Shown here: positions 1 through 64,000 of the stretch, in pieces
How positions within the stretch are numbered: the first letter of the stretch is position 1
How the letters are laid out: every line of letters begins with the position of its first letter
Source of the DNA: a virus
Lineage: Duplodnaviria > Caudoviricetes
Virus record (IMG/VR): IMGVR_UViG_3300033182_000484
Coordinates: 681-64,680 of that record
Length of the DNA stretch: 64,000 nt
Direction: 5' to 3' (one strand)
Made by a program: the position numbers and the translations under genes
The notes under the pieces: model-generated
Databases searched by the model: none
Told to the model about the DNA's origin: nothing
The model's input: only the letters and a program-made list of their open reading frames with translations

Positions 1-98
1 ACGAAGACCTGACCGATGACGGCGACGACGACATCGATCCCGAGACCGGTGAGGTCCTGGACGATGACGATGACGACGAGCTGAACGACATCGACTGA
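1..98 (+). CDS. 3' end of a gene with an acidic C-terminal tail, probably the RecT-like recombinase begun at 63555
   Basis: Frame reads EDLTDDGDDDIDPETGEVLDDDDDDELNDID*. DPETGEV tails are typical of phage recombination proteins. The stop overlaps the next ATG (TGATG). Confidence 0.6.
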   Translation, partial: EDLTDDGDDDIDPETGEVLDDDDDDELNDID

Positions 99-538
99 TG
101 GAAAGGTTCTGGTCGAAGGTCGATAAGTCCAGGCCCGGCGGTTGCTGGGCCTGGACGGCGTCCTGCAACCGGCGAGGGTATGGTCAGTTCCGTGTAGCCG
201 GAACGCTGAAGGCGGCCCACCGCGTTCTATGGGAACAGATGCACGGGCCGATCCCCGACGGCATGATTGTCTGTCATCACTGCGACAACCCCGGGTGCGT
301 GAATCCCGATCACCTGTTTCTCGGGACGCACGCGGACAACATGGCAGACAAGGTCGCGAAGGGACGGCAGTCCCGACAATTAGGAGAGAGCCACCCGCGT
401 GCCAAGCTGACCGATGCCGACGTGCGGGCGATCCGATCCGCTGCGGGAACGGTTTCCGAGATAGCGAAAAAATTTGGCATCAGCAGGTCGAATGTATCGA
501 CCATCAGGCTGCGCCAAACCTGGGTTCACGTACAATGA
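98..538 (+). CDS. HNH homing-type endonuclease with C-terminal HTH
   Basis: RFWSKV..CWxW..GYGxF..AHR..VCHxCDNPxCVNPDHLFLGT..N motif; C-terminal helix-turn-helix. Confidence 0.92.
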   Translation: MERFWSKVDKSRPGGCWAWTASCNRRGYGQFRVAGTLKAAHRVLWEQMHGPIPDGMIVCHHCDNPGCVNPDHLFLGTHADNMADKVAKGRQSRQLGESHPRAKLTDADVRAIRSAAGTVSEIAKKFGISRSNVSTIRLRQTWVHVQ

Positions 539-2001
539 AGCTGAGGGATTATCAGGAGAGGCTGGTCTCTGACGTGCGCAGCGCATTTCGCCGCAATCGC
601 CGCGTGCTGATGCAGCTGCCAACAGGCGGCGGCAAGACCTGCTGCTTCTCCTACATTGCGGCTGGACTGCAGCGCAAAAATAAGCGCGCCCTGGTGATCA
701 GCCACCGCCACCAGATCGACACGCAGAACTCCCAGGAGTTCGAGAAGTGGGGTGTGTCACACGGACGGGTTCGCTCCGGCCTGCCAATGACCCCGTCCCC
801 GATCCAGGTCGGCATGGTGGGCACCATCGTGAACCGTTTAGACCAACTGGATCCGCCCGATCTGCTGATCGTCGACGAGGCCCATCACAGCCCGGCAGGC
901 CAGTGGGCAAAGATCCTCGGCGCGTTCCCCAAGGCGTTCGTTCTGGGCGTCACCGCCACGCCGCAGCGCCTGGATGGCAAGGGCCTGGACAGCCAGTACG
1001 ACGAGCTGGTCCTGGGCCCCACAACCTACGACCTGATCAAGCAGGGATACCTCGCCGACTACCGGGCGTTCGCGTCACCGCTCAGGGTCGATCTGTCGAA
1101 CCTGAAGACCAGGGCGGGCGAGTACCGCACCGAGGAGCAGGCCGAGGCCATGACCCGGCACATCGTCATGAGCGAGGTCGTCGACCACTACGAGGAGCAT
1201 CTGGCCGGGGCCCCGACGGTGGTGTTCTGCTCGACCGTGGCGCACGCCCAGGCACAGTGCGCCGAGTACCGATCGAGAGGCTGGCGCGCAGACGTGATCG
1301 AGGGCCGGTCGAAAGAGGATGACCGGCGGCGCATGATCGACGATCTGGCGAACGGCAGGCTGCACGTCCTGCTGTCCTGCGAGGTGATCAGCGAGGGGTT
1401 CGACGTCCCGGTGATCCAGGGGGTTCAGGCCCTTCGCAAGACCAAGTCGCTGTCGCTGTACTTGCAGCAGGTCGGGCGGGCGCTCAGGCCGAAGGCCGAC
1501 GGGTCCAAGGCCATCATCCTGGATCACGTCGCCAACACGCTGGAGCACGGCCTGCCGGACGCGCCGCGCGCCTGGACGTTGGAAGGCCACGCCAAGGGCG
1601 GCGAGGAGTCGCCGATCCGGTGCAACGAGTGCTTCAGGATGTTCTTCAAGAAATCCGACATCGCGGACTGTCAGAATCCGGCGTGCCCGGCCATCGCTCA
1701 GAAGGAGGCCGCCGAGCAGGAGGCCGCCGACGCGGCAGCCGAGAGCGCGCGCCTGACCGAGCTGTCGGAGAAAGAGCGCGAGCTGCGGAACAACCTGAAC
1801 ACCATGCACTACATGGATTTTGTTGACCTGATCCGAAAGGCCCCGATCGACGAGGCGCTGCGGCTGGCCCGCATGCGTCTGACGAAGAAGGGCAAGCCGT
1901 TCAAGGCGGGATGGGTCTACCGGATCCGCGATGAACCGTCCCCAGGAATGTGGGGCCGCAAGCCGCGCCGTACGTACACCATGTCCGGGTGGCCAGACTG
2001 A
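535..2001 (+). CDS. Superfamily 2 (DEAD/DEAH-like) DNA helicase
   Basis: LRDYQ, Walker A LPTGGGKT, DEAHH, TATP, EGFDVP, QQVGRALR, C-terminal CxxC..C..C; true start is ATG 535, overlapping the HNH stop. Confidence 0.93.
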   Translation: MKLRDYQERLVSDVRSAFRRNRRVLMQLPTGGGKTCCFSYIAAGLQRKNKRALVISHRHQIDTQNSQEFEKWGVSHGRVRSGLPMTPSPIQVGMVGTIVNRLDQLDPPDLLIVDEAHHSPAGQWAKILGAFPKAFVLGVTATPQRLDGKGLDSQYDELVLGPTTYDLIKQGYLADYRAFASPLRVDLSNLKTRAGEYRTEEQAEAMTRHIVMSEVVDHYEEHLAGAPTVVFCSTVAHAQAQCAEYRSRGWRADVIEGRSKEDDRRRMIDDLANGRLHVLLSCEVISEGFDVPVIQGVQALRKTKSLSLYLQQVGRALRPKADGSKAIILDHVANTLEHGLPDAPRAWTLEGHAKGGEESPIRCNECFRMFFKKSDIADCQNPACPAIAQKEAAEQEAADAAAESARLTELSEKERELRNNLNTMHYMDFVDLIRKAPIDEALRLARMRLTKKGKPFKAGWVYRIRDEPSPGMWGRKPRRTYTMSGWPD

Positions 2002-2011
2002 GGAGAGAGAC

Positions 2012-2230
2012 ATGCCGACAGACAACCAAACCCACCCCTACCCCGACTGGATCCACGGTGCCGTCATGGTCTGCACGACGGAGGAGCCTGCGGAGTATCG
2101 CAACCGGCAGATCGTGCAGCTCACCGAAGCGCAGGCGCACCCGGATCAGGTCGAGGGCTACGACCCGGACACCCCGGACGAGACGGACAAGCCGCGCCTG
2201 GGCGTGCCGCTGTCGAAGATGCGGCTGTGA
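2012..2230 (+). CDS. Hypothetical protein
   Basis: GAGGAG RBS before ATG 2012; fills the gap between helicase and nuclease. Confidence 0.6.
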   Translation: MPTDNQTHPYPDWIHGAVMVCTTEEPAEYRNRQIVQLTEAQAHPDQVEGYDPDTPDETDKPRLGVPLSKMRL

Positions 2231-2589
2231 CCGAATCGGAGAAATCGATCCAGAACCGGATCCTGGTCGAGCTGTCAGCCGCGCCGGACGTCCTGGTCTG
2301 GCGACAAAATGTTGGCATGGGAACGATGACGAACGCCGACGGGTCGACCCACAAGATGCAGTTTGGTGTGCCCGGCATGGCCGACATTGGTGGCATATGT
2401 TGTGGCATCGCGCTCCAGCTGGAGGTCAAGAGCGAGAAGGGCAAACAGACCAAGCAGCAGGCCAAGTGGCAAAAAGCTGTTGCCACGGTCGGCGGGATCT
2501 ATAGCGTAGTTCGTTCTCCCAAGGATGCCTGGGAGGCGATAGAGGAGGCGAGATGGCGCGGGGCGGCCAATTCACAGACGGCGAAGTAA
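2227..2589 (+). CDS. VRR-NUC / PD-(D/E)xK nuclease (Holliday junction resolvase-like)
   Basis: ESxIQxxI..WRQNVG..GxADI..LEVK..GKQT.QQ.W..GG.Y.VVRS pattern. Confidence 0.88.
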   Translation: MTESEKSIQNRILVELSAAPDVLVWRQNVGMGTMTNADGSTHKMQFGVPGMADIGGICCGIALQLEVKSEKGKQTKQQAKWQKAVATVGGIYSVVRSPKDAWEAIEEARWRGAANSQTAK

Positions 2590-5420
2590 AGGCGGCGTTC
2601 GAGGACCTGGACGCGCACATCCTGCCGCACCTCGAAAGTCTGTGCGCCGAGCTGTTCCCAGCCGGGCACAAGCACGGCCACGAGTACGAGGTCGGCGACA
2701 TCCACGGCAACCCAGGCAAGTCGTTCAAGGTCAACCTGGACAGCGGAGTGTTCAAGGATTTCGGATCCGGCGATGCCGCAGGGTCTGGATCCATCGCGCT
2801 CTACGCCAAGCACCACGGCATGAAGATGCGCGAGGCCGCGATCGAGCTGGCCCGGAAGTTCGCATTCGACCACGCGTTCTTCGAGGGGGACATCGACAAG
2901 CAACGCCAGCGCGAGAGGAAACAGAAGTCCAAGCCGAAGACCAACGGCAAGCAGCGCCCCACCACGATCAAGTACGAGGACCGCGACTGGAACTGGCTGA
3001 TCCCGCCGTTTGGTGTCGACCGCCCCGCCACCGACAACACGATGTACGAGTACATGACGCCGGACGGCCAGACGCTGCTCTATGTCGAGCGGACACCGAA
3101 CAAGCAGTTCTACCCGTGGATCTGGGCTGAGACCGTCGACGGTCAGCAGCGCAAGTGGATCCCGAAGCATCCTTTGTCCGGCACTCGCCCCCTCTACAAT
3201 CTGCACCTGATCACCCAGCGCGAGAGCAAGCCGGTGCTGATCGTCGAGGGGGAGAAGGCCGCCGACGCCGCCCAGGACAAGCTGAACATGCCGGTGACCA
3301 CGTCCATGGCGGGCAGCTCAGGCGGGCCCCACGCCGACTGGTCGCCGCTCAAGGGCCGCCGGGTGATCATCTGGCCGGACGCCGACGAGCCCGGCCTGAA
3401 GCACCAGGAGAAGGTCGCCAAGATCCTCCACGACCTGGGCTGCAAGATCTGGGTGATCAACACCGACGGGTTCGCGCTGGGCTATGACGCCGCTGACGTC
3501 GTCGCTGAGGGCCTGTCGCTGCCTCCGCTGATGAAGGAGCGCCAGGAGCGCTGGAGGCCGCCAGGACAGCGCCCTGAGAAGCCTAAGCCTATGGAGGCAC
3601 CGCCCCACGGTCCCGACGACGTCATCGACGCGATCCACAATGCCAATGCCCCGGCGGAGGACGACCCCAGTCGCAACCGCCTGGAGTGGTGGGAACCGCG
3701 CATCCTGGGAACGGTGGACAACCACATCGCCGCGATCCCGTACAACGGATCGAACATCGAGCTGATGCAGTCACGCAAGCTGACGAAGGGCGATCTGCTG
3801 AACCTCGCACGCAAGGACATGTACTGGTCGGTGACCCACGCAGGACCACCCAGGAACGATGGACAGGACCCGGAGCCGAACTGGGACGCCGCCATCAACG
3901 ACCTGCAGGACGCCGCGCGCGCCATGAAGGAGTTCGAGCCGCACAACGTCCGCCGCAGGGGCGTCTGGCGCGAGCCGGACGGCACCCTGCTGTTCAACAG
4001 CGGCGATGCACTCTACGACGTCAGCGCGTACGAATATGGCGCGCCCAGGGATCCGATACCGCTGTCCAAGCATCGCGGCTACTACGCCTACATCGGCGGC
4101 CCGGATCTGGCCGAGTTCGTCGCGCCGCCGGGCGAGGGCCTGAGCGGGCAAGAAGCCACCCGGCTGGTCGACATCCTGAAGGAGGTGTCCTGGGTCCGGC
4201 CCCAGTCGGTCTACCTGCTCGCGGGGTGGCTGTTCGCGGCACCGCTCTGCGGCCTGCTCGACTGGCGGTCGCACATCTGGATCACCGGACCCCACGGATC
4301 CGGCAAGACGACGCTGTTGCAGCAGGTGATCATCCCGCTGCTGAACAACATGTGCCGGGCGTTCGAGGGCGGATCCACCGGCGCGGGCGTGCGCCAGGAT
4401 CTCCGGTCCGACGGGCTGGCCGTGATCTACGACGAAGCGGAATCGGAGAAGGCGAAGCACCGGTCGAACTTCAAGTCGACCATGGAGCAGATCCTGGATC
4501 TGGCGCGCGTGGCATCGTCCAGCTCGGGCGGTCGCGTGGTCAAGGGCACCGGCACCCAGACCGGCGCGCTGTCGTACTTCCTGCACTCCATGTTCTGCTT
4601 CAGCTCGATCGTGATCGACATCGAGAACGCCGCCGACGACAGCCGGGTGACACGCCTGGAGATCGTCAAGAACACTCGGCCCGATGCCGAGGACCAGTTT
4701 CAGAACCTGCGCGAGATGATCCACAACACGATCAACGAGAAGTATTGCGCGCGGTTCCTCCGGCGCTGCATGGACGAGGCCCCGTGGATCCGCAAGAACG
4801 CCGAGGTGTTCTCCGAGATCCTGGCACGCATGCTTGCCGACAGGCGTTCAGCCGACCAGCTGGCAACCCTGATCGCCGGGTACTATGGTCTGGTGCGTGG
4901 CGGCGTGGTCAGCCGGAAGGCGGCCAAGGAGTTCTGCGAGGCGATGCCCTGGCACGAGGTGGTCAGCCACGAGACCGCAGCCGACGACGACGCCGCACTC
5001 TGGACGATCCTGGACTACAAGATCCGGGTCGACCTGCACGTCGGCACCAAGACGTTCGCCGTGCGGGAGTTGCTGTCGATGGCCGGGGGCGAGATGCTGG
5101 ACCCAGACATCGGCTACAAGCTGGCACAGGACACGCTCAGGTCCTGGGACATCCGCTACGTCTCCAAGGTCGAGGCGCAGCACGAGGGCGGTATCCCGGC
5201 AGAGGGGTTCCTGATTGACCCGGTTGGCGCTGCCGCGTCGACAGCGCTACGAGATACGCGGTATGCGAACGCCGCGAGGAACCTGTTGGTCAGAAAGGGC
5301 GCGCTGTCCTGGAAGCCGACGAAGGTCGCGCGCGGATCCGTCGCCAAGACGGTCCGCCCGCTGTTCGTGTCAATGGCACTGGTAACTGGAGAGACCGAAG
5401 ATGAAACCTACCCCGAGTGA
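2553..5420 (+). CDS. Primase-helicase fusion (TOPRIM plus P-loop NTPase)
   Basis: TOPRIM LIVEGEKAADA..DWSPLKGR.VIIWPDADEPG..GYDAAD; Walker A GPHGSGKT, Walker B VIYDEAE; GGAGGCGA RBS. Confidence 0.88.
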   Translation: MARGGQFTDGEVKAAFEDLDAHILPHLESLCAELFPAGHKHGHEYEVGDIHGNPGKSFKVNLDSGVFKDFGSGDAAGSGSIALYAKHHGMKMREAAIELARKFAFDHAFFEGDIDKQRQRERKQKSKPKTNGKQRPTTIKYEDRDWNWLIPPFGVDRPATDNTMYEYMTPDGQTLLYVERTPNKQFYPWIWAETVDGQQRKWIPKHPLSGTRPLYNLHLITQRESKPVLIVEGEKAADAAQDKLNMPVTTSMAGSSGGPHADWSPLKGRRVIIWPDADEPGLKHQEKVAKILHDLGCKIWVINTDGFALGYDAADVVAEGLSLPPLMKERQERWRPPGQRPEKPKPMEAPPHGPDDVIDAIHNANAPAEDDPSRNRLEWWEPRILGTVDNHIAAIPYNGSNIELMQSRKLTKGDLLNLARKDMYWSVTHAGPPRNDGQDPEPNWDAAINDLQDAARAMKEFEPHNVRRRGVWREPDGTLLFNSGDALYDVSAYEYGAPRDPIPLSKHRGYYAYIGGPDLAEFVAPPGEGLSGQEATRLVDILKEVSWVRPQSVYLLAGWLFAAPLCGLLDWRSHIWITGPHGSGKTTLLQQVIIPLLNNMCRAFEGGSTGAGVRQDLRSDGLAVIYDEAESEKAKHRSNFKSTMEQILDLARVASSSSGGRVVKGTGTQTGALSYFLHSMFCFSSIVIDIENAADDSRVTRLEIVKNTRPDAEDQFQNLREMIHNTINEKYCARFLRRCMDEAPWIRKNAEVFSEILARMLADRRSADQLATLIAGYYGLVRGGVVSRKAAKEFCEAMPWHEVVSHETAADDDAALWTILDYKIRVDLHVGTKTFAVRELLSMAGGEMLDPDIGYKLAQDTLRSWDIRYVSKVEAQHEGGIPAEGFLIDPVGAAASTALRDTRYANAARNLLVRKGALSWKPTKVARGSVAKTVRPLFVSMALVTGETEDETYPE

Positions 5421-5805
5421 CGACGCCTGGACCCTCTACGAGGGCGAGCAGATCTTGATCGCGCAGGCCACCAACGGCCTGACCATCCATGTCGGATCCG
5501 ACCTGAACATCGGCGGCGGGCCGCGTGCCGTGTTCGTGGCCGAGAGCGACGACAAGGCCCGGTTCATCATGGGGCAGCTGCTGGCCAATGAGGCCTGGGG
5601 CACGGGCCCGGCGGCTGATGACGAGGCCGACGAGGACACCGACGAGCAGGAGCCCGAGACCCCCGAGCCGGACGAGGAGCCCGAGGTCGAGGAGGACGAC
5701 ATCCTGGATGGCCTCGACGATCTCGACGAGGACGAGGATGACGAAGACGACTACGACGACGATGACTGGGACGACGACGATGACGACGACATTGAAGATT
5801 CTTGA
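5401..5805 (+). CDS. Highly acidic protein with a D/E-rich C-terminal half
   Basis: C-terminal ~65 aa almost entirely Asp/Glu/Pro; overlaps the primase stop. Confidence 0.7.
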   Translation: MKPTPSDDAWTLYEGEQILIAQATNGLTIHVGSDLNIGGGPRAVFVAESDDKARFIMGQLLANEAWGTGPAADDEADEDTDEQEPETPEPDEEPEVEEDDILDGLDDLDEDEDDEDDYDDDDWDDDDDDDIEDS

Positions 5806-6070
5806 GCGCGGAACGTGGGGGTCGATCAAAGATCGATACAGCCACAGCGTGGGCCTGCAGCTTGACGACGACGCCCCGGTGATTGTCGCCAAGGATATCG
5901 AGGGCGACCCGCTCATGATTACCTGGGGCGTCGAGGACGAGATCAAGCTCTGGCTTTTGAACGGGATGACGTACATCAATCTCGATGCCATGATGTGCGT
6001 GGATCTGCAGGAGCTGTGCGACGAGGCTCACAAGTACAACCTGGAGCGCCGCGATGACGAAGAAGACTGA
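5792..6070 (+). CDS. Hypothetical protein (start uncertain)
   Basis: Coding-like 3' part of ORF 5525-6070, tiling between neighbours. Confidence 0.55.
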   Translation: MKILERGTWGSIKDRYSHSVGLQLDDDAPVIVAKDIEGDPLMITWGVEDEIKLWLLNGMTYINLDAMMCVDLQELCDEAHKYNLERRDDEED

Positions 6071-6659
6071 CGAGCAGATCCGCGCCGAGGTCGGCGAGTT
6101 CCTGGCGGCCTGGGACAACGCCGAGGGCTGCGAGGTCGTCGAGATCGGATCGGTCGGCCCGGCGGTCGAGCAGTGCAACCAGATCATCGTCATGGAGATC
6201 CTGCGCGAGGCGATGCACCGGGACATGAAGCGGTCCGGCATCATGCCCCCAGCGTTGTCGTTCCCCCAGGCGATGGAGACGACGAACTACCTGGGCGCGT
6301 CTGATGACCAGAAGACCAGGGCCGCCACCGAGGCGTGGCGGATCTGGATGGTGGGCCCCACCGATCGCGTGCGGGCCGCCAAGAAAGACGGCAAGCGGAT
6401 CATCATGGTGCAACGCGCCTTCCCGCTCTGCCCACCGACCGGGCCGGTGGAGTCGATCCGTGAGTGGACGGAGGAGGTGCTGCGCGAGTGGGCCGACCTC
6501 CGCGCCACGATCGGCCCCGCCGGTCGCGGGTTGCCACCCGAGGAGGTGATGGCCCAACTGGCCCAGGTGTCCGGCAGGATGTCCCTGGTCCTGAAGCAGT
6601 ACCTGGAGGCACTGGAGGCGCACGATGACAACGACGAGGATGATGTCGGTTCCGGCTGA
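6054..6659 (+). CDS. Hypothetical protein
   Basis: 201-aa ORF with phage-like codon usage, overlapping neighbours. Confidence 0.7.
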   Translation: MTKKTDEQIRAEVGEFLAAWDNAEGCEVVEIGSVGPAVEQCNQIIVMEILREAMHRDMKRSGIMPPALSFPQAMETTNYLGASDDQKTRAATEAWRIWMVGPTDRVRAAKKDGKRIIMVQRAFPLCPPTGPVESIREWTEEVLREWADLRATIGPAGRGLPPEEVMAQLAQVSGRMSLVLKQYLEALEAHDDNDEDDVGSG

Positions 6660-7020
6660 CGACCGGAAGCAGGGAGGGTTCTGCGCGCTGGCACGGACCC
6701 ATCCGCTGACCATGCAGGTCCTGGAGCTGCTGTGCCCCGACCTGCATGTCTACCCGATGCACGTCTACCGGTGCGGGCCGGACGAGACCGCACCCGGCGG
6801 CATGTTCATCCTGTTCCAGTGCGTGATGATGTCCCAGTCGCCGCACGACGAGGGCGCGGCGTTCAAGGTCGGCTACGAGCTGGGCAGCGAACGCCACAAG
6901 GAGATCCATGTCGCGGCCACCGTCGCCCAGGCGGTGGAATCCAAGCGTCACGGCGGATCGCTGTTCAGCAGTCTGGCGGCGATGGCCGAGGACGGCGAGA
7001 GCGGACCGACGCTCCAATGA
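6643..7020 (+). CDS. Hypothetical protein
   Basis: Last ORF of the + replication arm, followed by a palindrome. Confidence 0.65.
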   Translation: MSVPADDRKQGGFCALARTHPLTMQVLELLCPDLHVYPMHVYRCGPDETAPGGMFILFQCVMMSQSPHDEGAAFKVGYELGSERHKEIHVAATVAQAVESKRHGGSLFSSLAAMAEDGESGPTLQ

Positions 7021-7023
7021 AAG

Positions 7024-7045
7024 AGGGGCCCTAATTAGGGCCCCT
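7024..7045. terminator. Perfect 22-bp palindrome at a convergence point; probable bidirectional terminator
   Basis: AGGGGCCCTAATTAGGGCCCCT between convergent stop codons (7020 and 7051). Confidence 0.75.
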
Positions 7046-7050
7046 GAATT

Positions 7051-7320
7051 TCACGCCTCGGTGACGCTGTCGCGGTCGACCGACCAGCCGAATGATGCCC
7101 ACCGATCATAGGTCGGCTCCCAGAACGGGGTGCTGCCGACGTGCATCAGGTAGATCGTCCGGCGGTGCCGCTTGACCTTCCCGTCGACCGTGTGGAACTC
7201 GGCCTCCGGGAGCTGACCCGCGCTCGCGGTATCAGCCGGGAAGCACCCGTCGTACCGGAGCATGTCGAACGGGAACTCGCCCCGACCCTCGACTGCGAAC
7301 TTCGTCCACTTAGCATTCAT
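7051..7320 (-). CDS. Conserved small phage protein
   Basis: FxVxGxGxFPFDMLRYDxCFP..PTxxRWxSFGWxV motif; RBS upstream. Confidence 0.75.
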   Translation of the reverse strand: MNAKWTKFAVEGRGEFPFDMLRYDGCFPADTASAGQLPEAEFHTVDGKVKRHRRTIYLMHVGSTPFWEPTYDRWASFGWSVDRDSVTEA

Positions 7321-7528
7321 CGTCTGTCTCCTCTCGCTCGGTCGCGATCCACCAGGATCCGACCTTGTTGCCGTTGACGTCGTAGACTTCGTTGCCATAG
7401 TTCAGCACCCCGTCTTCGAGCTGCCGGTGAACCGAGGACATGATCAGGCGGATCGCGCCCTCGGGGTCCTCGACGATGGCGTCGTTGCCGCTGTCGACGT
7501 CGAGGTGGAATTGCACGCGGGTGATCAC
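7310..7528 (-). CDS. Small early phage protein
   Basis: N.A...DxNGNKVG motif; GGAGGCGA RBS. Confidence 0.7.
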   Translation of the reverse strand: MITRVQFHLDVDSGNDAIVEDPEGAIRLIMSSVHRQLEDGVLNYGNEVYDVNGNKVGSWWIATEREETDDEC

Positions 7529-7728
7529 TGGGTCGCCTCCACGTTGATCTTGCGCTTCCAGAGTTTGAACAGGCTGACGCGCTGCTTGTCGTAACGGAAC
7601 TCCCCGTTCTCCAGCTCGACGTCCACGAAGGTGGTCCCGCGCGTCTTGACGATGCGGTACACGTTGTCCGGGCGCACGGCGTTGGTGCTGCGGACGAGGT
7701 CCCCGACTTTGAAACGATTGCGGCTCAT
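7525..7728 (-). CDS. Small SH3/KOW-like protein
   Basis: FKVGDLV N-terminus, beta-rich 67 aa. Confidence 0.6.
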   Translation of the reverse strand: MSRNRFKVGDLVRSTNAVRPDNVYRIVKTRGTTFVDVELENGEFRYDKQRVSLFKLWKRKINVEATQ

Positions 7729-7733
7729 GATGA

Positions 7734-7916
7734 TCAAACCTTTCTGGTGTGCAGGTCGAGGTGCCCGGCCCTGGCGGACTTCACGTCCGAGAAGGGGTGC
7801 GTGATCTTGACGTGTCCGCTGGTCGTCACGGCGGTCACCGTAAAAACGACCCTCGGGTGCTGCCTGTGGGTGACCTTGTCGCCGACCAGGAACTTGGTTT
7901 TTTTCGCGAGTCTCAT
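7734..7916 (-). CDS. Small SH3/KOW-like protein
   Basis: FLVGDKV motif; GAGGAG RBS. Confidence 0.6.
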   Translation of the reverse strand: MRLAKKTKFLVGDKVTHRQHPRVVFTVTAVTTSGHVKITHPFSDVKSARAGHLDLHTRKV

Positions 7917-7945
7917 GTCGATCTCCTCTCTGCTGGGGTGAAAAA

Positions 7946-8143
7946 TTAAGCGAGACAATCTTCAACGGTGTCCCAGGCGAAGTCGTCCAGGTCGCCAGAC
8001 GGCTTCCACTCGGTCCAGTGACCGTCGTCGACATCGATCCAGGTCTTCACGAAGAGAGCGGTGCCCCGGAACTGAGCCTTCGAGCCTTCGCCGCGAACCG
8101 TGTCGAGAACCTGTTTCTTGGTGGCGGGAACGAAGCGGGTCAT
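7946..8143 (-). CDS. Hypothetical early protein
   Basis: First ORF after the leftward promoter; GGAG RBS. Confidence 0.65.
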   Translation of the reverse strand: MTRFVPATKKQVLDTVRGEGSKAQFRGTALFVKTWIDVDDGHWTEWKPSGDLDDFAWDTVEDCLA

Positions 8144-8149
8144 GTCGAT

Positions 8150-8260
8150 CTCCAATTCAATCTACGCATATTGTAGAGGATTGACGGATGGCGTCAACAT
8201 CTTTTTTCACAATTTTTGTGCATTTTTTTGTGGACACAAAGACGACGCCGTGTATAATGG
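8150..8260. promoter_or_regulatory. Divergent sigma70-like promoter pair
   Basis: Leftward TTGACG-N16-TACAAT (8197-8170); rightward TGGACA-N16-TATAAT (8231-8258); AT-rich; TGTGGACACA box at 8229-8238. Confidence 0.8.
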
Positions 8261-8284
8261 CTGTAGATCAGATGGAGGCAACAG

Positions 8285-8533
8285 ATGGCACACGCGAAAC
8301 ACCAGAGCCCCTGCGAATGCTGCGGCGAGTACCGGGACGACACCATCCTCTGGAAGGACGACCCACGCGACAGCAACACTTGGATCGAGAGAACGTGCGA
8401 CCACTGCCACGCGGTGGTCTGCGAAGACTGCGGCGAGAGAGAAGGCGGAGACGTCATCGGGAGCGCCATTACGATCGAGTGCTCGGACTGCTACCAGCAG
8501 CGGCGCATCCGGGAAACTAGGAGGGCATCATGA
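8285..8533 (+). CDS. Small Cys-rich (zinc-binding) protein
   Basis: Four CxxC motifs in 82 aa; GGAGG RBS. Confidence 0.65.
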   Translation: MAHAKHQSPCECCGEYRDDTILWKDDPRDSNTWIERTCDHCHAVVCEDCGEREGGDVIGSAITIECSDCYQQRRIRETRRAS

Positions 8534-8829
8534 GTGAGTTGACCTTGGAAGCCTTGGACCGGATCTGGTCCGCACCGAAAGCAAAAGCGCCTACTCTTGC
8601 ACAGTTGGGCGAGTTCATCCGTAACGAGTTTGGCTACCGCGTCGTTGTCAAAAAAATAGAGCGGGTCAATTTGCGGAGAGTGAGGACCGGCACCGTTCTG
8701 AAGGTGTACGACGGTGACCGCTTGATCTTTGAGCACGACTCTATCGAGCACGCGTATCGGCAAAACCGATGGGTTATCGAGTGGCTTTTGCGGCATTCTC
8801 AAACCAACCACGAAAGGAAACAGTCATGA
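8530..8829 (+). CDS. Hypothetical protein (lower GC)
   Basis: GGAGGG RBS, ATGA overlaps at both ends. Confidence 0.65.
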   Translation: MSELTLEALDRIWSAPKAKAPTLAQLGEFIRNEFGYRVVVKKIERVNLRRVRTGTVLKVYDGDRLIFEHDSIEHAYRQNRWVIEWLLRHSQTNHERKQS

Positions 8830-9065
8830 AACTCAACCTCAACCCGATCAGCTCCACGTCCGTGAGCGTGGACAACGTGACCCTGCACATCGACCGCCGC
8901 ACCCGGATGGGTATCTTCGACTACGGCAACATCACGGGCGAGTGGATGGAGCGCGATGCCTTGATCGACTTGATCCAGGCAGAGTTCAACGGCGTTGCTC
9001 AGGCTGTGTTCCTGGCGGCTGTCGTCAACGTGGATTCGCCATACTTCTCGGCGAACACCCAATGA
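8826..9065 (+). CDS. Hypothetical protein
   Basis: AAAGGA RBS, ATGA overlaps. Confidence 0.6.
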   Translation: MKLNLNPISSTSVSVDNVTLHIDRRTRMGIFDYGNITGEWMERDALIDLIQAEFNGVAQAVFLAAVVNVDSPYFSANTQ

Positions 9066-9304
9066 CCACTATCGTGCACGTCAACGCGCTGAACATTCGG
9101 CGCAACCTGAAGCGACCGGCGGGCAATCTCCTGCCGGTCGTTCGGGCCGAGTCTGACGGAGAAACCATCTACGGTGATCGTGCGGCGATCCTGGTGGATG
9201 GCGAGCCCGTAGCGTGGCTGATCTACAGCCCAGACAAACCCCTGCCATGCGGGGCGCGGGTGTGGATCGAAACCGACCACGACGTCGTGGTGATGGAGGA
9301 CTAG
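9062..9304 (+). CDS. Conserved small phage protein
   Basis: IVHVN..IRRN..YxPDxPLxCGARVWIET motif seen in many phages. Confidence 0.75.
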   Translation: MTTIVHVNALNIRRNLKRPAGNLLPVVRAESDGETIYGDRAAILVDGEPVAWLIYSPDKPLPCGARVWIETDHDVVVMED

Positions 9305-9308
9305 ACGA

Positions 9309-9569
9309 TCACCGGTCGCAGAACGACCGCGCGTTCGCCGACGCGTCGTTGCAGAGGATCTTGAGCTGCCACTCGACGTCCTTGACCCACTTCGCGTGCT
9401 CGGTGAACGCCTCTCGGTTCAGCAGCGTCTCGATCGCTGTAAGCCGAGCCTCGTGGCTCTGCAGCTCGAACGTCGAACTGGCCCACCCGTAGACCGTCGT
9501 CACCGCTATGGCCGCCACAGGCACCCAGGCAAGCAGCTTCTCCCACAGCGGCTTCTTCTCGGTCGACAT
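9309..9569 (-). CDS. Membrane protein with coiled coil (lysis module; holin/antiholin or i-spanin candidate)
   Basis: N-terminal TM helix, coiled coil, two C-terminal Cys; last gene of the late operon. Confidence 0.55.
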   Translation of the reverse strand: MSTEKKPLWEKLLAWVPVAAIAVTTVYGWASSTFELQSHEARLTAIETLLNREAFTEHAKWVKDVEWQLKILCNDASANARSFCDR

Positions 9570-10300
9570 CACGCGGCCAGTCGCGGCATGAGCGCCAGCT
9601 CGTACTTGGCCATGGGGTGATCCAGGAACCCGCGCGCGGTGACCCGGATCACCCCGAACCCGTGCGCCTTCCAGATCTCCGACACGACCGTCAGGCCGAA
9701 CGGCGACCGCAGGATCTGTCCCTTGGATCCGATGAACCGCATGTCGCCGCCGTGGCGGAAGTTCATCGTCCAGAGCGGAACCCGCGCGACCGGATCCGCG
9801 AGGTTCACGTAGCGCCGCCACGTGATCGGATCCAGGATGTGCACCAGGGTGCCGTCGCCGACACGCGGCTGCCCGAACGTCACCAGGGCGCGGACCGCGC
9901 CCTTCTGGGTGTAGTGGATCGACGCGGCGGCCAGGACCGCCAGAGCGCCACCCAGGCTGTGTCCGGTGAAGATCACCGGCAGCTTGGTCACCTCGATCAG
10001 CGCACTCAGCTGCTCCCAGACTGGATCCAGCGCGGCCTTGAACCCGCGATGCACCTTCGCCGGGCCGAGCGTGTGTGCCTCGGTCTTGCGGAACCGAATG
10101 TCGGACCGGAGGTCTCGGAGGCTCGTGGGCTCTGTGCCCCGGAACGCGATCACCAGGGCGTCGTCATGGATGAACCCGTAGGCCTCGGTGCCCTGGGCAT
10201 GGATGACGGCCACCTCCACGCCGGACGCCTCTCGGACCTCCGCTGGGTCCTTGTAGGCCAGCGCCGAGTAGCGGGCGAGGAGGTGGTCGTCGATCACCAT
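9569..10300 (-). CDS. Class 3 lipase (alpha/beta hydrolase)
   Basis: IAFRGTE, VHRGF, TGHSLGGALA nucleophile elbow, TFGQPRVG, DPVARVP, DH..Y. Confidence 0.93.
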   Translation of the reverse strand: MVIDDHLLARYSALAYKDPAEVREASGVEVAVIHAQGTEAYGFIHDDALVIAFRGTEPTSLRDLRSDIRFRKTEAHTLGPAKVHRGFKAALDPVWEQLSALIEVTKLPVIFTGHSLGGALAVLAAASIHYTQKGAVRALVTFGQPRVGDGTLVHILDPITWRRYVNLADPVARVPLWTMNFRHGGDMRFIGSKGQILRSPFGLTVVSEIWKAHGFGVIRVTARGFLDHPMAKYELALMPRLAA

Positions 10301-10524
10301 CAGTCAGGACAATACTGGTAGGTGCTGTCCTTGCGCAGGGCCTCGGCGACGTTGTCGGCCTTCTTCTTGCCGGACTCCGAGAGGCTCGGACAGATCAGCT
10401 CGGTCTTCACCGCGCGATAGGCCTCGATCACGATCGGGCCAGCGAAACCGACCACGGCAGCGGTGCCGCCGCCACAGCCGGTCAGGAGCGTCCCCGCGAG
10501 GACGATGGGGATCCAGCGTTTCAC
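10300..10524 (-). CDS. Lipoprotein (spanin-like candidate)
   Basis: GTG start; signal peptide with lipobox LLTG-C; directly downstream of the endolysin. Confidence 0.65.
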   Translation of the reverse strand: MKRWIPIVLAGTLLTGCGGGTAAVVGFAGPIVIEAYRAVKTELICPSLSESGKKKADNVAEALRKDSTYQYCPD

Positions 10525-11165
10525 TTCTTGCCTCCAGTCTTGTGCCGCGCCGGACGCTTCGCGGCGGGCTTCTTGGTGGCGGGCTTCGCCTTGGTCTTCG
10601 ACTTGGCCGCCGGTTTCGGTTTCGGCGCGCGAACGGTGCGACCGCTCGGAGACGCCACCGTCGGCTGCGGTGTCGACGGGACGCGGTTGTCGTGCGGACG
10701 GTAGACGCCATTGTTGGCCACCAGGACCTCGCGCCGGTTGTTCTCGACGCCCTGGACGATCGACGCGTGGATCCACCCGCTGTTCGGGTCGCCGCGCGTG
10801 TGATTCTCGAGGATGATCTGGTCGAAGATCGGAACGCCGCCGCTGATCATCCACTCGAACAGCTCGAAGTTGTCGACCTGGGGGATCTCGAAGTCGACGG
10901 CCTCGGCCAGCATGTGCTGACTGGTCCCAGCGCCGCCGATCGTCTTGTTCAGTTCCGGGCAGCGATACCAGCTCGACGGAGTGATGGGGTAGCCGAACCG
11001 GTCGCGCGGATACTGCAGGATGTGCTGCGCCACGCGGGTGGCGTTGGCCATGAGGCGCTTGGGCAGCGTGTTGTCGATACCCAGGCGCATTGCGGTGAGG
11101 GACTTCTCGGCCTCCCACAGGCTGAAGTTCCGGCTCAGTTGGACAGGGATCTTTGCTTCGGGCAT
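10521..11165 (-). CDS. Endolysin, peptidase M15A-like Zn peptidase with Lys/Ala/Pro-rich tail
   Basis: LSxNFSLxE..S.TA.R.GIDN, YRCPELN..IGG..SQH..AxD, FDQxIxE..WIHxS. Confidence 0.88.
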   Translation of the reverse strand: MPEAKIPVQLSRNFSLWEAEKSLTAMRLGIDNTLPKRLMANATRVAQHILQYPRDRFGYPITPSSWYRCPELNKTIGGAGTSQHMLAEAVDFEIPQVDNFELFEWMISGGVPIFDQIILENHTRGDPNSGWIHASIVQGVENNRREVLVANNGVYRPHDNRVPSTPQPTVASPSGRTVRAPKPKPAAKSKTKAKPATKKPAAKRPARHKTGGKK

Positions 11166-11217
11166 GTCGCCTCCATGGTTTTGTGTGGCCACACACTAAC
11201 CCGTCACGCTCTCCAGA

Positions 11218-11706
11218 TCAACGGATCTCGATATCAGCCGGGGGCAGCAGCACGGTGTAGTCCCGCCAGAGGCAGTGGTAGTTCACCTCCGTGTAGAAGG
11301 TGCCCCTCAGGGGCGGGATCTGCTTGGTCAGGTTTACCGGGAAGGTCGCCGTGGTCGTGCGCGGGACTTGATCCGTCGTCACCGGGATCTGGTTCGAGCC
11401 CTTGAACTTGGCCACCCCGTGACGGACGCCGTCGTTGTCCACGATCCATCGACTGATGATACCAACCTCACAGACGTGCCGCTTGACGGCCTCGACGCGA
11501 TACATGATCCGTGTGCCACGAGGAACTGGGTTGTTCACCACCTGCGCGCCCAGGTAATTGACTGGCCGACCGATCGAATCCGACAGGCTGTACCAGAGCA
11601 CCAACCCGGATCCGCACAGGATGAAACCGAGGATGGCTGAGGCAACCAGGAACACCCAGCACCTAGTCATCATCACCGACATTCCCTTGCTAGCTTTAGC
11701 CACCAT
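11218..11706 (-). CDS. Membrane-anchored periplasmic protein (lysis-associated)
   Basis: Single N-terminal TM helix followed by a beta-rich domain with Cys pair. Confidence 0.6.
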   Translation of the reverse strand: MVAKASKGMSVMMTRCWVFLVASAILGFILCGSGLVLWYSLSDSIGRPVNYLGAQVVNNPVPRGTRIMYRVEAVKRHVCEVGIISRWIVDNDGVRHGVAKFKGSNQIPVTTDQVPRTTTATFPVNLTKQIPPLRGTFYTEVNYHCLWRDYTVLLPPADIEIR

Positions 11707-11956
11707 AGGACGCGGGCCCCACCATGTTGGCTGCGACGATGGCCGTGATCACGGATCCGGCAAGCAGCGCAGTTACACCATACACGAAAAGCTGCAGGGG
11801 TTTAATCCTGGCCTCGAACACCTCCTTGTCGACGAAGGTCTCGGACCCTTGCGCCAGACGCGTGTCGATGTTTCCCAGACGCCGCTCCAGCTCGTCGAAG
11901 CGTGGGCCGATCGTGGCCTCCAGGACCGTCACCCGCCGATCAAGGTCTTCACTCAT
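11696..11956 (-). CDS. Holin-like (XhlA-type architecture) protein
   Basis: N-terminal coiled coil plus C-terminal TM helix, upstream of the endolysin. Confidence 0.55.
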   Translation of the reverse strand: MSEDLDRRVTVLEATIGPRFDELERRLGNIDTRLAQGSETFVDKEVFEARIKPLQLFVYGVTALLAGSVITAIVAANMVGPASYGG

Positions 11957-12303
11957 CCTTTCAGTCCCTTTGGCGGTGCCGTTGGAATTTTCGGTTTCAG
12001 GTGCGGTCCGTACATGTCGCCCCTCGCGATCCAGCAGACCCAATCGTCGACCGTAAACCAAATCGACCATCGGCGCGTGTCCGGGTTGGCGGCGACAAAC
12101 CACATATCGCCCTCCAGGTCGATCCCGGACCAATCCACGTCGGACCCTTCGCCCATAATCGCCGACGCAAGTGGGGTGCATTGAGCCGTGAGCTGCATGG
12201 TCGCGTAGCCGCCTGGGAAGGCTGGCGGGACGCGATCTCTCCCGGCGTACGCCGAGCTGGCACACAGGACGACGGTGAGGACGATTGCAATCAATCTGAT
12301 CAT
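11953..12303 (-). CDS. Secreted/periplasmic hypothetical protein
   Basis: Signal peptide; C..NP.T..WS..C.I.xG motif. Confidence 0.65.
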   Translation of the reverse strand: MIRLIAIVLTVVLCASSAYAGRDRVPPAFPGGYATMQLTAQCTPLASAIMGEGSDVDWSGIDLEGDMWFVAANPDTRRWSIWFTVDDWVCWIARGDMYGPHLKPKIPTAPPKGLKG

Positions 12304-12356
12304 TGCTGCTTCCCTCCATAGTCCTGGTTGAACATATCATGGTGCGCAACTCAGCG

Positions 12357-14642
12357 CTACGGGGATATGTTGAGACGCCCGTAGGCTTCGTCGGCCATGC
12401 GGGACACTTCGTCAGCTGCGTCCTCGGCCCTCTCGCCCAGGTCTTCGATGCCCAGGCGCAGCAGGCGCGTCAGGGAATTACGGAAACCCTGAGACTCTGG
12501 CGAGTTCCTGGCGATCTCCTCCATCAGCTGCTTGTACACGGGCTTATTCATCTGGCCAGTCACGTAGCGCAGGCCGATGGTGGTCATGATGGCAGGCACC
12601 CCGCCGACCGCGCCGGATCCACCACCGGCGATGCCGATGCCGACGATGCCCTTCAGAGCGCTGCGAACCCCGCCGAGCATCCCTCGCCGGGCGACAAACG
12701 TCGACAGGTCCGGCACGTCGGAGTTGGTGATCTTCGACGCGAAGTCCGCAAACAGCTCCAGGCGCTCGCGGTCGACACCGGCCAGACGGTACGCCGAGTT
12801 CATGGCATTCTCGGTGCCCTCGCGCACGCCGGTGTTGCCCAGGCCGGTCATCTCCAGGAACTTCTTCGAGTTGAAACCCTTGTCGGTGATCGACTGGTTG
12901 AACGCGTTCGTGACGTGCGTCTGGACCGCCTTGCGGTAGGCGCGCTTCCCGACGATGTCCAGCAGCTCCTTCTGGGCCTCGGCGGACTTGGTGTTGAACA
13001 TCATGTCGAACACCTCGTCCTCGCGCCACTTCGGCTGCTTGAAGCTGCGCACGCCCGTGGAGAGGGCGTCCGGGTCGGTCCCCTTGATCGACTGCGCGGT
13101 CTTCGAATCGAAGATCCCCATCATCCGGCTGTAGAAGTTGTCGGCCTTGGTCAGCGCTTCCAGCGCTTCGGCTCCCGGACCCTCCGGGTCGATCGCTCGC
13201 TGCGCCGCCTCGGCCTCCCCGGCCATCTTCAGGATGGCGTGCTGCAGCGTGGCCGCCGCCTTCTTGCCGCCCTTCGAGGCTTCCTTGGCCTTGGCTGCCG
13301 CCGCGTACAGAGATCCTTCGATGGTCTCCAGCTGACGCAGCGACACGCGGTCACCGTACATGACCACCTCGTTGACGGCGTCGTTGTAGATCTTCCAGGC
13401 GTCCTTGAGGGCTTCGGGCACCATGATCTCGCCCGTTTCCCTGTTGGTGGGGATCGCCTTGGTTGCCTCGTCCAGCGAGTCGATAGCGCGCAGCTGCAGG
13501 TTCTCCGTCGGGAAGATCTCCCCCGCCTCGTCGGCCAGCTGCCGGTACTCTGTGTACATGCGGTTGGCCTTGCCGGAGAACGCGGCGAACTTTTTCTTCG
13601 CCGCCTTGATCAGATGCTTGGATGCCTGGGGCTTGGTCAGTGTCGGACCCGCCATCACGAACAGGCGGTCCTTGGCGTTCAAAAACTCCTGGGCCAGCCG
13701 GTCGCGGCTCTTTGCCGCCGGGGTGCCGATGAACGGCATCACGCCGACGATCCGGTTGAACCCCTTGATTAGCGGGCGCTCGGTCACGTTCACGTTCGAC
13801 AGGCCGACGCCGAACTTGTTCATGATGTCGGCGGCGTAGCGGCGCTGCTCCGGGCCCACGCCGGTGAACATGTCGATCGCCTTGCGCCCCACGCCGCGCC
13901 CCACGCGTCCCACGGTCGACAGCGCGCCCGCGAACATGGCGTCGTTCTTGGCCTCTTCCATGCCCAGCTGGGCGGCCTCCAGGGCCCCCACGCGCTTGTA
14001 GGGCGTATCGGCCCCCATGTTCTTCAGCGCGTCCAGGCCGCCGTAGTAGCCGTAGACGCCGGATCCGGCACCCGCCGCACCCGCCGCGATCTGGCCGCCC
14101 GCGTTGATGATCGGCCCCCAGAACGGGACCGGGGAGAACGGACGCAGGTACGGCTCGACGGCCCGGTTGGCCGACGCGCCGCCGATCACCGCCGCGTGCA
14201 GCGCGCCGCCCGAATCCTTCGGGTGCAGCGACAGCAGCCTCTTGCGGAGCGCTCGCTTCCGGCGCTCGACGTCCTGGTTCTGCTCCCAGGCAGTGAACTC
14301 CGGCGTGCCTGGGGGCGGCGCACCGGCGATCGGAGCCTGCACTTCCGGCGGCGCGTACTCGTTCCCGGTGGTCGCGCGATCCAGGATGGCGGATCCAGCG
14401 GACAGCGCGTCCTTGACACCCTGGACGCCCTGGGTGATCGCCTCGCGGCCCTGGCGCTCCATCTGCTTGGCGTTGATCGTCGGGTTCGCGGCGACGTCCG
14501 GGTTCTCCGCAACGGCAGGCGCGTCACCGCCGGATCCGCGCATCTCCAGGTACGCGTCCTTCACGGTCTCGAACTCGGGCGTGCCCTGCTTGTCCTCGTT
14601 CTGGACAAGCCACTCCGCGTATTTTTCGAGACGGTCGACCAT
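12357..14642 (-). CDS. Internal virion (ejection/DNA-injection) protein
   Basis: 761 aa, helical, Gly/Ala-rich hydrophobic stretches; N-terminal YAxWLVxNxDKxGTPEFETV motif; position after tail genes. Confidence 0.65.
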   Translation of the reverse strand: MVDRLEKYAEWLVQNEDKQGTPEFETVKDAYLEMRGSGGDAPAVAENPDVAANPTINAKQMERQGREAITQGVQGVKDALSAGSAILDRATTGNEYAPPEVQAPIAGAPPPGTPEFTAWEQNQDVERRKRALRKRLLSLHPKDSGGALHAAVIGGASANRAVEPYLRPFSPVPFWGPIINAGGQIAAGAAGAGSGVYGYYGGLDALKNMGADTPYKRVGALEAAQLGMEEAKNDAMFAGALSTVGRVGRGVGRKAIDMFTGVGPEQRRYAADIMNKFGVGLSNVNVTERPLIKGFNRIVGVMPFIGTPAAKSRDRLAQEFLNAKDRLFVMAGPTLTKPQASKHLIKAAKKKFAAFSGKANRMYTEYRQLADEAGEIFPTENLQLRAIDSLDEATKAIPTNRETGEIMVPEALKDAWKIYNDAVNEVVMYGDRVSLRQLETIEGSLYAAAAKAKEASKGGKKAAATLQHAILKMAGEAEAAQRAIDPEGPGAEALEALTKADNFYSRMMGIFDSKTAQSIKGTDPDALSTGVRSFKQPKWREDEVFDMMFNTKSAEAQKELLDIVGKRAYRKAVQTHVTNAFNQSITDKGFNSKKFLEMTGLGNTGVREGTENAMNSAYRLAGVDRERLELFADFASKITNSDVPDLSTFVARRGMLGGVRSALKGIVGIGIAGGGSGAVGGVPAIMTTIGLRYVTGQMNKPVYKQLMEEIARNSPESQGFRNSLTRLLRLGIEDLGERAEDAADEVSRMADEAYGRLNISP

Positions 14643-14644
14643 GT

Positions 14645-17236
14645 CTAGCCTCCGATCCCCACGATCTTGTCAGCCTTCGAGACGTTGCTGGCCGCCGACG
14701 GGGTGCCGCCACCACGCAAGATCTCGGCGACCTCCTGGTCGTAGGTGCCCTGCTCGATCTTCTTCAGCACCTCCTCGACCCGGGCCCGGATGCCCGCCGC
14801 CGACTTGATGCCCTGGAGTGACACCTGATCCTTGATCAGCTGCTGCTGCTCCTTCAGTATCCGCGTCGTGCCGGTGACGGCCTTCTTATGCGCCATCATC
14901 AGCTCGAACAGCGTGTTCTCCAGGACCGGCACGGTCTTCAGGTTCTCGCCTCCACCGGCGGCCCTCGCCATGTCGTTCATGTAGCTCTGGCCGTCCTTGT
15001 AGCCGACCAGCCCCGCGACGTCGCCCAGCATCCCGGCGAACTCGGCACCCGCCGTGCGCAGCGCGCCTGTCAGGCCCAACTGATCATCGGTCAGCGCCGC
15101 GACCCGATTCCGCACGTTGTCGATCGTGCCCCGCAAGGCCTTCAGGCGCTGCTGGTTAGCACGGGCCTCGGCGGTCTTGGTCGGGGATACCGGTGTGAAC
15201 GTCTCGGTGCCCGCAGGCAGCTCGCCCACCGGCACACGCTTGCCGTCCATGTTGACGTAGTCGTTGCCGCCCGCGTCAGTCATGACCGTGAAGGTCCGAC
15301 CGTCCGGCAGCTGCACGTTCATCGACCGCAGCTTCTCGCCCTTGGCCTTCGACGTCGACGCCTTGTTGATCGCGTCGGTCAGGGTCTGTTTCTTCTGGGC
15401 GTACTCCGGGTCCTCCGGGTCGAGCGCGGCGCGCTCCGCCATCATGCGGGATACGTTCGACAGCTTCTCGGGGTCGGACCCCTTCTCGATCAGGATCTGC
15501 TCCAGGACCTTCGCCTGCTCGCTGTCGGCACCGTACTGGCCGACCGCCGCCTGCCAGTCGCTGAACAGCTTGCCCTCGGACGACTGCGGCCCACCGTACT
15601 TGGCGCGCAGGGTCGCCACGGCCAGCTCGCGCTCGCTCTGGATCTTCCTAGCCGCCAGGGCCGACGCACGCGCCTCCTTGACGCCAGACGCGTAGTCCTT
15701 CTCCGCGCCCTTCAGGGCCATCGCGAGGTTCGCCATCGGGCCACGGTTCACACCGTCCGGGCTGCCGCCGCCGAGCGCGAGCAGGTTGAGACCTGTGTTG
15801 TACGCGACGGAGTTGCCGGTGCTCGGGTTCACCCGACCAAACAGGTGCTTCAGCGCTCCGGCCACCGGGTTTCCAGGCGCAGCAGCGGGCGCTGGGGCCG
15901 CCGGTGGGGCTGCCGCAACTCCGAGGGCCCCGGCACCCATGCGGGTGTCCATCTGACGCCCGGGGACGCCCCTGGTGGTCGGGAGCGTGGCGTCGACGTC
16001 GGGGATTCCTGCGGACGCGGACAGCGCGCCCAGCGCAGGCTCAACCGTCGTCGGCGGGGGCATCGGAATGAGCGGGCGCGGCTGCGGGAGCGGCGTCGGC
16101 GGCGCTCCCTGCATGAGTGACGCCTTGGCCTGCTCCAGCTCCGGCGGGAGCGGGGCACCGGCCTCCTCGAACTCCTGGATCATGCGGATCGTCAGCTCCA
16201 CATTGTCCGGCGCACCTCCACCGGCCAACGGCAGGCGACCGCCGTGCTTCAGGCCCAGGCTGCTCAGGAACGAACTGCCGACCGTGCCACGACCCTTGCC
16301 GAGCCCGAGCCCGGCAACGGTCAGCGCGCCGCCCAGGGTCGACGACGCGATGTCGCGACCGGTGGGCTGGATCGTGGTCTGGCCCACCGGCAGGCCCGAC
16401 ACGACACTCGACCCGAAGTTCACGCGGCTCTCGGGATACCCGCGCACCTCGTTGAACAGGTCCATGCGGTCCTGGATCTGGCGGTTCTGGAACGCCTCCT
16501 GCTCGGCACCGGCCTGACGCAGCGCGCCCATCTTGCGGATCTGACGATCCAGCTCTGCATCCTCCAGGCGTGACGCCGTGGTGGACAGCGTACCGGCCAG
16601 GGTGCGGTTCTGGATGTCGAACCGGCCCAGCCGCTCGCGTTCGCGCTCCAGCACGTCCTCGGACCGCTCGTAGGCGGACTTGTGCATGCCGGACGTCAGC
16701 AGGTCGCGGTCTCGCAGGTAGTCGGTCTCGGCCTGCGCCTCCATCATCAGTCCGCGCGACCCAGGCATACCGGCACGCAGCGCGGCGCGCCGCGCACGGC
16801 TGCGGTCAGCACCACGATCCGATGCGTCCAGCGTCTTCTGGATCCACCCCTCGACATAGGGGTTCATGCGTTCGTTGATCTCGTCCGTCGACAGGCCGGA
16901 CATCGCCTTGTTGATGTTCTCCTGATTCCCGGCCACGTCCATGAGGGCACCAATGCGGTCGCCCATCCGCAGGCCCTGGCCAGTACCGATCTCGGCGGCC
17001 TTGCCGAACGACGCGAGGCGCATCGCGGACGGACCGGCGCTGCGCTGCGCGGTCCAGAACTGGCCGGGACGCTGCAGGATGTTCTGCGCGAGAGCACCCG
17101 TCTGACCGGCCAGAGGCTGATACTCGGCGGGGAATTGGACCTGGGTCGAGGTCTTCTTCTCCTTGTCGCCGAACAGGCCACTCAGCGCGCCCAGCGCGCC
17201 GCCTGCAAGGATGGCTGTACCTGCGGTGATTGCCAT
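14645..17236 (-). CDS. Internal virion (pilot/ejection) protein
   Basis: Gly/Ala-rich hydrophobic N-terminus, MNPY motif, coiled coils; podovirus pilot-like. Confidence 0.65.
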   Translation of the reverse strand: MAITAGTAILAGGALGALSGLFGDKEKKTSTQVQFPAEYQPLAGQTGALAQNILQRPGQFWTAQRSAGPSAMRLASFGKAAEIGTGQGLRMGDRIGALMDVAGNQENINKAMSGLSTDEINERMNPYVEGWIQKTLDASDRGADRSRARRAALRAGMPGSRGLMMEAQAETDYLRDRDLLTSGMHKSAYERSEDVLERERERLGRFDIQNRTLAGTLSTTASRLEDAELDRQIRKMGALRQAGAEQEAFQNRQIQDRMDLFNEVRGYPESRVNFGSSVVSGLPVGQTTIQPTGRDIASSTLGGALTVAGLGLGKGRGTVGSSFLSSLGLKHGGRLPLAGGGAPDNVELTIRMIQEFEEAGAPLPPELEQAKASLMQGAPPTPLPQPRPLIPMPPPTTVEPALGALSASAGIPDVDATLPTTRGVPGRQMDTRMGAGALGVAAAPPAAPAPAAAPGNPVAGALKHLFGRVNPSTGNSVAYNTGLNLLALGGGSPDGVNRGPMANLAMALKGAEKDYASGVKEARASALAARKIQSERELAVATLRAKYGGPQSSEGKLFSDWQAAVGQYGADSEQAKVLEQILIEKGSDPEKLSNVSRMMAERAALDPEDPEYAQKKQTLTDAINKASTSKAKGEKLRSMNVQLPDGRTFTVMTDAGGNDYVNMDGKRVPVGELPAGTETFTPVSPTKTAEARANQQRLKALRGTIDNVRNRVAALTDDQLGLTGALRTAGAEFAGMLGDVAGLVGYKDGQSYMNDMARAAGGGENLKTVPVLENTLFELMMAHKKAVTGTTRILKEQQQLIKDQVSLQGIKSAAGIRARVEEVLKKIEQGTYDQEVAEILRGGGTPSAASNVSKADKIVGIGG

Positions 17237-17245
17237 CGGTCCCTC

Positions 17246-18982
17246 CTATGCGTACGCGCTGCCGTGCGGCGGGGGCATTTGCATGCGCCTCATGATGCCC
17301 TGCTGGCGCGTTCCCATGACCATGTTGTCGAGGACCCGGCCTCCCGCTTCGGAAGACCCATTGCCAAGATCGCTTACAACGTCTGACGGCACAACATATT
17401 CCTCGCGCGACAGGGATACGTTCTGCCTGCTGTCAGACATACCGTCGCCGGGGGCGGACACCATTCCGGGCTGAACCGGCGGGTCCACCCCCGGATCGGG
17501 CTGCCCCCCGACCGAGTAAGCGTTGCGGGCCCGGCGCAGCGCGCCGATGCGACCTCCGCGCCGCATCTTGTAGCCCATCGTCGCCGCGCCCTTCGAGATC
17601 AGATCGTTCAACGCGCCGCCGCCGAACCCGGCGGATGCCGCATTTGGCGGAGGCAAATTCTGCTGCGCGATCTCGGCCATGGTTGGCACGCGGTTGTTGA
17701 AACTCTCCACGTAGGTGTACGGATCCCCCGCCTCCTCCGCGCCCCAGGCACGGCTTTCGCCGCTGCCGAACAGGTCGTAGTGCTCGCGGGCGTCCTTGAA
17801 CTGGCCTGCGTCGATCGCCGCCGCCACGTCCGGGTTGTTCTTCAGGTACGCCTCCTCCGCCGTCAGCGCGGTGGGGTTCAGGCCGTACACCGTGTTGAGC
17901 TGGGCCGTCTGGGCCGTCGGGGTGCCCGGCACGGCACCGCTGCCCAGGATCTGATTGATCAGGGCTCGGATCTCCTCTTCGCTCAGGCCGCCGCCGAACG
18001 CTCCGCCGATGTCGACGTTGCCCGCACCGGCCTCGTCCGGGCCGACCGCGCCCTGGGCGTCGGTGGATGTATCGCCGAACCCGCCGCCGAAACCATCGTC
18101 ACCGCCCGGGCCGCCGCCAGTGCCGCCGGAGTTTCCGCCGACCTTCAGCGGCAGCCGACCGCCCTGGGCCGCCATGACGCGGGTCATTGCGCCGTCGGAT
18201 CGCGTGGGCGCGCCCCAGACGCGGCCTTCTTTCCTGCCGAACTGCTCGTAGTGCTCCAGCGCGTCCATGCCGCTCTCCGCTACGTCTTTGTTCTGTTCGA
18301 GATACTGCGCCTTCCAGCGATCGACGTCGGCGTTCTGACCGAACACCCGGCCTTCCTTCGCGCCGTAGTTCAGATAGTGCTCCAGCGCGTCCTGGCCCTT
18401 CATGCCGCGCAGGTCATCATACCGGTTCGCGTAGTCGCTGGCCGCCCGGTAGGTGTTGACGATGTTGGCTTCCCCCAGGCGCTTCAGGACGCCCGGCGAC
18501 AGACGCGGTTCGGATCCCGGCCCCACGTCGTTGCCCTGGGCACCGCCGCCGAAGTTCGCCGGGTCGTTCGAGATCCCGGTGTCGTCGCCCACGAACCCGG
18601 TCGGGGTCGACACATCCATGCCTGCAGCTCGCGCCGCGCGCCCGGCAATGTCGCCCGCGACTGTCGCGCCCTGGATCCCGATCGGGCCGATGCCCACGCC
18701 GTAGCCGGATCCGTACACGCCGCCGAACGGGTTGACGCCCGCGCTGATCAGGCCGCCGATGACGTCGTCGATGTCCGCGCCCAGGCCTCCGGCACCGCCA
18801 TACGCGCCCGGGGCCGCGCCGCCGAACTCACCGGCCACGCCCGCATCGCTCTCAGCGCCAGGGTTGCCCGGGGACGGGTTGTTAGGGTCGTCCGGGCCGC
18901 CGCCGAGGCCGCCTTCGTTGAACCCCTTGCGCTGGGCGGCATGACGCCGGAGCGCGCCGCCGAATCTGGTTTGGCTCATCAT
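17246..18982 (-). CDS. Gly-rich internal virion protein with three YLxxNxDV..HYxxFGxxEGR repeats
   Basis: Repeats visible in the translation; C-terminal PGDGMSD..LSxxEYVVPxDVVSxLGNGSSxAG domain. Confidence 0.65.
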   Translation of the reverse strand: MMSQTRFGGALRRHAAQRKGFNEGGLGGGPDDPNNPSPGNPGAESDAGVAGEFGGAAPGAYGGAGGLGADIDDVIGGLISAGVNPFGGVYGSGYGVGIGPIGIQGATVAGDIAGRAARAAGMDVSTPTGFVGDDTGISNDPANFGGGAQGNDVGPGSEPRLSPGVLKRLGEANIVNTYRAASDYANRYDDLRGMKGQDALEHYLNYGAKEGRVFGQNADVDRWKAQYLEQNKDVAESGMDALEHYEQFGRKEGRVWGAPTRSDGAMTRVMAAQGGRLPLKVGGNSGGTGGGPGGDDGFGGGFGDTSTDAQGAVGPDEAGAGNVDIGGAFGGGLSEEEIRALINQILGSGAVPGTPTAQTAQLNTVYGLNPTALTAEEAYLKNNPDVAAAIDAGQFKDAREHYDLFGSGESRAWGAEEAGDPYTYVESFNNRVPTMAEIAQQNLPPPNAASAGFGGGALNDLISKGAATMGYKMRRGGRIGALRRARNAYSVGGQPDPGVDPPVQPGMVSAPGDGMSDSRQNVSLSREEYVVPSDVVSDLGNGSSEAGGRVLDNMVMGTRQQGIMRRMQMPPPHGSAYA

Positions 18983-19338
18983 GACACTGTCGCTCCGTCC
19001 GTGACTCGCTTCCAGTTCGTCCCGTCGCTATACGCCGGGATCGCGCCTCCGGTCTCGTCCGTGCAGTAGACCATCGAGCACCCGCCATTGCGGGGCTTCG
19101 TCGCCTTGAACTTGGCGGGGTTCGTGGCGTTCAGCTGCGCCACCGTCGCGGGTGGCAGCAGCATCGGCTGATCCGTGGTGCGGACATTGTCCTGCAGCCC
19201 CTCGATCGCGTCCTCGGTCTGGCGGTGGAGATCCACAGCCCACTGATGCATGCGGGACATCCACTCCGTTACCTCGGGCGGGATGTCAGCCATCATCGGC
19301 GGTTCCGGCGGGTGGTTGGGGAAGCGGAACGCGGTCAT
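18979..19338 (-). CDS. Virion structural protein
   Basis: C-terminal YxTDxxGGAxPAYSDGTNWKRV motif typical of tail-associated proteins. Confidence 0.65.
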   Translation of the reverse strand: MTAFRFPNHPPEPPMMADIPPEVTEWMSRMHQWAVDLHRQTEDAIEGLQDNVRTTDQPMLLPPATVAQLNATNPAKFKATKPRNGGCSMVYCTDETGGAIPAYSDGTNWKRVTDGATVS

Positions 19339-21674
19339 CGTTTGGCCCCCACGCCTCGGTCATAGCGGACATTCGCTAGACGCCAGTAGTCTTCGGATCC
19401 GGTCGACTCAATGCGCATCCCGAGCTGACGGCATTCGAACTCGGAGTCGATCACCGCCGAGTTGCTGGAGCTGTCCGGGTAGGACGTGTTGCGGACCGTG
19501 AACGGCCCCTTGGATTCCTCGGTGTTGTCCGGCCACTGCTTCGCCTTGAGTGTGACGTCGACCGCTGTGTTCGACCCCCTCTCCATGGACAGGACCATCT
19601 TCGAGACCTGCTGCAGGACCGCCCCGTCCGCGATGTCGATCGGGGCGTACTCCACGAAACGAGTGACAGCGCCGCCATTGTCTCCGAGGCCGTCTTCCTG
19701 GAAGTACAGCGACCCCGTCGGGCTGACCGCGAGCGGCTTGTCGAACACGATGTTGTCGATCCACACGGACCGATCCCAGGTCCCCGGCGACCAGCCCATG
19801 ATGCCGCCGCCCTCCTGCAGATCCCACCGGATGTAGGTGTCGCAGTCGCCGTCGGCGGTGGCTGGGAAGAACCACTCGACCGCGTGATAGAAGTTGTCGA
19901 TCGTACCCCAGACCTTGGCTCCCTGGCCTTCCGCGAGCGTGTCTTCGAACCACTTCCGACACGGGCTCGGGACCTCCTGTGGGCCGCCTCCGGTGTAGAT
20001 GTAGAACGACTTCTGCGGCGTGATCCAGTAGCTCGACCCGTCGTCGTCGATGACGGCGTTCGGGCCCAGGGCCCCGCACCCGGTTCCAACCTTCTTCTGC
20101 GCGTACAGGTCGTCCTGGTCTCGAGTATAGCGGAACGCGTGCAGCGACCGCTCGGTCCAGGCCAGAATGCCGTTCTTCGAGTTCTTCGCCACGACGAACG
20201 CGTTGCCGCCACCGATCGGACCCAGGCTGCCAGATGTGTTCGACGCTGCCGGATACCAGCACTCGACGTTCACGCTGCAGGAGTGCCGCATCAGTGTCGG
20301 TCGGAAGTTGCTCTCGTCGTTCGTGCAGCCAAACGCCATCACGTTGTACTCGTCCGTGATGATCATGTAGCGCACCTGGGCGGGCGCGTTCTGGAGCGCC
20401 TGGGCGCGGCGCGAGGCGTTCGCGGTCCACTCGTAGATCGTGCCGTCGACCGGGTTCAGGTACGCGAAATCGATCCGATCATCGATCGCCCAGGTGCGCG
20501 CCTGGGGATAGGCCGACGGGCTCTCGGAGATCCCGAACGGGCCGGATCCATACCCACCCGCGCCAAACCCGGACCCAGCGGTGTTCTCCAGGCCGATCGT
20601 GATCTCGTAGTCAACGTCGACGCTGGAACCGCCGCCGGTCGTGCCGGACTGGGCTCCGGTCGCGACCACGTCGATCGTGTAATTATTCGCGTCGGTGATG
20701 CCGGTGATCTTGTGCATCTTGGCGTACTCGTACCCCGGAGTCCCTCCTCCGGTGGCACTCGACGTGGCCTCGCTGACGTGCTCGATCAGGTAGTTGTCGT
20801 CGTCCTCGACGTGAACGCCGTAGGACCGCTCGACGCTATAGGTTGCTGACCCGCCGCCGCCGGTGGCGCTCGACGTTGCCTGAGACGTGTGCGCGATGAC
20901 GTAAGTGTTGGCATCCGCGACCTTCAGAACGTAGTCGCCCGACGGGGTGATGCCTCCGACCGCCGCCGACCCGGCGATTGTCACGACCTCGCCGTCCTCG
21001 TAGCCGTGGCTCGTGTGGGTGACGGTGATCATCACGCTGTCCGCCGTCACGACAAACGGATCCGTCGCGTAGGTGCCGGACGACGTCCCGCCGATCGTGA
21101 TTCCTCCGACAGCCGTGGCGCTGCTGTAGCGAGCGATATCGCCGGTGCTCAGGCCATGACTTGTATGGGACACCACCACCAGACGGCGACCCGATATCGT
21201 CGTGAACGGGCTGGCCGACAGCGTACCATTGGCACCGCCGGGCGTCAGATTGTCGAATGTCGCGGATCCACGAATCAGAACGGTGTCGCCCTCGGCGGCC
21301 CCGTGCGCGGTATGCGCCACGGACACGGACACGGTCTGCCCAGCCCCGCCGCCCGCTGTCGTCGTGAACGGATCCGTCCCCAGGGTCGCGTATGACCGGA
21401 TCGGGGTGATGTTCCAGGCGCGTGACCCGCTATAGGCGTAGGCGCGCGTGTGGGTGCCCAGAACGCCCCATTTCCGTCCCGCTGACGTCGTGTAGACGTG
21501 CCCGCCCCGGCAGACCCCGTCGAGCGTGTCATCGCTCGCGGACGTCTCTCCTCCGCGCGCCTGGGGCCATCCACGGACCCAGCGGATCTTGTCCGCGTCC
21601 GTGGCGAACCCTCGGGCCGCGTAGGCCGGGTCGTCCTTCAGGACGCTTGCCCGATATGGAACCTCCCGCAGCAT
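19335..21674 (-). CDS. Tail nozzle / tubular protein B-like, with inserted repeat domains
   Basis: Beta-propeller-like 779-aa protein following the adaptor gene; D.DKIRW..G.P..GG N-terminus, WRLxxxRxD C-terminus. Confidence 0.7.
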   Translation of the reverse strand: MLREVPYRASVLKDDPAYAARGFATDADKIRWVRGWPQARGGETSASDDTLDGVCRGGHVYTTSAGRKWGVLGTHTRAYAYSGSRAWNITPIRSYATLGTDPFTTTAGGGAGQTVSVSVAHTAHGAAEGDTVLIRGSATFDNLTPGGANGTLSASPFTTISGRRLVVVSHTSHGLSTGDIARYSSATAVGGITIGGTSSGTYATDPFVVTADSVMITVTHTSHGYEDGEVVTIAGSAAVGGITPSGDYVLKVADANTYVIAHTSQATSSATGGGGSATYSVERSYGVHVEDDDNYLIEHVSEATSSATGGGTPGYEYAKMHKITGITDANNYTIDVVATGAQSGTTGGGSSVDVDYEITIGLENTAGSGFGAGGYGSGPFGISESPSAYPQARTWAIDDRIDFAYLNPVDGTIYEWTANASRRAQALQNAPAQVRYMIITDEYNVMAFGCTNDESNFRPTLMRHSCSVNVECWYPAASNTSGSLGPIGGGNAFVVAKNSKNGILAWTERSLHAFRYTRDQDDLYAQKKVGTGCGALGPNAVIDDDGSSYWITPQKSFYIYTGGGPQEVPSPCRKWFEDTLAEGQGAKVWGTIDNFYHAVEWFFPATADGDCDTYIRWDLQEGGGIMGWSPGTWDRSVWIDNIVFDKPLAVSPTGSLYFQEDGLGDNGGAVTRFVEYAPIDIADGAVLQQVSKMVLSMERGSNTAVDVTLKAKQWPDNTEESKGPFTVRNTSYPDSSSNSAVIDSEFECRQLGMRIESTGSEDYWRLANVRYDRGVGAKR

Positions 21675-22300
21675 CAGGTCTTGTTCCCGTCCATCTCAAG
21701 CGCGGTCTCGGTGTCGATCACCTCGGCAATCGCCGTCTCGAACTGGCTTTCCCAGGCCGCCGACAGCGGCATCTCCGGGGTGATCGCCTTCTTGAACAGC
21801 GCCGCCTCGTAGAGGCAGGCCTTCAGGTACAGGTCGTAGTGGTTCGTCGTGATCCAGTTCGACTTGTTCGACGAGGTGGCCGTCAGGACTTGGCTGTACT
21901 CCATCGTGTAGGTGTCAGCCACGGCAGGCGTCGGCACCACCAGGAACGTCCCCGCTGTGTCGGCCCCCCAGAACTTCGGCGTCCCGGTCGTGGCCTGCGT
22001 TGGCCAGTAGGTCCGCATATACGACTCCTGGCGATACTCCAGACGGACGTACTTGGAGGTGGTCGAGTCAATGAAGCTCCACTCCCGCATCGAAATGAAA
22101 CCGGACGGCTTGGAGATCGTCCCGGAGCTGACCGTGAACGTGTTCGAGGTCTGCGTCTGGAACGGCTGCAGGCCCTTCAGTCGCCGAGCGATCCGATTGG
22201 ACGCGTTCGCGATGATCTGGTCGCGCTCACCGGCCAGCTCGGCGGACTGGTTCTGCATCCAGGTCTGGATGTCGGAGATCAGATCATCATAGTCGGCCAT
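21674..22300 (-). CDS. Head-tail adaptor / tail tubular protein A-like
   Basis: Y.DL..I..W, I..A..RI.R, TGTPKFW, PTP..Y, NWI..YDL.L.ACL.EA..F.K pattern. Confidence 0.75.
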   Translation of the reverse strand: MADYDDLISDIQTWMQNQSAELAGERDQIIANASNRIARRLKGLQPFQTQTSNTFTVSSGTISKPSGFISMREWSFIDSTTSKYVRLEYRQESYMRTYWPTQATTGTPKFWGADTAGTFLVVPTPAVADTYTMEYSQVLTATSSNKSNWITTNHYDLYLKACLYEAALFKKAITPEMPLSAAWESQFETAIAEVIDTETALEMDGNKT

Positions 22301-22302
22301 GG

Positions 22303-22908
22303 CTACCTCACTCGGGTGGGCCAGCTCGGGGTGTAGGCGCGGCAGTCGGCGGGCGTGGTCAGCGCGTCGATCGCGACATAGGCGTCGTACTCAGCCGCCT
22401 CCATCTCGGAGATATAGCCCGACAGCGCGCTGTGGATCGCGGTGGCCAGGGCCTCGGAAGCCTCAACCGCCGCACCGGCGCGGGTCACGATCTTCTGGCT
22501 GCCGCCGCCTGCGGTCTTCTCCTTCAGGCGCGTGATCTGCCCCTGGCCGACGTCGTCCGCGCGGATCTGCGCACCGCCTGCGGCGGCCACGGTGATGCCC
22601 TGCTGGATTTCCATGTGGAAGCCACCAGTCACACGCGCCTTCGCCTCGGCCTTGGCTGCGTCTAGGACTGCCGCCTTCTGGGCTGCGGTGAGCGCCGTCT
22701 TCTTCCAGGCCGAGCCGTCCCAGGTCACCTTGTGGGTGTCCGGGTCGAAGTCGGGTCGGTCGTGACGCGTCACGCCGATCGACGCCCAGTCCTCGTCCGA
22801 GGTGGCGAGGCAGTCCGTGGCGGACTCGCCGTTGACCTTCTCGCGGAAACGCATCCGACGGGGCTGCGGCTCTCCAGGAAATAGATAGAAACCAGCTGCG
22901 TCAGCCAT
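22303..22908 (-). CDS. Tail fibre assembly / DUF4376-like protein
   Basis: PDFDPDTHK..W N-terminal part, helical C-terminus ending in WP; follows fibre genes. Confidence 0.6.
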   Translation of the reverse strand: MADAAGFYLFPGEPQPRRMRFREKVNGESATDCLATSDEDWASIGVTRHDRPDFDPDTHKVTWDGSAWKKTALTAAQKAAVLDAAKAEAKARVTGGFHMEIQQGITVAAAGGAQIRADDVGQGQITRLKEKTAGGGSQKIVTRAGAAVEASEALATAIHSALSGYISEMEAAEYDAYVAIDALTTPADCRAYTPSWPTRVR

Positions 22909-23663
22909 TACTTCTTCCTCCCAACCAAGTACCCGCCCGTCGAATTGACCGCGTACAGGCCGTTGTCTGCGGGGATGTGCAAATGTCCGGGCATGTTGAA
23001 AGTAGGGGTGCCGGTCGCCACGTTCGTGGGGTCCGTCTTCAGGGTGGCCAGAACCGTCGTTCCGTCACTGTCCCGGATCTCCAGCTTGTCGTCAGTGCTG
23101 CCGGACCACGGGGATCGCGTGTAGCAGTACCACCAGCAATCGAACCCAGTGGTGTTCTGAGCGGGCGTCAGGGGCAGGGTCTGTGTCGTCCACCCACCAT
23201 CATTCGCCGGAGCCTCGATGATGTTGGGATTGAAGTACGTCCTCGCGTCTGCCAGGGAGATGTCGAGATAGTCGATACACCCCGAGACAGTTGGGGACAA
23301 TCCACCAGACCCGGAAAACCTAGTGCTGGCCGGAAACCAGATATTGTGAAGGTTCGTGGCCAGAGACCCGTATGTCGCTGACGCGCCGCTCTCGACCCAC
23401 ACCAACCCGTTCTGAGACCCCCAGCCTTGAGCGACGTCGATCATCAGGCGGTGACTGTATGTCGTTGACCGGACTTGCGCCGACAGGATCACCATGCCAT
23501 TCGTCACGGCCCCAACCGCGTCGAGGCTGCTCGCGTCGACATTGCTCAACGCGGAGTTCAACGGCTCCGCCGTGAAGTCAGCGAACGGAAGAACGCTGTT
23601 CGCGCGAGTCATGACGTCCACATTGCCAATCCGAGGGAAGGGCGTGGTGCCAGCATACTGCAT
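22908..23663 (-). CDS. Putative receptor-binding / tail tip protein
   Basis: Beta-rich, S/T/N/W-rich, lower GC than neighbours; in the tail fibre cluster. Confidence 0.5.
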   Translation of the reverse strand: MQYAGTTPFPRIGNVDVMTRANSVLPFADFTAEPLNSALSNVDASSLDAVGAVTNGMVILSAQVRSTTYSHRLMIDVAQGWGSQNGLVWVESGASATYGSLATNLHNIWFPASTRFSGSGGLSPTVSGCIDYLDISLADARTYFNPNIIEAPANDGGWTTQTLPLTPAQNTTGFDCWWYCYTRSPWSGSTDDKLEIRDSDGTTVLATLKTDPTNVATGTPTFNMPGHLHIPADNGLYAVNSTGGYLVGRKK

Positions 23664-23673
23664 AGCTCTCTCC

Positions 23674-24021
23674 TTACCCGGTGATCTCCATCACCGACAG
23701 AACCACCTCGGCATCCGACGCGGCGCTTGCCCGGGCGCGGATCGCATCGGACACGCCGAGGACCAACTTGCCCAGAACTGGGTTCACCGCCGACCCGCCC
23801 GCAAGGTTCGATTCCTTGAGGAGGTAGCGGATGGTGGTGCCGCCGTCGATATCGACGCCGAAGTCCACGTCCACGGCGTTGGTGCCGTCGACATTCGAAA
23901 TGTTACAGCCGACCACGATGCCGCTCGTGGCGGTCGTCGGGCAGGTGTACACCAGAGCATTGGTCGTGGTGATAGCCTGGGTCGGCAGTGCCAGGGTGTG
24001 CTGAGTGAAAGTCTCGGCCAT
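23674..24021 (-). CDS. Small tail-associated structural protein
   Basis: YTCP..ISNVDG..KLVL..D.I..S.MEI family pattern in the tail cluster. Confidence 0.7.
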   Translation of the reverse strand: MAETFTQHTLALPTQAITTTNALVYTCPTTATSGIVVGCNISNVDGTNAVDVDFGVDIDGGTTIRYLLKESNLAGGSAVNPVLGKLVLGVSDAIRARASAASDAEVVLSVMEITG

Positions 24022-24030
24022 GATTTCCTC

Positions 24031-24804
24031 CTAGCCTAGAGCCATGATCTTGCCGATCGACGGGACATCGGCGTTCCGAGCGAGTTTCGTCCCGCCAGCC
24101 GTCGATCCGTCCATCACATGGACCGTGGACAGCGTGGTGTCGACCACCAGCTCTCGTGCCGATCCGGTGTACGCCTCGACGTTCGAGGTCGTGTCGCCAC
24201 GCACCTGCACCGTGGTGCCGGTCGTGGTGTTCCCCCAGTCAGACGTGAGCGGGAGAATCGCTGCAGCGGCGACAGCCGCGTCCACATAGGCCGCGCTCGC
24301 CGCGTCGTTGGACCCGCCGGTCGGCGAACCCAGGTTGGTCAGCTTGTAGCCCGCCATCGACACGTTCGTGGTCGGCGCGCCGATGCTGGACAGGGTGTTG
24401 CCGCTCTCGATCAGGTACGTCTCGGACGCATCGGTCATTACCAGGACCCGCTGGTCCGCCGTCAGCGTGACGCCCGTGCCGGAGCTGTTCTTGAACGTGA
24501 TCGTGTAGCCGTCGGTCGTGGCGTTCCAGAGGATCCACCACTTCTCCAGGTCCGGCGCGGTGATCGTGTGGTTCTCGCCCGGCGTGCCAGTGAACTTGAT
24601 CATGCGCTGCCGGTACTCGTTCGAGGCGTACTGCGTCGTGGTCAGCGTCGTCGACGCGCCCGTGCAGGCCACCTCGACGTAGCCGTCCAGGCTCTCGTCG
24701 ATGCTGTCCAGGGCCTCGTTCAGGTTCGTGTCGCCCCAGACCTCGTCGTTGGATCCGAGAGACTGCTTCCTGAACTTGTTCCTGGTTGTTGCGGAATCGG
24801 CCAT
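24031..24804 (-). CDS. Tail fibre/adaptor protein with Mtd-N-like C-terminal motif
   Basis: G.N..WG..N.. N-terminus; KLTNLG.P..DAA..YVD; VQVRG.T..YTG..ELVVDT..VMDG.TAGG resembles major tropism determinant N-terminal domains. Confidence 0.7.
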   Translation of the reverse strand: MADSATTRNKFRKQSLGSNDEVWGDTNLNEALDSIDESLDGYVEVACTGASTTLTTTQYASNEYRQRMIKFTGTPGENHTITAPDLEKWWILWNATTDGYTITFKNSSGTGVTLTADQRVLVMTDASETYLIESGNTLSSIGAPTTNVSMAGYKLTNLGSPTGGSNDAASAAYVDAAVAAAAILPLTSDWGNTTTGTTVQVRGDTTSNVEAYTGSARELVVDTTLSTVHVMDGSTAGGTKLARNADVPSIGKIMALG

Positions 24805-24805
24805 G

Positions 24806-26230
24806 TCAGCCTCCCATCGCCACGATGAACCCGGCGCTCTCGCCGCCGCCGCCAGCCGCTGTGTTGGACAGCTGCGTCTCGGTGCCATCCTCGCCCATCA
24901 CGAACAGCTCGGCGCTGCCGGTCACGTCCTTGGAGTAGATCGAAACAGCGTTGGCTGGCTGGGTGCTTGGGGCCGTCCCATTTTCAATTACGAAATTTCG
25001 GACTGCCCCGGTTCCATGATCGACACCGCCAAGCATCATATTGCCGGAACCATCCAGAGTCGCACGGGTGTTGGCTGCTACACCGAGATACATTTCCCTC
25101 GCGGTGTGTGCATACCGAAGATATCCATCATCCTCGTCCGCATCGTCGCCGAAATTAATGCCGCCGATCTTGTCGTTCGGCGTGATGATCGAGAAATAGG
25201 CGTCTTCGTTGTTGTTCAACAACATCCACGTCTGACCATCGAGCGTCGGGATGGTGGTGCCACCATCATCGCCCCGGAGATGCCACTTGGCGGCGGCGGT
25301 CGTGTGGCCCTGAACATAGGTACTGGAGCCGGTCATGATGACATTACCGGCGAGGGTGGCGTTCTGCGAACTGTCGATCGTGATCGCCGCCGTCGCCGCC
25401 GTCGCCAGGATCATCGTGCGGGTGCTGTGATTGTAGTTCAGGTATCCGTCGTAGGACGCTGTGCCCGTCGTCTCCGCGTCCGCGAAGTGGATCGCCCCTG
25501 CCGTCGTCGCGTGGATGGTGATGCCGCCGTTCGCGTCCGCGCCTACCACCACCAAATCGTTGGCCGCTGCGTTCCAATTACCCGGCGAGGTCGTCCCCAG
25601 GCCATGCGGGCCCGTTCCGCTCGTACGGATGAAGCTGTTGCCGGTGAGGGACGTGACTGTCGCCGCCGCCGCGCTCGATGCGCCAATCGTTGTGCCGTCG
25701 ATCGTGCCGCCGTTGATGTCGACCGTCGTCACCGTGCCTAGGTCCGCCCAAGTCGCGCCCGCCGCCGTCGGCGACGTCGTGATGATCGGCGACGTCAGGG
25801 TCTTGGCGGACAGCGTCTGGGTGTCGGTGGTGCCGACGAACGATCCCGTGATGCCGTGTGCGCCCGACGTCGGGTTGTCCACCTCGGCACCGTGCGCGAG
25901 ATTCGAAATCGTGTTGTTGTCGCCGTCGATCGTCTTGTTGGTCAGCGTCTGCGTGTCCGTGGTGCCGACCACCGACCCAGTCACGCCGTGCACGCCGCTC
26001 GACGGATTGTCGACCTCGGATCCGTGCGCGAGATTCGTGATCGTGTTCACGTCGGCGTCGATCGTGCTGTTCGTGATGGTGACCCCATCCAGCGCCGACA
26101 CGGCGGTGATTAGCTGGTTCGCCGTCGCGTTGCCGGTGACGGTCTCGGTCTGCACCAGAACCTTGTCCGTCGCCGAAACCGACGTCAGGTTCTCGAAGTC
26201 TCCGATGCGTTTCGCGGGTCCGACTGTCAT
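24806..26230 (-). CDS. Tail fibre protein
   Basis: T/G/S-rich, TDTQTLTNKT motif, IDGTTIG repeats, tandem 44-aa repeat. Confidence 0.75.
   Translation of the reverse strand: MTVGPAKRIGDFENLTSVSATDKVLVQTETVTGNATANQLITAVSALDGVTITNSTIDADVNTITNLAHGSEVDNPSSGVHGVTGSVVGTTDTQTLTNKTIDGDNNTISNLAHGAEVDNPTSGAHGITGSFVGTTDTQTLSAKTLTSPIITTSPTAAGATWADLGTVTTVDINGGTIDGTTIGASSAAAATVTSLTGNSFIRTSGTGPHGLGTTSPGNWNAAANDLVVVGADANGGITIHATTAGAIHFADAETTGTASYDGYLNYNHSTRTMILATAATAAITIDSSQNATLAGNVIMTGSSTYVQGHTTAAAKWHLRGDDGGTTIPTLDGQTWMLLNNNEDAYFSIITPNDKIGGINFGDDADEDDGYLRYAHTAREMYLGVAANTRATLDGSGNMMLGGVDHGTGAVRNFVIENGTAPSTQPANAVSIYSKDVTGSAELFVMGEDGTETQLSNTAAGGGGESAGFIVAMGG
25790..26070 (-). repeat. Tandem ~132-bp (44-aa) duplication inside the tail fibre gene
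   Basis: TIDxDxNTIxNLAHGxEVDNPxSGxHGxTGSxVGTTDTQTLxxKT occurs twice. Confidence 0.85.
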
Positions 26231-26234
26231 CGCA

Positions 26235-26543
26235 TCACTCCGTCAGATACCACTCGTTGCCGTCCTCGTCCCGACCCAGGATGTTGTGATCGTACGCGCC
26301 GAGGATCATCGTGCCGTCCGTCTCGGCGGATCGCACCAGTGCCTCGTCCGGGCGGGCGTTGCGGATCACGTAGTTCTCGGTCTGGCGCGCCGCCTTGCGG
26401 TACGGATCCAGCTCGTCATTGCAGGGCGGGCAGACCAGCATACCGGGGCTGTTGCCGTCCGGCTTCAGGACGTCGTGCGGCACCTTGAACCGGCACCGGT
26501 CACAGATCGCAATCCGCGTCGTCGTCGAGAGGTACTTAGGCAT
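26235..26543 (-). CDS. Conserved CxxC-CxxC virion-module protein
   Basis: AICDRCRFK..G.LVCPPC.D..DP..RPD. Confidence 0.75.
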   Translation of the reverse strand: MPKYLSTTTRIAICDRCRFKVPHDVLKPDGNSPGMLVCPPCNDELDPYRKAARQTENYVIRNARPDEALVRSAETDGTMILGAYDHNILGRDEDGNEWYLTE

Positions 26544-27606
26544 TGTACACTCCGATCTGCGGGATCAGGTACGTCGGCGAGTCGTCGCGCTCCTCGTCGG
26601 CGGCCTCGCCGAACAGGGACACGGCCTCGATCTTGTTGTTCTGGTGACGCGTCAGGCGGTCCGGGGTCATGTCCCCAGGCAGCTCCGGCATCATCGCCAC
26701 CGCGAGCGCGTACCGCAGCGCCATGCGCCACCGGTCCGGCACGTCGATGTCCAGGGTCATGTCGGTGCCCACGTCCTGGATCTGGGCGTGCCGCCAGACC
26801 ACCAGCTGATGCAGCGTGTTCTGGGCTGTCGGGTTGATCCACATGCGCGCCTGATCGCGCTGCCGGTCCAGCCAATACTGGTTCGGCTGCCCCTGGCCCT
26901 CCTTCGACGGCAGGTTCACGAACGTGTCGCGGTTCGTCCTGGTCAGCGGCGTCTCTGCCTGATCGCGTCCGAACACGATCTGCCGCGCCACGATCGTCCC
27001 GGTGGACGTCTCGCGCACCCGGAAATACTGCGCCGACTGCGGCTCGTCGATGTCCTTCCAGGTCCACTCACGGTCGGTGTACGTCGCGCTATCGATGTCC
27101 AGGATCGTGCGCCACGTCGACCCGTCGTCGGAGATTTCGAGAATCAGGTCCAGCGTGCCGGTCGACCCAGACAGGTAGCCGAACGTCGTGATCAGGACGG
27201 CGGATCCGAAATTGTACGACACGTTCCCGCCGCTCGACGTCTGGGTCAGGACCGTCGTCGTGTCGCTGTCGAACGCGTTTGCGACCGTGCCACCCGCCGA
27301 GGATGCGGGCGTGCCGCCGCTCTGGAGCGTCAGGGTGCGGTGGTTGACGTTCAGGACGTCGATGGTGCCCTCGGGCAGCGTGACGTACTGAGCGCCCGGA
27401 TACAGGCCCTGGACGATCTTCTCGACCCGCCAGAGGTTGATGCCCTTGTTCGACCAGGACTTCAGTAGCTCGTCGAGCGCCTGGAAGGCGACGTCCAGCA
27501 TCTCGGCGTTCAGCATCTGCGGCGTGATGCCACAGAGCCGGAACGACCGATCGAAGATCTCCTGGACCTTCAGCGTGGATGTTGAAACGGTCCCAGATGT
27601 GGCCAT
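26536..27606 (-). CDS. Head-tail connector-like protein with inserted discoidin/F5-8-like domain
   Basis: ATSGT..I..WSNKGINLW..P.K..G.P.QYW..R frame; insert AFDSD..T..ISDDGSTW..QYFRVR. Confidence 0.7.
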   Translation of the reverse strand: MATSGTVSTSTLKVQEIFDRSFRLCGITPQMLNAEMLDVAFQALDELLKSWSNKGINLWRVEKIVQGLYPGAQYVTLPEGTIDVLNVNHRTLTLQSGGTPASSAGGTVANAFDSDTTTVLTQTSSGGNVSYNFGSAVLITTFGYLSGSTGTLDLILEISDDGSTWRTILDIDSATYTDREWTWKDIDEPQSAQYFRVRETSTGTIVARQIVFGRDQAETPLTRTNRDTFVNLPSKEGQGQPNQYWLDRQRDQARMWINPTAQNTLHQLVVWRHAQIQDVGTDMTLDIDVPDRWRMALRYALAVAMMPELPGDMTPDRLTRHQNNKIEAVSLFGEAADEERDDSPTYLIPQIGVYNA

Positions 27607-27609
27607 GGA

Positions 27610-27834
27610 TCACCCATCGTACGGTGGATCCCCGTCGGCCACGCCATCCGGCGCAGGCTCCTTATCGGAGGTTTGCTGCTGCTTCCAGGTTTCGTTCTGA
27701 ACCTGCGTCTGGGAAGCGATTTTCCCGATGAGGCCGTTCGCCTCACGCCACGGACGCATGCTCAGAGTTTCGAGCACATAATCCACCTCTTCCCGAGATA
27801 GATCAAGATCGTACTTGGACGGGCCTTCACTCAC
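27610..27834 (-). CDS. Small helical protein
   Basis: GTG start overlapping the upstream stop; L..EEV..VL..L..P..E..LI.KI..Q pattern. Confidence 0.65.
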   Translation of the reverse strand: MSEGPSKYDLDLSREEVDYVLETLSMRPWREANGLIGKIASQTQVQNETWKQQQTSDKEPAPDGVADGDPPYDG

Positions 27835-28166
27835 ACGCCAACTCCCGCCTGGACGATGGTCAGCTTCACGCCGCTGGCCCCGGTTCCGCCGCTGGTCACG
27901 TTCAGGCGGACGGCACGGCACGGTTCCGTGAGCTGCCCCTGAATGTCGCCAGTTGCCCCCACCAGGGTTGCGTCGTGACAGCTGAACCACGTCATCCCGG
28001 ACTGATCCGTCACGAACGGGTTGTCCAGGCTGACCTGCACGGTCGCGGCGATGTCCTGGGTCGCGGTGATGGCGCAGCCCAGGTTGAACCCCGCGCCCAG
28101 ATTGATATCCACCGGAACGATGGTGCTCGTGGTGTTCTCGGTGACAGTGACGCTAGTTACCTGCAT
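27831..28166 (-). CDS. Virion structural protein
   Basis: Beta-sandwich-like, P..AVRLNVTSG..LTIVQAG. Confidence 0.7.
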   Translation of the reverse strand: MQVTSVTVTENTTSTIVPVDINLGAGFNLGCAITATQDIAATVQVSLDNPFVTDQSGMTWFSCHDATLVGATGDIQGQLTEPCRAVRLNVTSGGTGASGVKLTIVQAGVGV

Positions 28167-28851
28167 CTCGGATCTCCTCGATCGTCTTGCCGCCATAGCC
28201 ATACAGCTCGCGGCGGTCGCTCCAGCTATCGAGCAGGACGCACCGTCCCGCTGTCACGACTTTGATGCCCTTGGCCGAGGCGAACCCCAGCCAATACTCG
28301 GTGCACGCACGTCCCGCCTCTCCGGCGTTCTGGTTCGGGTACGCGTAGTCGCAGCCGAACATCCAGATCTCGGGGCGCTTCTCGTAGACCGCCAGCGCCA
28401 CGGCATAGGCCACCGTGCTGTTGAGGTACGGCAGGGTCACCATGCCCAGCACCTCTTCGAGCGGGAACGCCACCGAGCTGGGGAACCGCTTGTCCGGCAC
28501 CCCGGTGTAGATCGGCACGTCCAGCTCCTGGTAGCGCTTGGCCATCGTCGGATCCGGGGGGACGACGACGTCCTCCTTGGTCTCGTGGTAGCCGGACAGG
28601 GTGCCTGCGGGAATCGTGAACCCGTCGAGGTAGTCGCCGAGCGGATCGATATGGAACGCTCGATCGCAGCGAATCACCGTCGACATCGTGTTGATTGCCC
28701 AGATCTCGTGGTTCGCGATCAGCGGCCTGTTCGCGTCCAGGAGGTTCATGTGCATGTAGCTGACGTGGGAGTTCCCCATCGCGACGATGCACACGGGGCG
28801 AGGTGTGGACGGCACAGCCGCCCCCCGTTTCCGGGGGGCGGCCTTAGCCAT
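28153..28851 (-). CDS. Maf/DUF115- or GT29-like nucleotide-binding-fold protein
   Basis: IVAMGNS, IWAIN, D..F..D, NSTVAYAVALA, IWMFGCDY motifs. Confidence 0.55.
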   Translation of the reverse strand: MAKAAPRKRGAAVPSTPRPVCIVAMGNSHVSYMHMNLLDANRPLIANHEIWAINTMSTVIRCDRAFHIDPLGDYLDGFTIPAGTLSGYHETKEDVVVPPDPTMAKRYQELDVPIYTGVPDKRFPSSVAFPLEEVLGMVTLPYLNSTVAYAVALAVYEKRPEIWMFGCDYAYPNQNAGEAGRACTEYWLGFASAKGIKVVTAGRCVLLDSWSDRRELYGYGGKTIEEIRDAGN

Positions 28852-28870
28852 CTTCCGACCTGGGGTCGGC

Positions 28871-29587
28871 TTACGCTTGGTCGACGCCATACAGCATGTC
28901 CTTGCTGGATGCATCGACGATCATGGTCAGGGTGACATAGGTCGACCCGTCCATGGCCGTCTGCGGGTCGATCGTACCACGGGTGTCGCCCTTGGTCGCG
29001 GTCGCGGTGCCGGTGACACCAACCACGAGGGTTCCGCCCGTGACGGACAGACCGTTTTCGGTGTGCCCGGCGCACTTGCCGAGATCGTCGAGCAGATACG
29101 GCAGGCCGAGGACGTCGGCAGTGCCGATATCGATCGCCGCGCCACCGGTCGTGGTGGCACCGGCGTTCGCGACACCCGACACCGTCAGGAACGCCTTCTT
29201 GCCGGTCACGGTGCCGGTCGGGCCGACAATCGCTTCCGTCACGGCGTGACCGTACTTGTCGGTCCCGCTGATGGTGAAGGTCACGCCCGAGTTGTCCGCC
29301 GTTGCCGTGATGGACACGGCGCGGGGGACGTCGAACGTCGCCACGCTCGTCGAGACCAGGGCCCCGTTGAGCGTGAGAGTTCCCGCCGTCGACGTGGAGT
29401 AGGAGCCGTTGCAGACCCCGTCCGCGTCGAGGGTATCCGGGGCACCGAGCTGCACGACCACCGCCACAGCGGTTTCGTCATGCACCTGGACGCCCTTGTC
29501 GTGGCGACCAGCCGGGTTCCCGGAGTCGAGGATGTTTCGACCGTAGTAGGCGCTGCCGATCTGAAGGCCGTCTGTGAAGTGGGTCAT
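28871..29587 (-). CDS. Virion structural (decoration-like) protein
   Basis: THFTDG N-terminus; PRAVSIT..FTISGTD.YG..E..GKKAF.TVS; follows the capsid gene. Confidence 0.7.
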   Translation of the reverse strand: MTHFTDGLQIGSAYYGRNILDSGNPAGRHDKGVQVHDETAVAVVVQLGAPDTLDADGVCNGSYSTSTAGTLTLNGALVSTSVATFDVPRAVSITATADNSGVTFTISGTDKYGHAVTEAIVGPTGTVTGKKAFLTVSGVANAGATTTGGAAIDIGTADVLGLPYLLDDLGKCAGHTENGLSVTGGTLVVGVTGTATATKGDTRGTIDPQTAMDGSTYVTLTMIVDASSKDMLYGVDQA

Positions 29588-29605
29588 ATCTGACCTCCCT
29601 TGCTA

Positions 29606-29626
29606 GGGGGCGGCTAGGCCGCCCCC
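29606..29626 (-). terminator. Hairpin after the major capsid gene (attenuator or stabiliser)
   Basis: GGGGGCGGC-N3-GCCGCCCCC; lacks a U-tract. Confidence 0.5.
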
Positions 29627-29641
29627 GTTACGGTCTCCGAG

Positions 29642-30556
29642 CTAGACGCCCGCCGTGCCCCACACGCAGCGCGGATCGGTCCATCCGGGGATGTACCGCT
29701 CGGTGCACTTGTAGCGCATGGAGTCGGTTTCGAAGTCGCCTTCCATGGACTTGTCCATCGGGCGGCGCATGGCCAGACGAAGGCCCTTGGGCGCATCGGT
29801 CTGGACCCACCACGCGGTGGACGATGTCAGGCGGGTGAGCGTGGTCGCGCCCTTGCGGAGCAGACCCATCGACCGAACCGGGTTGATGTCGTTGTCCGAA
29901 GTGCCCGGGCGGAGGGCCGTCTTGAGGATGGTTTCCGCCTGGAACATGTTGTCGGGCGAGACGATCAGCTGCTCCGGCACCAACCGGATCTTCAGACCGT
30001 TGTTGTTCACGGCCTTTCGGATCTGGATCAGCATCTGCTCGACCGACGTCTGCGAGAGGTTCGCCGCCGTGGTCAGCTGGTTGCTGAAGGTGCTGTTCTT
30101 GATCGGATGCGCGGTGTTCACCAGGGACACACCGTCGCCGCCGACGTAGGAGCTGTTGAACGCTCGGTTGAGGATGTTCGCGCAGAGCGTTTCCTTGGTC
30201 TCAATCATCGACTGAGACAGGTGCTCCGAGAACGTCCGTCCGATCGAGATGTGGTCGCCGTCCTCGACCAGCACCCGCGTCAGAGCGAATGCGAGGCCGT
30301 AGACACGGTACACGTACCGCGCCAAGAACAGCACGCCACCGGCATCGTAGGTCACCGGAGTGCCGTCAGGCAGCTCGGGTGCCGATCCGAAACCGTACAT
30401 GACCGGCTCTTCATGGTAGTTCCTCGGCGTGCCTCGGAACTGCTTGAACACCGCCTTCCACTCATCCCCCCGCTGGGAGTAGATGCCGTCGAAGGCCTCG
30501 TTCATGATCGGTTCAACGATGGACTTGAACCGAGTCGATGTCATCGGGGTTGCCAT
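29642..30556 (-). CDS. Major capsid protein
   Basis: ETKE..ANILNRAF..GGDGVSL..HP, GDFETD.MRYK..ERY..GW.DPR..GT.G pattern. Confidence 0.88.
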   Translation of the reverse strand: MATPMTSTRFKSIVEPIMNEAFDGIYSQRGDEWKAVFKQFRGTPRNYHEEPVMYGFGSAPELPDGTPVTYDAGGVLFLARYVYRVYGLAFALTRVLVEDGDHISIGRTFSEHLSQSMIETKETLCANILNRAFNSSYVGGDGVSLVNTAHPIKNSTFSNQLTTAANLSQTSVEQMLIQIRKAVNNNGLKIRLVPEQLIVSPDNMFQAETILKTALRPGTSDNDINPVRSMGLLRKGATTLTRLTSSTAWWVQTDAPKGLRLAMRRPMDKSMEGDFETDSMRYKCTERYIPGWTDPRCVWGTAGV

Positions 30557-30571
30557 TGTTCAGTCCTCCCC

Positions 30572-31150
30572 CTAGATGGCCGCGACGTCAGCGGTATAGG
30601 TGTGCTCGCTGATCCGCACGTAAACGCGGGTGTAGGTGTTACCCCACTCCTCGTTCACGTCGTTGGAGAGATCCACGATGCGGAACCCGGCGTTGCCAGC
30701 CGCACCCACGAGGGTGGACGACAACGTGCAGGACGACAGACCGGTGTCCGTCGAGCCGTTCGTGGCGTTCGAGTGGTCAGCCTGATCACCGATGCTCGTG
30801 CGAGCAAGGCTGCCATCACACTCGACCTCGTAGATGATCGACTGGTCGGTGTAGATGTAGCAGTAGATGTCGGTGTTCGACTTGGTGGTGGTCGAGGCGG
30901 GCCAATGCGCGCTCACGACCTGTCGACCAGCGGTGTCGGTGTACTCGCATCCGGCGAAAACGCCGAGGATGCGGTTACCGGCAGTCGCCGGAACGATCAG
31001 GCCTGCGGTGCCCATCTCGATCGGCTGGTTGCAGTAAATGGTCGTACCGTACCCAGACGCGAGACCGCCCTTCATGATCTCGTGCTGGACGGGACGACCC
31101 GATTCGGTCCGCACGGGGCGGAAGCCGAAAGGAGCGGCAGTATCTGCCAT
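30572..31150 (-). CDS. Capsid-associated (cement/decoration) protein
   Basis: APFGFRPV N-terminus, GVF.GCEY.D..G; immediately upstream of the capsid gene. Confidence 0.72.
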   Translation of the reverse strand: MADTAAPFGFRPVRTESGRPVQHEIMKGGLASGYGTTIYCNQPIEMGTAGLIVPATAGNRILGVFAGCEYTDTAGRQVVSAHWPASTTTKSNTDIYCYIYTDQSIIYEVECDGSLARTSIGDQADHSNATNGSTDTGLSSCTLSSTLVGAAGNAGFRIVDLSNDVNEEWGNTYTRVYVRISEHTYTADVAAI

Positions 31151-31161
31151 GATAGGTCTCC

Positions 31162-31824
31162 CTAGGTTTCGAACGTCGGTTTCTTGGGCACTCTGCCCAG
31201 CTCCCGGATCGCCGATCCCACCATGACGTTCGAACCGTGTTCGGAGAGCTGCTCCTCCATCGAGCCGACATCCTGGCGGATGGCTTGTTCGGCATCGATC
31301 GGCTCATTGTGATGCATGTGCATCATGTAAGCCTCGTAGACGTCCTGCGGAATCTTGAACAGGACCATCTCTCGGATCTGCACTCCGTTCGCGAACTGGC
31401 CTTCCTTGATCTTCCCGTACTCGAACTCGGGACCGACTTCGTCGGCGGTGACCAATTGGTAGCCCATCCGCATCCGGTTCTGGATGGAGTCCTGGACGTT
31501 GGTGGTGCTCAACCAACACAGGTGCCATCCGTCAATTTTCGGTGGTTCCGGCAGGATGTCGAAGTTCATCGGGGAGACCAGCGTGCCAGTGTTCTCGTCC
31601 TTGGCTCGCCTGGGATCGTCCCCCCTTCGTTTTCCCGCCTTTCGGGACGACCGGGGGTCGTCAGCTGTACGCTCTCGCCTTGCTGCGCGCCGTCCGGCCT
31701 TCTTGGGCTTTGCGTTGAGGGGTGTCAGGTCCTCGTCGCCGCCGCCAGTAGCGCGCTGTTGCGGGGGGAGGCCGTCGTCATCGTCGAAGACCGCCCCGAT
31801 AGCGTTGGCTTTAGGTTCGCTCAT
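31162..31824 (-). CDS. Conserved head-module protein
   Basis: LP.PP..GWH.CWLSTTN..DSI..RMR.GY..V pattern. Confidence 0.72.
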   Translation of the reverse strand: MSEPKANAIGAVFDDDDGLPPQQRATGGGDEDLTPLNAKPKKAGRRAARRERTADDPRSSRKAGKRRGDDPRRAKDENTGTLVSPMNFDILPEPPKIDGWHLCWLSTTNVQDSIQNRMRMGYQLVTADEVGPEFEYGKIKEGQFANGVQIREMVLFKIPQDVYEAYMMHMHHNEPIDAEQAIRQDVGSMEEQLSEHGSNVMVGSAIRELGRVPKKPTFET

Positions 31825-31838
31825 TTTCCGTCTCCTTG

Positions 31839-32978
31839 TCAACCGGTCGCCCGACCGGCGCTGTCGCGGTAGCGCTGGATCATCTCCTTGCGCTTCTCCT
31901 TGTCGTCCCACATGCCGAGGTTCTGCAGCTCGCGGATGTACTCCCTCGGGATGCCGTTCAGGTCGTCGGAACCGGATCCGGTGCCGCGATCATCGCCGCC
32001 GCCACCGGCGTTCGGAGAGCGCCGACCACGGTTGTTCTTCGGGCGAGCGGCGGGCGGCGGATCGTCGCCCTCCTCGTCGTCCTCCTCGTCGTCATTGACG
32101 TCGATGACGTCGCGCCTGCCCGACTTCGGGAACCGGTCCGGCAGCATCTTGGCTGCCCGCGACCTCAGCTCGACCCAGTATTCCTCCTTGGCCGGATCGA
32201 ATCCGTCGTTGGCCACGGCCCCGTCCAGGGCGTCCAGGATCATGCTGTCCTGGTCCGTGCCGCCGACCGTGTACCAGGACTTGTTCTCCTCCATGAACGC
32301 CTCGGCGTTGCGCCTGACCGCGTCGTCGACCTTCGCCTGCGGCTGGCCGCCGCCCTTGGTCAGGTTCTCCTTGTGCTGCTTCAGCTGACGCTCCTGGTCG
32401 CGGAAGTCCGCCCACTCCTCCTGGGCCTGGGCGGCTGCCTCCAGGTCCCCGTCCTCGCGGGCCTGCTCCTGGCGCTGCAGCGCGATCTGCTTGTTCTGGC
32501 CAGCGGTCTCGATCGCCTGATCCAGGCGCGCCATGTCGGCCTTGCCAGCCCGGTTCTCCAGCTCGTAGAGGCGGGCGTTGGTCTCAGCAATCTGCCGGGC
32601 CTGCTGATCGATCAAGCGGCGGTCGCTTTCGCGTGCCGCAGTACGGCGCTCCTTCTTGCGCTGACGCTCGGCCTTCCGGCGCTCGCGCTTCTCCTCGGGC
32701 GTCTCGTCCTCGCGATCCCTGGAGCGCTTCTTGCCTGGGTCTCGAGACTCACCCTCCTCGCCCTCGACCTCGTCGATGTCGTCGGCGAGCTGGTCGTCGC
32801 TGCGGAGCTGTTGCGGCTCGTCGTCGAACAGGTCCTCGTCATCATCGGCCTCGACCGTGTCGTCGGCGTCGGACGCGCTGACGGTGTCGTCGCCATCCTC
32901 GTTCAGGGGGACCAGATCCTCGTCGTCGCCTGCCGCGAGATCATCGAGCCCGCCCACCATGAATGTTTGTCCGGCCAT
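31839..32978 (-). CDS. Scaffolding protein
   Basis: Acidic N-terminus, long coiled coil, N.WY..D..G.DP..YW.EL; between portal and capsid. Confidence 0.7.
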   Translation of the reverse strand: MAGQTFMVGGLDDLAAGDDEDLVPLNEDGDDTVSASDADDTVEADDDEDLFDDEPQQLRSDDQLADDIDEVEGEEGESRDPGKKRSRDREDETPEEKRERRKAERQRKKERRTAARESDRRLIDQQARQIAETNARLYELENRAGKADMARLDQAIETAGQNKQIALQRQEQAREDGDLEAAAQAQEEWADFRDQERQLKQHKENLTKGGGQPQAKVDDAVRRNAEAFMEENKSWYTVGGTDQDSMILDALDGAVANDGFDPAKEEYWVELRSRAAKMLPDRFPKSGRRDVIDVNDDEEDDEEGDDPPPAARPKNNRGRRSPNAGGGGDDRGTGSGSDDLNGIPREYIRELQNLGMWDDKEKRKEMIQRYRDSAGRATG

Positions 32979-32988
32979 GTCGCGCCTC

Positions 32989-33441
32989 CTATTCGATCAT
33001 GTGGTCGAGCGGGTTCCCGTGAACCTTCCCGATCACGTCGGTGTCCTGGAAGATCACGAACAGCGCTTCCTTGCCGTTCCGCTTGATCTCCCACTTGTCG
33101 CCGCCGTACTGCGGCACGCGGATGTAGTCGCCCTCGGCCACCCAGGCCCCCTCGGCCCAGGGCTCCAGGGTGTTGCGGTCACGGTAGGCGACCGGGCCCA
33201 TGGAAATGATCTTGCCGAGCTGCACTCGCCACTTGTCCAGTTCCTGGGTCTCGTCAGGCTTGATAATGCCCCCGGCGGTCTTCTCCTTCGGCAGCGCGAG
33301 CTGAACCAGCACGCGGTCGCCGAACGGGGTGACGCCAGGGTCGATGTCAGGGAAGTGCTCGGCGAGAATCGCCCCGGCGACCTTGGTCTTGCCGCTCAGG
33401 CGCACGCCCTTGTTCTTCCTAGAAGTTGTCGCGCCGCTCAT
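32989..33441 (-). CDS. groES: GroES-like co-chaperonin
   Basis: PFGDRVLV..EKTAGGII.P..G.I..MGP..GD.I..YGG..D.DV.G. Confidence 0.82.
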   Translation of the reverse strand: MSGATTSRKNKGVRLSGKTKVAGAILAEHFPDIDPGVTPFGDRVLVQLALPKEKTAGGIIKPDETQELDKWRVQLGKIISMGPVAYRDRNTLEPWAEGAWVAEGDYIRVPQYGGDKWEIKRNGKEALFVIFQDTDVIGKVHGNPLDHMIE

Positions 33442-33613
33442 CGTCTTCTCTCTCCAGGTTGTCCATCTGCTCCAGCACCCAATCAAGGCCCTGGCAGAAT
33501 CCGACACGAACGGGCTGCTCGATGCGGTCGTAGGCCTTGTGCAGGCCCTGCTCTCGCTCTCGTAGCTCGTTCTCTACCTGTGATCTGAGAAGATCCAGTA
33601 GGTCTCTGCTCAA
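33419..33613 (-). CDS. Small helical protein between portal and GroES
   Basis: 64 aa, VG..QGL motif, TTG start. Confidence 0.55.
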   Translation of the reverse strand: MSRDLLDLLRSQVENELREREQGLHKAYDRIEQPVRVGFCQGLDWVLEQMDNLEREDDERRDNF

Positions 33614-33615
33614 AC

Positions 33616-36261
33616 TTAGTCTCCGGGCTGTCTGGTGCTAAAGGACGATCCGTCCTTCAAGTTACCGCTGCCCGAGTTGCCTCCCCGGTTCCGCTCTCGC
33701 GAAATGGTCAATGCCGTCTGGTTGTCGTCGTCGTTCATCTCGACAGCCGCGTCGAGTTTCGCGTCTTCGACAGCCTCGCGGCTCTCTCGATCGGCGGCGG
33801 CGTCCGCGCCCGCCTGGGCGACACGCTGCCGTTCGATGTCGATCCGTTCGTCCTCCTGATCGATCTTCGCTTCGTCGATCTCGGCCTGCTGGGCCGCGTT
33901 CTCTGCGTCCGTGGCCGCCTTGCGTTCGCTCTCCTCGCGTTGCAGGGCGATCTTCTCCTGGCGCTCGCGATCCTTGCTCTCGACCTCCTGCAGGGCGGCC
34001 TGCGCCTGCGCCTGCACCAGCTCGGTGCCATCGGACGGGCTGACGGTCTCCAGCAGGTTCATGGCGGCCTCGATCACCGGCAGGACGACCTGCGCCTGCT
34101 CGGCGGCCATGCCGTCGAACTGCTGATGCACCTGGGCCTGCATCGCGGACATCTGGTCGGTGCCCTCGGTGGCCTTGGCCATCACCTCCGGCGGGAACTG
34201 CGTCATCGCGGCCATGGCCTTGGTCATCGTCGCCTCGTACCACATCAGCAGGTGGTCCTTGATGTGCTCGATCATGCCCGGGATCAGCTTGGACGCGAAC
34301 ATCTTGGACGCGCCGAACAGCGGGTTCGCCAGGAACGACAGGTGGACGCGCAGGTGGGCCTCGTGGATCTGGTCCGGGAACGCCTGCTGCATGTCGCCGA
34401 GCGCCAGCGCCACGTTCTCCTTCACCGGATCCGTCGGCTCGGGCTTCGGACGCTTCGGCAGCAGCTCCTCGGGGTTCGGCACCTTCAGGTGCTGCAGGAA
34501 CCGGCGTGCGATAGCCTCGCGGTCCCAGTTCAGATCCGGGAACAGCTCCAGGGCCACGCGGGTGACCTCCTGCAGCACGACGAGGCGCTGGGTTTCGGAG
34601 AAGATGTTCGGATCCGACACCGGCTGGATGTCGGTCGGGCCCTCGTAGTCGGACCGGCGCGCGATATCCAGGCCGGTCTCGCCGTAGGCGCGCTCCTCGT
34701 CCAGGTAGTCGCGGTTCATCCGCGCCAGGATCTTCAGGGTCAGCGCCATCGACCGGTGCATGCGGCCCATGATCGACGACGTCACCTTGGATCCGCTCTC
34801 CAGGAGCGCCATGGCCGTGCCGACCGGCATGTTGTTCCCGGCCTCGGCGATCTTCTCCTCGGACGTCGTCACCACGCCCTTGCCAACATCGGTCAGGAAC
34901 CCGAGCAGCTGGTACAGCACCATGTTCGGCTGCGGGTACGGCAGCGGCATGGCCAGCTTGCGGATGTCGTCGATGCCGGACGAGGCCGACACCTCGACGT
35001 TCTCGGTCGGGTTCACCCGCTCGGTGTCACCGCTGTTGCGGCCACCCTTCATGCGGACCAGACCCGGGAAGTTCGCGATGTGCGCGCTGTTCAGCAGGCT
35101 GCGGAGCGCGCCGGTGAGCGCGCCGGAAATGGATCCGATCAGGTGTGGGAACCCGACGGCGTAGGGGCCCTTCCACGGGATGAAGTTCCAGTCGACCACC
35201 CAGTCGACCTCTTCGATCTCGCCGTACTGCGTGACCGCCTGCTCGTCCCAGTTCCGGTAGATCGCCAGGATCTTCCGCTCCAGGACGTCGACGGCGATGA
35301 TGTACGGCACGTCGCCGACACTCTCGCCGTCTTCGGTCATCGCGAGCGGGTCTTCTCCGTCCAGGTCCTTCCAGACGTACATCTGGTAGATCCGGCGCTC
35401 GCCGTCCTCGTTGTTCCCGCTCGCCTCGACGCCCTGGATCTTGTCCTGGGCCTGCTGGGCATCGGAATCGGTGGGCTCGTTCTGCGGCGCGACGTCCGGG
35501 TCGATCACGTCGGCGTACATGCCGCCACGGATCCGCTCCTTCACGACGGACGCGCTCAGGTCCCAGACAATCGTCCGGCGGCGCGCGGCCTTGAACCCGG
35601 ACGCGGCGTACGGGAGCCACATGCGGTCGACCGGCACGAACTCGCACCTGGGGCCGCCGTTCTCCCAGAAGTGGATCATGTACTGCGACCCGCCCAGGCC
35701 GAGCTGGATCGACATCTGCTCGTGCGCGTCGATGAACCCGGGCGACTGGGTGGTGATCTGGTAGTTGAGGTGCTTGCGCTTGCGGTCCGCCGCCTCGGTG
35801 CGCTCCTCGTTCGCGTCGTCGATCATCTTGACGCGGACAGGGCCGTCCGGCGGGAACAGCTCCTTCATCATCATCGCGCCGAAGTCGACCGCCGCCTCGG
35901 CGATCAGCGGATGGACGACCTCGCTCGCGCCTTCGAACGCCGGACCGCCCGGGGCATCTTTCCCGAGCCCGGTCCGGCGCAGCCCCTCGGCATACTGGTC
36001 ATCGCGCTTCTTGGTGGATTCTTTGTCGCGCTCGGCGTCCTCGATCAGCTTCGCGGCCAGCGCGTCCAGGAACCCTTCGTCCAGGAACCGCACGAGGTTG
36101 ACCCCGAACTCTTCCAGCTCCGGGGCCGGGCCCTCGTCGCCCGCATCCCCCTCGACCTCGAAGATCTCGTCTAGGAGCTGCGCGTCCTCGTCCGACATCT
36201 CCTCGTCGATCGGAACGATGTTGGTCGGGCCGCCGATGTCGAACTCTTGTTCCAGCGCCAT
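33616..36261 (-). CDS. Portal protein
   Basis: FEGAS.VVHPL.AEA..ELFP.DGPV, FIPW.G.Y..G..HLIG, N.PVGT.MAL.E.G; C-terminal coiled-coil barrel. Confidence 0.88.
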   Translation of the reverse strand: MALEQEFDIGGPTNIVPIDEEMSDEDAQLLDEIFEVEGDAGDEGPAPELEEFGVNLVRFLDEGFLDALAAKLIEDAERDKESTKKRDDQYAEGLRRTGLGKDAPGGPAFEGASEVVHPLIAEAAVDFGAMMMKELFPPDGPVRVKMIDDANEERTEAADRKRKHLNYQITTQSPGFIDAHEQMSIQLGLGGSQYMIHFWENGGPRCEFVPVDRMWLPYAASGFKAARRRTIVWDLSASVVKERIRGGMYADVIDPDVAPQNEPTDSDAQQAQDKIQGVEASGNNEDGERRIYQMYVWKDLDGEDPLAMTEDGESVGDVPYIIAVDVLERKILAIYRNWDEQAVTQYGEIEEVDWVVDWNFIPWKGPYAVGFPHLIGSISGALTGALRSLLNSAHIANFPGLVRMKGGRNSGDTERVNPTENVEVSASSGIDDIRKLAMPLPYPQPNMVLYQLLGFLTDVGKGVVTTSEEKIAEAGNNMPVGTAMALLESGSKVTSSIMGRMHRSMALTLKILARMNRDYLDEERAYGETGLDIARRSDYEGPTDIQPVSDPNIFSETQRLVVLQEVTRVALELFPDLNWDREAIARRFLQHLKVPNPEELLPKRPKPEPTDPVKENVALALGDMQQAFPDQIHEAHLRVHLSFLANPLFGASKMFASKLIPGMIEHIKDHLLMWYEATMTKAMAAMTQFPPEVMAKATEGTDQMSAMQAQVHQQFDGMAAEQAQVVLPVIEAAMNLLETVSPSDGTELVQAQAQAALQEVESKDRERQEKIALQREESERKAATDAENAAQQAEIDEAKIDQEDERIDIERQRVAQAGADAAADRESREAVEDAKLDAAVEMNDDDNQTALTISRERNRGGNSGSGNLKDGSSFSTRQPGD

Positions 36262-36262
36262 G

Positions 36263-38779
36263 TCAGAAGTCCCTCATTCCAGGCATTGGCCTGTACGCTG
36301 GAGCGGGACGTCGGCGGGGGCTTACCGTGCCCCCGCGATATAGGTCTCCTGGGCCGTCAGCACCCGACCGTGCTGCGCTTGCTCCTGGTCCGCCACCCCC
36401 AAGCGCCGAAGCTCTTCCCGCAACATGCGAGCTGAGGGGCTGTCCGAACCGCTCCGCTGGATTGACTTTTGCAGTCTCGCCTCCAGCCGCTCCCGGTAGG
36501 AAATCGTCATAGCTCTCCTTCCCGGCGACCAGCGTGTCAAAATGCGTCAATTCGGAATGAATGACGCCGTCAAGGCCGCCTACGGCATCGGCGATCCTAT
36601 CAAACAGCTCTTCTTTCTCCAACATCAAACCTTGCAGGACCTCCGGGTCAGCCATGGCGGCTCTCGCGCCCTCGTCGAACCGGGAATCGATCTCCGGGAT
36701 CCACTGCATGCGCAGGCCGACGTAGCCTTCCGGGTCCGCGCCGCCCGCTGACTTCACGTCGTGGCGCAGGTCGACGGTCAACGTGAGGCCGTCGGCCCCT
36801 TCGTCGTTGATCGTCTGAATGATTTCCTTCGCCTCCTCCAGATCCTTCGGTGTGCGAAATGCCACAGACAGGCCTGGGCGGGCATTCGGGTTGTTCATGA
36901 CCTCGTGCGACGGCACGATTCGCGACACGAACGCGTCGGTCTGCCCGGCGTCCTTGGCCATCTGGAACACCCGCTGGGTGAACTGGTTCGCATCGAACTG
37001 CGACGGGTCCGCCACCACCTCGACGTCGAATGCTCGCTCGGCATCACCGGCGTACAGGCCCTGGGTCGGCTGGACCTTCACCACGTTCACGCCTGGGGTG
37101 CGGGTCAGGCCGTCCAGCAGCTCCTCGCGCGCGACCTCCTGGGCCGCGTCGGTCGGCACGGTGTCCTGAGTGATCGAGATCCCGGCCTGCCACGCGGACT
37201 GCGGGTTGGCGTCCAGCTGCTGCTCGAACGATCCGCCCTCGCCCTCCTTGGACGTCCAGTTGTTCTCGGTCCAGTGTTCCTTCTCGCGGAACCACATCAT
37301 CGCCTGAACGTCGTCCTGGCCGAGCATTTCGCCCTCGCGCAGCCCGGCGGCCTCGCGGAACGCCGGATCCGCGTTCAGCCGGTCGGTCAGATCCGCGATG
37401 GCCTTCTGGCCGAACCCGAACTCGCCGGTAGCATCGAACCGGCCTGCCTCGGCGGCCTCGCGCGTCACGTTGCCGGTCACGGCCTGCTCCATGCGCGGGG
37501 GCACCCGCTTGCCACCGGCTAGCCGCTGCATCATGCGCGCGGCCCAAACATCGATCGTCGGCTGCGTCGAGAACCCGCCCAGGTTCCCGGCGAAGTTCTT
37601 GGTCTTCGGCTTGCTGCCAGCCTGAGGCGTGCGCCACACGCCGGAGGCCAGCAGCGAATCCATGATGGGCATCGTGTTGATGCCGAACTTGGTGCCGTTC
37701 TCCTTGCGGATGATCGGATAGTTCTCGGGATCCTGCTCGTGGCGCTTCATGTACTCCTTCGGCCCGATTCCGTCCTCCTTCGCCTTGGCGTACTTCGCCA
37801 AGGTGTCGTCGAACTCGCCCTTGGAGAATCGGCGCATGGCCTGATTCGCCAGCGCCCAGTTTTCCTTCACGTTGGTCTGCGCGGAGCTGGCCCCCAGGGT
37901 GTCGACCAGGAGATCGCCCAGGCCGCCGTACTCTTCACGGAACCGGTGCCGGACGTTCTTGTACCAGCCCGCCTGCCGGAAGATCGTCAGCGCATTCGGG
38001 TCGCCCCTGCGCGCGCGCTCGGCCAGCTCATGGAACTCGGTGTGGGCCTTCTTGGCGACCTTGTCCGGCGTCGACAGCTTGTTGAACCCGTAGGCCGCCT
38101 TCTTCCACTCCAGCTTGCCGTCCTTCACCCGGGGCTCGGACATCGGCATCCACCCGTCAGACACGGGGTGGGCCTTCTTGGCGTTCTGGATATCGGCTGA
38201 GAACTTCTTCCGCTTTGCCTTGTCGGTCGTCGCAGCATTGATCACTGCGCGCTCCTCGGGCGTGACCCTCGCGGTCTTCACGGTCGATCGAGCACCGCGC
38301 TTGACGTTCATCGTGTGACCGGCACTCGCGATGTCATCGACGATCGACGGGTTCAGGACATCGTCCACCGCCTTCGCCCCGGCGCGCAGGAACCGCTTGC
38401 CGCCCTTCACCAGGACACTCGGTGCGCCCGCGACGGTCGCGCCCACGCCGATGCTGTTGATCAGATCTGGGTTCGCGAGCCAGTCGTCAATGGCGGCCCC
38501 GCCGCCGACGTAGGGCACGAAGTCCGCAACGCCCACCTCTCCGGGCAAGCCGGATCCCGGTCCCCCTGCCATGGTCTGGGCCGCGTTGCCTGGGAGGCCG
38601 GACAGGGCGCTGGTCAGCGCCCCTCGTGCGGTGGTCGGCGCTGCCGTCGCTGCAGCCGGAGCTGGCGCGGCGCGCGCGGCGAGATAATTCGGATCGGACG
38701 GAGACGGCATCACGGACGCGCGCACGGCGGCGTCGATGTCGGCTGGAATTGGCGCATATGACGGACGGCTGCGTGCCAT
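36263..38779 (-). CDS. Large protein between terminase and portal with a DNA-glycosylase-like (DUF7178-like) central domain
   Basis: WY..GASSAQT.V..N..A, KT.NF..NL.G..TIDVWAAR, DDVQAMMW motifs. Confidence 0.6.
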   Translation of the reverse strand: MARSRPSYAPIPADIDAAVRASVMPSPSDPNYLAARAAPAPAAATAAPTTARGALTSALSGLPGNAAQTMAGGPGSGLPGEVGVADFVPYVGGGAAIDDWLANPDLINSIGVGATVAGAPSVLVKGGKRFLRAGAKAVDDVLNPSIVDDIASAGHTMNVKRGARSTVKTARVTPEERAVINAATTDKAKRKKFSADIQNAKKAHPVSDGWMPMSEPRVKDGKLEWKKAAYGFNKLSTPDKVAKKAHTEFHELAERARRGDPNALTIFRQAGWYKNVRHRFREEYGGLGDLLVDTLGASSAQTNVKENWALANQAMRRFSKGEFDDTLAKYAKAKEDGIGPKEYMKRHEQDPENYPIIRKENGTKFGINTMPIMDSLLASGVWRTPQAGSKPKTKNFAGNLGGFSTQPTIDVWAARMMQRLAGGKRVPPRMEQAVTGNVTREAAEAGRFDATGEFGFGQKAIADLTDRLNADPAFREAAGLREGEMLGQDDVQAMMWFREKEHWTENNWTSKEGEGGSFEQQLDANPQSAWQAGISITQDTVPTDAAQEVAREELLDGLTRTPGVNVVKVQPTQGLYAGDAERAFDVEVVADPSQFDANQFTQRVFQMAKDAGQTDAFVSRIVPSHEVMNNPNARPGLSVAFRTPKDLEEAKEIIQTINDEGADGLTLTVDLRHDVKSAGGADPEGYVGLRMQWIPEIDSRFDEGARAAMADPEVLQGLMLEKEELFDRIADAVGGLDGVIHSELTHFDTLVAGKESYDDFLPGAAGGETAKVNPAERFGQPLSSHVAGRASALGGGGPGASAARSGADGPGDLYRGGTVSPRRRPAPAYRPMPGMRDF

Positions 38780-38858
38780 GCTTCGCCTCACGTTCTAGCC
38801 CAGTGTCGCCTCCAGCACTAGATCGTGGTCACGAAGATGCCCGCGACACCGTGATCCG

Positions 38859-40517
38859 TCAAGCCGCTCGTCGCTTGCGTGACGGGTCGTGGTCGTCCTT
38901 GTTCGGGTCTTTCTTGCCCTCGTCGTGGATCAGCCAGCCGTCCAGAACCAGCTGATGCAGGCCTTGGCAGAACGCGTCGACGTAGTCGTCGTGAGCTATG
39001 CTCCCCTCGAACTTGAAGCTGCACAGCTGCGAGATCAGGTCGTCGGCCCAGTCGACGATGTGCCCCTTGCGGGTCGTGCTCTCGGGCACCCAGACCTTGC
39101 CGTTCTCGGCGTACACCGACATGGCGTTCGCGCGCGACGTCTTGCCGCGTCGACCTGGGTTGTAGGCTTTGACCGGCAGCCCGGCGAGGTTCAGCTCCTG
39201 CTTCACCGCGATCCCGGATCCCTTGTCCTCGACCAGCACCATATCCGCCCGGCGGCCACCCGGCTGATATGCCTGGGGCCCGTACATCGGGTTGCGCAGG
39301 TCGTGAATCTCGAGGTCGGGTTTCACCGTCGGCCCCTCCTGGCCGAACGGATCCTCCAGCTCCCAGGCCGCGCCGTACTGGGTGTTGTACTCGGTCCGCA
39401 TCCGCTTGCGCAGGGTCGGGTAATCCATGTGATCGGACCACGCGTCGATCACCATCGCGTTGTAGACCGGCACGTCGCCCCGGTTGTCGATCCAGATCCC
39501 CAGCGTGACGGCTGCGGTCGGGTCGTTCTTGGTCTCGTCGGTGAACGCGGTGTCGTACGACTGGACGATGAACTCGAAGTAGGGGAACGGCTTCCCGGCA
39601 GGCCAGAGCTGGAACCAATCGCGCTCGTAGATCCCGTCCTCGGCGTCCTTCGGCTCCTGCATGTACAGGCTCGCCCAGGCACGCTTGCCGGAGTTCCGCT
39701 TGATCCGGTCGAGGGCGTCCAGCGGGAACGCCTCCGGCCACAGCGCATCGCCGGGCTTCTTGCCCAGGTACTTCGCCGCCTCGGCGTTCAGGATGGCGGG
39801 CATGCACAGCACGAACCACTGGTCGCCGCCGTTCTTCTCCTCCTGGAGCAGGAACGCGGACAGGTCGTCCTCGTGCATGCGGTGATTGATCAGCACGATC
39901 TTCCCGCCGGGCTGCAGCCGGTTGTAGACCGTGCCCTGATACCAGAGCTGGACCTTGCGGCGCTGGGTCGGTGATTCGGCGTCGTCCATGGATCCGAACG
40001 GATCGTCGATCATGAAGATGTCGGCACCGCGACCGATCGGTCGACCGCCCACGCCGGTGGCGAAGTAGGTGCCGCCCTGGTCGGTCTTCCAGAGGTTCTT
40101 CGCGGTGGTGTCCTCGGACAGGTGCACGTTGGGGAACACCTGATGATACTCCGGCGACCAGATGATGTTTCGGACTTCGCCGCCGAACTCCTGGGCGAGC
40201 GGCATGGTCGCCGAGGCGCTGATGAAGTGCAGGGTCGGATCGTGCCCGAGCGCGAACGCGGGGAACCGGCGGGATGCCAGCTCGGACTTCCCGTGCCTGG
40301 GGCACGTCAGGATCATCAGGCGATCGATCTTGCCGTGGATCACGGCCTCAAGCGTCCGGGCGATGGCCCGGTGATGGATCGCGGTCCTGTACCTGGGGAA
40401 CGTGTACTCAGTGAAGGGTATCAGTTTTTGGGACGCTCGGCGTCTTAGGTCTTCCCTGAGCACGATCTCCGTCAGGCTGTCCATGTCCATGCCCGGGGGC
40501 AGTGGCAGACTTGACAA
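38859..40517 (-). CDS. terL: Terminase large subunit
   Basis: PRHGKS Walker A, IDDP Walker B, SYDTA..D.TA, VEDKGSG, HDDYVDA nuclease motifs. Confidence 0.93.
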   Translation of the reverse strand: MSSLPLPPGMDMDSLTEIVLREDLRRRASQKLIPFTEYTFPRYRTAIHHRAIARTLEAVIHGKIDRLMILTCPRHGKSELASRRFPAFALGHDPTLHFISASATMPLAQEFGGEVRNIIWSPEYHQVFPNVHLSEDTTAKNLWKTDQGGTYFATGVGGRPIGRGADIFMIDDPFGSMDDAESPTQRRKVQLWYQGTVYNRLQPGGKIVLINHRMHEDDLSAFLLQEEKNGGDQWFVLCMPAILNAEAAKYLGKKPGDALWPEAFPLDALDRIKRNSGKRAWASLYMQEPKDAEDGIYERDWFQLWPAGKPFPYFEFIVQSYDTAFTDETKNDPTAAVTLGIWIDNRGDVPVYNAMVIDAWSDHMDYPTLRKRMRTEYNTQYGAAWELEDPFGQEGPTVKPDLEIHDLRNPMYGPQAYQPGGRRADMVLVEDKGSGIAVKQELNLAGLPVKAYNPGRRGKTSRANAMSVYAENGKVWVPESTTRKGHIVDWADDLISQLCSFKFEGSIAHDDYVDAFCQGLHQLVLDGWLIHDEGKKDPNKDDHDPSRKRRAA

Positions 40518-40821
40518 GGTTCACCAGCTCCTTCAGGTCGGCGTCGGAGATATCCTTCAGCGGGGTCGCGGCCACATTGCTGTTCAGCACCTCTTTGGGG
40601 ATGAACTTGGCGATCGTGCCAAGCATTCGGTTCGGGTTCTTGACCAGCTCACCCGCGATCAACTGCGACAGCGGACGGCCCTCGTCGGCGATCTGCTTGA
40701 ACGCGGCGGTCGCCTCGCGGCGCACGAACTCGGCGGGGCTCTCGCCCTCGTTCGGGACGTGGTCCGGGGCCTCCGGCGGAATGCTGCCGTCGTCCTTCGC
40801 GAGTTTCCGGCGTCTGATCAT
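40408..40821 (-). CDS. Putative terminase small subunit
   Basis: Helical 137 aa directly upstream of and overlapping terL; ISDADL.EL motif. Confidence 0.55.
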   Translation of the reverse strand: MIRRRKLAKDDGSIPPEAPDHVPNEGESPAEFVRREATAAFKQIADEGRPLSQLIAGELVKNPNRMLGTIAKFIPKEVLNSNVAATPLKDISDADLKELVNLVKSATAPGHGHGQPDGDRAQGRPKTPSVPKTDTLH

Positions 40822-40845
40822 GCCCCGAAGATGCGGGCGGATCCG

Positions 40846-41064
40846 TCAGAAATCAATTGATTTCTGATCCGGCGGCGGGCATGTACGGGGGGCTGGAGCT
40901 GCCTCCCCAGCACCTTGAGAGCCGTCCGAGACCTCGTGTTTCGGGCGGCTTTCTGCTTTCTCGTAGCAGGTCAGATGCAGGTCCTCGCCGGTGCCGAGCG
41001 TGACGAATCGGTCCGCCTGATAATCGATCGGGAGATCGCACGCGGCGCAGGTCGAGCGGCGCAT
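40846..41064 (-). CDS. Small zinc-binding hypothetical protein
   Basis: CxxC..HxxC; TGATG coupling with the upstream RHH gene. Confidence 0.55.
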   Translation of the reverse strand: MRRSTCAACDLPIDYQADRFVTLGTGEDLHLTCYEKAESRPKHEVSDGSQGAGEAAPAPRTCPPPDQKSIDF

Positions 41065-41222
41065 CAGTCCATCCCCAGCTGCTCCTTCAGGAGCTGCCGA
41101 ACGAGGTCGCTCGTGGTCATGCCCTGGGCCGCCGCGTAGTTGTCGGCTGCCTCCTTGAGTGCCGGGTCGATCCGAAGTTTCAAGATCGCCGACATCGGTT
41201 CTGGTAGCTGTTCATCATCCAT
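41064..41222 (-). CDS. Ribbon-helix-helix (CopG/Arc-like) transcription regulator, 52 aa (absent from the ORF track)
   Basis: MDDEQLPEPMSAILKLRIDPALKEAADNYAAAQGMTTSDLVRQLLKEQLGMD*: alternating beta strand, helix, G-x-T-x-S turn, helix. Confidence 0.8.
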   Translation of the reverse strand: MDDEQLPEPMSAILKLRIDPALKEAADNYAAAQGMTTSDLVRQLLKEQLGMD

Positions 41223-41225
41223 GTT

Positions 41226-41295
41226 TCAGTGTTGCCACAGCTCGATCTCTGTGTCCACAAAGTTGTTGACATTGTGGCCACAACCTCTACAATCT
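41226..41295. promoter_or_regulatory. Divergent promoter region with three TGTGGCCACA-like boxes
   Basis: Rightward TTGACA-N16-TACAAT (41266-41293); boxes at 41230-41239, 41250-41259 and 41273-41282. Confidence 0.8.
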
Positions 41296-41320
41296 GAGTA
41301 ACTGCAACGGAGGCGAAACC

Positions 41321-41527
41321 ATGCAGACCCAGACCGACTTTCTGATCGACAACCAGCGCACCATCTTCGCGGTGATCCCCGTGTCCGACGAGGGCCGCGC
41401 GTGGATCGACGAGCACGTCGCCGACGATGCGCTGTGGTTCGGCAAGAGCCTGATCGTCGAGCACCGGTTCATCGAATCGCTCGTCGACGGCTTCCAGAGC
41501 GACGGCCTCACCTTCGAGGCCGCGTAA
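41321..41527 (+). CDS. Small early protein
   Basis: GGAGGCGAA RBS; P.S..G..W..W.G..VEHR..I..G..DG motif. Confidence 0.75.
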   Translation: MQTQTDFLIDNQRTIFAVIPVSDEGRAWIDEHVADDALWFGKSLIVEHRFIESLVDGFQSDGLTFEAA

Positions 41528-41556
41528 ACCGCAACCCCACAACCCAGGAGGCGAAA

Positions 41557-42156
41557 ATGGGAACTCGCGGATGCATCGGTGTCGTCGTCGACGGCACGTT
41601 CAAAGGATCGTACAACCACTATGACAGCTACCCGGAAGAGCTGGGTGTCAGCATGGTCAAGCAGGCCAGGACGATCGCCAAGGATATCAACAAATACCGC
41701 GACCTCGCGCGCAAGGTGCGGATGGTCGAGGATGGATCCAAGCTGACGGCGGAGGATCACGAGAAGTACGCCCACCTGCGCGGCGATCAGTCCGACTGCC
41801 TCGGCGAGTCGGGACACAACCCGGACGAGGAGTGGTACTCGTTCCTCCGCGACATGCAGGGCGAGCTGGTCAAGTCCCTCGAAGCTGGCGTCATGCTGGA
41901 TGGGTCGAAATTCCCGAACGACAGCCTGTTCTGCGAGTACGCCTACGCGATCAACTTCGACGACAATCTGATCGAGATGTACGAGGGCTTCCAGAAAGAC
42001 CCCGACAAGATCGAGGGCCGGTTTAAGGATGCTCCGGCAGACAGGTCAGGGTACTACGGCTGCACCCTGGTCGGATCCTTCCCGCTCGAAGCCATCCCGG
42101 ACGACTGGCAGGCCCAGGCGTTCCCGCCGGACGAGGATGAAGACGAGGCCGCCTGA
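41557..42156 (+). CDS. Conserved phage early protein (MGTR..YxHYDxYP family)
   Basis: GGAGGCGAA RBS; MGTRG..Y.HYDSYP..LG, SLFCEYAY.I.FD. Confidence 0.8.
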   Translation: MGTRGCIGVVVDGTFKGSYNHYDSYPEELGVSMVKQARTIAKDINKYRDLARKVRMVEDGSKLTAEDHEKYAHLRGDQSDCLGESGHNPDEEWYSFLRDMQGELVKSLEAGVMLDGSKFPNDSLFCEYAYAINFDDNLIEMYEGFQKDPDKIEGRFKDAPADRSGYYGCTLVGSFPLEAIPDDWQAQAFPPDEDEDEAA

Positions 42157-42353
42157 TGGTCGTCGGCTACCTCGTCCTGTGTCTCGCTGGGTACTGCACT
42201 CCGCCACTACCCAGCGAGCACACCTACCCCGATCTCCTGGCCTGCTCCACCCACCAGATGTCCCTGGTCGCGCGCCTGCCGCTCGGCTGGGGCGTCAAGG
42301 ACATGTGGTGCGAGCAGGTGCCCCCGAAACCCGAACCGAGGCCCCAGTCATGA
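42156..42353 (+). CDS. Small Cys-containing hypothetical protein
   Basis: TGATG coupling; hydrophobic N-terminus. Confidence 0.5.
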   Translation: MVVGYLVLCLAGYCTPPLPSEHTYPDLLACSTHQMSLVARLPLGWGVKDMWCEQVPPKPEPRPQS

Positions 42354-42553
42354 AGATCTGGTTCCGCAAATTCCTGATCCGCCTGGGGTGGCGGCGCTGC
42401 CGTCACTGCAACGCGGTGCGGCGTCCGGTGTGGGCGTTGGTCGTGCGGCCCGTCACGTCGTCGTCCACGGATGGCACGATCCCCCCGGAACCGCACGTCG
42501 GCGTCACAATGTACCGCTGGATGTGCCCGGCCTGCTGGAGGACCCATGACTGA
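42350..42553 (+). CDS. Small zinc-ribbon-like protein
   Basis: CxxC..CxxC; ATGA overlap. Confidence 0.5.
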   Translation: MKIWFRKFLIRLGWRRCRHCNAVRRPVWALVVRPVTSSSTDGTIPPEPHVGVTMYRWMCPACWRTHD

Positions 42554-42740
42554 CTTCGACCAGATCAGCCGGGACTACACCCGCTACGTCGCCCGCGAGG
42601 TGATCGGTCCGTGCTTCATGGACTATCGCGCCATCTTCGGATCCACGCTCCGCGACAATCCGTTCCAGGACGTCCTGCCGAGCGAGAGCCTGATCATCGG
42701 CGTCTACCCGTTCCCGCGCGAACCCAACCAGCGCGGCTAG
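42546..42740 (+). CDS. Hypothetical protein
   Basis: GGAGG RBS; precedes terminator hairpins. Confidence 0.5.
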   Translation: MTDFDQISRDYTRYVAREVIGPCFMDYRAIFGSTLRDNPFQDVLPSESLIIGVYPFPREPNQRG

Positions 42741-42766
42741 TCCGGCGAGGCAGCGCCGGACGCACT

Positions 42767-42796
42767 GAGGGCCCCAGGATCGCTCCTGGGGCCCTC
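42767..42796. terminator. 13-bp stem-loop at convergent genes
   Basis: GAGGGCCCCAGGA-TCGC-TCCTGGGGCCCTC. Confidence 0.75.
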
Positions 42797-42805
42797 TTGC
42801 GTTGG

Positions 42806-43021
42806 TCAGCTGCTCGGGCTGTCGTACGGGGGCAACCCCTTTGCCAGCGCCGCGCAGGCGTGCGCCATCACGCGCGGGATCGGCGTCTCGCCCCGCAGCC
42901 AGTTGCGGATCGTGTTGCGATGGACGCCCAGCTCGTTGGCCGCAGCCGTGTCGCTCCAGGCCATCTCCTCCAGGAACGCCTCCAGGTCGGCAGGCGTCAT
43001 GGATCCAGGCACGCGGGTCAT
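42806..43021 (-). CDS. XRE/Cro-type HTH protein
   Basis: MT..L..S..AA.ELGVHRNTI.NW..GE.PIP. Confidence 0.85.
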   Translation of the reverse strand: MTRVPGSMTPADLEAFLEEMAWSDTAAANELGVHRNTIRNWLRGETPIPRVMAHACAALAKGLPPYDSPSS

Positions 43022-43251
43022 AACGCTTTCCTTTCTGCCTTGTCGGCTCTGGCGTTCAGGTTGTCGACGGCCTTTTCCAGCACCTCGCGCCTGTAGTTGC
43101 CGAGCGTCGTCGGCAGGCCGCGAGTCGTGACCGTCATGCGGAACGTCCCGTTCCCGTTGCTATCCACAATGACCCGACCAGGGCCATGCACGCGCGCGTG
43201 CGCGTCATGGTACGCCTGGATCAGGTCCAGGGTGGTTTCATACTTCGACAT
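43018..43251 (-). CDS. Hypothetical protein
   Basis: GGAGG RBS, ATGA overlap. Confidence 0.65.
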   Translation of the reverse strand: MSKYETTLDLIQAYHDAHARVHGPGRVIVDSNGNGTFRMTVTTRGLPTTLGNYRREVLEKAVDNLNARADKAERKAL

Positions 43252-43341
43252 CACTGCCTCCTGTGCTTGCTCTTGCGGGTGTACTTGGTGCGGTCCCGGA
43301 CCACCTGGGGCCGGATCCGCCGCACGGCCTTCGCGACCGGA

Positions 43342-43635
43342 TTACGCTTGCTCGACATCCAACTTCTCCCTCTCGGCGATGGCGTCCACCAGGACACCGT
43401 TCAGCCGCTCGACTTCCAACATCCGGCGGCAGTGCATCTCGACCCGGGTCTCCTCGGGCTGGTGCGGGCTCGTCAGCCACTGCTGGGCCGACGCCGTCAC
43501 CTGCTCGATCGACTTGCGGGTCCGCTCGATCTTCAGATCCAGGTTCCGCAGCTGCGTCTCGCGGGACCAGATCGGACGACGGCCACGCAGAGTGTCGTAG
43601 CGCAGTTCGTCAGCAGCGGTGAAATTCCAAGCCAT
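43342..43635 (-). CDS. Hypothetical coiled-coil protein
   Basis: GGAGGCGA RBS after the leftward promoter. Confidence 0.65.
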   Translation of the reverse strand: MAWNFTAADELRYDTLRGRRPIWSRETQLRNLDLKIERTRKSIEQVTASAQQWLTSPHQPEETRVEMHCRRMLEVERLNGVLVDAIAEREKLDVEQA

Positions 43636-43659
43636 GATCGCCTCCTCGTTTGATCTCCA

Positions 43660-43770
43660 GGCATTCTACATGAACGTGGCCACATGTCCAGAACTATTTC
43701 ACAATTTTTGTGCACTTTGTTGTTGACGTCCTCGGGGTGCATCTCTACAATGTGCGTAGATTGATTGGAG
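43660..43770. promoter_or_regulatory. Divergent sigma70-like promoter pair
   Basis: Leftward TGGACA-N16-TAGAAT (43690-43663) with a box in the spacer; rightward TTGACG-N17-TACAAT (43723-43751). Confidence 0.82.
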
Positions 43771-43777
43771 GCGACCA

Positions 43778-44665
43778 ATGACCCAGTATTTCTCCCGTGA
43801 CGGCGTCGAGCTGAAAGACAGCAACGTCGGCCTGCTGCGCGGCGGCAACATCCAGGTGCTCTGGAACACCGCCGACGGCACCACCATCCAGTATCTGTGG
43901 GATCGTCCCTGCAGCCGTTGCGGCGGCGCGGGCGGTGCCGACAAGTGGGCGCACACCGGCTGGAAGTGCTTCGACTGCGGTGGCAGCGGCAAGCACATCC
44001 ACGGCGCGAAGAAGCTGAAAGGCTACAGCGCCGAGAAGCTGGAGCAGCTGAACGCCACGCAGGCGAAGCGCCGCGAGAAGGCCGCCGCGAAGCGTGAGGC
44101 CGATGCTGCCGCCGCCAAGCGCGCCGCCGAGGCCGCCCTGGCCGAGCGCCTGGAAGACGACGCCCTGCTGCGGCAGATCCGCGACCACGCCGACCAGGAC
44201 GGCATCCTGGCCGACTTCTGGACCCAGGTGTCCGAGCGCAACCGCGAGCTGACCGACCGGCAGCGCGAGTTCGCCCGCACCCTGATCGAGCGTGTGCGCG
44301 AGAACGCGATCAAGGCGAAGGCGAAGGCCGAGGCCGAGGCCGCCATCGAGCGCCTGAACGCCGAGGGCGGTCACGTCGGATCCATCGGCGACCGGATCGA
44401 GATCGACGGCGTCGTCGAAGACGTCATCGCGTTCCGCAGCCACTTCACCTACAGCTACGGCGACAGCGGCGAGCGCCGCATTATCAAGATCCGCCAGGGT
44501 GCCGACCTGCTCGTGTGGTTCACGAGCCCCTGCGGCATCTACAAGGACCACATCGGTCAGCCGATCACCGGCAAGGGCACCGTCAAGAACCACGACGAGC
44601 GCGACGGCGTCCCCCAGACCGTTCTCACCCGCTGCAAGCTGCAGCTCACCGAGGTGGCGGCCTAG
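43778..44665 (+). CDS. Early protein with DnaJ-type zinc finger, coiled coil and OB-fold-like C-terminus
   Basis: CSRCGGAG..CFDCGGSG; C-terminal HVG.IG.R..KGTVK.H..GV.QT.LTR. Confidence 0.72.
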   Translation: MTQYFSRDGVELKDSNVGLLRGGNIQVLWNTADGTTIQYLWDRPCSRCGGAGGADKWAHTGWKCFDCGGSGKHIHGAKKLKGYSAEKLEQLNATQAKRREKAAAKREADAAAAKRAAEAALAERLEDDALLRQIRDHADQDGILADFWTQVSERNRELTDRQREFARTLIERVRENAIKAKAKAEAEAAIERLNAEGGHVGSIGDRIEIDGVVEDVIAFRSHFTYSYGDSGERRIIKIRQGADLLVWFTSPCGIYKDHIGQPITGKGTVKNHDERDGVPQTVLTRCKLQLTEVAA

Positions 44666-44740
44666 GCCGCCCCCACCACCCTCACAGTGAGATAGATTTT
44701 TTTCAGATCTATCTCACTGTGGATCCAGGAGGCGAACACC

Positions 44741-45208
44741 ATGGACAACAACACCATTCACTTCGTTGCGGCCAACGATGCGCCGGTCGAGACGTTCCTG
44801 CCCGACGGCCTGGAGCAGCCGGTCGTCAAGAACCCGCACTTGCCCATCTGCGGCCCGCTCGCGCTTGCCGTCGCCATCGGCGTCCCTGTCGAGGAGATGC
44901 TGGACGTCTACCGCGACCTCTTCAAGCTCGGCCCACGGTGGAAAGGCAGGACCCGCACCAACCAGCACGAAGCCGTCCTGAACGCCCTCGGCGTCGAGTG
45001 GACGCACCACGACCGCAAGGCGCGGGGCACGCTCGGCAAGTGGTTCGAGAACCATGGCGTCAAGGGCCGCACCTATCTGATCCGCACCGGCGGCCACCTC
45101 CAGGTCGTTCGCGACGGGTGGCGCTGCGATCAGAGCGGCTGGATGCCGGTCTGGTCCGATCGCTGCAAGCGCAAGCGGGTCACCCACGTCTACGAAGTCT
45201 TCATCTGA
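44741..45208 (+). CDS. Hypothetical protein, possibly papain-like fold
   Basis: CGP.ALA..GH..V.DG..DQ (Cys-His-Asp order); GGAGGCGAA RBS. Confidence 0.6.
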   Translation: MDNNTIHFVAANDAPVETFLPDGLEQPVVKNPHLPICGPLALAVAIGVPVEEMLDVYRDLFKLGPRWKGRTRTNQHEAVLNALGVEWTHHDRKARGTLGKWFENHGVKGRTYLIRTGGHLQVVRDGWRCDQSGWMPVWSDRCKRKRVTHVYEVFI

Positions 45209-45219
45209 AAGGAACGATC

Positions 45220-45486
45220 ATGATTTACTGGACAACCACCAAAGAGGCCGCCGAGGCCAAGGCCGCCAAGATCGCCGAGACAATGACCGGCGTCGAGTTC
45301 GAGAACACCAAGGTCTACACCCGCTTCGTCGCCGAGCCATACCCCGACGGATCGTCGTTCGGCGGGATCACCCGGGACCGCGACGGCAACGTCACCTGGG
45401 CCGCCAAGTGGGGCGTCGTCGGCAAGTGGCGCTACCGCGACCGCCCCGACCTCCCGGAGTTCGGCGGCGCGTTCATGTCCGCCTGA
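45220..45486 (+). CDS. Hypothetical protein
   Basis: AAAGGA RBS; ends before a hairpin. Confidence 0.65.
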   Translation: MIYWTTTKEAAEAKAAKIAETMTGVEFENTKVYTRFVAEPYPDGSSFGGITRDRDGNVTWAAKWGVVGKWRYRDRPDLPEFGGAFMSA

Positions 45487-45495
45487 AACGCGCGA

Positions 45496-45521
45496 GGCCC
45501 GGCACGCTTCTGTGCCGGGCC
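45496..45521. terminator. 10-bp stem-loop at the convergence of arms
   Basis: GGCCCGGCAC-N6-GTGCCGGGCC. Confidence 0.6.
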
Positions 45522-45542
45522 CGTCCGTGCCAACTTCTGGGT

Positions 45543-45675
45543 GCATGAGGGGTTAGCGTTGGTCGGGAAATCAGGAGGGGATGCCGCCGCTACCTGCAGC
45601 CGGTCGCCGGAGGCGAATCCGATCCTTGGAGGGGATCATAACGACCGGGGCCCGACCAACGCTAACCTCACATGC
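45543..45675. ncRNA. Candidate structured RNA downstream of gcrA
   Basis: 17-bp perfect inverted repeat (45551-45567/45651-45667) enclosing inner stems and three GGAGG/CCTCC motifs. Confidence 0.5.
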
Positions 45676-46144
45676 CCATCGTCAGCCTCCCTTTTCTCAT
45701 GGCGCGCTTGATCTTGCGACGTCGCGCGGCGGCCTGCGATGGCGTCAAATATGCCCGAGCGTGGTGCTCGGCGCAATACGTTGATCGCTCCCCGCCATCC
45801 TTGGTCGTGACCTTCTCGCCGCAGTAGTACGCGTTCGCCGGATCCTGGAGCGGGTCGCCCTCGATCCAGCAGCACCGGCTCGGCGGCGGCGGATCGTTCT
45901 TCAGCTCGTAGGGCCGCCTGCCAGGGCGATACGGTTGGGCCACCCTGACGCCGCCCAGGGCCGCGCCAGCGAGCGATGCGGGCCTCTTCCGGCTCGGCAG
46001 CCCCAGGCGCGCCTTCCGGCCCACCACGGCGTTCCTGGACGTCTCCATCACCACGCCGATCTGGGTGATGCTCAGGCCCTGCTCCCACAGGTCCTTCAGC
46101 AGCTGGTCGCGCTCCGGCGTCCAGGGACGGATCGTCTCGGACAT
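45668..46144 (-). CDS. gcrA: GcrA-family cell-cycle transcription regulator
   Basis: WT.ER..LK.LW..GLS..QI..SRNAVVG..RLGL N-terminal HTH; CxWxxGDP..YCG..YC.EH..AY C-terminus. Confidence 0.9.
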   Translation of the reverse strand: MSETIRPWTPERDQLLKDLWEQGLSITQIGVVMETSRNAVVGRKARLGLPSRKRPASLAGAALGGVRVAQPYRPGRRPYELKNDPPPPSRCCWIEGDPLQDPANAYYCGEKVTTKDGGERSTYCAEHHARAYLTPSQAAARRRKIKRAMRKGRLTMGM

Positions 46145-47139
46145 CACCGCCTCCCCAACATCTTGGCCATGATCGCGGCCTTCTGTTTCGTCTCCATGTC
46201 GCGCTTGGCATCCTCGGGCCCGTACGACCCCTCGCCGCGCTGGAACGGCGTGCCGCTCGGCTTGGTGCTGTCGACGCTGAAATACCGCACCGACCCGGTG
46301 CCGGTGGCCACCGCGTCCCTGGCCACGGCGTCGAGCCGGTCGCGGTACATCTTCGTCAGCTGCTTCTGCAGGCCCTCGATCATCCGGCCATGGCTGACGC
46401 CTGGGCCCTCCTTCTGCAGCTCCGCCTGCACCGTGTCGAGGATGTAGTCGACCTTCTGGCCGTGCTGCCGCGCGCCGACCTCGCCGAACACCGGCACCTC
46501 GCCCGTGTAGCCCGGGCCCGTGTGCTCTGGATCCGGCGTGTCGATCTTGATCGTGGATCCGTCGCCCAGGACCAGCTTGCTGTTGTCGGGCTCGACCCTG
46601 GCCGCACCCGTCCGCAGCACGTCAGGTCGCAGCAGCTTGCCGCCGAATCCCGCCCACTGATTCTGCTCGCGCATGGCCGCCTGGAACCGGCCCTTGGCCG
46701 ACACGGACATGCCGGTGATGTCGAACATGGCCGGGCGCTCACGCATGGCCGCACGCTGCATCAGACGCGCGCCAGCCTGCAGAGGCTGGGTGACGCACGG
46801 CGGCTCGTCGCCATCCTCGATCCGCTCCCGGACCATGCCGCAGGTCTCGCAGCGGTCGGTGTAGATCGAATACGCCCGGCACGGCCTGACGATCCGGTCA
46901 CCGACCGGCGCGACGGTCAGCGCCGAGTCCAGCTCATAGGAGCGAACCCTGCCCCTCTCGGTGGTGCGGAATGAGAGCCGGGTCGTCTCGATGACGCTCC
47001 CGATGCTCCCCCTCGGCGGTGGGGCCGAGCTGGGGGATATCGCCTCGAAAATGTTCATTAGCCAGTCGCTCGGCAGCCCGTTCGGGACGCCAGTGACCCC
47101 AGCCATCGCCTGAACCATCCCGGCCCGAGTGATCGCCAT
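46144..47139 (-). CDS. Hypothetical protein (start uncertain; overlaps the MTase ORF)
   Basis: 331-aa ORF with GGAGG RBS; internal CxxC. Confidence 0.55.
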   Translation of the reverse strand: MAITRAGMVQAMAGVTGVPNGLPSDWLMNIFEAISPSSAPPPRGSIGSVIETTRLSFRTTERGRVRSYELDSALTVAPVGDRIVRPCRAYSIYTDRCETCGMVRERIEDGDEPPCVTQPLQAGARLMQRAAMRERPAMFDITGMSVSAKGRFQAAMREQNQWAGFGGKLLRPDVLRTGAARVEPDNSKLVLGDGSTIKIDTPDPEHTGPGYTGEVPVFGEVGARQHGQKVDYILDTVQAELQKEGPGVSHGRMIEGLQKQLTKMYRDRLDAVARDAVATGTGSVRYFSVDSTKPSGTPFQRGEGSYGPEDAKRDMETKQKAAIMAKMLGRR

Positions 47140-47767
47140 CTTCCGCCTCCTTCTCGATGTGCATCAGCCCCAGGCGCGGCGTGAACGGGTTCCAGTCCCA
47201 GATGTACCACGCGTGGTGCGTCGTCGAATTATCCTTGGATCCGGCCTTGCCTGCAAACCATTCGATCCGTCGGCACAGCGTCAGCTTGCACTTCCAGGCC
47301 GGATGCCGGTCGAGCAGGTCCTGGCGACCGCTCGCGCAATCCCACTCGTGCGGCAACAGCATGGCGACCATCGACGACGGCCACGCCATGTCGAGCGCGC
47401 GCCGGACAAACCGCTCGCTGTTTGTGTACGGCGGGTTCGTCACGATCGACCGCGCGTTCACGATGCCGTCGGGCTGCAGGCCATTCAGCTGTCTGTTGAA
47501 GATGTCCCAGAACTCGACGCTCGGGTTGTCCGGCGCGACGTCGGTGGCGCGCACCATCCGCAGCGAACCCCAGGGCTTGCCGTTCTGACGGCTGACCCAC
47601 TCGGCCTGCAGCAGGGCCGCCATCTGCCCGTCGGCTGCGCACGGCTCCCAGATCGGCCAGCGGAGTTTCCAGTTGCGGATCAGCGCCATCGTCACCCAGG
47701 CAGGCGTCAGGTACTTGTCCTTGGCGATCCGGTTGTACTGCGGGGCGTAGCGGGGCATCACCATCAC
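46934..47767 (-). CDS. Phage DNA amino-methyltransferase (N6-adenine type)
   Basis: D.Y.TP.W, IWEPCAADG (motif I), IVTNPPY (motif IV), HAWYIW. Confidence 0.85.
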   Translation of the reverse strand: MMVMPRYAPQYNRIAKDKYLTPAWVTMALIRNWKLRWPIWEPCAADGQMAALLQAEWVSRQNGKPWGSLRMVRATDVAPDNPSVEFWDIFNRQLNGLQPDGIVNARSIVTNPPYTNSERFVRRALDMAWPSSMVAMLLPHEWDCASGRQDLLDRHPAWKCKLTLCRRIEWFAGKAGSKDNSTTHHAWYIWDWNPFTPRLGLMHIEKEAEDGDHSGRDGSGDGWGHWRPERAAERLANEHFRGDIPQLGPTAEGEHRERHRDDPALIPHHREGQGSLL

Positions 47768-47961
47768 AGATCCGCCTCATGCTTGAACTCACCGCACCAG
47801 TCGCTCGCGGGGATGTAATCCCGATACCCAGTTCCTTTCGGGAACCGCTTACAGAACACGTACGGGCCCTCGGCGGCGAAGTCAGGATCCCACATCGGAT
47901 TCGTCTCGACATCCTCGCGGAAGTAGCAGTAGCCGCAGGCCTCACCTCGACGCCCGGCCAT
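47764..47961 (-). CDS. Small Cys-rich protein
   Basis: CxxCxF..CxRFP..DWCGEF. Confidence 0.7.
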   Translation of the reverse strand: MAGRRGEACGYCYFREDVETNPMWDPDFAAEGPYVFCKRFPKGTGYRDYIPASDWCGEFKHEADL

Positions 47962-48269
47962 TAGGCCAGCACCTTGTACGGCTTCCCGCCGTGCGGCGGT
48001 TCCATCGTTCTGCATCCCTTGAACTCCCCTTCCATGATCTCGATCACGCGCCAGTTCCGCCCGTAGACCTCGACCTTGATCTTTCCCGCGCGCCGCAGCT
48101 CGTCGATCACTGACGACACGGCACCGAACCCGTAGCTGCGTCGAAACTGCTCCTGGGTCGGACAGCGCTCGCCATTCCTCGCGCAGTGGCACAGCGCCTT
48201 GAATACCAGCAGCGGGGACGCGCGCGGCACAATCGCCGGGTTCACGTCGATGATGTCGCGGACGCTCAT
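47961..48269 (-). CDS. Winged-helix DNA-binding protein
   Basis: A..G.RCPT..G..I..L..G.I.VE..R pattern. Confidence 0.6.
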   Translation of the reverse strand: MSVRDIIDVNPAIVPRASPLLVFKALCHCARNGERCPTQEQFRRSYGFGAVSSVIDELRRAGKIKVEVYGRNWRVIEIMEGEFKGCRTMEPPHGGKPYKVLA

Positions 48270-48442
48270 TTCAGGTCATCCGCCAGCGCCTCCAGCACCG
48301 CCTCAGCCTGCGGCCTGCGCGCCTCCCACAGGTAGTACGACTGGCCCGCCGGAATGATCGCACCGATCCCGACGCGCACCTCGTCCGGGTCCAGGCCATC
48401 GGCCTCAATCATCGCCCGGCATACTCGTTCAACTCGATCCAT
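48266..48442 (-). CDS. Hypothetical protein
   Basis: GGAGGCGAAG RBS; ERV.RA..DG.DPD motif. Confidence 0.65.
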   Translation of the reverse strand: MDRVERVCRAMIEADGLDPDEVRVGIGAIIPAGQSYYLWEARRPQAEAVLEALADDLK

Positions 48443-48650
48443 CTTCGCCTCCCATTGCCGCGATCGCACGCTCCCAATTCCCGCGAGTGATCTCGACATT
48501 GTGCTGTTCTGGAATGTCACCAGACCGGTTTACCGTCGAGATGATCACGGAACACTCGCCGCTGCCGTCGAGCGTCCAGAACTCCACCGACCACCCAGGC
48601 ACCTCTAGGTCGTCGAACTTGACTTCGATTTCCTCTGATAGATCCGGCAT
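48429..48650 (-). CDS. Hypothetical protein
   Basis: GGAGGCGAAG RBS. Confidence 0.6.
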   Translation of the reverse strand: MPDLSEEIEVKFDDLEVPGWSVEFWTLDGSGECSVIISTVNRSGDIPEQHNVEITRGNWERAIAAMGGEDGSS

Positions 48651-48747
48651 CTTCGCCTCCCTAGGAAACGGGGCGCGGCACCCGTCGGCACCGCGCCCCT
48701 GCGTCCTGCGTCTGATCAACCGCCTGTCACGGCGGCCCAGTCACGCC

Positions 48748-49686
48748 TTACGGACGGACGGCGCTGGCCTCCCGGGCCAACCCCTCGACCAACAGCAGAT
48801 CCGGCAGCTGCGTGCGGACCTTCTCCATCTCCAGATCCATGGCCTCTCGGACGAACTGTCGCTGACGCCACATGGACAGGAAGAACTTCACCTGACCACC
48901 CGCGACCCGGTACTGCAGCCGCATCGGAATCAGGAACCGGTCGCCCGCGTCGAACACCGGGATCGCGATCAGGAACATCTGCGGCACCTTGATGCGCTTG
49001 CCCTTCGACGACGTGTTGTGCGACTCGGCGAACTGGATGCCGCCCTCGCCGCTGTCCAGGTTGAACCGGGTCGCGGTCATCTGCGACACGTCGACCTGGA
49101 TATCGCGGGACAGCTGCAGCATCTCCGACCGCGTGGCCAGCCTGCCGCCGGTGTCCTCCAGGAACTCGACCACCGACGCGGGGAACTCCTGATCCTTCGG
49201 GTTCACGATCTCCGGCAGGTGATCGTCCAGGAACACGCCGAGCTGGTCCTGGGTGACGCCATCCCCGCCCTGGATGTCGGTCCAGTCCTGCATCTCCTCG
49301 GAGCGCGGGAACTCGTACTGCACCCGGTGATCGCCGAACCCAGGCACGGATCCGTCGACGTGGTCGTTGATGATCGCGATCAGCTCCTCGCCGTCGCGGT
49401 TCAGATACAGCACCGTCTCCAGCAGCTGCTGCCGCGTCACGACGTCGATGAACGACTGGATCGTGTTCGTGTCGAACGAGCCGGACACGCGGACGGGCCT
49501 GTCCCGCCACTGGTCAAACTTCGCGGTCAGGTCCTCGACCCGGCGACCCTCCGGCACCGACAGGAACGTCGGGCGCGTCAGATTGGTCGCCACGTCCTCG
49601 TCGGTGATGCCGATCTGCTCGACCTTGTTGACCCGCTCGGACCAATTCAGAGCGGCGTGCACGTCGCCTACTTTTTCGTCACTCAT
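48748..49686 (-). CDS. DUF2303 (YfdQ-like) protein
   Basis: P.R..G..SFI, AI.NDH..G.GDHR..S.E..W, Q..FL.DH, NL.SGE, P..F.IAIPVF..RL.YR. Confidence 0.85.
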   Translation of the reverse strand: MSDEKVGDVHAALNWSERVNKVEQIGITDEDVATNLTRPTFLSVPEGRRVEDLTAKFDQWRDRPVRVSGSFDTNTIQSFIDVVTRQQLLETVLYLNRDGEELIAIINDHVDGSVPGFGDHRVQYEFPRSEEMQDWTDIQGGDGVTQDQLGVFLDDHLPEIVNPKDQEFPASVVEFLEDTGGRLATRSEMLQLSRDIQVDVSQMTATRFNLDSGEGGIQFAESHNTSSKGKRIKVPQMFLIAIPVFDAGDRFLIPMRLQYRVAGGQVKFFLSMWRQRQFVREAMDLEMEKVRTQLPDLLLVEGLAREASAVRP

Positions 49687-49695
49687 GTTCGCCTC

Positions 49696-50109
49696 CTACT
49701 CGTCGGAAATGGTGCGGACGGTGCCGTCATCCCGAACGCCCTGCGCGAACATGCGCTGCTGCTTCGGGTTGGCGGTCGTCATCTGGTTGCGCTTGTTGGC
49801 CCAGAACGTCGTCGTCCGGCGCGGGCCCTGCGGCAGCTTCAGCGTCTTCTTCGGGATCACCCGCAGCTCGCCGCCGTCCAGCTGCACCTCGATCGACAGA
49901 TCGAGTTTCGCCTTGGGCTTGCCGCCATGGTCGATGACGAAGTTCGACAGGGTCTCGACGATCGACGTCAGGTCCTCGGTCAGCTCGTGGTGCAGCTCCC
50001 CGTCCTCAAGATTCTGCACGAACAGCGCGAACGTCCGCAGCGTGCCGGGATCCGGCTCGTTGTGGTCGCTCTCGACTGTCTGGGTTTTCTGGTCTTCAGC
50101 TGGGCTCAT
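49696..50109 (-). CDS. DUF2303-associated (YfdP-like) protein
   Basis: L.DG..EL..L..K..K.P..FW..NPKQ..MF; adjacent to DUF2303. Confidence 0.72.
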   Translation of the reverse strand: MSPAEDQKTQTVESDHNEPDPGTLRTFALFVQNLEDGELHHELTEDLTSIVETLSNFVIDHGGKPKAKLDLSIEVQLDGGELRVIPKKTLKLPQGPRRTTTFWANKRNQMTTANPKQQRMFAQGVRDDGTVRTISDE

Positions 50110-50127
50110 TTTCGCCTCCTCAGCGAT

Positions 50128-50263
50128 TGGAAGCGGGGGCGCGTAGACTGGTCTCGGAGCGCCCCCGCCGGTATGGTCTCTCAATGGAAGCAGCCAGTAT
50201 CGGGCTTCGATCCGGGTGCATTACCACCCGCGCCCCATGGACACCTCCCTCAGTTGGCGTGCT
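50128..50263 (-). ncRNA. Candidate structured leader: two consecutive helices each ending in TCCA
   Basis: 79-nt unit 50263-50185 and 42-nt hairpin 50169-50128, downstream of a TTGACA (50329-50324) promoter and box. Confidence 0.4.
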
Positions 50264-50335
50264 TTCGGGCTAGTCCCTAATCGCACAAGGATGTGGCCAC
50301 ATCGCATCATGGATCGGCCACGGTGTCAAGCGAGG

Positions 50336-51013
50336 TCAGAAGCCAACGTACAGCTCCCAGTCGGTTGCGATCAGGTCTTCCATCGTCGGGCCCCACACGC
50401 CCAGGTCACGGTTCGGGTGCCGCATGTCGATGTGCGCCATGTACGACACCTCCGTGCCCTCGGTGAAGACCCCGTTCAGCGGCGGGCGGTTCACCTTGAA
50501 CGACGACCCGGCGACGAAGTAGATGAACGCCTCGTCGACCCAGGCCTTCCGCCGGACGCAGTCACCGTCCCGCAGGTGCTTCAGCGCCCAGCCGAAATCC
50601 GTCACCTCGATCGACGTCGCCGTGGTCTTGTACGGCTCCAGCCAGCTCGCCCAGTTCCATTGGGTGTCCTGGCCGTCGGACGCGAGCATCGCGTCCAGGC
50701 GCGCGTAGACCCAGTAGTCGGTGGACGGATTCAGCACGCTCTCGCCGGGTCGAACGAAGCCCGGGAACAGCCGCCACCACACCGGCACCATGGGCGGGAC
50801 GCTCGCACAGAACTCGCGCCACCACTCCTGGCAGGCCTGCGCCATCGCGCAGGCCTCATTCAGCGTGCCTGGGGCGCTGGCCTTCACGGTCGCGTACGAC
50901 CGCCCCGTCGCGTCGTTGATGCCCCGCCTCGACGGGTTCGGCATCACCGGGTTCCGGTGCATGATCAGCATGTGCAGGTCTTCGATGGTGGTCGGGTCGC
51001 CGTAGTCGTTCAT
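50336..51013 (-). CDS. Protein with C-terminal DUF2829 / Tad2-like domain
   Basis: FGWAL..L..G..V.R..W..IDM..W.PT..DL.A.DW. Confidence 0.78.
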   Translation of the reverse strand: MNDYGDPTTIEDLHMLIMHRNPVMPNPSRRGINDATGRSYATVKASAPGTLNEACAMAQACQEWWREFCASVPPMVPVWWRLFPGFVRPGESVLNPSTDYWVYARLDAMLASDGQDTQWNWASWLEPYKTTATSIEVTDFGWALKHLRDGDCVRRKAWVDEAFIYFVAGSSFKVNRPPLNGVFTEGTEVSYMAHIDMRHPNRDLGVWGPTMEDLIATDWELYVGF

Positions 51014-51030
51014 CTTCGCCTCCTTCGGTT

Positions 51031-51435
51031 TCATGTCGAGCACACGCCATGGTCCTGCCCCAGCGGCTTGAAGTTCACCATCAGCAGGCCACGCGGGATC
51101 GCGTCCATGCCGCCGTCCGGCACGTCGACGATCTCGGGTCTCTCGTCGCTGAAGAACGCGATCGAACTCTGCGTGCGGCTCCAGGTGCCATCCTTCTTGC
51201 GCGGCACGCCGTACCAGCTGATGCCGCCGTACCGTCCTGGACGCACGTCGGCCCCGACCAGCAGGTGCTGCGCGCCGCGATACATCACGACGTTGCCCAC
51301 CTCCAGGTCGGCCAGCTCGTAGATCAGCGCGCGGTCGATGTCTTCCAGCTCTTCGATCGCGGCTCGGTATCCGTCGACGGTGTCGCGGATCTTGTTCAGG
51401 TAGTCCTGGGTCTCTGCCCGTTCTTCGGGTGTCAT
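51031..51435 (-). CDS. Hypothetical protein
   Basis: GGAGGCGAA RBS; coiled coil plus KKDGTWS motif. Confidence 0.7.
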   Translation of the reverse strand: MTPEERAETQDYLNKIRDTVDGYRAAIEELEDIDRALIYELADLEVGNVVMYRGAQHLLVGADVRPGRYGGISWYGVPRKKDGTWSRTQSSIAFFSDERPEIVDVPDGGMDAIPRGLLMVNFKPLGQDHGVCST

Positions 51436-51447
51436 GTTCGCCTCCTA

Positions 51448-51560
51448 TGGTGGGCCGGGGGTGGACGCAGCTTGCATCCTTGCCCACCCCCGCCCTGACG
51501 ATCACCGGAATGCCACCGGCGGTGAAATACCGAGCCCGCGCGGACCCAGTACGATCGTCG
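51448..51560 (-). ncRNA. Candidate structured intergenic RNA (three-way junction plus hairpin ending in ACCA)
   Basis: GACGATC/GATCGTC closing stem, 10-bp inner stem with G-U pairs valid only on the minus strand, then a long hairpin and ACCA. Confidence 0.45.
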
Positions 51561-51563
51561 TCT

Positions 51564-52472
51564 CTACGGGCCCTTGCGGAACGACCCGACGTTGGCCTCC
51601 CACTTGTTGTGGGTCACGCCGGTGTCCTGCTCCCAGAACCCAAGCTGCATCGTCGGCGCGGTGTTCCCGACGATCGTCGAGTGTGTCGCGCCATTGGTCA
51701 CCACGAAATGATCGCCGTCTCGTGTGGCCACGTCAACCCCCACGTTGTGCGCCACGACGTGATGCGCTCCGCCGAGCATGTGCGCCCCCACCCAGATCGC
51801 GTTCGGATTCGCCGTCGAGTGCCGGTAGATCGTCGCCGCGACCGCGTGCACCTGATGCGCTCCCTCGGCGCGCCAGCCACGCACTCGGCAGGCCATGTGA
51901 CCGCCGATGAACTGGCAGCCGACCTGGGGGTAGGACTGGCTGTCCATGCGCCAACCGTAGTTGCAGGCGATGGCGTCATGCCCGATGAACTTGATGCCCT
52001 CGGTCTTGCCCCGGGTCGTGATGTCCCGGTTGAAGTGCTGGGTCTCGCCGCCGCGCACCGTGCCGCCGACACAGTCCTCGAAGTCATAGCCGCGCCCGTT
52101 GAACCCGGTCTTGTCGCCGACCATGAACACGTTCGAGATCTCGGGCCGGAATCGACCGACCATGTGCAGGGCCTTGTGGTGCCACTCGCTGCCGGACGTC
52201 ACGTACTCGACGTTGCGGATCGTGTCGCCCTTGCCCTCCTGCCAGTTCCAGTCGCCGATCACGCGCAGGCCCTCGTCGCGCTGCCGCGTCGGCGTCACGC
52301 TGAGATCCGCGATCTCGATCCGGGGCATGCGGTTCCCGCGCCAGGGGGTCATGGCGCGCAGGTCGAACTCCCGGGACGGGAGCCAGTCGATGCCAGCGCC
52401 GCGTCCGACGACGCGGACGACGTTGCCCCAGGTCTCGACGTCAACCCGGTGCCCGGGCATGTGGTGGGTCAT
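51564..52472 (-). CDS. Right-handed parallel beta-helix (pectin-lyase-like) protein
   Basis: Repeating I.NV / G..F / I.GN rungs; no virion anchor domain. Confidence 0.55.
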   Translation of the reverse strand: MTHHMPGHRVDVETWGNVVRVVGRGAGIDWLPSREFDLRAMTPWRGNRMPRIEIADLSVTPTRQRDEGLRVIGDWNWQEGKGDTIRNVEYVTSGSEWHHKALHMVGRFRPEISNVFMVGDKTGFNGRGYDFEDCVGGTVRGGETQHFNRDITTRGKTEGIKFIGHDAIACNYGWRMDSQSYPQVGCQFIGGHMACRVRGWRAEGAHQVHAVAATIYRHSTANPNAIWVGAHMLGGAHHVVAHNVGVDVATRDGDHFVVTNGATHSTIVGNTAPTMQLGFWEQDTGVTHNKWEANVGSFRKGP

Positions 52473-52593
52473 GGCGTGCTCCTCATGAGTGCGTGAACGA
52501 TTGCTTCCGCGATGCTGGTGCCGTCGTCGCCGACCTCGGCGTTCAGCGCAATCACCAAGATGATCGCCAGCCAGAACCCGTCCCATCCGCTGC

Positions 52594-52893
52594 TCATGTC
52601 CGCGCCTCCTCCAGCTCGCCGTCGGGGTCGTCCGCCGGGAACTCCACCGCCATCGGCCTGTTCAGCGACCGGTTGATGATGTCGTGCTCGCGCAAGTCGC
52701 GCGCCACTCGCTCCCACCTCGACGAGTACAGAAGGACCATGGGCACGGCGACCGTCCCGGGCTCCACGTCGGGCCCGTGGCCCACCTGCTCGTCCGGGTT
52801 CAGGCCCTTCAGCTTGCAGTACACCCGAGCGTTGGCCTCGTACGCTTCGATGGCGGGAAGGCGCGGATTGTACGGGTCGCGTGCCACCGCCAT
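52594..52893 (-). CDS. Hypothetical protein
   Basis: E..AR..C...G.NPD motif, similar to 48266-48442. Confidence 0.6.
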   Translation of the reverse strand: MAVARDPYNPRLPAIEAYEANARVYCKLKGLNPDEQVGHGPDVEPGTVAVPMVLLYSSRWERVARDLREHDIINRSLNRPMAVEFPADDPDGELEEART

Positions 52894-53213
52894 CACCACA
52901 TCTCCTTGCCGACCGGGCCCGGGCGCATCTCCTGCTGGTCTTCCTCAGCGCAGACGTACGTCGCCTGGAACACGCTGTCGGAGCACGGGTACAGCTCGCC
53001 CTCGACGCCCCGGATGATCCAGTCGCCCTCGCGCGCGCCGTCGATGGATCCGCGATCATGGCGCAGGATGACGTGCGACTTCGGGTGCGTCTCGACGTTG
53101 GCGTACCCCTGGTCGATCGCGTCGATGAACCACTGCGGCCACCGGTGCTGCTCCAGCGGCCACTGGAATGCGTCGATCGTCACGGGCTTCTTGGTGTAGC
53201 GTCCTAGGGTCAT
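52893..53213 (-). CDS. Conserved phage protein (KKPV..A.QW / GDWII.GV.GE.YPC family)
   Basis: YTKKPVTIDAFQW..GDWIIRGVEGELYPC..F..TY. Confidence 0.8.
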   Translation of the reverse strand: MTLGRYTKKPVTIDAFQWPLEQHRWPQWFIDAIDQGYANVETHPKSHVILRHDRGSIDGAREGDWIIRGVEGELYPCSDSVFQATYVCAEEDQQEMRPGPVGKEMW

Positions 53214-53647
53214 GGGATGTGCCTCCATCGTTTCCGGTTTTTGATTTCTGAAATGGCTGTCTGGCTTACGCCATAATCACGCGCTATCGCACGCTGGGAT
53301 CGCGGGTCGGACCGGATGGATCGGACCTGATCCTCCGCCAGCTTCGACGTCCCCACCCCCTCGCCAAGAACCTTCACGAAAGGCTGCCGCCCTTTCGACA
53401 CCATGTCCGCCATATTGTCCGCTTGCGTCCCGAGGAACAGGTGATCGGGATTCACGCAGCCGGGATTGTCGCAGGTGTGGAGAACGAGCATTCCGTCAGG
53501 GATTGGGCCGTGGGTGAGTTCCCAGGCAACGCGGTGGGACCGAAGGCGGCGCACGCCCACGCTAAATCTCCCGTACCCTTTGTGCTTGAAACCTGTCCAC
53601 TCCCAGCAATCGCCAGACTTGTCGACTTTGTTCCAGAAGCGGTCCAT
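53210..53647 (-). CDS. HNH homing-type endonuclease with C-terminal HTH (paralogue of 98-538)
   Basis: RFW.KVDKS..CW.W..GYG.F..HR..HGPIPDGM..CDNPGCVNPDHLFLGT.ADNMAD.V.KGRQ. Confidence 0.92.
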   Translation of the reverse strand: MDRFWNKVDKSGDCWEWTGFKHKGYGRFSVGVRRLRSHRVAWELTHGPIPDGMLVLHTCDNPGCVNPDHLFLGTQADNMADMVSKGRQPFVKVLGEGVGTSKLAEDQVRSIRSDPRSQRAIARDYGVSQTAISEIKNRKRWRHIP

Positions 53648-53873
53648 CAGCGTTCCTTCGGTGGAGGCAGATCGTCCTGTTGATCCCCCACCTCTATCAC
53701 CTCTTCAAAAGTATTCCAAGGCCCCACAATCACCGGGGCCGTCGCCGCCGGTGCGTCTCGTCGTCGGTTCCGAGGCCCAGGCGCGCTCGCGCCCCGGCGC
53801 TTCGGGCAGGTCGGGCGGTGGCAGTGCCGCGTCCCGTTGTACCTGGGGTTGCGGCAGCTGGGGCAGTCGCCGG

Positions 53874-54071
53874 TCATCGGCTGCTCCGCCGGATGTGTTT
53901 GTGATACCACTCGTTCAACTTCGCCGCGACGTCATCGCAGGGCGCGGAGATCCTGACGTGGTAGTGGTTGTGAGCCGTGACACTCACGATGCACTCGTCG
54001 CCACTATCGATCAGGTGCGTCACCTGCAGCGGGTTCAGCCACGCACCGAACACTAGGATCAGGATCTTCAT
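53874..54071 (-). CDS. Small hypothetical protein
   Basis: GGAGG RBS, ATGA overlap. Confidence 0.55.
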   Translation of the reverse strand: MKILILVFGAWLNPLQVTHLIDSGDECIVSVTAHNHYHVRISAPCDDVAAKLNEWYHKHIRRSSR

Positions 54072-54322
54072 TCCGGCACCTCCAGCGTGCGCCTCCAGCT
54101 GTCCGCGTCTTCCGGCGAGATCTCAGCCACGTCGCCGCCGTGCCACAGCAGGTGGATCAGCAGCCACTGATGCTCGTGCAGCTCCAGCTCCTCGCCCGCA
54201 TCCACCTTCTCGTGGATCCAGTGAACGTACTCGTCCAAGTGCTCGACGCACAGCTGGGCGCTCTCCATCTTGCGGTTCGCCCATCGGACCAGCGCCTTCT
54301 TTTTGACCGGGTTCTCTCTCAT
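54068..54322 (-). CDS. Hypothetical protein
   Basis: Tiles with neighbours by ATGA overlaps. Confidence 0.6.
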   Translation of the reverse strand: MRENPVKKKALVRWANRKMESAQLCVEHLDEYVHWIHEKVDAGEELELHEHQWLLIHLLWHGGDVAEISPEDADSWRRTLEVPE

Positions 54323-54618
54323 GGCGTCTCGTTTCCAGGCCCAGTGTAGTCCGCGTTCGTGTACGGATCCGTGTCGATCGTCGCCTCGATCCGATGGTGC
54401 ACCGACTTGACCTTCGCGTGTAGCACCGCGATGTCCGCCACGATCCTCGGCACCGCGATGCCCGGCAGATCCTCAGTAAACATCGTCACCTGGACGCCGA
54501 GCATCGAGCCCTCGACGATCGCACGGTTCAGCACCTCGATCGTCGTCGCGATCTCCTGAGCCTTGGCGTGCGCCTTCACGAAGCGGTGGTCGTTGTCGCC
54601 GAGCTGTGCGTCACCCAT
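54319..54618 (-). CDS. Hypothetical protein
   Basis: Overlap tiling, phage-like codon usage. Confidence 0.6.
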   Translation of the reverse strand: MGDAQLGDNDHRFVKAHAKAQEIATTIEVLNRAIVEGSMLGVQVTMFTEDLPGIAVPRIVADIAVLHAKVKSVHHRIEATIDTDPYTNADYTGPGNETP

Positions 54619-54820
54619 TGGCCTGCTCCGCCTCATGCCGCCGCTGCTCGATGGCATCGCCGAGGGTCTTGTACAGGATCTTCAGCATGTCCAGGTCGGA
54701 GCGCCGGGTGCTGATGTGCATGGCGGTGATCCTGTCGCTGTTCGCCTGCTCTACCGTGATCACGCGGTCGTTCGGCTCGTAGGCCACGCCGACGGACCGC
54801 AGGGGTTGTCCGTTGTTCAT
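54611..54820 (-). CDS. Hypothetical protein
   Basis: GGAGGCGAA RBS. Confidence 0.6.
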   Translation of the reverse strand: MNNGQPLRSVGVAYEPNDRVITVEQANSDRITAMHISTRRSDLDMLKILYKTLGDAIEQRRHEAEQANG

Positions 54821-54948
54821 GTTCGCCTCCGTGTAGGTGCCGGGCAGGGCGGCCTGGGGGGCGGTCGTCGGCACGACGATGACCCTGCCCGGCGGGTCGG
54901 CCCACGCGCATGGGCCGCGCTCAGTGTGGCCACATGCGTGGTCGCGTG

Positions 54949-55236
54949 TCAACCGTCATAGCCGCGCTCCTCCTCGTAGTCGATCGGCACGACCTTGACC
55001 TCGAACACGCCCCCCATGGCCAGGGCAGCGCTCGCGAGCCCGTCGAGGTCGACAACCGTTCCGTCGACCAGACCGGTGATCAGGCCGGGGAACCACCCAG
55101 GCGGCAGGCCCAGACGCTCCCCGATGGCCGCGTCGGTCATCCGGGTCTCGACCTGCATCCGCAGCAGCTCGCTCGCGAGCTGGCGCTGACACCGGGTCAC
55201 GGCCCAGGCCTTCCAGGCTTCAGTCAGCTGTGTCAT
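54949..55236 (-). CDS. HTH-like DNA-binding protein
   Basis: MT.A.IG.RLG..LA..A.AMG (XRE-like). Confidence 0.55.
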   Translation of the reverse strand: MTQLTEAWKAWAVTRCQRQLASELLRMQVETRMTDAAIGERLGLPPGWFPGLITGLVDGTVVDLDGLASAALAMGGVFEVKVVPIDYEEERGYDG

Positions 55237-55940
55237 CCGCCTGCTCCGTCCGGGTTGCCCACCGCCTTGCGCACGTCGCCCTCGGAGAGGGTCGTGCACA
55301 TACCGCCGTCCGGGTGCTCGACGCGCAGGTGCCGCCCGTCCGGCAGGTGCACGCCAGCGTGCGCGTCGGCCATACTCCCGCCAACCGGGCCGCCGTACAT
55401 CACCACCGGCGGATTGTCCCGCATGTGCTGCCGGTGGTTCAGGTCGTCGAGCACCGGGCCGATCCGGTTCAGGATCTCCTGGACCTTCTTGCCGGACAGG
55501 GCGTCACCCCGCCCGTGCACCTTCAGGACCCGCTGCACCTCGGCCAGGGCGTCGTGCGCCCGCGTGCGCTCGTAGGTCAGCATCTGGATGTCGTGGAGCG
55601 CGCGGGTCCAAGGGCTGTCGGGCGGGCCGGTCTCGGTGGCCAGCGGAGCCTTCACGCGCTCCTGGGCCTGCTCCTGCATCTTGGCGTTGTGCTCCCTCTG
55701 CACCTCAGCCCAGGGACGCCAGATCATCGCGCCATGGGCCCCGTGCATCTCGACCAGCTTGAAGACCACCACCTGATCCGTGCTGTATCCGTGCGCCGCT
55801 TCGGCGACCACCTTGCTGAAGATCCGCGCCTTCACCATCCCCGGTGCCTGCAGGATCTCGGTGATCTGGGCCCAGGGGGATTCGCCGCGCAGCTCCACCC
55901 TGATGTTGTCCCCGACCGCGTAGTTCTTATCCGTTGCCAT
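55233..55940 (-). CDS. Hypothetical protein
   Basis: GGAGGCGAAG RBS; 235 aa. Confidence 0.65.
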   Translation of the reverse strand: MATDKNYAVGDNIRVELRGESPWAQITEILQAPGMVKARIFSKVVAEAAHGYSTDQVVVFKLVEMHGAHGAMIWRPWAEVQREHNAKMQEQAQERVKAPLATETGPPDSPWTRALHDIQMLTYERTRAHDALAEVQRVLKVHGRGDALSGKKVQEILNRIGPVLDDLNHRQHMRDNPPVVMYGGPVGGSMADAHAGVHLPDGRHLRVEHPDGGMCTTLSEGDVRKAVGNPDGAGG

Positions 55941-55950
55941 CTTCGCCTCC

Positions 55951-56172
55951 TCAGTCTGGGTACTTGCGGTTAGGCCACGCCTCCATGGCCTCCGCCAGGA
56001 CACGCGCCTCTCGCACCTTCTCCGCAGGCGCGCCCTTCATCTCAGCCAGCCGCGCCCAGTGACGCACGGTCATGGGCGCAAGCCTGTCCTGGGCACGCAG
56101 CACGAACACCGGTTCGTCGTCTGCGGCCTTGGCGATGCAGCCGCTTTCAAGCTCAACGCTCTTGATTGCCAT
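55951..56172 (-). CDS. Conserved small phage protein (DEPxFxLRAxD motif)
   Basis: C..KA..DEPVFVLRAQD.LAP..V..WA..A..M..W..K.PD; GGAGGCGAAG RBS. Confidence 0.78.
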   Translation of the reverse strand: MAIKSVELESGCIAKAADDEPVFVLRAQDRLAPMTVRHWARLAEMKGAPAEKVREARVLAEAMEAWPNRKYPD

Positions 56173-56449
56173 CTTCGCCTCCTGTGTTTGTGGCCACATG
56201 ATCCTGCAGCGCCTGGGCGAGCGCTGTCAAGGGATCGATCTTCGGGTTCACGTCCGTCGCGTTCAGCATGACGTGCGTGCGGCGGATCACCGGCAGCTCG
56301 CGCACGAGGTGCGGCGGCCCGTCGAATGCATCCAGCAGCGCCTCGACGGCAAGCCTGGGCACCTGCATCATCTCCCAGGTCCCGCCGTACTCGGGTGTGG
56401 CGCGCAGGCCTCGGCCCTCGCGCATCTCGTCGAAGATCTCGTCAGCCAT
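56153..56449 (-). CDS. Hypothetical protein
   Basis: GAGGAGG RBS. Confidence 0.6.
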   Translation of the reverse strand: MADEIFDEMREGRGLRATPEYGGTWEMMQVPRLAVEALLDAFDGPPHLVRELPVIRRTHVMLNATDVNPKIDPLTALAQALQDHVATNTGGEDGNQER

Positions 56450-56461
56450 GTTGGTTCCTCC

Positions 56462-56677
56462 TCAGGTTAGGTGCTCGTGAAATTCCCCACCAATCTCGGT
56501 CCATGACTTGTTCACAACGACGTCGAATTGCCAGTCGTCGTACTCGGATCGCAGCTCTTCGAGCCTGTCTCCGTCGGCATCGTCGTCTCGTTCCTCGATA
56601 TCGCCGTTGTCCATGTTCCAGACTGTGACATCGTGCTTGGTGACCACCTTGGCAAATCGCCCCTTCGAATCACGCAT
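56462..56677 (-). CDS. Small acidic protein
   Basis: RDSKGRF N-terminal motif; GGAGG RBS. Confidence 0.6.
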   Translation of the reverse strand: MRDSKGRFAKVVTKHDVTVWNMDNGDIEERDDDADGDRLEELRSEYDDWQFDVVVNKSWTEIGGEFHEHLT

Positions 56678-56936
56678 CGTCTTCCTCCCAGAACTTGCAC
56701 GCCGGATCGGTCGTGCGAATGTCGGATCCACGCCCGTGCGTCCAGGCCGATTCGTTCTTGCCGCACTTCTGGTAGATCTTGCCGTGGTACTGCAGACGCA
56801 CGCGGTGCGCGCAGGTCTTGCACGTCTCGCCCTCGGGCCCGGATCCAGGTGCCCAGGCATGGCCGCGCGGCTGGGTGCCGCGCGGCTTCAGCCGGACCGG
56901 CGCGGCGCGCATCTCGGCGAATAGCTCGTCGCTCAT
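56670..56936 (-). CDS. Cys-rich small protein
   Basis: G.GP.GETC.TC.H..KC..W..G.GSDI..PAC..W. Confidence 0.72.
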   Translation of the reverse strand: MSDELFAEMRAAPVRLKPRGTQPRGHAWAPGSGPEGETCKTCAHRVRLQYHGKIYQKCGKNESAWTHGRGSDIRTTDPACKFWEEDDA

Positions 56937-57433
56937 CGCCGCTCTCCCGTTCCATCACACACCGTGCAGCTCTCGCGCTCGCCCTGGAGCCCGGTGCCGT
57001 AGCAGCTCGGGCAGCCGTCGATGTCGACGTCCAGCGCATTGCACTTCACGAGGAGCGCGTGCTCCACGCCCCTTGCGATCTGGTTGCACTCCTCCTGGGG
57101 GCGCACCTGGGTGCGGATCGCGCGGACGTGCTCCAGGACTTCTTGCATCGTGTCCGCCAGCCGCCCGATGGTCACGTCCAGCTTCTCGATCAGCTCGTTG
57201 GTGTAGGCGTTGCCCCAGGACGCCCCAGCGGCCTCCTGGCGGGCGTAGCCGCGTGTCTCCAGTGGATCCGGCACCGACGGGCCGGGCGACAGCGGCTCGG
57301 TCAGCATGCCCGTGTCCTCGTCGTAGCCGATGCCCATGTCGAACGTGTCACGCGCGAGCATCGGGCAACCGTCCCTCAGACAGGCCACCACAGTTCCCTG
57401 GGTGCCGCACTTGGCGCATGTGGTGCCACTCAT
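56933..57433 (-). CDS. Protein with C-terminal DnaJ-type zinc finger
   Basis: CPSCYGTG..CTVCDGTG. Confidence 0.65.
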   Translation of the reverse strand: MSGTTCAKCGTQGTVVACLRDGCPMLARDTFDMGIGYDEDTGMLTEPLSPGPSVPDPLETRGYARQEAAGASWGNAYTNELIEKLDVTIGRLADTMQEVLEHVRAIRTQVRPQEECNQIARGVEHALLVKCNALDVDIDGCPSCYGTGLQGERESCTVCDGTGERR

Positions 57434-57714
57434 GACACCACCCCCGCGCTCTCCAGGGCCGCCCAGGCGCGCTCGCGGATCGGACCGGCGGGCACCAGCC
57501 CCTGCTCCAGGATCTCCTCCAGGCACGCGGCCAGCTCGGGAGAGGCGGCAATCAGGCCTGCAGACGGGTCGTGCGCTACCGACGCCACAAGCAGCCCATC
57601 AGCTGAGTACACGCGCCGCCACATCGCCCCAGCCTCCGTGACGACCCGTGTGGCCGCGCTCTTCCACGGCCCTGGCGTGAACTTGATTTCGGTTAAGTCG
57701 TTGTTCTTGCTCAT
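57430..57714 (-). CDS. Conserved phage protein (TPGPW..LIAAxPEL family)
   Basis: FTPGPW..LIAASPEL..L. Confidence 0.72.
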   Translation of the reverse strand: MSKNNDLTEIKFTPGPWKSAATRVVTEAGAMWRRVYSADGLLVASVAHDPSAGLIAASPELAACLEEILEQGLVPAGPIRERAWAALESAGVVS

Positions 57715-58190
57715 ATTGCGCCTCCGATCTGGCCCCTCTGGGCACTGTGATTTCTGGCCTAAGTCGTTGATATTGTTACGCTTTTTCCATTTATCAAGCG
57801 CTTCCTTGATCAGTTAAGTCCATGTTTTCATTTACCTTTTCAGCTTCATCAATGACTTACGAGGTTTTTGTAACCGTTGTAACGGGGTTGTAACGGACAC
57901 ATTGTAACACCCTAACCCATTGATATACCTTATATATATATATAATAGTTACAAAAGTTACATATTATATATATATAGTACGCGTCTGCGTCTCTCTATA
58001 CCCCCCTCCCTCCTTTTCTCTATACCCCCCTCTCTATTTTTCCTCCTCTATAGGTGTGCCTCAGAAAGTTGTAACATATGTGGCCACAATGGGGTTAAGT
58101 CGTTGGCGCATAAGGGTAAAAACCGTTACAAATGGCCCGTTACAAGGCCGTTACACTCTGCCCGAGAGGGCCATTTGTAACGGAATAGGG
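57690..58190. repeat. Putative replication origin: TGTAAC iteron arrays, (AT)n tracts and pyrimidine tract
   Basis: Largest non-coding and most AT-rich region; 11 TGTAAC/GTTACA hexamers in 57868-58181; repeated TAAGTCGTTG. Confidence 0.7.
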
Positions 58191-58194
58191 AAGG

Positions 58195-58644
58195 TCACTC
58201 CGTCGGGTAGCGGTCATTAAACCGCTTCCAGGAGCGCTGGGTGAGCCCGTCACGCTCGTCCTGGGCTGTCCGCTTGGTGGCCTTGACCGCCTTCGCGTAC
58301 TCCCGATCGAGGTTCAGCTTGTCCATGACCAGCCGCTGTTTCAGGGTCGCCAGATCCTCATCGCACTTGTCGGTGATGTCCCGCAGGCGCGCGTTCAGCT
58401 TCTGCTCGAACCCAGGCAGGGCGTGGTCGCGCTTGGCCTTCAACTCGGCCTTGCGCTCCCTCTCCTGCTGGGCGGCCTTCCTGCGCGGCTGCTTGGGCTG
58501 CAGTGTGCCGCGCTCACCGGCCAGCTTGCGGTACTGCATGCGGATCTCGGGATCGAGCATGGCGACCGCGCGCGTCTGCTCGGCGGGATCCTCGATCGCC
58601 TGGATGCGCTCGTAGACTTCTTCAATGTTGGCGTCAGCGTTCAT
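58195..58644 (-). CDS. Helical basic hypothetical protein
   Basis: GGAGG RBS; coiled coil; adjacent to the putative origin. Confidence 0.7.
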   Translation of the reverse strand: MNADANIEEVYERIQAIEDPAEQTRAVAMLDPEIRMQYRKLAGERGTLQPKQPRRKAAQQERERKAELKAKRDHALPGFEQKLNARLRDITDKCDEDLATLKQRLVMDKLNLDREYAKAVKATKRTAQDERDGLTQRSWKRFNDRYPTE

Positions 58645-58897
58645 GGGTTCCTCCGTGGTAAAGCGAAGCTGAGGGTTCGCGTGGATTGGGACCGGCAGGG
58701 TCCGCAATGGTGATTTTGTTGCCGCCTACGAAGTCGGTCGCGGCCAGGGTTAAACGATAGCTTTCTCCGTGGCACCTGAGAACGACGCGCTCGGTCTCGC
58801 GGACCCGATCGAAGCCTTGCCGCCAGATCACGCGCGGCGGGACCTTGCAGCGGGCGCAGTGGAACGGCGGCAGGATGGGGTAGCGGTCATCGGTCAT
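58634..58897 (-). CDS. Small zinc-binding hypothetical protein
   Basis: CxxC..CHG; ATGA overlap. Confidence 0.55.
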   Translation of the reverse strand: MTDDRYPILPPFHCARCKVPPRVIWRQGFDRVRETERVVLRCHGESYRLTLAATDFVGGNKITIADPAGPNPREPSASLYHGGTHER

Positions 58898-59310
58898 AGC
58901 AGCCACCCCAGGGCCCTGGCCACGGCACAGCCGAGGATGGCGATCCCGGCACCGAACAGCGCGCCGCCGACCCACCGCCAGTCGACCCGGCGGGGTGGCT
59001 GCGGATCCGGCTCGGGGTCCTTGACGGTCGGGAACTCCTTCATCCACCAGCGGCCCTTGGGCCCGCACCGTTCTTGGTCGTTGCGGACGGTTTCACACAG
59101 CTCCTTGACTATGCGGCTGTCCACCAGGGACCTAGACAGCTTGTAGTGGATGCACCAGTGGTACGACTGACCGGGGCGACACATCGTCCCCATGGTCTCG
59201 AACGTCTCCTGCTCGTAGTGGAACCGGCACCGGGTGCAGGGCTTGGCGTACTTGCGCTCCTCCTCCTCGCGCTCCAGGCGCGACTGGGCGGCTTCAGGTG
59301 ACTTAGGCAT
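58894..59310 (-). CDS. Cys-rich protein with C-terminal TM helix
   Basis: CxxC..C..C..R..CGP.G.W; hydrophobic C-terminus. Confidence 0.65.
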   Translation of the reverse strand: MPKSPEAAQSRLEREEEERKYAKPCTRCRFHYEQETFETMGTMCRPGQSYHWCIHYKLSRSLVDSRIVKELCETVRNDQERCGPKGRWWMKEFPTVKDPEPDPQPPRRVDWRWVGGALFGAGIAILGCAVARALGWLL

Positions 59311-59557
59311 CGGACACCTCCGCGAACGGCTCACCGGTGTGTGGATCCAGGTACGGGGCGTCGTCGGGCACGTAGATCACCTCCACCTGCGCTGGCAGCT
59401 CGGCCTCGATCCGAACGGCGAGGTAGAACTGCCCGGTGAAGCGATGCTCCGACCAGTCGATGTCTTTGTGATACCCGACCGACGAGAGTGTGGCCCACCT
59501 AACGCCGTCGACGAGACGCACGGAGCGATAGACCTTGTCCGCATCCAGGATGTTCAT
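59303..59557 (-). CDS. Hypothetical protein
   Basis: Overlap tiling; DP.TGE motif. Confidence 0.55.
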   Translation of the reverse strand: MNILDADKVYRSVRLVDGVRWATLSSVGYHKDIDWSEHRFTGQFYLAVRIEAELPAQVEVIYVPDDAPYLDPHTGEPFAEVSDA

Positions 59558-60246
59558 GCGATCACCCCCAGCTCCAGGACGCGGCGCATGATGTCGCGCA
59601 GGCGGTCGGTCTCGGCGACCGGATCCTCGCCGGGCTCGATGATGTTGCTGATGCCCAGCTTGCTGTCGCGGTGGTTGACCGTGACGCGCGTGGATCCGTC
59701 GTCCAGCTGCGTGATCAGGTCGAACAGCGGATCGGGGATCGGCTCGATCCAGGGCGCACACAGCTGCCGGATCCGCGCGAACCGCTCCCGCTCTCCAACA
59801 GCTATATCCTCGGCCAGCTCGTGGATCCGGTACAGCGCATCGCGTGCGGCCTTCAGGGCGTCGGCGGTGTCGTCCAGGTTGACGACGCCCTCGCCCGCGC
59901 CGCCATCCAGGAACTTGCCGCAGATCTCCCACATGTTCTGGAAGTCCTGAAGGGTGGCGACCTCGTTGGTTGGGGGGATAGGTCCATCCGACGCCATGGC
60001 AAGCCTGTCGATCGCCTCGATTATCCTGGCGATATCACGCAGGCGGGCCTCGCGGTCCCTGAGGAGATCAAGCGTCGGCTGCTCCACCGAGGTGAGCCCG
60101 TCCGACCGCTCCAGCGCCGCGCGGTCCGCCTGGGTGACCTTCCGCGATTGCCACGGGCAGCCGAGCTGGCCGCACCGGTCGACGTCGTCACTGGTCAGGT
60201 TGTTCTTGCCGCAGGCCATGCACCTGGGGCTCCTGGGGTCATTCAT
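59554..60246 (-). CDS. Hypothetical protein
   Basis: GGAGGCGAAG RBS; N-terminal CxxC..C..C. Confidence 0.65.
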   Translation of the reverse strand: MNDPRSPRCMACGKNNLTSDDVDRCGQLGCPWQSRKVTQADRAALERSDGLTSVEQPTLDLLRDREARLRDIARIIEAIDRLAMASDGPIPPTNEVATLQDFQNMWEICGKFLDGGAGEGVVNLDDTADALKAARDALYRIHELAEDIAVGERERFARIRQLCAPWIEPIPDPLFDLITQLDDGSTRVTVNHRDSKLGISNIIEPGEDPVAETDRLRDIMRRVLELGVIA

Positions 60247-60685
60247 CTTCGCCTCCCATGAGTTGTCTGACGTCCTCCAGGATCTCCGACATGGAGCTAT
60301 CCTCGGAGAGTATCTTGCGCACCGGCTTGGTCGGTGCCTTCACCCGGAACCGTGGCCGCGAATGCATCGCCTCGGACTGGGTGAACAGGTGGAGCAGCGC
60401 CTTGACCCGCTCGGGCCCGAGCTGCCGCTCGAGAATCAGCGTCCAGTTCTGCAGCTGCAGGTGCGTGCGCTGCCGCTCGTGCACGGCGGCCTCGGCCTGG
60501 GACCGCTGCAGCTCCAGGGCGCGCGAGGAGCGCTCCAGGGCGTCGTAGCGTGCGCAGATCTCCATCAGGCTGCCCATGAGGATCCGGCGGATCTGGGTGG
60601 CATCCTCGATCTCCTGGGACGCGCGGGCGATCCACTCAGTGGCGTGCTTGGTGTCGGCTCTCGGTCGCTCGCGATGCCAGCTCAT
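60239..60685 (-). CDS. Coiled-coil hypothetical protein
   Basis: ATGA overlap at 60685; helical. Confidence 0.6.
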   Translation of the reverse strand: MSWHRERPRADTKHATEWIARASQEIEDATQIRRILMGSLMEICARYDALERSSRALELQRSQAEAAVHERQRTHLQLQNWTLILERQLGPERVKALLHLFTQSEAMHSRPRFRVKAPTKPVRKILSEDSSMSEILEDVRQLMGGEDE

Positions 60686-60807
60686 AGCAGGTGCTCCAGG
60701 ATGCCGGGCCCGTGCTCGTACAGGAGAACGGTGGCGGTGCCCGCGCTCAGGACGCCGGTGGCGACCAGCAGCAGCAGGGCGAGGTACATCCAGTCTTGCC
60801 TGTCCAT
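60682..60807 (-). CDS. 41-aa single-TM peptide
   Basis: MDRQDWMYLALLLLVATGVLSAGTATVLLYEHGPGILEHLL*; GAGGAGGAG RBS. Confidence 0.6.
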   Translation of the reverse strand: MDRQDWMYLALLLLVATGVLSAGTATVLLYEHGPGILEHLL

Positions 60808-60836
60808 CGTCTCCTCCTCGTTCAGTGTGGCGGTGT

Positions 60837-60950
60837 GGTGAGATTTCCCGGACATTCCGCGTTGCCAGGACCAACGGGTTTACTTCGCCTGGGGGACGAT
60901 GTCTGGGCCTCTCAGCCTGGGGGCCGTCCGTCCAGGTATAAGATCTCACC
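60837..60950 (-). ncRNA. Candidate multi-stem structured RNA
   Basis: Closing GGTGAGAT/ATCTCACC, second stem CCTGGAC/GTCCGGG, inner hairpins. Confidence 0.4.
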
Positions 60951-61101
60951 GTTTTAGGACCGCAAGGATCCAGGCGTCGTCCGCCTGAGGCTCATTCCCC
61001 AGGCCTCGGAACGGTGGCGCTCCTTCTCGCCGGTCCGCTCTTTGCACCTGGATCCAGACCGCCTGCCGGTCCCGAAAGGAATAGGTCCTCCCCTGCATCA
61101 G

Positions 61102-61440
61102 TTAGCCGTCGGCGTCAGCGCCTTCGACGGACACGCCCGACATCCAGCTCGCCAAGGACGCCGCGTCATCGTAGCGGTGTTTCTTCGTCAGCGCCTGGAT
61201 ATAGGCGTCGATGGCCTGCCCCGCGATCTCGGGGATCTCGACCTTGTCATCCTCGCGCCGCGTGTAGGACAGATCACCGGCTGCGATCTGGTGGGCGTGG
61301 ACCTTAGTGGTCTTGCCCTCGTCCATCTTCACCGTGCCGAGGGTGCCGTCGCCGATCAGGGAAATGATGGTCCCCGGATCCGTCTGGGCACGCTTCGCGG
61401 CCTCCTCAATCGTCAGCAGCTGTCCATTTCCATTCGTCAT
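61102..61440 (-). CDS. Excisionase-like/MerR-type HTH DNA-binding protein
   Basis: LLTIEEAA..TI..LI..G.L..K. Confidence 0.6.
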   Translation of the reverse strand: MTNGNGQLLTIEEAAKRAQTDPGTIISLIGDGTLGTVKMDEGKTTKVHAHQIAAGDLSYTRREDDKVEIPEIAGQAIDAYIQALTKKHRYDDAASLASWMSGVSVEGADADG

Positions 61441-61543
61441 AATCGCCCCCTAGGTTGGTGGGGGACGGCGTTGCGGGTATCTAATCCGCTGCCGCCCCCC
61501 GAACGCTGGCCCCACTCCGTTGGAGGTGCCAGCAGCCGCTCGG

Positions 61544-62515
61544 TCAGTCGTCTTTCTTGGCCGCCTCTTTGGCCTTCTTGTTCGGATAGGCCAGGGCGTT
61601 GCGCCGCGCCTTGATGGTCTTCTGGGGCACGACCTTCTCAGGCTCGATGGTCTCGGGCTTCTGCTCGGAGTTGAACGATCCGAACGAGCAGACCAGCTTG
61701 TCCGCGTTCTTGGCCATGCCCAGGAGGGCCAGCTTGGCCTCATCCTTCATGTTCTCGCCCTGCTTCACCAGGAGCGCGCCGCGCTGATACTTCTCCATCT
61801 GGTCGCACGCCGCCGCGTCCAGGCCGCCATCCTTGGTCAGGTCCAGGACCTCGCGCCGGTTCGGGACCAGCCACGCGTGCTGGGCCGCCGCCAGATCTCC
61901 GGCATCGGTCGCGGGCTCGACGTCGTTGGCGACCTGATCCCAGAACTGGGCGATCACGGTCTTGAGCGCCGCCTGGATCTTCTCGTGCGGCGGGCACTTG
62001 ATCAGGTGGGCGTCGTTGCCGCCGATCAGCACGCCCAGGTATCCGTACGGGCTGCCACTGACCATCATCTGGTGCTGCACCTGGATGTCGATATGGACGG
62101 GCGGGACGATCACGCCGTTGCGCCGGTCCCACTCCTCCAGGAACACGAAGCTGTCGACGTTCTTGATCTCGAACGGGACGAACCCATCCTCGCCGCAGTC
62201 GACGGTGTAGTCGAGAGACGCCCCGGCCCCAGGCACGTTGTCGTTGGTCAGATAGTGCCGGGCCTTCTTGACGCGGAGGTGGTGCTGCTTCGCGAGCCCC
62301 ATGGCGATCGTCGCTTCCATGTGGGTGCCCCAGAACACGCGCTCGTCGGACAGCTCCTCCTCGGGGATCGTGCCGCGCTTGCGGTGGTAGAGGCTGAACG
62401 GGGTGGCGTACTTGCACACGCCGAGCAGGGCCTCGGATTCGGACGCGCCGACATGCTCGGACCGGAGCCCGTGCCAGACGTCTTCGTTCGGCAGTTCGTG
62501 AGAGATGGCAGTCAT
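61544..62515 (-). CDS. YqaJ-like (lambda exonuclease family) recombination nuclease
   Basis: WH..R..VGASE..G..Y.TP..LY..K, WG..E, ASLD..EIK, QVQHQM..G. Confidence 0.9.
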   Translation of the reverse strand: MTAISHELPNEDVWHGLRSEHVGASESEALLGVCKYATPFSLYHRKRGTIPEEELSDERVFWGTHMEATIAMGLAKQHHLRVKKARHYLTNDNVPGAGASLDYTVDCGEDGFVPFEIKNVDSFVFLEEWDRRNGVIVPPVHIDIQVQHQMMVSGSPYGYLGVLIGGNDAHLIKCPPHEKIQAALKTVIAQFWDQVANDVEPATDAGDLAAAQHAWLVPNRREVLDLTKDGGLDAAACDQMEKYQRGALLVKQGENMKDEAKLALLGMAKNADKLVCSFGSFNSEQKPETIEPEKVVPQKTIKARRNALAYPNKKAKEAAKKDD

Positions 62516-62527
62516 AGGTTTCGCCTC

Positions 62528-62785
62528 CTAGTGGATCAGCCGGAACCACTCCGACCACGCGGCCAGCTCTTTCAGGCTGGTCGAGTGCCCGGACGGCTCC
62601 TGGCGGGAGTAGTGAACGATGCGCCGGAAATACTCCGGCGGGATGCTCTCGCGGTGGAGCCACCCGTAGACCGTCGAGTACGGCAGGCGCAGGTGCGCGG
62701 CCAGATACGCCACGCCGATGTCCTGCAGGATCTCGCCGTGACTGAGCGGGGCCTTGGTCGGCTCGGTGTACGGGGTGACGGTCAT
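62528..62785 (-). CDS. Cro-like HTH protein
   Basis: I..G..LA..L..STV.GW..R.SIP..Y; GGAGG RBS. Confidence 0.72.
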   Translation of the reverse strand: MTVTPYTEPTKAPLSHGEILQDIGVAYLAAHLRLPYSTVYGWLHRESIPPEYFRRIVHYSRQEPSGHSTSLKELAAWSEWFRLIH

Positions 62786-62861
62786 GGGGCCTCCGGGTGG
62801 AGGGCGGGCCGGAGCCCGCCCGGTTGGGGTTAGACGATGGACGTCTTCGAGAAGGACAGGA

Positions 62862-63044
62862 TCACCGATCTTGCGATCGATCCACTTCACGCCACTTCAC
62901 GTACCTGGGGCGCGTCTCGCCCTTGAAGAACCGGTCGAGCTGCCGGATCTGGTCGTCGGTCAGGTTATGGCCCAGTGGGCACAGGTTGTCGTCACCGCTG
63001 GTGCGGAGCTGCTCTCGGATGTCGGCGATTTTCTGAGCGTCCAT
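62862..63044 (-). CDS. Small hypothetical protein
   Basis: AAGGAGG RBS. Confidence 0.6.
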   Translation of the reverse strand: MDAQKIADIREQLRTSGDDNLCPLGHNLTDDQIRQLDRFFKGETRPRYVKWREVDRSQDR

Positions 63045-63066
63045 GGTCTTCCTCCTTTCGCTAGGT

Positions 63067-63357
63067 CTAGGCGTCGTAGACACCCAAGGTTCCGGCGTCG
63101 ATCCACTCGGCGTACAGGCCGTTCGCCGCGAGGGTGTCAACCACGTCGGTCCGAACTCCGAACGGGTTCTCGATCTTCCCGTCGTCGTTCACGTACTCTT
63201 TCAGGTACTCCTGGTAGTAGTCCGCGACCGGCATCCCGTTCGCGTCGAAATCTTCGCCGCTGATGATGAAGTGGGAGTTCCAGCCGTTGCCGTTGTCGAC
63301 CATCTTGATGCCCTTCTTCTTCAGGGCGGTGTAGGCTTTGCGGGCATAGCGTTTCAT
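63067..63357 (-). CDS. Conserved early phage protein
   Basis: R.AY..L.K.G..F.ISGE..ADYY..FGV..L..GL.AEW..GT..VY. Confidence 0.75.
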   Translation of the reverse strand: MKRYARKAYTALKKKGIKMVDNGNGWNSHFIISGEDFDANGMPVADYYQEYLKEYVNDDGKIENPFGVRTDVVDTLAANGLYAEWIDAGTLGVYDA

Positions 63358-63409
63358 GTCTTTCCCCTTTCTGTCTCTGGTAATCTCCAGAGCATCCGTT
63401 GGTTCGTTG

Positions 63410-63515
63410 TTGATGTGGCCACAGTACGCGCCAATCTCTACAATGTCAAAAGAAATTACGCAATGTGTGTAACTTTTTATGTTGACATTGTGGCCACAAT
63501 CTGCGCAGGCTGCCC
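63410..63515. promoter_or_regulatory. Divergent promoter region with two TGTGGCCACA boxes
   Basis: Back-to-back TTGACA hexamers (63449-63444 leftward; 63482-63487 rightward); boxes at 63414-63423 and 63489-63498. Confidence 0.78.
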
Positions 63516-63554
63516 TGTTGAGGCGAAACATTACCCAGACAGCTAGGAGGCCCC

Positions 63555-64000
63555 ATGGCCCAGGAAGTCCAAGAGAGAAAGGTGAGCCCGGTGTCGGCGT
63601 TCGCCAAGGAATTGCGCCAACCGGCGTGCCAGAAAGAGTTCGCGCAGCTGATGCCAGAGGGCGTCGATCCAGACCGGTTCATCCGGTCGGTCGTGACGGC
63701 GGTCACCGCCGATCCCAAGCTGCTCGACGCGAACCGCAAGAGCCTGTTCTTCGCGATCCGCAAGGCGGCCCAGCTCGGGCTGGACTGCTCCGGCGTCCAG
63801 GGCGAGGGCTGGCTGGTCGTGATCAAGAACCAAGTCGAGTATTGGGTCGGCTATCGCGGCAAGATGAAGCAGGCGCGCAACTCGGGTGAGATCGCCGGGT
63901 TCGAGTGCGAGATCATCTACGAGAACGACCACGTCACGTTCCAGCGCGGGCTGAACCCGGTGTTCGACATCGTGCCGAACTGGAACGACCCCGGCGAGCC
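63555..64000 (+). CDS. recT: RecT-like single-strand annealing protein (3' truncated by the window)
   Basis: MAQEVQ..P..RF..P.L..SL..AAQLGL..G..LV..GYRG..ARNSG.I..IYEND; GGAGG RBS; missed by the ORF track. Confidence 0.88.
   Translation, partial: MAQEVQERKVSPVSAFAKELRQPACQKEFAQLMPEGVDPDRFIRSVVTAVTADPKLLDANRKSLFFAIRKAAQLGLDCSGVQGEGWLVVIKNQVEYWVGYRGKMKQARNSGEIAGFECEIIYENDHVTFQRGLNPVFDIVPNWNDPGE

Follow-up and report, generated by a model that had tools for sequence, protein, structure and literature searches.

The DNA examined here is a 64,000-nt stretch (the window; positions 681 to 64,680) of the 64,680-bp virus record IMGVR_UViG_3300033182_000484. At the locus of interest, a 52-aa ORF (P0001, 41064-41222, minus strand) encodes a predicted ribbon-helix-helix (RHH) protein. 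Upstream of it lies a predicted leftward promoter (TGGACA-18-AACACT, 41228..41257, minus strand; -35 at 41257..41252, -10 at 41233..41228) that is weak, with a poor score of 10.4. The ATG at 41222 follows this -10 after 5 nt and has no SD; the sequence-only reading had described it similarly, with a distance of about 6 nt, the arrangement can be read directly in the sequence, and a leaderless mRNA is predicted from it. Leaderless mRNAs are proposed also at 54911 and for TerS. Divergently, the near-consensus promoter TTGACA-16-TACAAT (41266..41293, plus strand, 11/12 matches) is predicted to drive the genes at 41321-42740. The same layout is found in a sister phage (G004/L097; ∼75% identical, with ∼65–83% nucleotide identity per aligned block), a single lineage carrying the same box, where the leftward promoter reads TGGACA-18-AACAGT-5-ATG and the rightward hexamers are kept as TTGACG and TATAGT. 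Between the RHH gene and the divergent promoter, all no more than 60 bp upstream of the gene, are three copies of a box, the 10-bp palindrome TGTGGCCACA, forming the only triple cluster in the window with spacings of 20 and 23 bp (start to start). Box 1 (TGTTGCCACA, 41230..41239) overlaps the predicted -10 of the RHH promoter, box 2 (TGTGTCCACA, 41250..41259) includes its predicted -35, and box 3, an exact copy (41273..41282), lies within the spacer of the rightward promoter. The corresponding sister sequences are TGTTGCCACG, GGTGTCCACA and CGTGGCCACA; boxes 1 and 2 carry one mismatch each here and two in the sister phage.

We compared the 52-aa protein with profile and structure collections. 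Pfam RHH_1 matched at 22.0 bits against a curated cutoff of 20.5 (E = 1.5e-4), and the matches to RHH_9, RelB, DUF6290 and DUF6364 were weaker and below their cutoffs. A PDB sequence search returned the DinJ RHH domain (E = 0.02, covering the RHH domain only). Three homologs (P0006, P0007, and P0009) are 52–54 aa long, P0007 being 64% and P0009 48% identical; both lineages have the same ribbon segment, ILKLRID, and 4/4 homologs retain K/R15 and R17. The AF2 monomer model (4-row alignment, mean pLDDT 75.8) has helices at 20-32 and 37-49 and no assigned structure for residues 1-19, the strand being present in the dimer model only. The top Foldseek neighbors were RHH proteins (Arc, VapB12, DinJ, AvtR, PutA, FitA, and AmrZ), at E > 0.1 throughout and E ∼1 for Arc. 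The homodimer model scored 0.67 against 0.00 for the best of three controls, with runs agreeing on at least 94% of contacts and a partner pLDDT of at least 80; among proteins of solved structure, 20 of 30 pairs of one chain and 1 of 23 single chains pass the mark used. In this model residues 13-17 pair antiparallel about residue 15 (contacts 15-15′, 13-17′, and 14-16′), giving in silico the intertwined homodimer with a two-stranded antiparallel ribbon that is typical of the family, although the pass may reflect memory of solved RHH dimers. Judged from the profile match above its curated cutoff and the agreeing dimer model, the ORF encodes an RHH family protein, as its signature had suggested in the sequence-only reading. 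The ORF had also been described there as missed by the ORF track; it is real, but it has not escaped every gene caller, since a 43-aa version starting at an internal Met (P0005, with a precomputed PF10723 assignment) is already in a public protein collection.

The RHH gene had been placed at the head of the whole terminase-to-lysis operon, which now appears doubtful. It is followed by a 72-aa ORF that is missing in the sister phage; after this, a conserved non-coding stretch of ∼200 nt, containing a hairpin and a palindrome of 20 bp, precedes the presumed ATG of the small-terminase gene. Because these elements intervene, the RHH gene may be a unit separate from the late operon. Folding of the minus-strand RNA of 40815-41070 gave a hairpin without a U-tract on that strand. 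A type II toxin-antitoxin pair was considered for the two coupled ORFs and rejected: at just 52 aa, the RHH protein stops directly after helix 2 and lacks the toxin-binding extension of a DinJ/RelB/ParD-like antitoxin, and the 72-aa ORF has no Pfam or PHROG match and is mostly missing in the sister phage.

Next, we determined how often the box occurs and where. The exact palindrome was found 8 times against 0.03 expected (shuffle mean; shuffle maximum 1), with the same 8 copies in the whole 64,680-bp record, and copies with no more than one mismatch 13 times against 2.31 expected; a reversed-pattern control over the 64,680-bp record gave 0 matches. An exact scan returned all eight of the perfect-copy coordinates listed previously; a scan allowing one mismatch returned the four named variants (8229, 41230, 41250, and 43675) and added a fifth (51723) to that list of 12. 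By an ad hoc gene map made in the present analysis, in which non-coding DNA is 8.4% of the window, 7/8 exact and 11/13 near-exact boxes are intergenic, the exceptions being 56189 (in the last codons of the upstream ORF) and 51723 (within a gene). Only 1 of 19 two-mismatch sites is intergenic, a background level. Promoters were called as consensus matches to sigma-70-type elements. Sigma-70-like core promoters (score ≥11.5) are overlapped by 9/13 boxes, compared with 1.8% of random positions in the genome and 9.3% of random intergenic ones (1500 of each). None of the 13 boxes falls in the 29-kb structural block (∼11.7–40.8 kb), and the 20001-40000 region has a single, weak promoter-like match. 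The register of the box varies by promoter (over the -35, in the spacer, or over -10/+1), and outside the 10 bp no sequence is common to most copies; the boxes at 41273 and 63489 do have the longer string TTGACATTGTGGCCACAA in common. A full-text literature search yielded no operator of sequence TGTGGCCACA among the matches listed, all of which were non-phage. We concluded that the boxes are a real, non-random, promoter-linked set, with a copy on most of the predicted host-type promoters, and the earlier description of them as mostly intergenic or on promoters is broadly right.

Outside the triple cluster, several boxes lie on recognizable, predicted promoters. The variant TGTGGACACA (8229..8238) includes the -35 of TGGACA-16-TATAAT (8231-8258, plus strand) and could be merely a -35 hexamer that resembles the box by chance. 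The exact copy at 11184..11193 covers -6..+3 of TTGATC-17-TAGTGT (minus strand) upstream of the endolysin gene (10521-11165). The variant CGTGGCCACA (43675..43684) lies in the spacer of TGGACA-16-TAGAAT (43690..43663, minus strand), which is predicted to drive an operon ending in an HTH_3 gene; at the same place the sister phage has TGTGGACACA. An exact box at 50292..50301 covers -6..+3 of TTGACA-17-TGCGAT (minus strand) and is kept exactly in the sister phage with the promoter TTGACG-17-TGCAAT. The intragenic variant TGTGGCCACG (51723..51732) overlaps the -35 and spacer of TTGACG-17-GATCAT (minus strand), and may mark an internal promoter or be due to chance. At 54925..54934, in a region missing from the sister contig, an exact box starts 12 nt past a TTGACA (54952..54947, minus strand) and overlaps a weak -10, CACACT. 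The exact box at 56189..56198 covers -3..+6 of TTGACA-18-CAGGAT (minus strand), 17 nt upstream of the ATG at 56172; its sister counterpart is TGTGTCCACA after TTGACA-18-CATGAT. The exact box at 58079..58088 sits inside an origin-like non-coding region (57715-58194) without a convincing promoter nearby. Two exact copies end the series: 63414..63423 covers -8..+1 of TTGACA-17-TACTGT (minus strand) and also carries the -35 of TGGCCA-17-TACAAT (plus strand), and 63489..63498 starts 1 nt past a TTGACA (63482, plus strand), with a poor -10, upstream of a RecT-like gene (63555).

Co-conservation of box and regulator in related phages, proposed as a check on the regulon, was found in the one sister lineage. 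Six of the seven comparable boxes are kept (41230, 41250, 41273, 43675, 50292, and 56189) together with the RHH gene layout, and at the kept positions the neighboring spacer DNA has changed completely. The seventh, the box noted earlier in the putative origin, is indeed present at 58079 and has no counterpart in the sister phage. Searches for further relatives were made by several routes. Megablast of 8 kb against GenBank phages gave no match, tblastn of TerL against the same phages gave distant matches only (best identity <35% over most of the length), and a search with the exonuclease for relatives that cover the early region turned up no close one. RHH alignment searches of IMG/VR, metagenomes and GTDB genomes recovered more copies of the sister lineage (L101, L103, and L104), the other matches (L100 and L105-L108) being distant or unrelated. 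We set aside three IMG/VR contigs with the exact 18-nt operator-promoter string (a single box each, unrelated GC, and about the number expected by chance), single-protein RHH matches in IMG/VR (37–44% identical, on unrelated small contigs), and the AGGTGGCC repeats upstream of RHH genes on unrelated contigs, which probably include ribosome-binding sites. The 68-aa product of the gene that opens the rightward operon matched only unnamed viral clusters in the ESM Atlas.

The phage encodes at least four proteins with DNA-binding signatures besides the RHH protein: a 71-aa HTH_3 protein (42806-43021, Pfam), an 85-aa Cro/YdaS-like protein (62528-62785, weak match) in the leftward operon leaving the two-box region 63358-63554, an HTH_17 protein (61102-61440, weak match), and a GcrA-like protein (45668-46144). 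A second palindrome, CACAA-N3-TTGTG, adjoins the HTH_3 operon and looks like an HTH-type operator, because in the sister phage its half-sites are conserved and its center varies. One gene of the box regulon has a Tad2-like domain, and dozens of ORFs, including most small ones, have no family assignment in Pfam or PHROGs. Integrase, recombinase, partition, and telomere-resolvase families were not found among 123 ORF translations searched against Pfam (E ≤ 0.01) or 89 against PHROGs, which agrees with the earlier remark that no integrase is visible; the 123 ORFs are picks of the present analysis, in which small or unusual genes could be missing.

We consider it somewhat probable that TGTGGCCACA serves as operator for a dimeric repressor encoded by the phage, and that this repressor is the 52-aa RHH protein (41064-41222). 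RHH proteins such as MetJ, PutA and Arc engage a dyad in one major groove, the geometry expected for a 10-bp palindrome without conserved flanks, and an HTH dimer spans two grooves; by this analogy the compact box appears to suit one RHH dimer better than an HTH dimer. In favor of the RHH protein are the triple cluster next to its gene, its own -35 and -10 lying in boxes 2 and 1, the retention of this layout in the sister phage, and a ribbon that is identical across lineages while the presumed recognition helix of HTH_3 varies. Against it count the poor RHH promoter and the unconserved origin box. In the proposed mechanism, one RHH dimer would insert its two-stranded β-ribbon, with I13, K15, and R17 facing the DNA, into the major groove at the center of a single palindrome, and with the boxes at about -37 to +6 of sigma-70-like promoters, occupancy would block RNA polymerase. 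Perfect boxes would shut down the promoters of the non-structural modules, namely those of the rightward operon at 41266, of the HTH operon and of the operons for recombination and replication, as well as a secondary promoter that precedes the endolysin gene. Boxes 1 and 2, which are imperfect and lie on the weak, leaderless promoter of the RHH gene, would give negative autoregulation at higher protein levels; autoregulation appears to be the weakest link, because these two boxes are degenerate. The net effect would be to slow or time the early and middle transcription of an integrase-less phage; a box on the promoter that precedes the endolysin gene is at odds with a simple early shut-off. 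We infer the reality of the promoters, the binding of the box by the RHH protein, the sign of the regulation, and its timing.

The boxes might instead be operators of another phage protein (HTH_3, the 85-aa Cro/YdaS-like protein, or a small unannotated one), with the RHH protein controlling only itself or something else; we consider this rather unlikely. The HTH_3 operon is itself under a box-bearing promoter, the Cro-like gene is in a leftward operon that starts from a region with two perfect boxes, and the many ORFs without family assignment leave room for further binders. However, half-sites 5 bp apart with unconserved flanks are a poor fit to a classical HTH dimer, and HTH_3 already has the HTH-like CACAA-N3-TTGTG beside its operon. 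The HTH_3 protein is 60% identical between the lineages and its presumed recognition helix differs at several positions, whereas the box is constant, and it is the RHH gene, not one of these, that adjoins the only triple cluster.

A host DNA-binding protein such as DnaA, whose reading of the box would tie the phage promoters to host physiology, is improbable. One box does lie in the origin-like region, and the half-site CCACA resembles the 3′ half of a DnaA box (the whole box matches only 6 of the 9 consensus positions). Yet DnaA-box-like 9-mers with one mismatch number 4 against 3.84 expected and none is in the origin-like region, where the box is also the only comparable one without a counterpart in the sister phage; a phage dimer is suggested by the strict twofold symmetry and by the clustering beside the gene of a phage regulator. 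We regard as very improbable that the box is no protein operator at all and represents a -35-like element (TGGCCA/TGGACA), a restriction-modification site (TGGCCA is a type II recognition site), or a repeat left by promoter duplication. A predicted -35 does fall inside the box at 8229 and 63414, and 41273 and 63489 have the TTGACATTGTGGCCACAA string in common. A core promoter element would not change register among promoters as the box does; most copies have no common sequence beyond the 10 bp, and boxes are kept in the sister phage while their flanks have diverged. Restriction sites are normally avoided in phage genomes and not gathered at promoters, and no methyltransferase was found among the ORFs scanned.

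The preferred arrangement, an RHH repressor at a promoter-linked box, resembles Arc and Mnt of the immI region of Salmonella phage P22, small phage RHH repressors at divergent promoters that regulate their own synthesis, as is predicted here. Arc and Mnt bind single 17–21-bp operators as tetramers (dimers of dimers) within one local region. Here, in contrast, some dozen 10-bp palindromes, isolated and with unconserved flanks, are spread over ∼10 promoters, and assignment to the P22 type was rejected on the basis of these isolated sites. MetJ on its 8-bp palindromic met box and PutA on its GTTGCA site place one RHH dimer on each short site, with the ribbon in one major groove, and the PutA RHH domain is a structural neighbor of the 52-aa model. 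Unlike the phage protein, both regulate host metabolism and have cofactors or additional domains, and met boxes are arranged in tandem without gaps. Phage λ CI/Cro offers a similar tripartite operator between divergent promoters, with the best site outward and the weaker ones on the promoter of the regulator. The λ cI mRNA made from PRM is leaderless, a feature predicted for the RHH gene as well. In contrast to λ, the regulator here is an RHH and not an HTH protein, one operator recurs at many distant promoters, and no second, opposing regulator was identified at the locus. A temperate, λ-like immunity region was rejected, since no integrase or lysogeny-maintenance function was found among the scanned ORFs.

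Regulators with multiple sites are found among the RHH proteins of archaeal viruses. SvtR of SIRV1 is reported to bind its own promoter and three other sites, and AvtR of AFV6 to have eight potential sites (PMC5569661); AvtR is also among the Foldseek neighbors of the 52-aa protein. These regulators act at archaeal promoters (TATA/BRE) on longer imperfect repeats, spreading along the DNA, whereas the present system belongs to a bacterial virus with sigma-70-type promoters and a short perfect palindrome on the core promoter. Likeness to anti-defense systems is provided by the Tad2-like domain gene inside the regulon. Aca proteins are small DNA-binding autorepressors that damp very strong early promoters through inverted repeats. 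Unlike in Aca systems, no known anti-CRISPR gene is adjacent here and the regulon also spans recombination, replication and lysis genes. In archaeal viruses, a conserved early regulatory sequence has been used to find anti-defense genes (PMC11065993). The box could mark an immediate-early, anti-defense-rich regulon and serve as a search key for new anti-defense genes. This is the milder form of a bolder reading, which we consider unlikely, that the RHH protein and box form a genome-wide silencing circuit by which an integrase-less phage persists as a quiet episome in a carrier or pseudolysogenic state. One 52-aa repressor would then keep nearly every host-polymerase promoter repressed (recombination, replication, and lysis-gene promoters included) and touch the origin. 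The carrier state, already raised in the sequence-only reading, is unsupported, with no partition or integration genes seen among the scanned ORFs.

These results, which most likely concern a rather ordinary kind of viral gene switch, leave the general understanding of phage regulation unchanged. If the RHH protein binds the box, an uncultured phage group would gain a complete and easily testable regulatory map consisting of one operator word, ∼10 regulated promoters and a candidate regulator, and, if true, the system would be a bacterial-virus counterpart to the multi-site RHH regulators of archaeal viruses. By means of the box, many small genes without annotation can be grouped as one co-regulated and probably early class, and this class, which includes the gene with the Tad2-like anti-defense domain, is a practical lead for function discovery.

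The 10-bp palindrome TGTGGCCACA (the box) was found in eight exact copies, at 11184, 41273, 50292, 54925, 56189, 58079, 63414 and 63489, compared with 0.03 in shuffles. Allowing one mismatch gave 13 sites against 2.31 expected; the counts for TGTGNNCACA and GTGGCCAC were 10 (0.84 expected) and 11 (2.07 expected), respectively. The motif scan returned all eight exact coordinates and the four one-mismatch variants (8229, 41230, 41250 and 43675) named in the sequence-only reading, plus a fifth variant absent from its list, TGTGGCCACG at 51723, inside a gene. The copies are nearly all intergenic, as had been noticed: seven of the eight exact and 11 of the 13 near-exact boxes on our own gene map, which was built ad hoc from codon-usage log-odds and an RBS score and leaves 8.4% of the window non-coding. 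Just one of the 19 two-mismatch sites was intergenic, and therefore the signal ends sharply at one mismatch. No box was found in the structural block (∼11.7-40.8 kb).

Promoters were predicted as consensus matches to sigma-70-like elements, in strict scans and then in a more lenient scan. By these scans strong sites are few in the genome and the majority bear a box. The strict scans gave TTGACA-16-TACAAT at 41266 (+) and TGGACA-16-TAGAAT at 43690 (-), with the box in the spacer, and TGGACA-16-TATAAT at 8231 (+) and TGGCCA-17-TACAAT at 63416 (+), with the box over the -35. Others came from the lenient scan. On the minus strand, the box covers -6..+3 of both TTGATC-17-TAGTGT, before the endolysin gene, and TTGACA-17-TGCGAT (50329), -3..+6 of TTGACA-18-CAGGAT (56230), -8..+1 of TTGACA-17-TACTGT (63449) and the -10 of TTGACA-18-CACACT (54952); a further minus-strand element, TTGACG-17-GATCAT (51736), is inside a gene. 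On the plus strand, TTGACA-18-CAGGCT (63482) holds the box in its spacer and has a poor -10. The spacer and -10/+1 placements proposed earlier recur on predicted promoters, together with boxes over the -35, and the register varies from one promoter to the next. As a control, each 10-mer was scored by the best promoter-like element placing it between -37 and +8. A cut-off of 11.5 was reached by nine of the 13 boxes, by 1.8% of 1500 random genome positions and by 9.3% of 1500 random intergenic positions. The box at 58079 is the sole one without a plausible promoter.

A TerL search of IMG/VR yielded, among the best 80 of 134 matches, only two close relatives, L016 and L017 (89% TerL identity); this lineage is also represented by metagenome fragments L101, L103 and L104. 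Alignment of the full contig of this sister phage (G004, stored as L097; 15,880 bp) with the window gave blocks of 65-83% identity and several deletions, one 49-bp block at 96% being the exception. Six of the seven alignable boxes are retained in this single sister lineage. Boxes 1, 2 and 3 of the cluster (41230, 41250 and 41273) read TGTTGCCACG, GGTGTCCACA and CGTGGCCACA in the sister phage; the 10 nt that separate boxes 1 and 2 are wholly changed, and both promoter hexamers are retained. The counterpart of 43675 is TGTGGACACA, again immediately 3' of a -35, in a promoter with TATGAT as its -10; that of 50292 is an exact box 3' of TTGACG-17-TGCAAT, and that of 56189 is TGTGTCCACA, 3' of TTGACA-18-CATGAT. 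The DNA around 51723 and 54925 is absent from the sister phage, and 8229, 11184, 63414 and 63489 lie beyond the ends of its contig. Across both phages G2, T3 and their mirror positions are invariant, and the centre (G5/C6) and the outermost base are variable. The sister contig also carries a 1.8-kb insertion in the structural block, with a symmetric two-mismatch box, CGTGGCCACG, at its edge (L097 2348-2357) inside a promoter-like TTGCGT-17-TAGTAT site; the insertion may be a gene cassette under the same box control.

The seventh alignable box, at 58079, does lie in the putative origin as claimed, but it is lineage-specific and is not kept in the sister phage. This origin-like non-coding region (57715-58194, 480 nt) contains a (TA)n unwinding tract (57926-57980), about ten TTGTAAC(G/C)G iterons in both orientations, four TTAAGTCGTTG repeats and three CTCTATACCCCCC repeats. 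Its elements are mostly conserved in the sister phage, which keeps the (TA)n tract, the ATACCCCCC repeats and the GTTAC iterons around the site.

The box cluster lies across two divergent predicted promoters. The rightward one is near-consensus with a perfect box in its spacer. The leftward one, which would serve the gene of a 52-aa ribbon-helix-helix (RHH) protein (41222 to 41064, -), is predicted to be weak: TGGACA (41257..41252) inside box 2, 18 nt, AACACT (41233..41228) overlapping box 1, then 5 nt to the ATG. It would yield a leaderless mRNA, as had been suspected, and the sister phage shares the layout (TGGACA-18-AACAGT-5-ATG). In this arrangement the strong outward promoter carries the perfect site and the candidate regulator's own weak promoter carries the imperfect ones, by sequence the classical order for a repressor that would close its target before its own gene. 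Three minus-strand genes, the 92-aa ORF (54911), the RHH gene (41222) and the presumed TerS gene (40821), have no SD and an ATG ∼5-11 nt from a -10-like hexamer, a pattern pointing to several mRNAs that are leaderless or nearly so.

The RHH gene had been placed at the head of a terminase-to-lysis operon. It is indeed co-directional with TerS and TerL, but it may be a separate unit, with ∼200 nt of conserved non-coding DNA in between. It overlaps by ATGA a 72-aa CxxC-containing ORF (40846-41064) with no family match; a 110-nt indel covering the first two thirds of this ORF removes most of it from the sister phage, and it may be a recent insertion or not a gene. The conserved non-coding stretch of ∼200 nt after the region of this ORF includes a hairpin (40921-49) with a T-tract on the plus strand. 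The stretch also holds, just upstream of the presumed TerS ATG, a perfect 20-bp palindrome, CAGAAATCAATTGATTTCTG (40847-40866), that is conserved in the sister phage. This palindrome coincides in part with a putative TTGATT-17-CATCTT-6-ATG arrangement, perhaps a late promoter from which the TerS mRNA would start leaderless.

Gene content was assigned with Pfam and PHROGs on ad hoc ORF picks. The replication and recombination block (+) begins with a RecT-like gene at 63555, wraps round to the start and includes a helicase (142-2001), a primase-helicase (2553-5420) and small genes up to ∼9300. The long minus-strand block runs from 41222 down to ∼9300 with the RHH gene, presumed TerS, TerL (38859-40517), large structural genes, a capsid gene (29642-30556), an SU10-type adaptor, an M15 endolysin (10521-11165) and a class-3 lipase (9569-10300). 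The lipase gene is two genes downstream of the endolysin gene and in one operon with it, an unusual pairing if the host is Gram-negative, as presumed. The 41.3-63.5 kb interval has several short operons, which encode HTH_3, GcrA-like, DUF2303, Tad2-like, HNH endonuclease and YqaJ/RecE-like exonuclease proteins. We infer an alphaproteobacterial host because of the GcrA-like cell-cycle regulator homolog (45668-46144, 65.3 bits) and the GC content of 64%; the GcrA-like protein suggests a possible role in switching on the box-less late genes. A Tad2-like (Thoeris anti-defence 2) domain (51.9 bits) forms the C-terminal part of a protein whose gene (50336-51043) is downstream of the box variant and promoter-like site located inside a gene at 51723-51736. 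The HNH gene (53210-53647) looks like a recently acquired homing element, since its coding score and GC3 (0.71) are far below those of its neighbours. No DNA-level match to GenBank phages was found, and named TerL relatives are distant (roughly 30% identity over most of the length), such as HTVC023P-type pelagiphages and roseophages. An exact 141-bp repeat is present at both ends of the 64,680-bp IMG/VR virus record, of which the window is bases 681-64680. The repeat need not mark physical termini: the genome may be circular or circularly permuted and the repeat an overlap left by assembly, with a length that may be tied to a 141-base assembler word size.

The RHH signature seen in the 52-aa ORF (MDDEQLPEPMSAILKLRIDPALKEAADNYAAAQGMTTSDLVRQLLKEQLGMD) was confirmed: the protein exceeds the curated Pfam RHH_1 threshold, and its PDB sequence match is the RHH domain of DinJ (E=0.02). 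An exhaustive HMMER search of 1.84 billion representatives gave six proteins at E<=0.001, among them three small homologs of 52-54 aa (69, 64 and 48% identity). The 48%-identical homolog has no Met at the position of the internal Met10, which supports the 52-aa start over the 43-aa version in a public collection. The AF2 monomer model has two helices, and the PDB structures closest to it are RHH proteins, with E-values short of significance. The homodimer model scored 0.67 against 0.00 for the best of three controls, a mark attained by 20 of 30 proteins solved as same-chain pairs and one of 23 solved as single chains, although the network's memory of solved RHH dimers may account for the pass; the runs shared at least 94% of contacts, with pLDDT of at least 80. 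In this model residues 13-17 form an antiparallel ribbon centred on residue 15, and by analogy with the Arc ribbon I13, K15 and R17 would face the DNA. Both phage lineages share an identical ILKLRID segment; all four homologs retain K/R15, R17 and the helix start MTTS(D/E)LVR.

A second palindrome, CACAATTTTTGTG, at 8208-8220 and 43700-43712 (four strand-matches, 0.43 expected), is flanked at both places by two divergent promoters, with exactly 10 nt between it and either -35. It adjoins the HTH_3 operon and is probably the operator of an HTH protein, e.g., the 71-aa HTH_3 protein (42806-43021); we take it to resemble the ACAA-N-TTGT operators of rhizobiophage 16-3. The sister form, CACAATCGTTGTG, keeps the half-sites and changes the centre.

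We consider the RHH protein the candidate binder of the box, at somewhat better than even chances, because its gene adjoins the only box cluster in an autoregulatory layout, and because a palindrome of 10 bp with unconserved flanks centres its dyad on a single major groove. RHH ribbons enter one major groove, as in the MetJ, PutA and Arc complexes, and an HTH dimer reads two, so the box geometry fits the former rather than the latter. That CACAATTTTTGTG looks like an HTH-type operator also argues for the RHH protein, as does the comparison with the one sister lineage, in which the RHH ribbon is identical and the presumed HTH_3 recognition helix differs at several positions. Against the RHH reading stand several other encoded DNA-binding candidates and many unannotated ORFs. 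Binding by another phage protein is rather unlikely, and binding by a host factor is improbable. It is hardly credible that the box is no operator at all: because its register differs among promoters, unlike that of a core promoter element, the boxes would act as operators, variable placement being what operators do. The box-bearing predicted promoter before the endolysin gene is at odds with a simple early shut-off role. The suggested carrier state found no support beyond the absence of an integrase; neither integrase nor partition families were detected by Pfam and PHROGs on our ORF picks.

Full-text searches of an open-access collection gave no account of this box, nor of a comparable regulon in any lytic phage of bacteria. 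Functional analogues are P22 Arc and Mnt, the plasmid omega repressor and Aca-type autorepressors. Multi-site RHH regulators are described for archaeal viruses, SvtR binding its own promoter and three other sites and AvtR having eight potential sites (PMC5569661). Also in archaeal viruses, anti-defence genes have been predicted from a conserved early regulatory sequence (PMC11065993). The box and its candidate RHH repressor would be a circuit of a known kind, clean and testable, in a phage lineage so far uncharacterised.

Follow-up and report, generated by a model that had tools for sequence, protein, structure and literature searches.

What is the structured sequence that stands directly behind gcrA in an uncultured phage, from which strand is it read and what might it do? 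We addressed this question in a 64,000-nt stretch (the window) of IMG/VR virus record IMGVR_UViG_3300033182_000484, a record of 64,680 bp with direct terminal repeats that the window covers nearly completely. Near relatives are absent among 50,697 cultured phage records, which gave neither a DNA match nor a GcrA match; cultured-phage matches were limited to 22-30% identity with a virion protein. The host is probably an alphaproteobacterium, because the phage carries gcrA, and it is from the presence of this gene only that the host is assigned. In the window, a minus-strand unit starts beyond a strong hairpin terminator (48664-48706) and ends with gcrA; ahead of gcrA it contains small ORFs, a DNA methyltransferase gene (46934-47767, phrog_799) and a 331-aa ORF. 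A plus-strand operon (~41.3-45.5 kb) converges on this unit.

To the convergent side of gcrA, an earlier note made from the sequence had described a perfect 17-bp inverted repeat beginning at the gcrA stop and enclosing an inner stem, CCGGTCG/CGACCGG, with small hairpins. Our analysis bore out both descriptions. The 17-mer GGTTAGCGTTGGTCGGG has exactly two copies in the window, one on the plus strand (45551-45567) and one on the minus strand (45651-45667), and the right arm adjoins the stop codon at 45668-45670; 100 shuffled sequences gave 0.26 matches on average when as many as three mismatches were allowed. The inverted repeat reaches 25 nt at 92% complementarity (45543-45567 with 45651-45675), leaving 83 nt between the arms. 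The predicted structure is a closed three-way junction of 137 nt (Table 1), whose closing helix has 25-27 bp with few mismatches, made up of 17 perfect pairs and 7-8 outer pairs that start from the last gcrA codons. The plus strand folded at -80.7 kcal/mol (z -5.99) and the minus strand at -71.8 kcal/mol (z -5.36), with 0 of 200 shuffles as stable in either case, and the inner stem and small hairpins were present in the MFE and centroid folds of both strands.

Table 1. Coordinates in the window of the element, its parts and the flanking features of the gcrA unit.
Feature	Position	Strand	Basis or remarks
Whole element	45541-45677	minus (gcrA-sense reading)	folds, consensus of 4 sequences, covariance model
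Closing-helix core, 5' arm, GGUUAGCGUUGGUCGGG	45651-45667	minus	directly after stop; 17/17 identical in all homologues
Closing-helix core, 3' arm, CCCGACCAACGCUAACC	45551-45567	minus	exact inverted repeat; one variable position
Outer stem, 5' arm	45668-45677	minus	last gcrA codons and stop codon
Outer stem, 3' arm	45541-45550	minus	non-coding; pairs with end of gcrA CDS; 6/10 columns differ from L005, pairing partly kept
Inner domain	45600-45648	minus	helix P2 (45640-45648 with 45600-45608) around hairpins 1 and 2
Hairpin 1, stem GAUCC/GGAUC, loop CCUCCAA	45621-45637	minus	5-bp stem; loop 45626-45632 with CCUCC; CUCCA in homologues
Hairpin 2, stem GGA/UCC, loop UUCGCC	45609-45620	minus	UUCGCCUCC at 45609-45617; 12/12 identical in all homologues
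Hairpin 3	45572-45594	minus	base CAGG/CCUG (window), AUGG/CCAU (homologues); 5/23 columns differ
gcrA CDS	45668-46147	minus	Pfam GcrA, E 1.1e-17; ORF list
gcrA start	ATG at 46144, behind GGAGGCGGTG	minus	likely start, RBS census
gcrA stop codon (UGA)	45668-45670	minus	
Intrinsic terminator of gcrA unit	45484-45522	minus	inverted repeat; hairpin 45495-45522, then CGCGCGUUUCA; kept in all homologues
Spacer, element to terminator	45523-45540	minus	unconserved: 15/18 columns differ from L005, including an 8-nt indel

Read in the gcrA sense, the stop codon is followed by the 137-nt element (45677-45541), an 18-nt spacer, a GC-rich hairpin (45522-45495) and CGCGCGUUUCA. A simple terminator scan missed this hairpin because its U-tract is short. 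The location in the gcrA 3' untranslated region (3'UTR) that had been suggested for the repeat is the one found in three genomic contexts, each with the element between the stop codon and a gcrA-sense terminator. From this layout of gene and terminator we infer that the element is transcribed as part of the gcrA 3'UTR. Some plus-strand transcription may occur as well: transcripts of the convergent operon may plausibly extend into the element, because on the plus strand there is just a small hairpin without a U-tract.

To find relatives, we combined exact-pattern scans of viral contigs with GcrA-based scans by protein and by alignment. Of these, the two exact-pattern scans returned a single find, the IMG/VR contig L004 (the same as L005). 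The GcrA scans yielded four viral and seven metagenome loci, and the element was present in six of the seven metagenome loci, so that it is now known from one other IMG/VR contig and six metagenome loci. No further homologues came from searches that used the upstream terminator or the 155-aa and 295-aa proteins encoded nearby. These copies comprise three distinct element sequences and, beside the window, two lineages. Six contigs (L004/L005, L009, L011, L012 and L014) carry one identical element; the second type (L010/L013) differs from it by 0-1 nt in the element and at 30-37 of 486 nt in gcrA. The element was not behind gcrA in four loci with more distant GcrA proteins (L006-L008 and L015), and it was found nowhere in the three more distant gcrA viral records searched.

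The block of gcrA, element and terminator is intact in all three contexts and the convergent gene downstream is a different one in each: an 88-aa ORF in the window, a 154-aa phrog_3754 homologue in L004, where the 88-aa ORF is deleted, and in L010/L013 a 289-aa homologue of the gene at 43778-44665 of the window. Conservation of the structure in related genomes, on which the interpretation of the repeat had been made to depend, is therefore seen as retention behind gcrA in two other lineages.

This distribution bears on whether the repeat acts at the level of DNA, as a miniature inverted-repeat scar or as a site of recombination or replication working through a cruciform. The 25-nt terminal inverted repeats with their 92% complementarity, the symmetric folding of both strands and the invariant arms would all suit such a feature. 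Yet the element is single-copy in the 64.7-kb record: model R1 scored it at 132 bits, and the next best place in the window reached 17 bits. It has no target-site duplication, because its flanks are inverted rather than direct, and no direct repeat surrounds it. It lies directly behind gcrA in each of the three contexts, it is absent from the three more distant gcrA phage records, and in 401 sampled alphaproteobacterial genomes we found matches of 19-62 nt only, which is chance level, with the model staying below 20 bits on eight loci. A 17-mer scan of genome contigs hit at least 120 stretches, and the matches listed share just 17-21 nt with the element; these are chance matches and carry no weight for cellular genomes. 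Compensatory and wobble changes, described below, point to RNA pairing. We consider a function at the DNA level very improbable, and the MITE-like scar that had been named as a possible outcome does not fit a single copy fixed behind gcrA.

We next compared the element with the gene in front of it. Between the window and L005 the gcrA coding sequence is identical at 317 of 486 positions (65.2%); the last 15 nt, of which 14 are identical, stand apart from the rest of the CDS (64.5%). In the element, the closing-helix core, P2, the stem of hairpin 1 and hairpin 2 together differ at 3 of 74 columns, and these three columns amount to one compensatory pair and one wobble pair, with pairing kept. 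By comparison, 36 of 69 columns have changed across the loops, junctions, hairpin 3, outer 3' arm and spacer. L005 and L013, which agree at 456 of 486 CDS positions (30 differ), are identical over 114 of 114 element positions. On these alignments the element is better conserved than gcrA itself. Coding blocks shared by the window and L004 have identities of at most 82.5%, and the stretches other than the element that exceed this value are the 49-nt upstream terminator (96%) and a 35-nt hit (91%) outside the syntenic order. Conservation begins ~15 nt before the gcrA stop, and there is no conserved promoter-sized block upstream. Such uneven conservation argues for long-term constraint on the element and against a recently exchanged neutral block.

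Standard pairs occupy 97.5% of 244 pair cells in the aligned structure, as against 38-51% when the pairing partners were slid. P2 carries one compensatory change, from G-C to A-U between the window and its homologues, and the variable pair of the closing helix is U-A in the window, U.G in L005 and L013 and U.C in L010. There are two double-sided pair changes, a number that 35 of 500 shuffles reached; covariation statistics are weak here because only three variants exist. Energy and conservation of architecture nevertheless make the predicted fold well supported.

Which strand carries the functional RNA? The element by itself is ambiguous in this respect. Its consensus energy is -70.3 on the plus strand and -64.6 in the gcrA sense, and single-sequence folds also gave lower values for the plus strand (-77.0 versus -70.4, and -72.4 versus -69.6). 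Among the pairs that favour the gcrA-sense strand are the U-A/U.G site of the closing helix and two U.G pairs that stay constant in P2, with the qualification that the count of wobble pairs leans to this strand because the structure was derived on it. Its terminator is more telling: one pair reads G-C in the window, G.U in L005 and L010 and A-U in L013, a series that fits the gcrA-sense strand; the consensus energy is -25.2 in the gcrA sense versus -19.0 on the opposite strand, and a U-tract is present on the gcrA-sense strand only. Because the opposite strand gives the element a slightly more stable fold, our strand call is drawn from context and from two wobble sites.

Several familiar identities were considered and rejected. 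No tRNA or tmRNA was found in the window. At gathering scores no Rfam family matched anywhere in the window, so that the search for a known family came out negative; with E values up to 10, positions 45000-46200 returned Ms_AS-4 only, at E 3.3, and its 18.9 bits fell short of the cut-off of 50. Two plus-strand ORFs that overlap the element (45541-45711 and 45581-45784) are without a Pfam or PHROG match, their start codons are not conserved and the element contains indels of 1-2 nt between the window and L005. Extension of gcrA by read-through of its UGA would meet an in-frame UAG two codons later. The locus is a real element, non-coding, conserved and structured, that Rfam does not contain and that is confined to a small clade of uncultured phages.

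Nor does the element look like an intrinsic terminator. The scan recorded no terminator-like site in 44500-46500, and the closing helix ends without a T-run on both strands, in the window as in L004. A plain hairpin at 48664-48706 is this phage's other conserved terminator, and an element of this kind is therefore not needed for termination alone. A related idea is that the structure is a barrier between converging units, an RNA or DNA hairpin that stops or slows plus-strand polymerases from the 41.3-45.5 kb operon before they transcribe gcrA in antisense. The element does lie exactly where the plus and minus units meet, it folds strongly on both strands and, with no U-tract on the small plus-strand hairpin, polymerases could plausibly run into it. 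A barrier of this sort would leave unexplained why loops and hairpin 2 are conserved; there is no T-run after the element on either strand, and none is conserved, and it is gcrA, not the changing convergent gene, that the element accompanies. We regard this explanation as improbable.

The earlier note had also drawn attention to three C-rich motifs, seen on the plus strand as GGAGGGGAT at 45574 and 45628 and as GGAGGCGAA at 45609. Three GGAGG motifs on a single strand within 133 nt occur at four plus-strand places in the window (282 of 63,872 windows of that size). All three motifs are present in this phage, but the homologues keep only two of them: the third CCUCC, in hairpin 3, is paired and not conserved, and homologues read CCCCCCA there. 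The two conserved motifs are displayed on the gcrA-sense RNA, as had been supposed. The CCUCC in the loop of hairpin 1 has an opening energy of 0.0 kcal/mol and a mean unpaired probability of 0.98; for UUCGCCUCC, which lies partly in a 3-bp stem, opening requires 2.7 kcal/mol in the window and 0.8 kcal/mol in L005.

The proposed match between the element and the phage's own ribosome-binding-site (RBS) consensus proved exact: UUCGCCUCC is the full complement of GGAGGCGAA. This 9-mer has 16 occurrences in the window, 14 of which sit 4-8 nt before the ATG of an ORF of at least 50 aa, mostly in the form GGAGGCGAA-N-ATG, and it accounts for 14 of the 57 GGAGG-type starts counted. The 14 starts fall at 41.3-62.5 kb, all in the non-structural part of the genome, and their distribution is uneven, with 14 of 31 starts at 41.3-63.6 kb versus 0 of 26 elsewhere (Fisher p 3.6e-5). 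The RBS of gcrA itself, GGAGGCGGU in the window, is a near match to this form in our RBS census. In L004, three of three GGAGGCGAA copies outside the element precede an ATG, and L013 has one such copy. GGAGGCGAA is invariant among the phages found, both as an RBS and in the element. None was found in three more distant gcrA phage loci, from which samples of 4-5 kb each were covered. With the trivial antisense of the sites excluded, the complement of GGAGGCGAA occurs at two places on both strands (128 kb), namely in the element and at 36828, where it lies opposite a structural gene.

We asked how far such an RNA could tell targets apart. Duplex energies calculated without regard to accessibility did not separate the 14 cognate starts from the other 43 (medians -28.2 and -28.9 kcal/mol), and an RNA with CCUCC would have little specificity beyond the 9-mer because nearly every phage gene has GGAGG. 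With the 3' tail of 16S rRNA, which we take to be the canonical one although the host rRNA may differ, positions 6 and 9 of GGAGGCGAA would stay unpaired, whereas the element pairs with all nine.

The same motifs could in principle work from the other strand, and the earlier note had offered a plus-strand sponge for a CsrA-like protein or ribosomes as one of its two readings. In this explanation the plus-strand RNA, with GGAGGCGAA and GGAGG(G)GAU, would be a decoy titrating 30S subunits, a CsrA-like protein or a phage factor, such as a translational repressor or a nuclease, able to recognise the RBS of the module. The plus strand folds slightly better, the copy of the 9-mer RBS is exact and has no usable start codon behind it, and the extended RBS could be a protein-binding site. 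Exposure of the motifs is poor, however: opening the plus-strand GGAGG motifs costs 2.1-6.2 kcal/mol and their mean unpaired probability is 0.20-0.70. Hairpin 3 is lost from the plus-strand consensus, the wobble sites of closing helix and terminator become A.C mismatches, and neither a conserved terminator nor a conserved promoter was found on the plus strand. The CsrB and RsmZ sponges expose many GGA motifs in hairpin loops. Like them, the plus-strand RNA here is structured and has several motifs with GGA, but the element has only three, mostly paired, matches no Csr/Rsm family model and has its conserved transcription logic on the other strand. A plus-strand decoy is, in our judgement, quite improbable, and of the two readings in the earlier note the minus-strand one is the better, with location, conservation, accessibility and an exact, nearly unique match to the RBS of one module on its side.

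We tentatively propose that the element is a regulatory RNA of the gcrA 3'UTR that pairs with GGAGGCGAA-type ribosome-binding sites. It would be a structured 3'UTR domain on the gcrA-sense strand, between the stop codon and the intrinsic terminator, with an inner domain that presents two conserved anti-Shine-Dalgarno motifs, the C(C)UCC in the loop of hairpin 1 and UUCGCCUCC in hairpin 2. Base pairing could be carried out by the element while it is still borne on the mRNA or by a small RNA cut off from the 3'UTR. The targets would be the GGAGGCGAA(N)ATG sites that mark the non-structural module, perhaps with gcrA itself among them, and as gcrA is expressed, pairing would reduce translation from them. 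The closing helix might protect the RNA from nucleases or be a place for processing. Since the UGA lies inside the helix, a terminating ribosome has to open the helix, and folding and translation would therefore be coupled. Against this proposal stand the slightly more stable plus-strand fold, the weak covariation, the loss of the third motif in the homologues and the duplex energies that failed to discriminate.

The main competing explanation, which we find somewhat unlikely, takes the same helix as the functional part. The element would then be a cis-acting stability or processing element of the mRNA that blocks 3' exonucleases, or is an RNase III site, and sets the level of GcrA, with the C-rich motifs incidental or structural; in the cleavage variant, the gcrA mRNA would be stripped of its protective 3' end, as the lambda int mRNA is by sib. 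A helix of 25-27 bp with few mismatches directly 3' of a coding sequence agrees with this, and its near-invariant arms (1 change in 34 columns, to a wobble) fit recognition of a specific helix by a protein. The last gcrA codons and the stop codon lie within the helix and are conserved at the nucleotide level, and translation termination and folding are therefore physically linked. A stability element has no need, however, of an invariant 12-nt hairpin 2, nor of a 9-nt exact RBS complement that occurs non-trivially only twice in 128 kb, and a plain hairpin serves as terminator elsewhere in the phage.

In lambda, the RNase III site of sib forms only in read-through transcripts and permits retroregulation of int. 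The element shares with sib and the T7 RNase III sites a long RNA helix directly 3' of a phage regulatory gene, and the helix of about two turns that characterises RNase III retroregulatory sites is present here in the predicted fold. It differs from sib in lying upstream of the terminator and hence in every transcript, and from both sib and the T7 sites in that its helix caps a branched domain with conserved loops.

Among known regulatory RNAs, those derived from 3'UTRs are one of the groups nearest to the proposed regulatory RNA. CpxQ, SroC and also the CcsR cluster belong to this class of small RNAs, whose terminator is that of the parent mRNA. The element resembles them in its position, between stop codon and same-strand terminator in the same order in all homologues; in being more conserved than the coding sequence, without a conserved promoter-sized block upstream; and in having a conserved, accessible candidate seed, hairpin 2 (12/12 positions, 0.8-2.7 kcal/mol, 14 of 57 starts), although this last likeness is computational only. 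It differs in that the candidate seeds lie inside a long closed helix and are not single-stranded at the 5' end, and in being encoded by a virulent-looking phage.

A likeness to the alphaproteobacterial cuckoo/RSs0680 (CcsR)/ar14 RNAs had been suggested on the ground that these act through CCUCC loops. The principle stands: C-rich, anti-Shine-Dalgarno-like motifs in hairpin loops are common to both, as probably is the alphaproteobacterial setting, which gcrA suggests for the host here. The features that define the family do not. The cuckoo/RSs0680 family has 2-4 adjacent hairpins, no multiloop and loops of 9-27 nt, each with CCUCCUCCC (PMC4615179). Measured against that description, the element is no member: its hairpins are enclosed by a 25-bp helix, with a three-way junction and a nested two-hairpin domain where the family has no multiloop; its loops are 5-7 nt long (CCUCCAA/CUCCA and UUCGCC); CCUCCUCCC is absent from 45541-45677; and no family model matched. 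The element also differs in being phage-borne and complementary to the phage's own RBS.

A more ambitious version of the regulatory-RNA proposal, which we consider distinctly unlikely as a whole, is that the RNA imitates the anti-Shine-Dalgarno end of 16S rRNA, tuned to GGAGGCGAA. GcrA and the methyltransferase would then switch transcription, and the RNA would switch off translation of the earlier module. In T4, RegA and RegB provide the comparison for a module-wide translational switch-off, and an anti-RBS RNA would be an RNA counterpart of their logic. If this were true, a short 3'UTR domain would couple the transcriptional switch of GcrA and the methyltransferase to a translational switch across a module, and the uniform 9-mer RBS would be a regulatory address beyond its role as a strong start signal. 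Phage-encoded RNAs that regulate phage gene expression are a poorly charted field: a limited literature search, which leaves absence unproven, found no structured RNA behind a phage gcrA and no phage RNA directed against the phage's own RBSs. Even as a stability or RNase III element, the structure would be a new RNA motif, more strongly conserved than gcrA in front of it, and it deserves a family model once more viromes hold copies. One point against the pairing proposal lies in the near-invariant helix arms, which fit sequence-specific recognition of the helix as well as they fit a pairing seed.

Many genes in the non-structural part of the genome are preceded by a near-invariant extended ribosome-binding site (RBS), GGAGGCGAA-N(1-4)-ATG, found at 14 sites between positions 41309 and 62528 of the window. 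The 9-mer is present at 14 of the 31 GGAGG-type starts in this part, compared with none of 26 in the remaining genome (Fisher p 3.6e-5), and it is also in use in L004 and L013, two loci of related phages that carry the same conserved structured RNA element behind gcrA. Besides the copy in the element, the window holds a single copy of GGAGGCGAA that is not an RBS, at 36828-36836 on the minus strand, within a large structural-region ORF (36263-38791).

The invariant inner domain of the element (45609-45620 and 45621-45637) contains one GANTC site (GATTC) and two GATC sites. GANTC is the CcrM-type methylation motif. Because one GANTC in 137 nt is about what chance would give at this base composition, we attach no weight to its presence.

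Upstream of gcrA in the window, an intrinsic terminator is followed by small ORFs, the methyltransferase ORF and a 331-aa ORF. Between the window phage and L004 this terminator is 96% identical across 49 nt, exceeding every coding block that the two have in common except for one 35-nt off-synteny match. In L004 some 60 nt separate the same terminator from gcrA, which follows it, and the block of small ORFs, methyltransferase and 331-aa genes is therefore absent there. The methyltransferase and 331-aa ORFs overlap by 206 nt in different frames, which could be real or could reflect a frameshift or a sequencing error. No Pfam match was found for the methyltransferase ORF at E 0.01.

Features flanking gcrA
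Feature	Window position	Strand	Remarks
Intrinsic terminator	48664-48706	-	Strong GC-rich hairpin and U-tract; L004 counterpart 10616-10664
Methyltransferase ORF	46934-47767	-	phrog_799 match, residues 8-194 of 277
331-aa ORF, next after methyltransferase	46144-47139	-	Own RBS; N-terminus homologous in L013
88-aa ORF adjoining gcrA terminator	45220-45486	+	Without family match

The stretch beyond the gcrA terminator is a hot spot of gene-content change, because the 88-aa ORF has been deleted in L004, leaving only its RBS region and final ~30 nt (about 9853-9915), and neither this ORF nor the 155-aa gene is present in L013 or in L010, a further related locus with the element.
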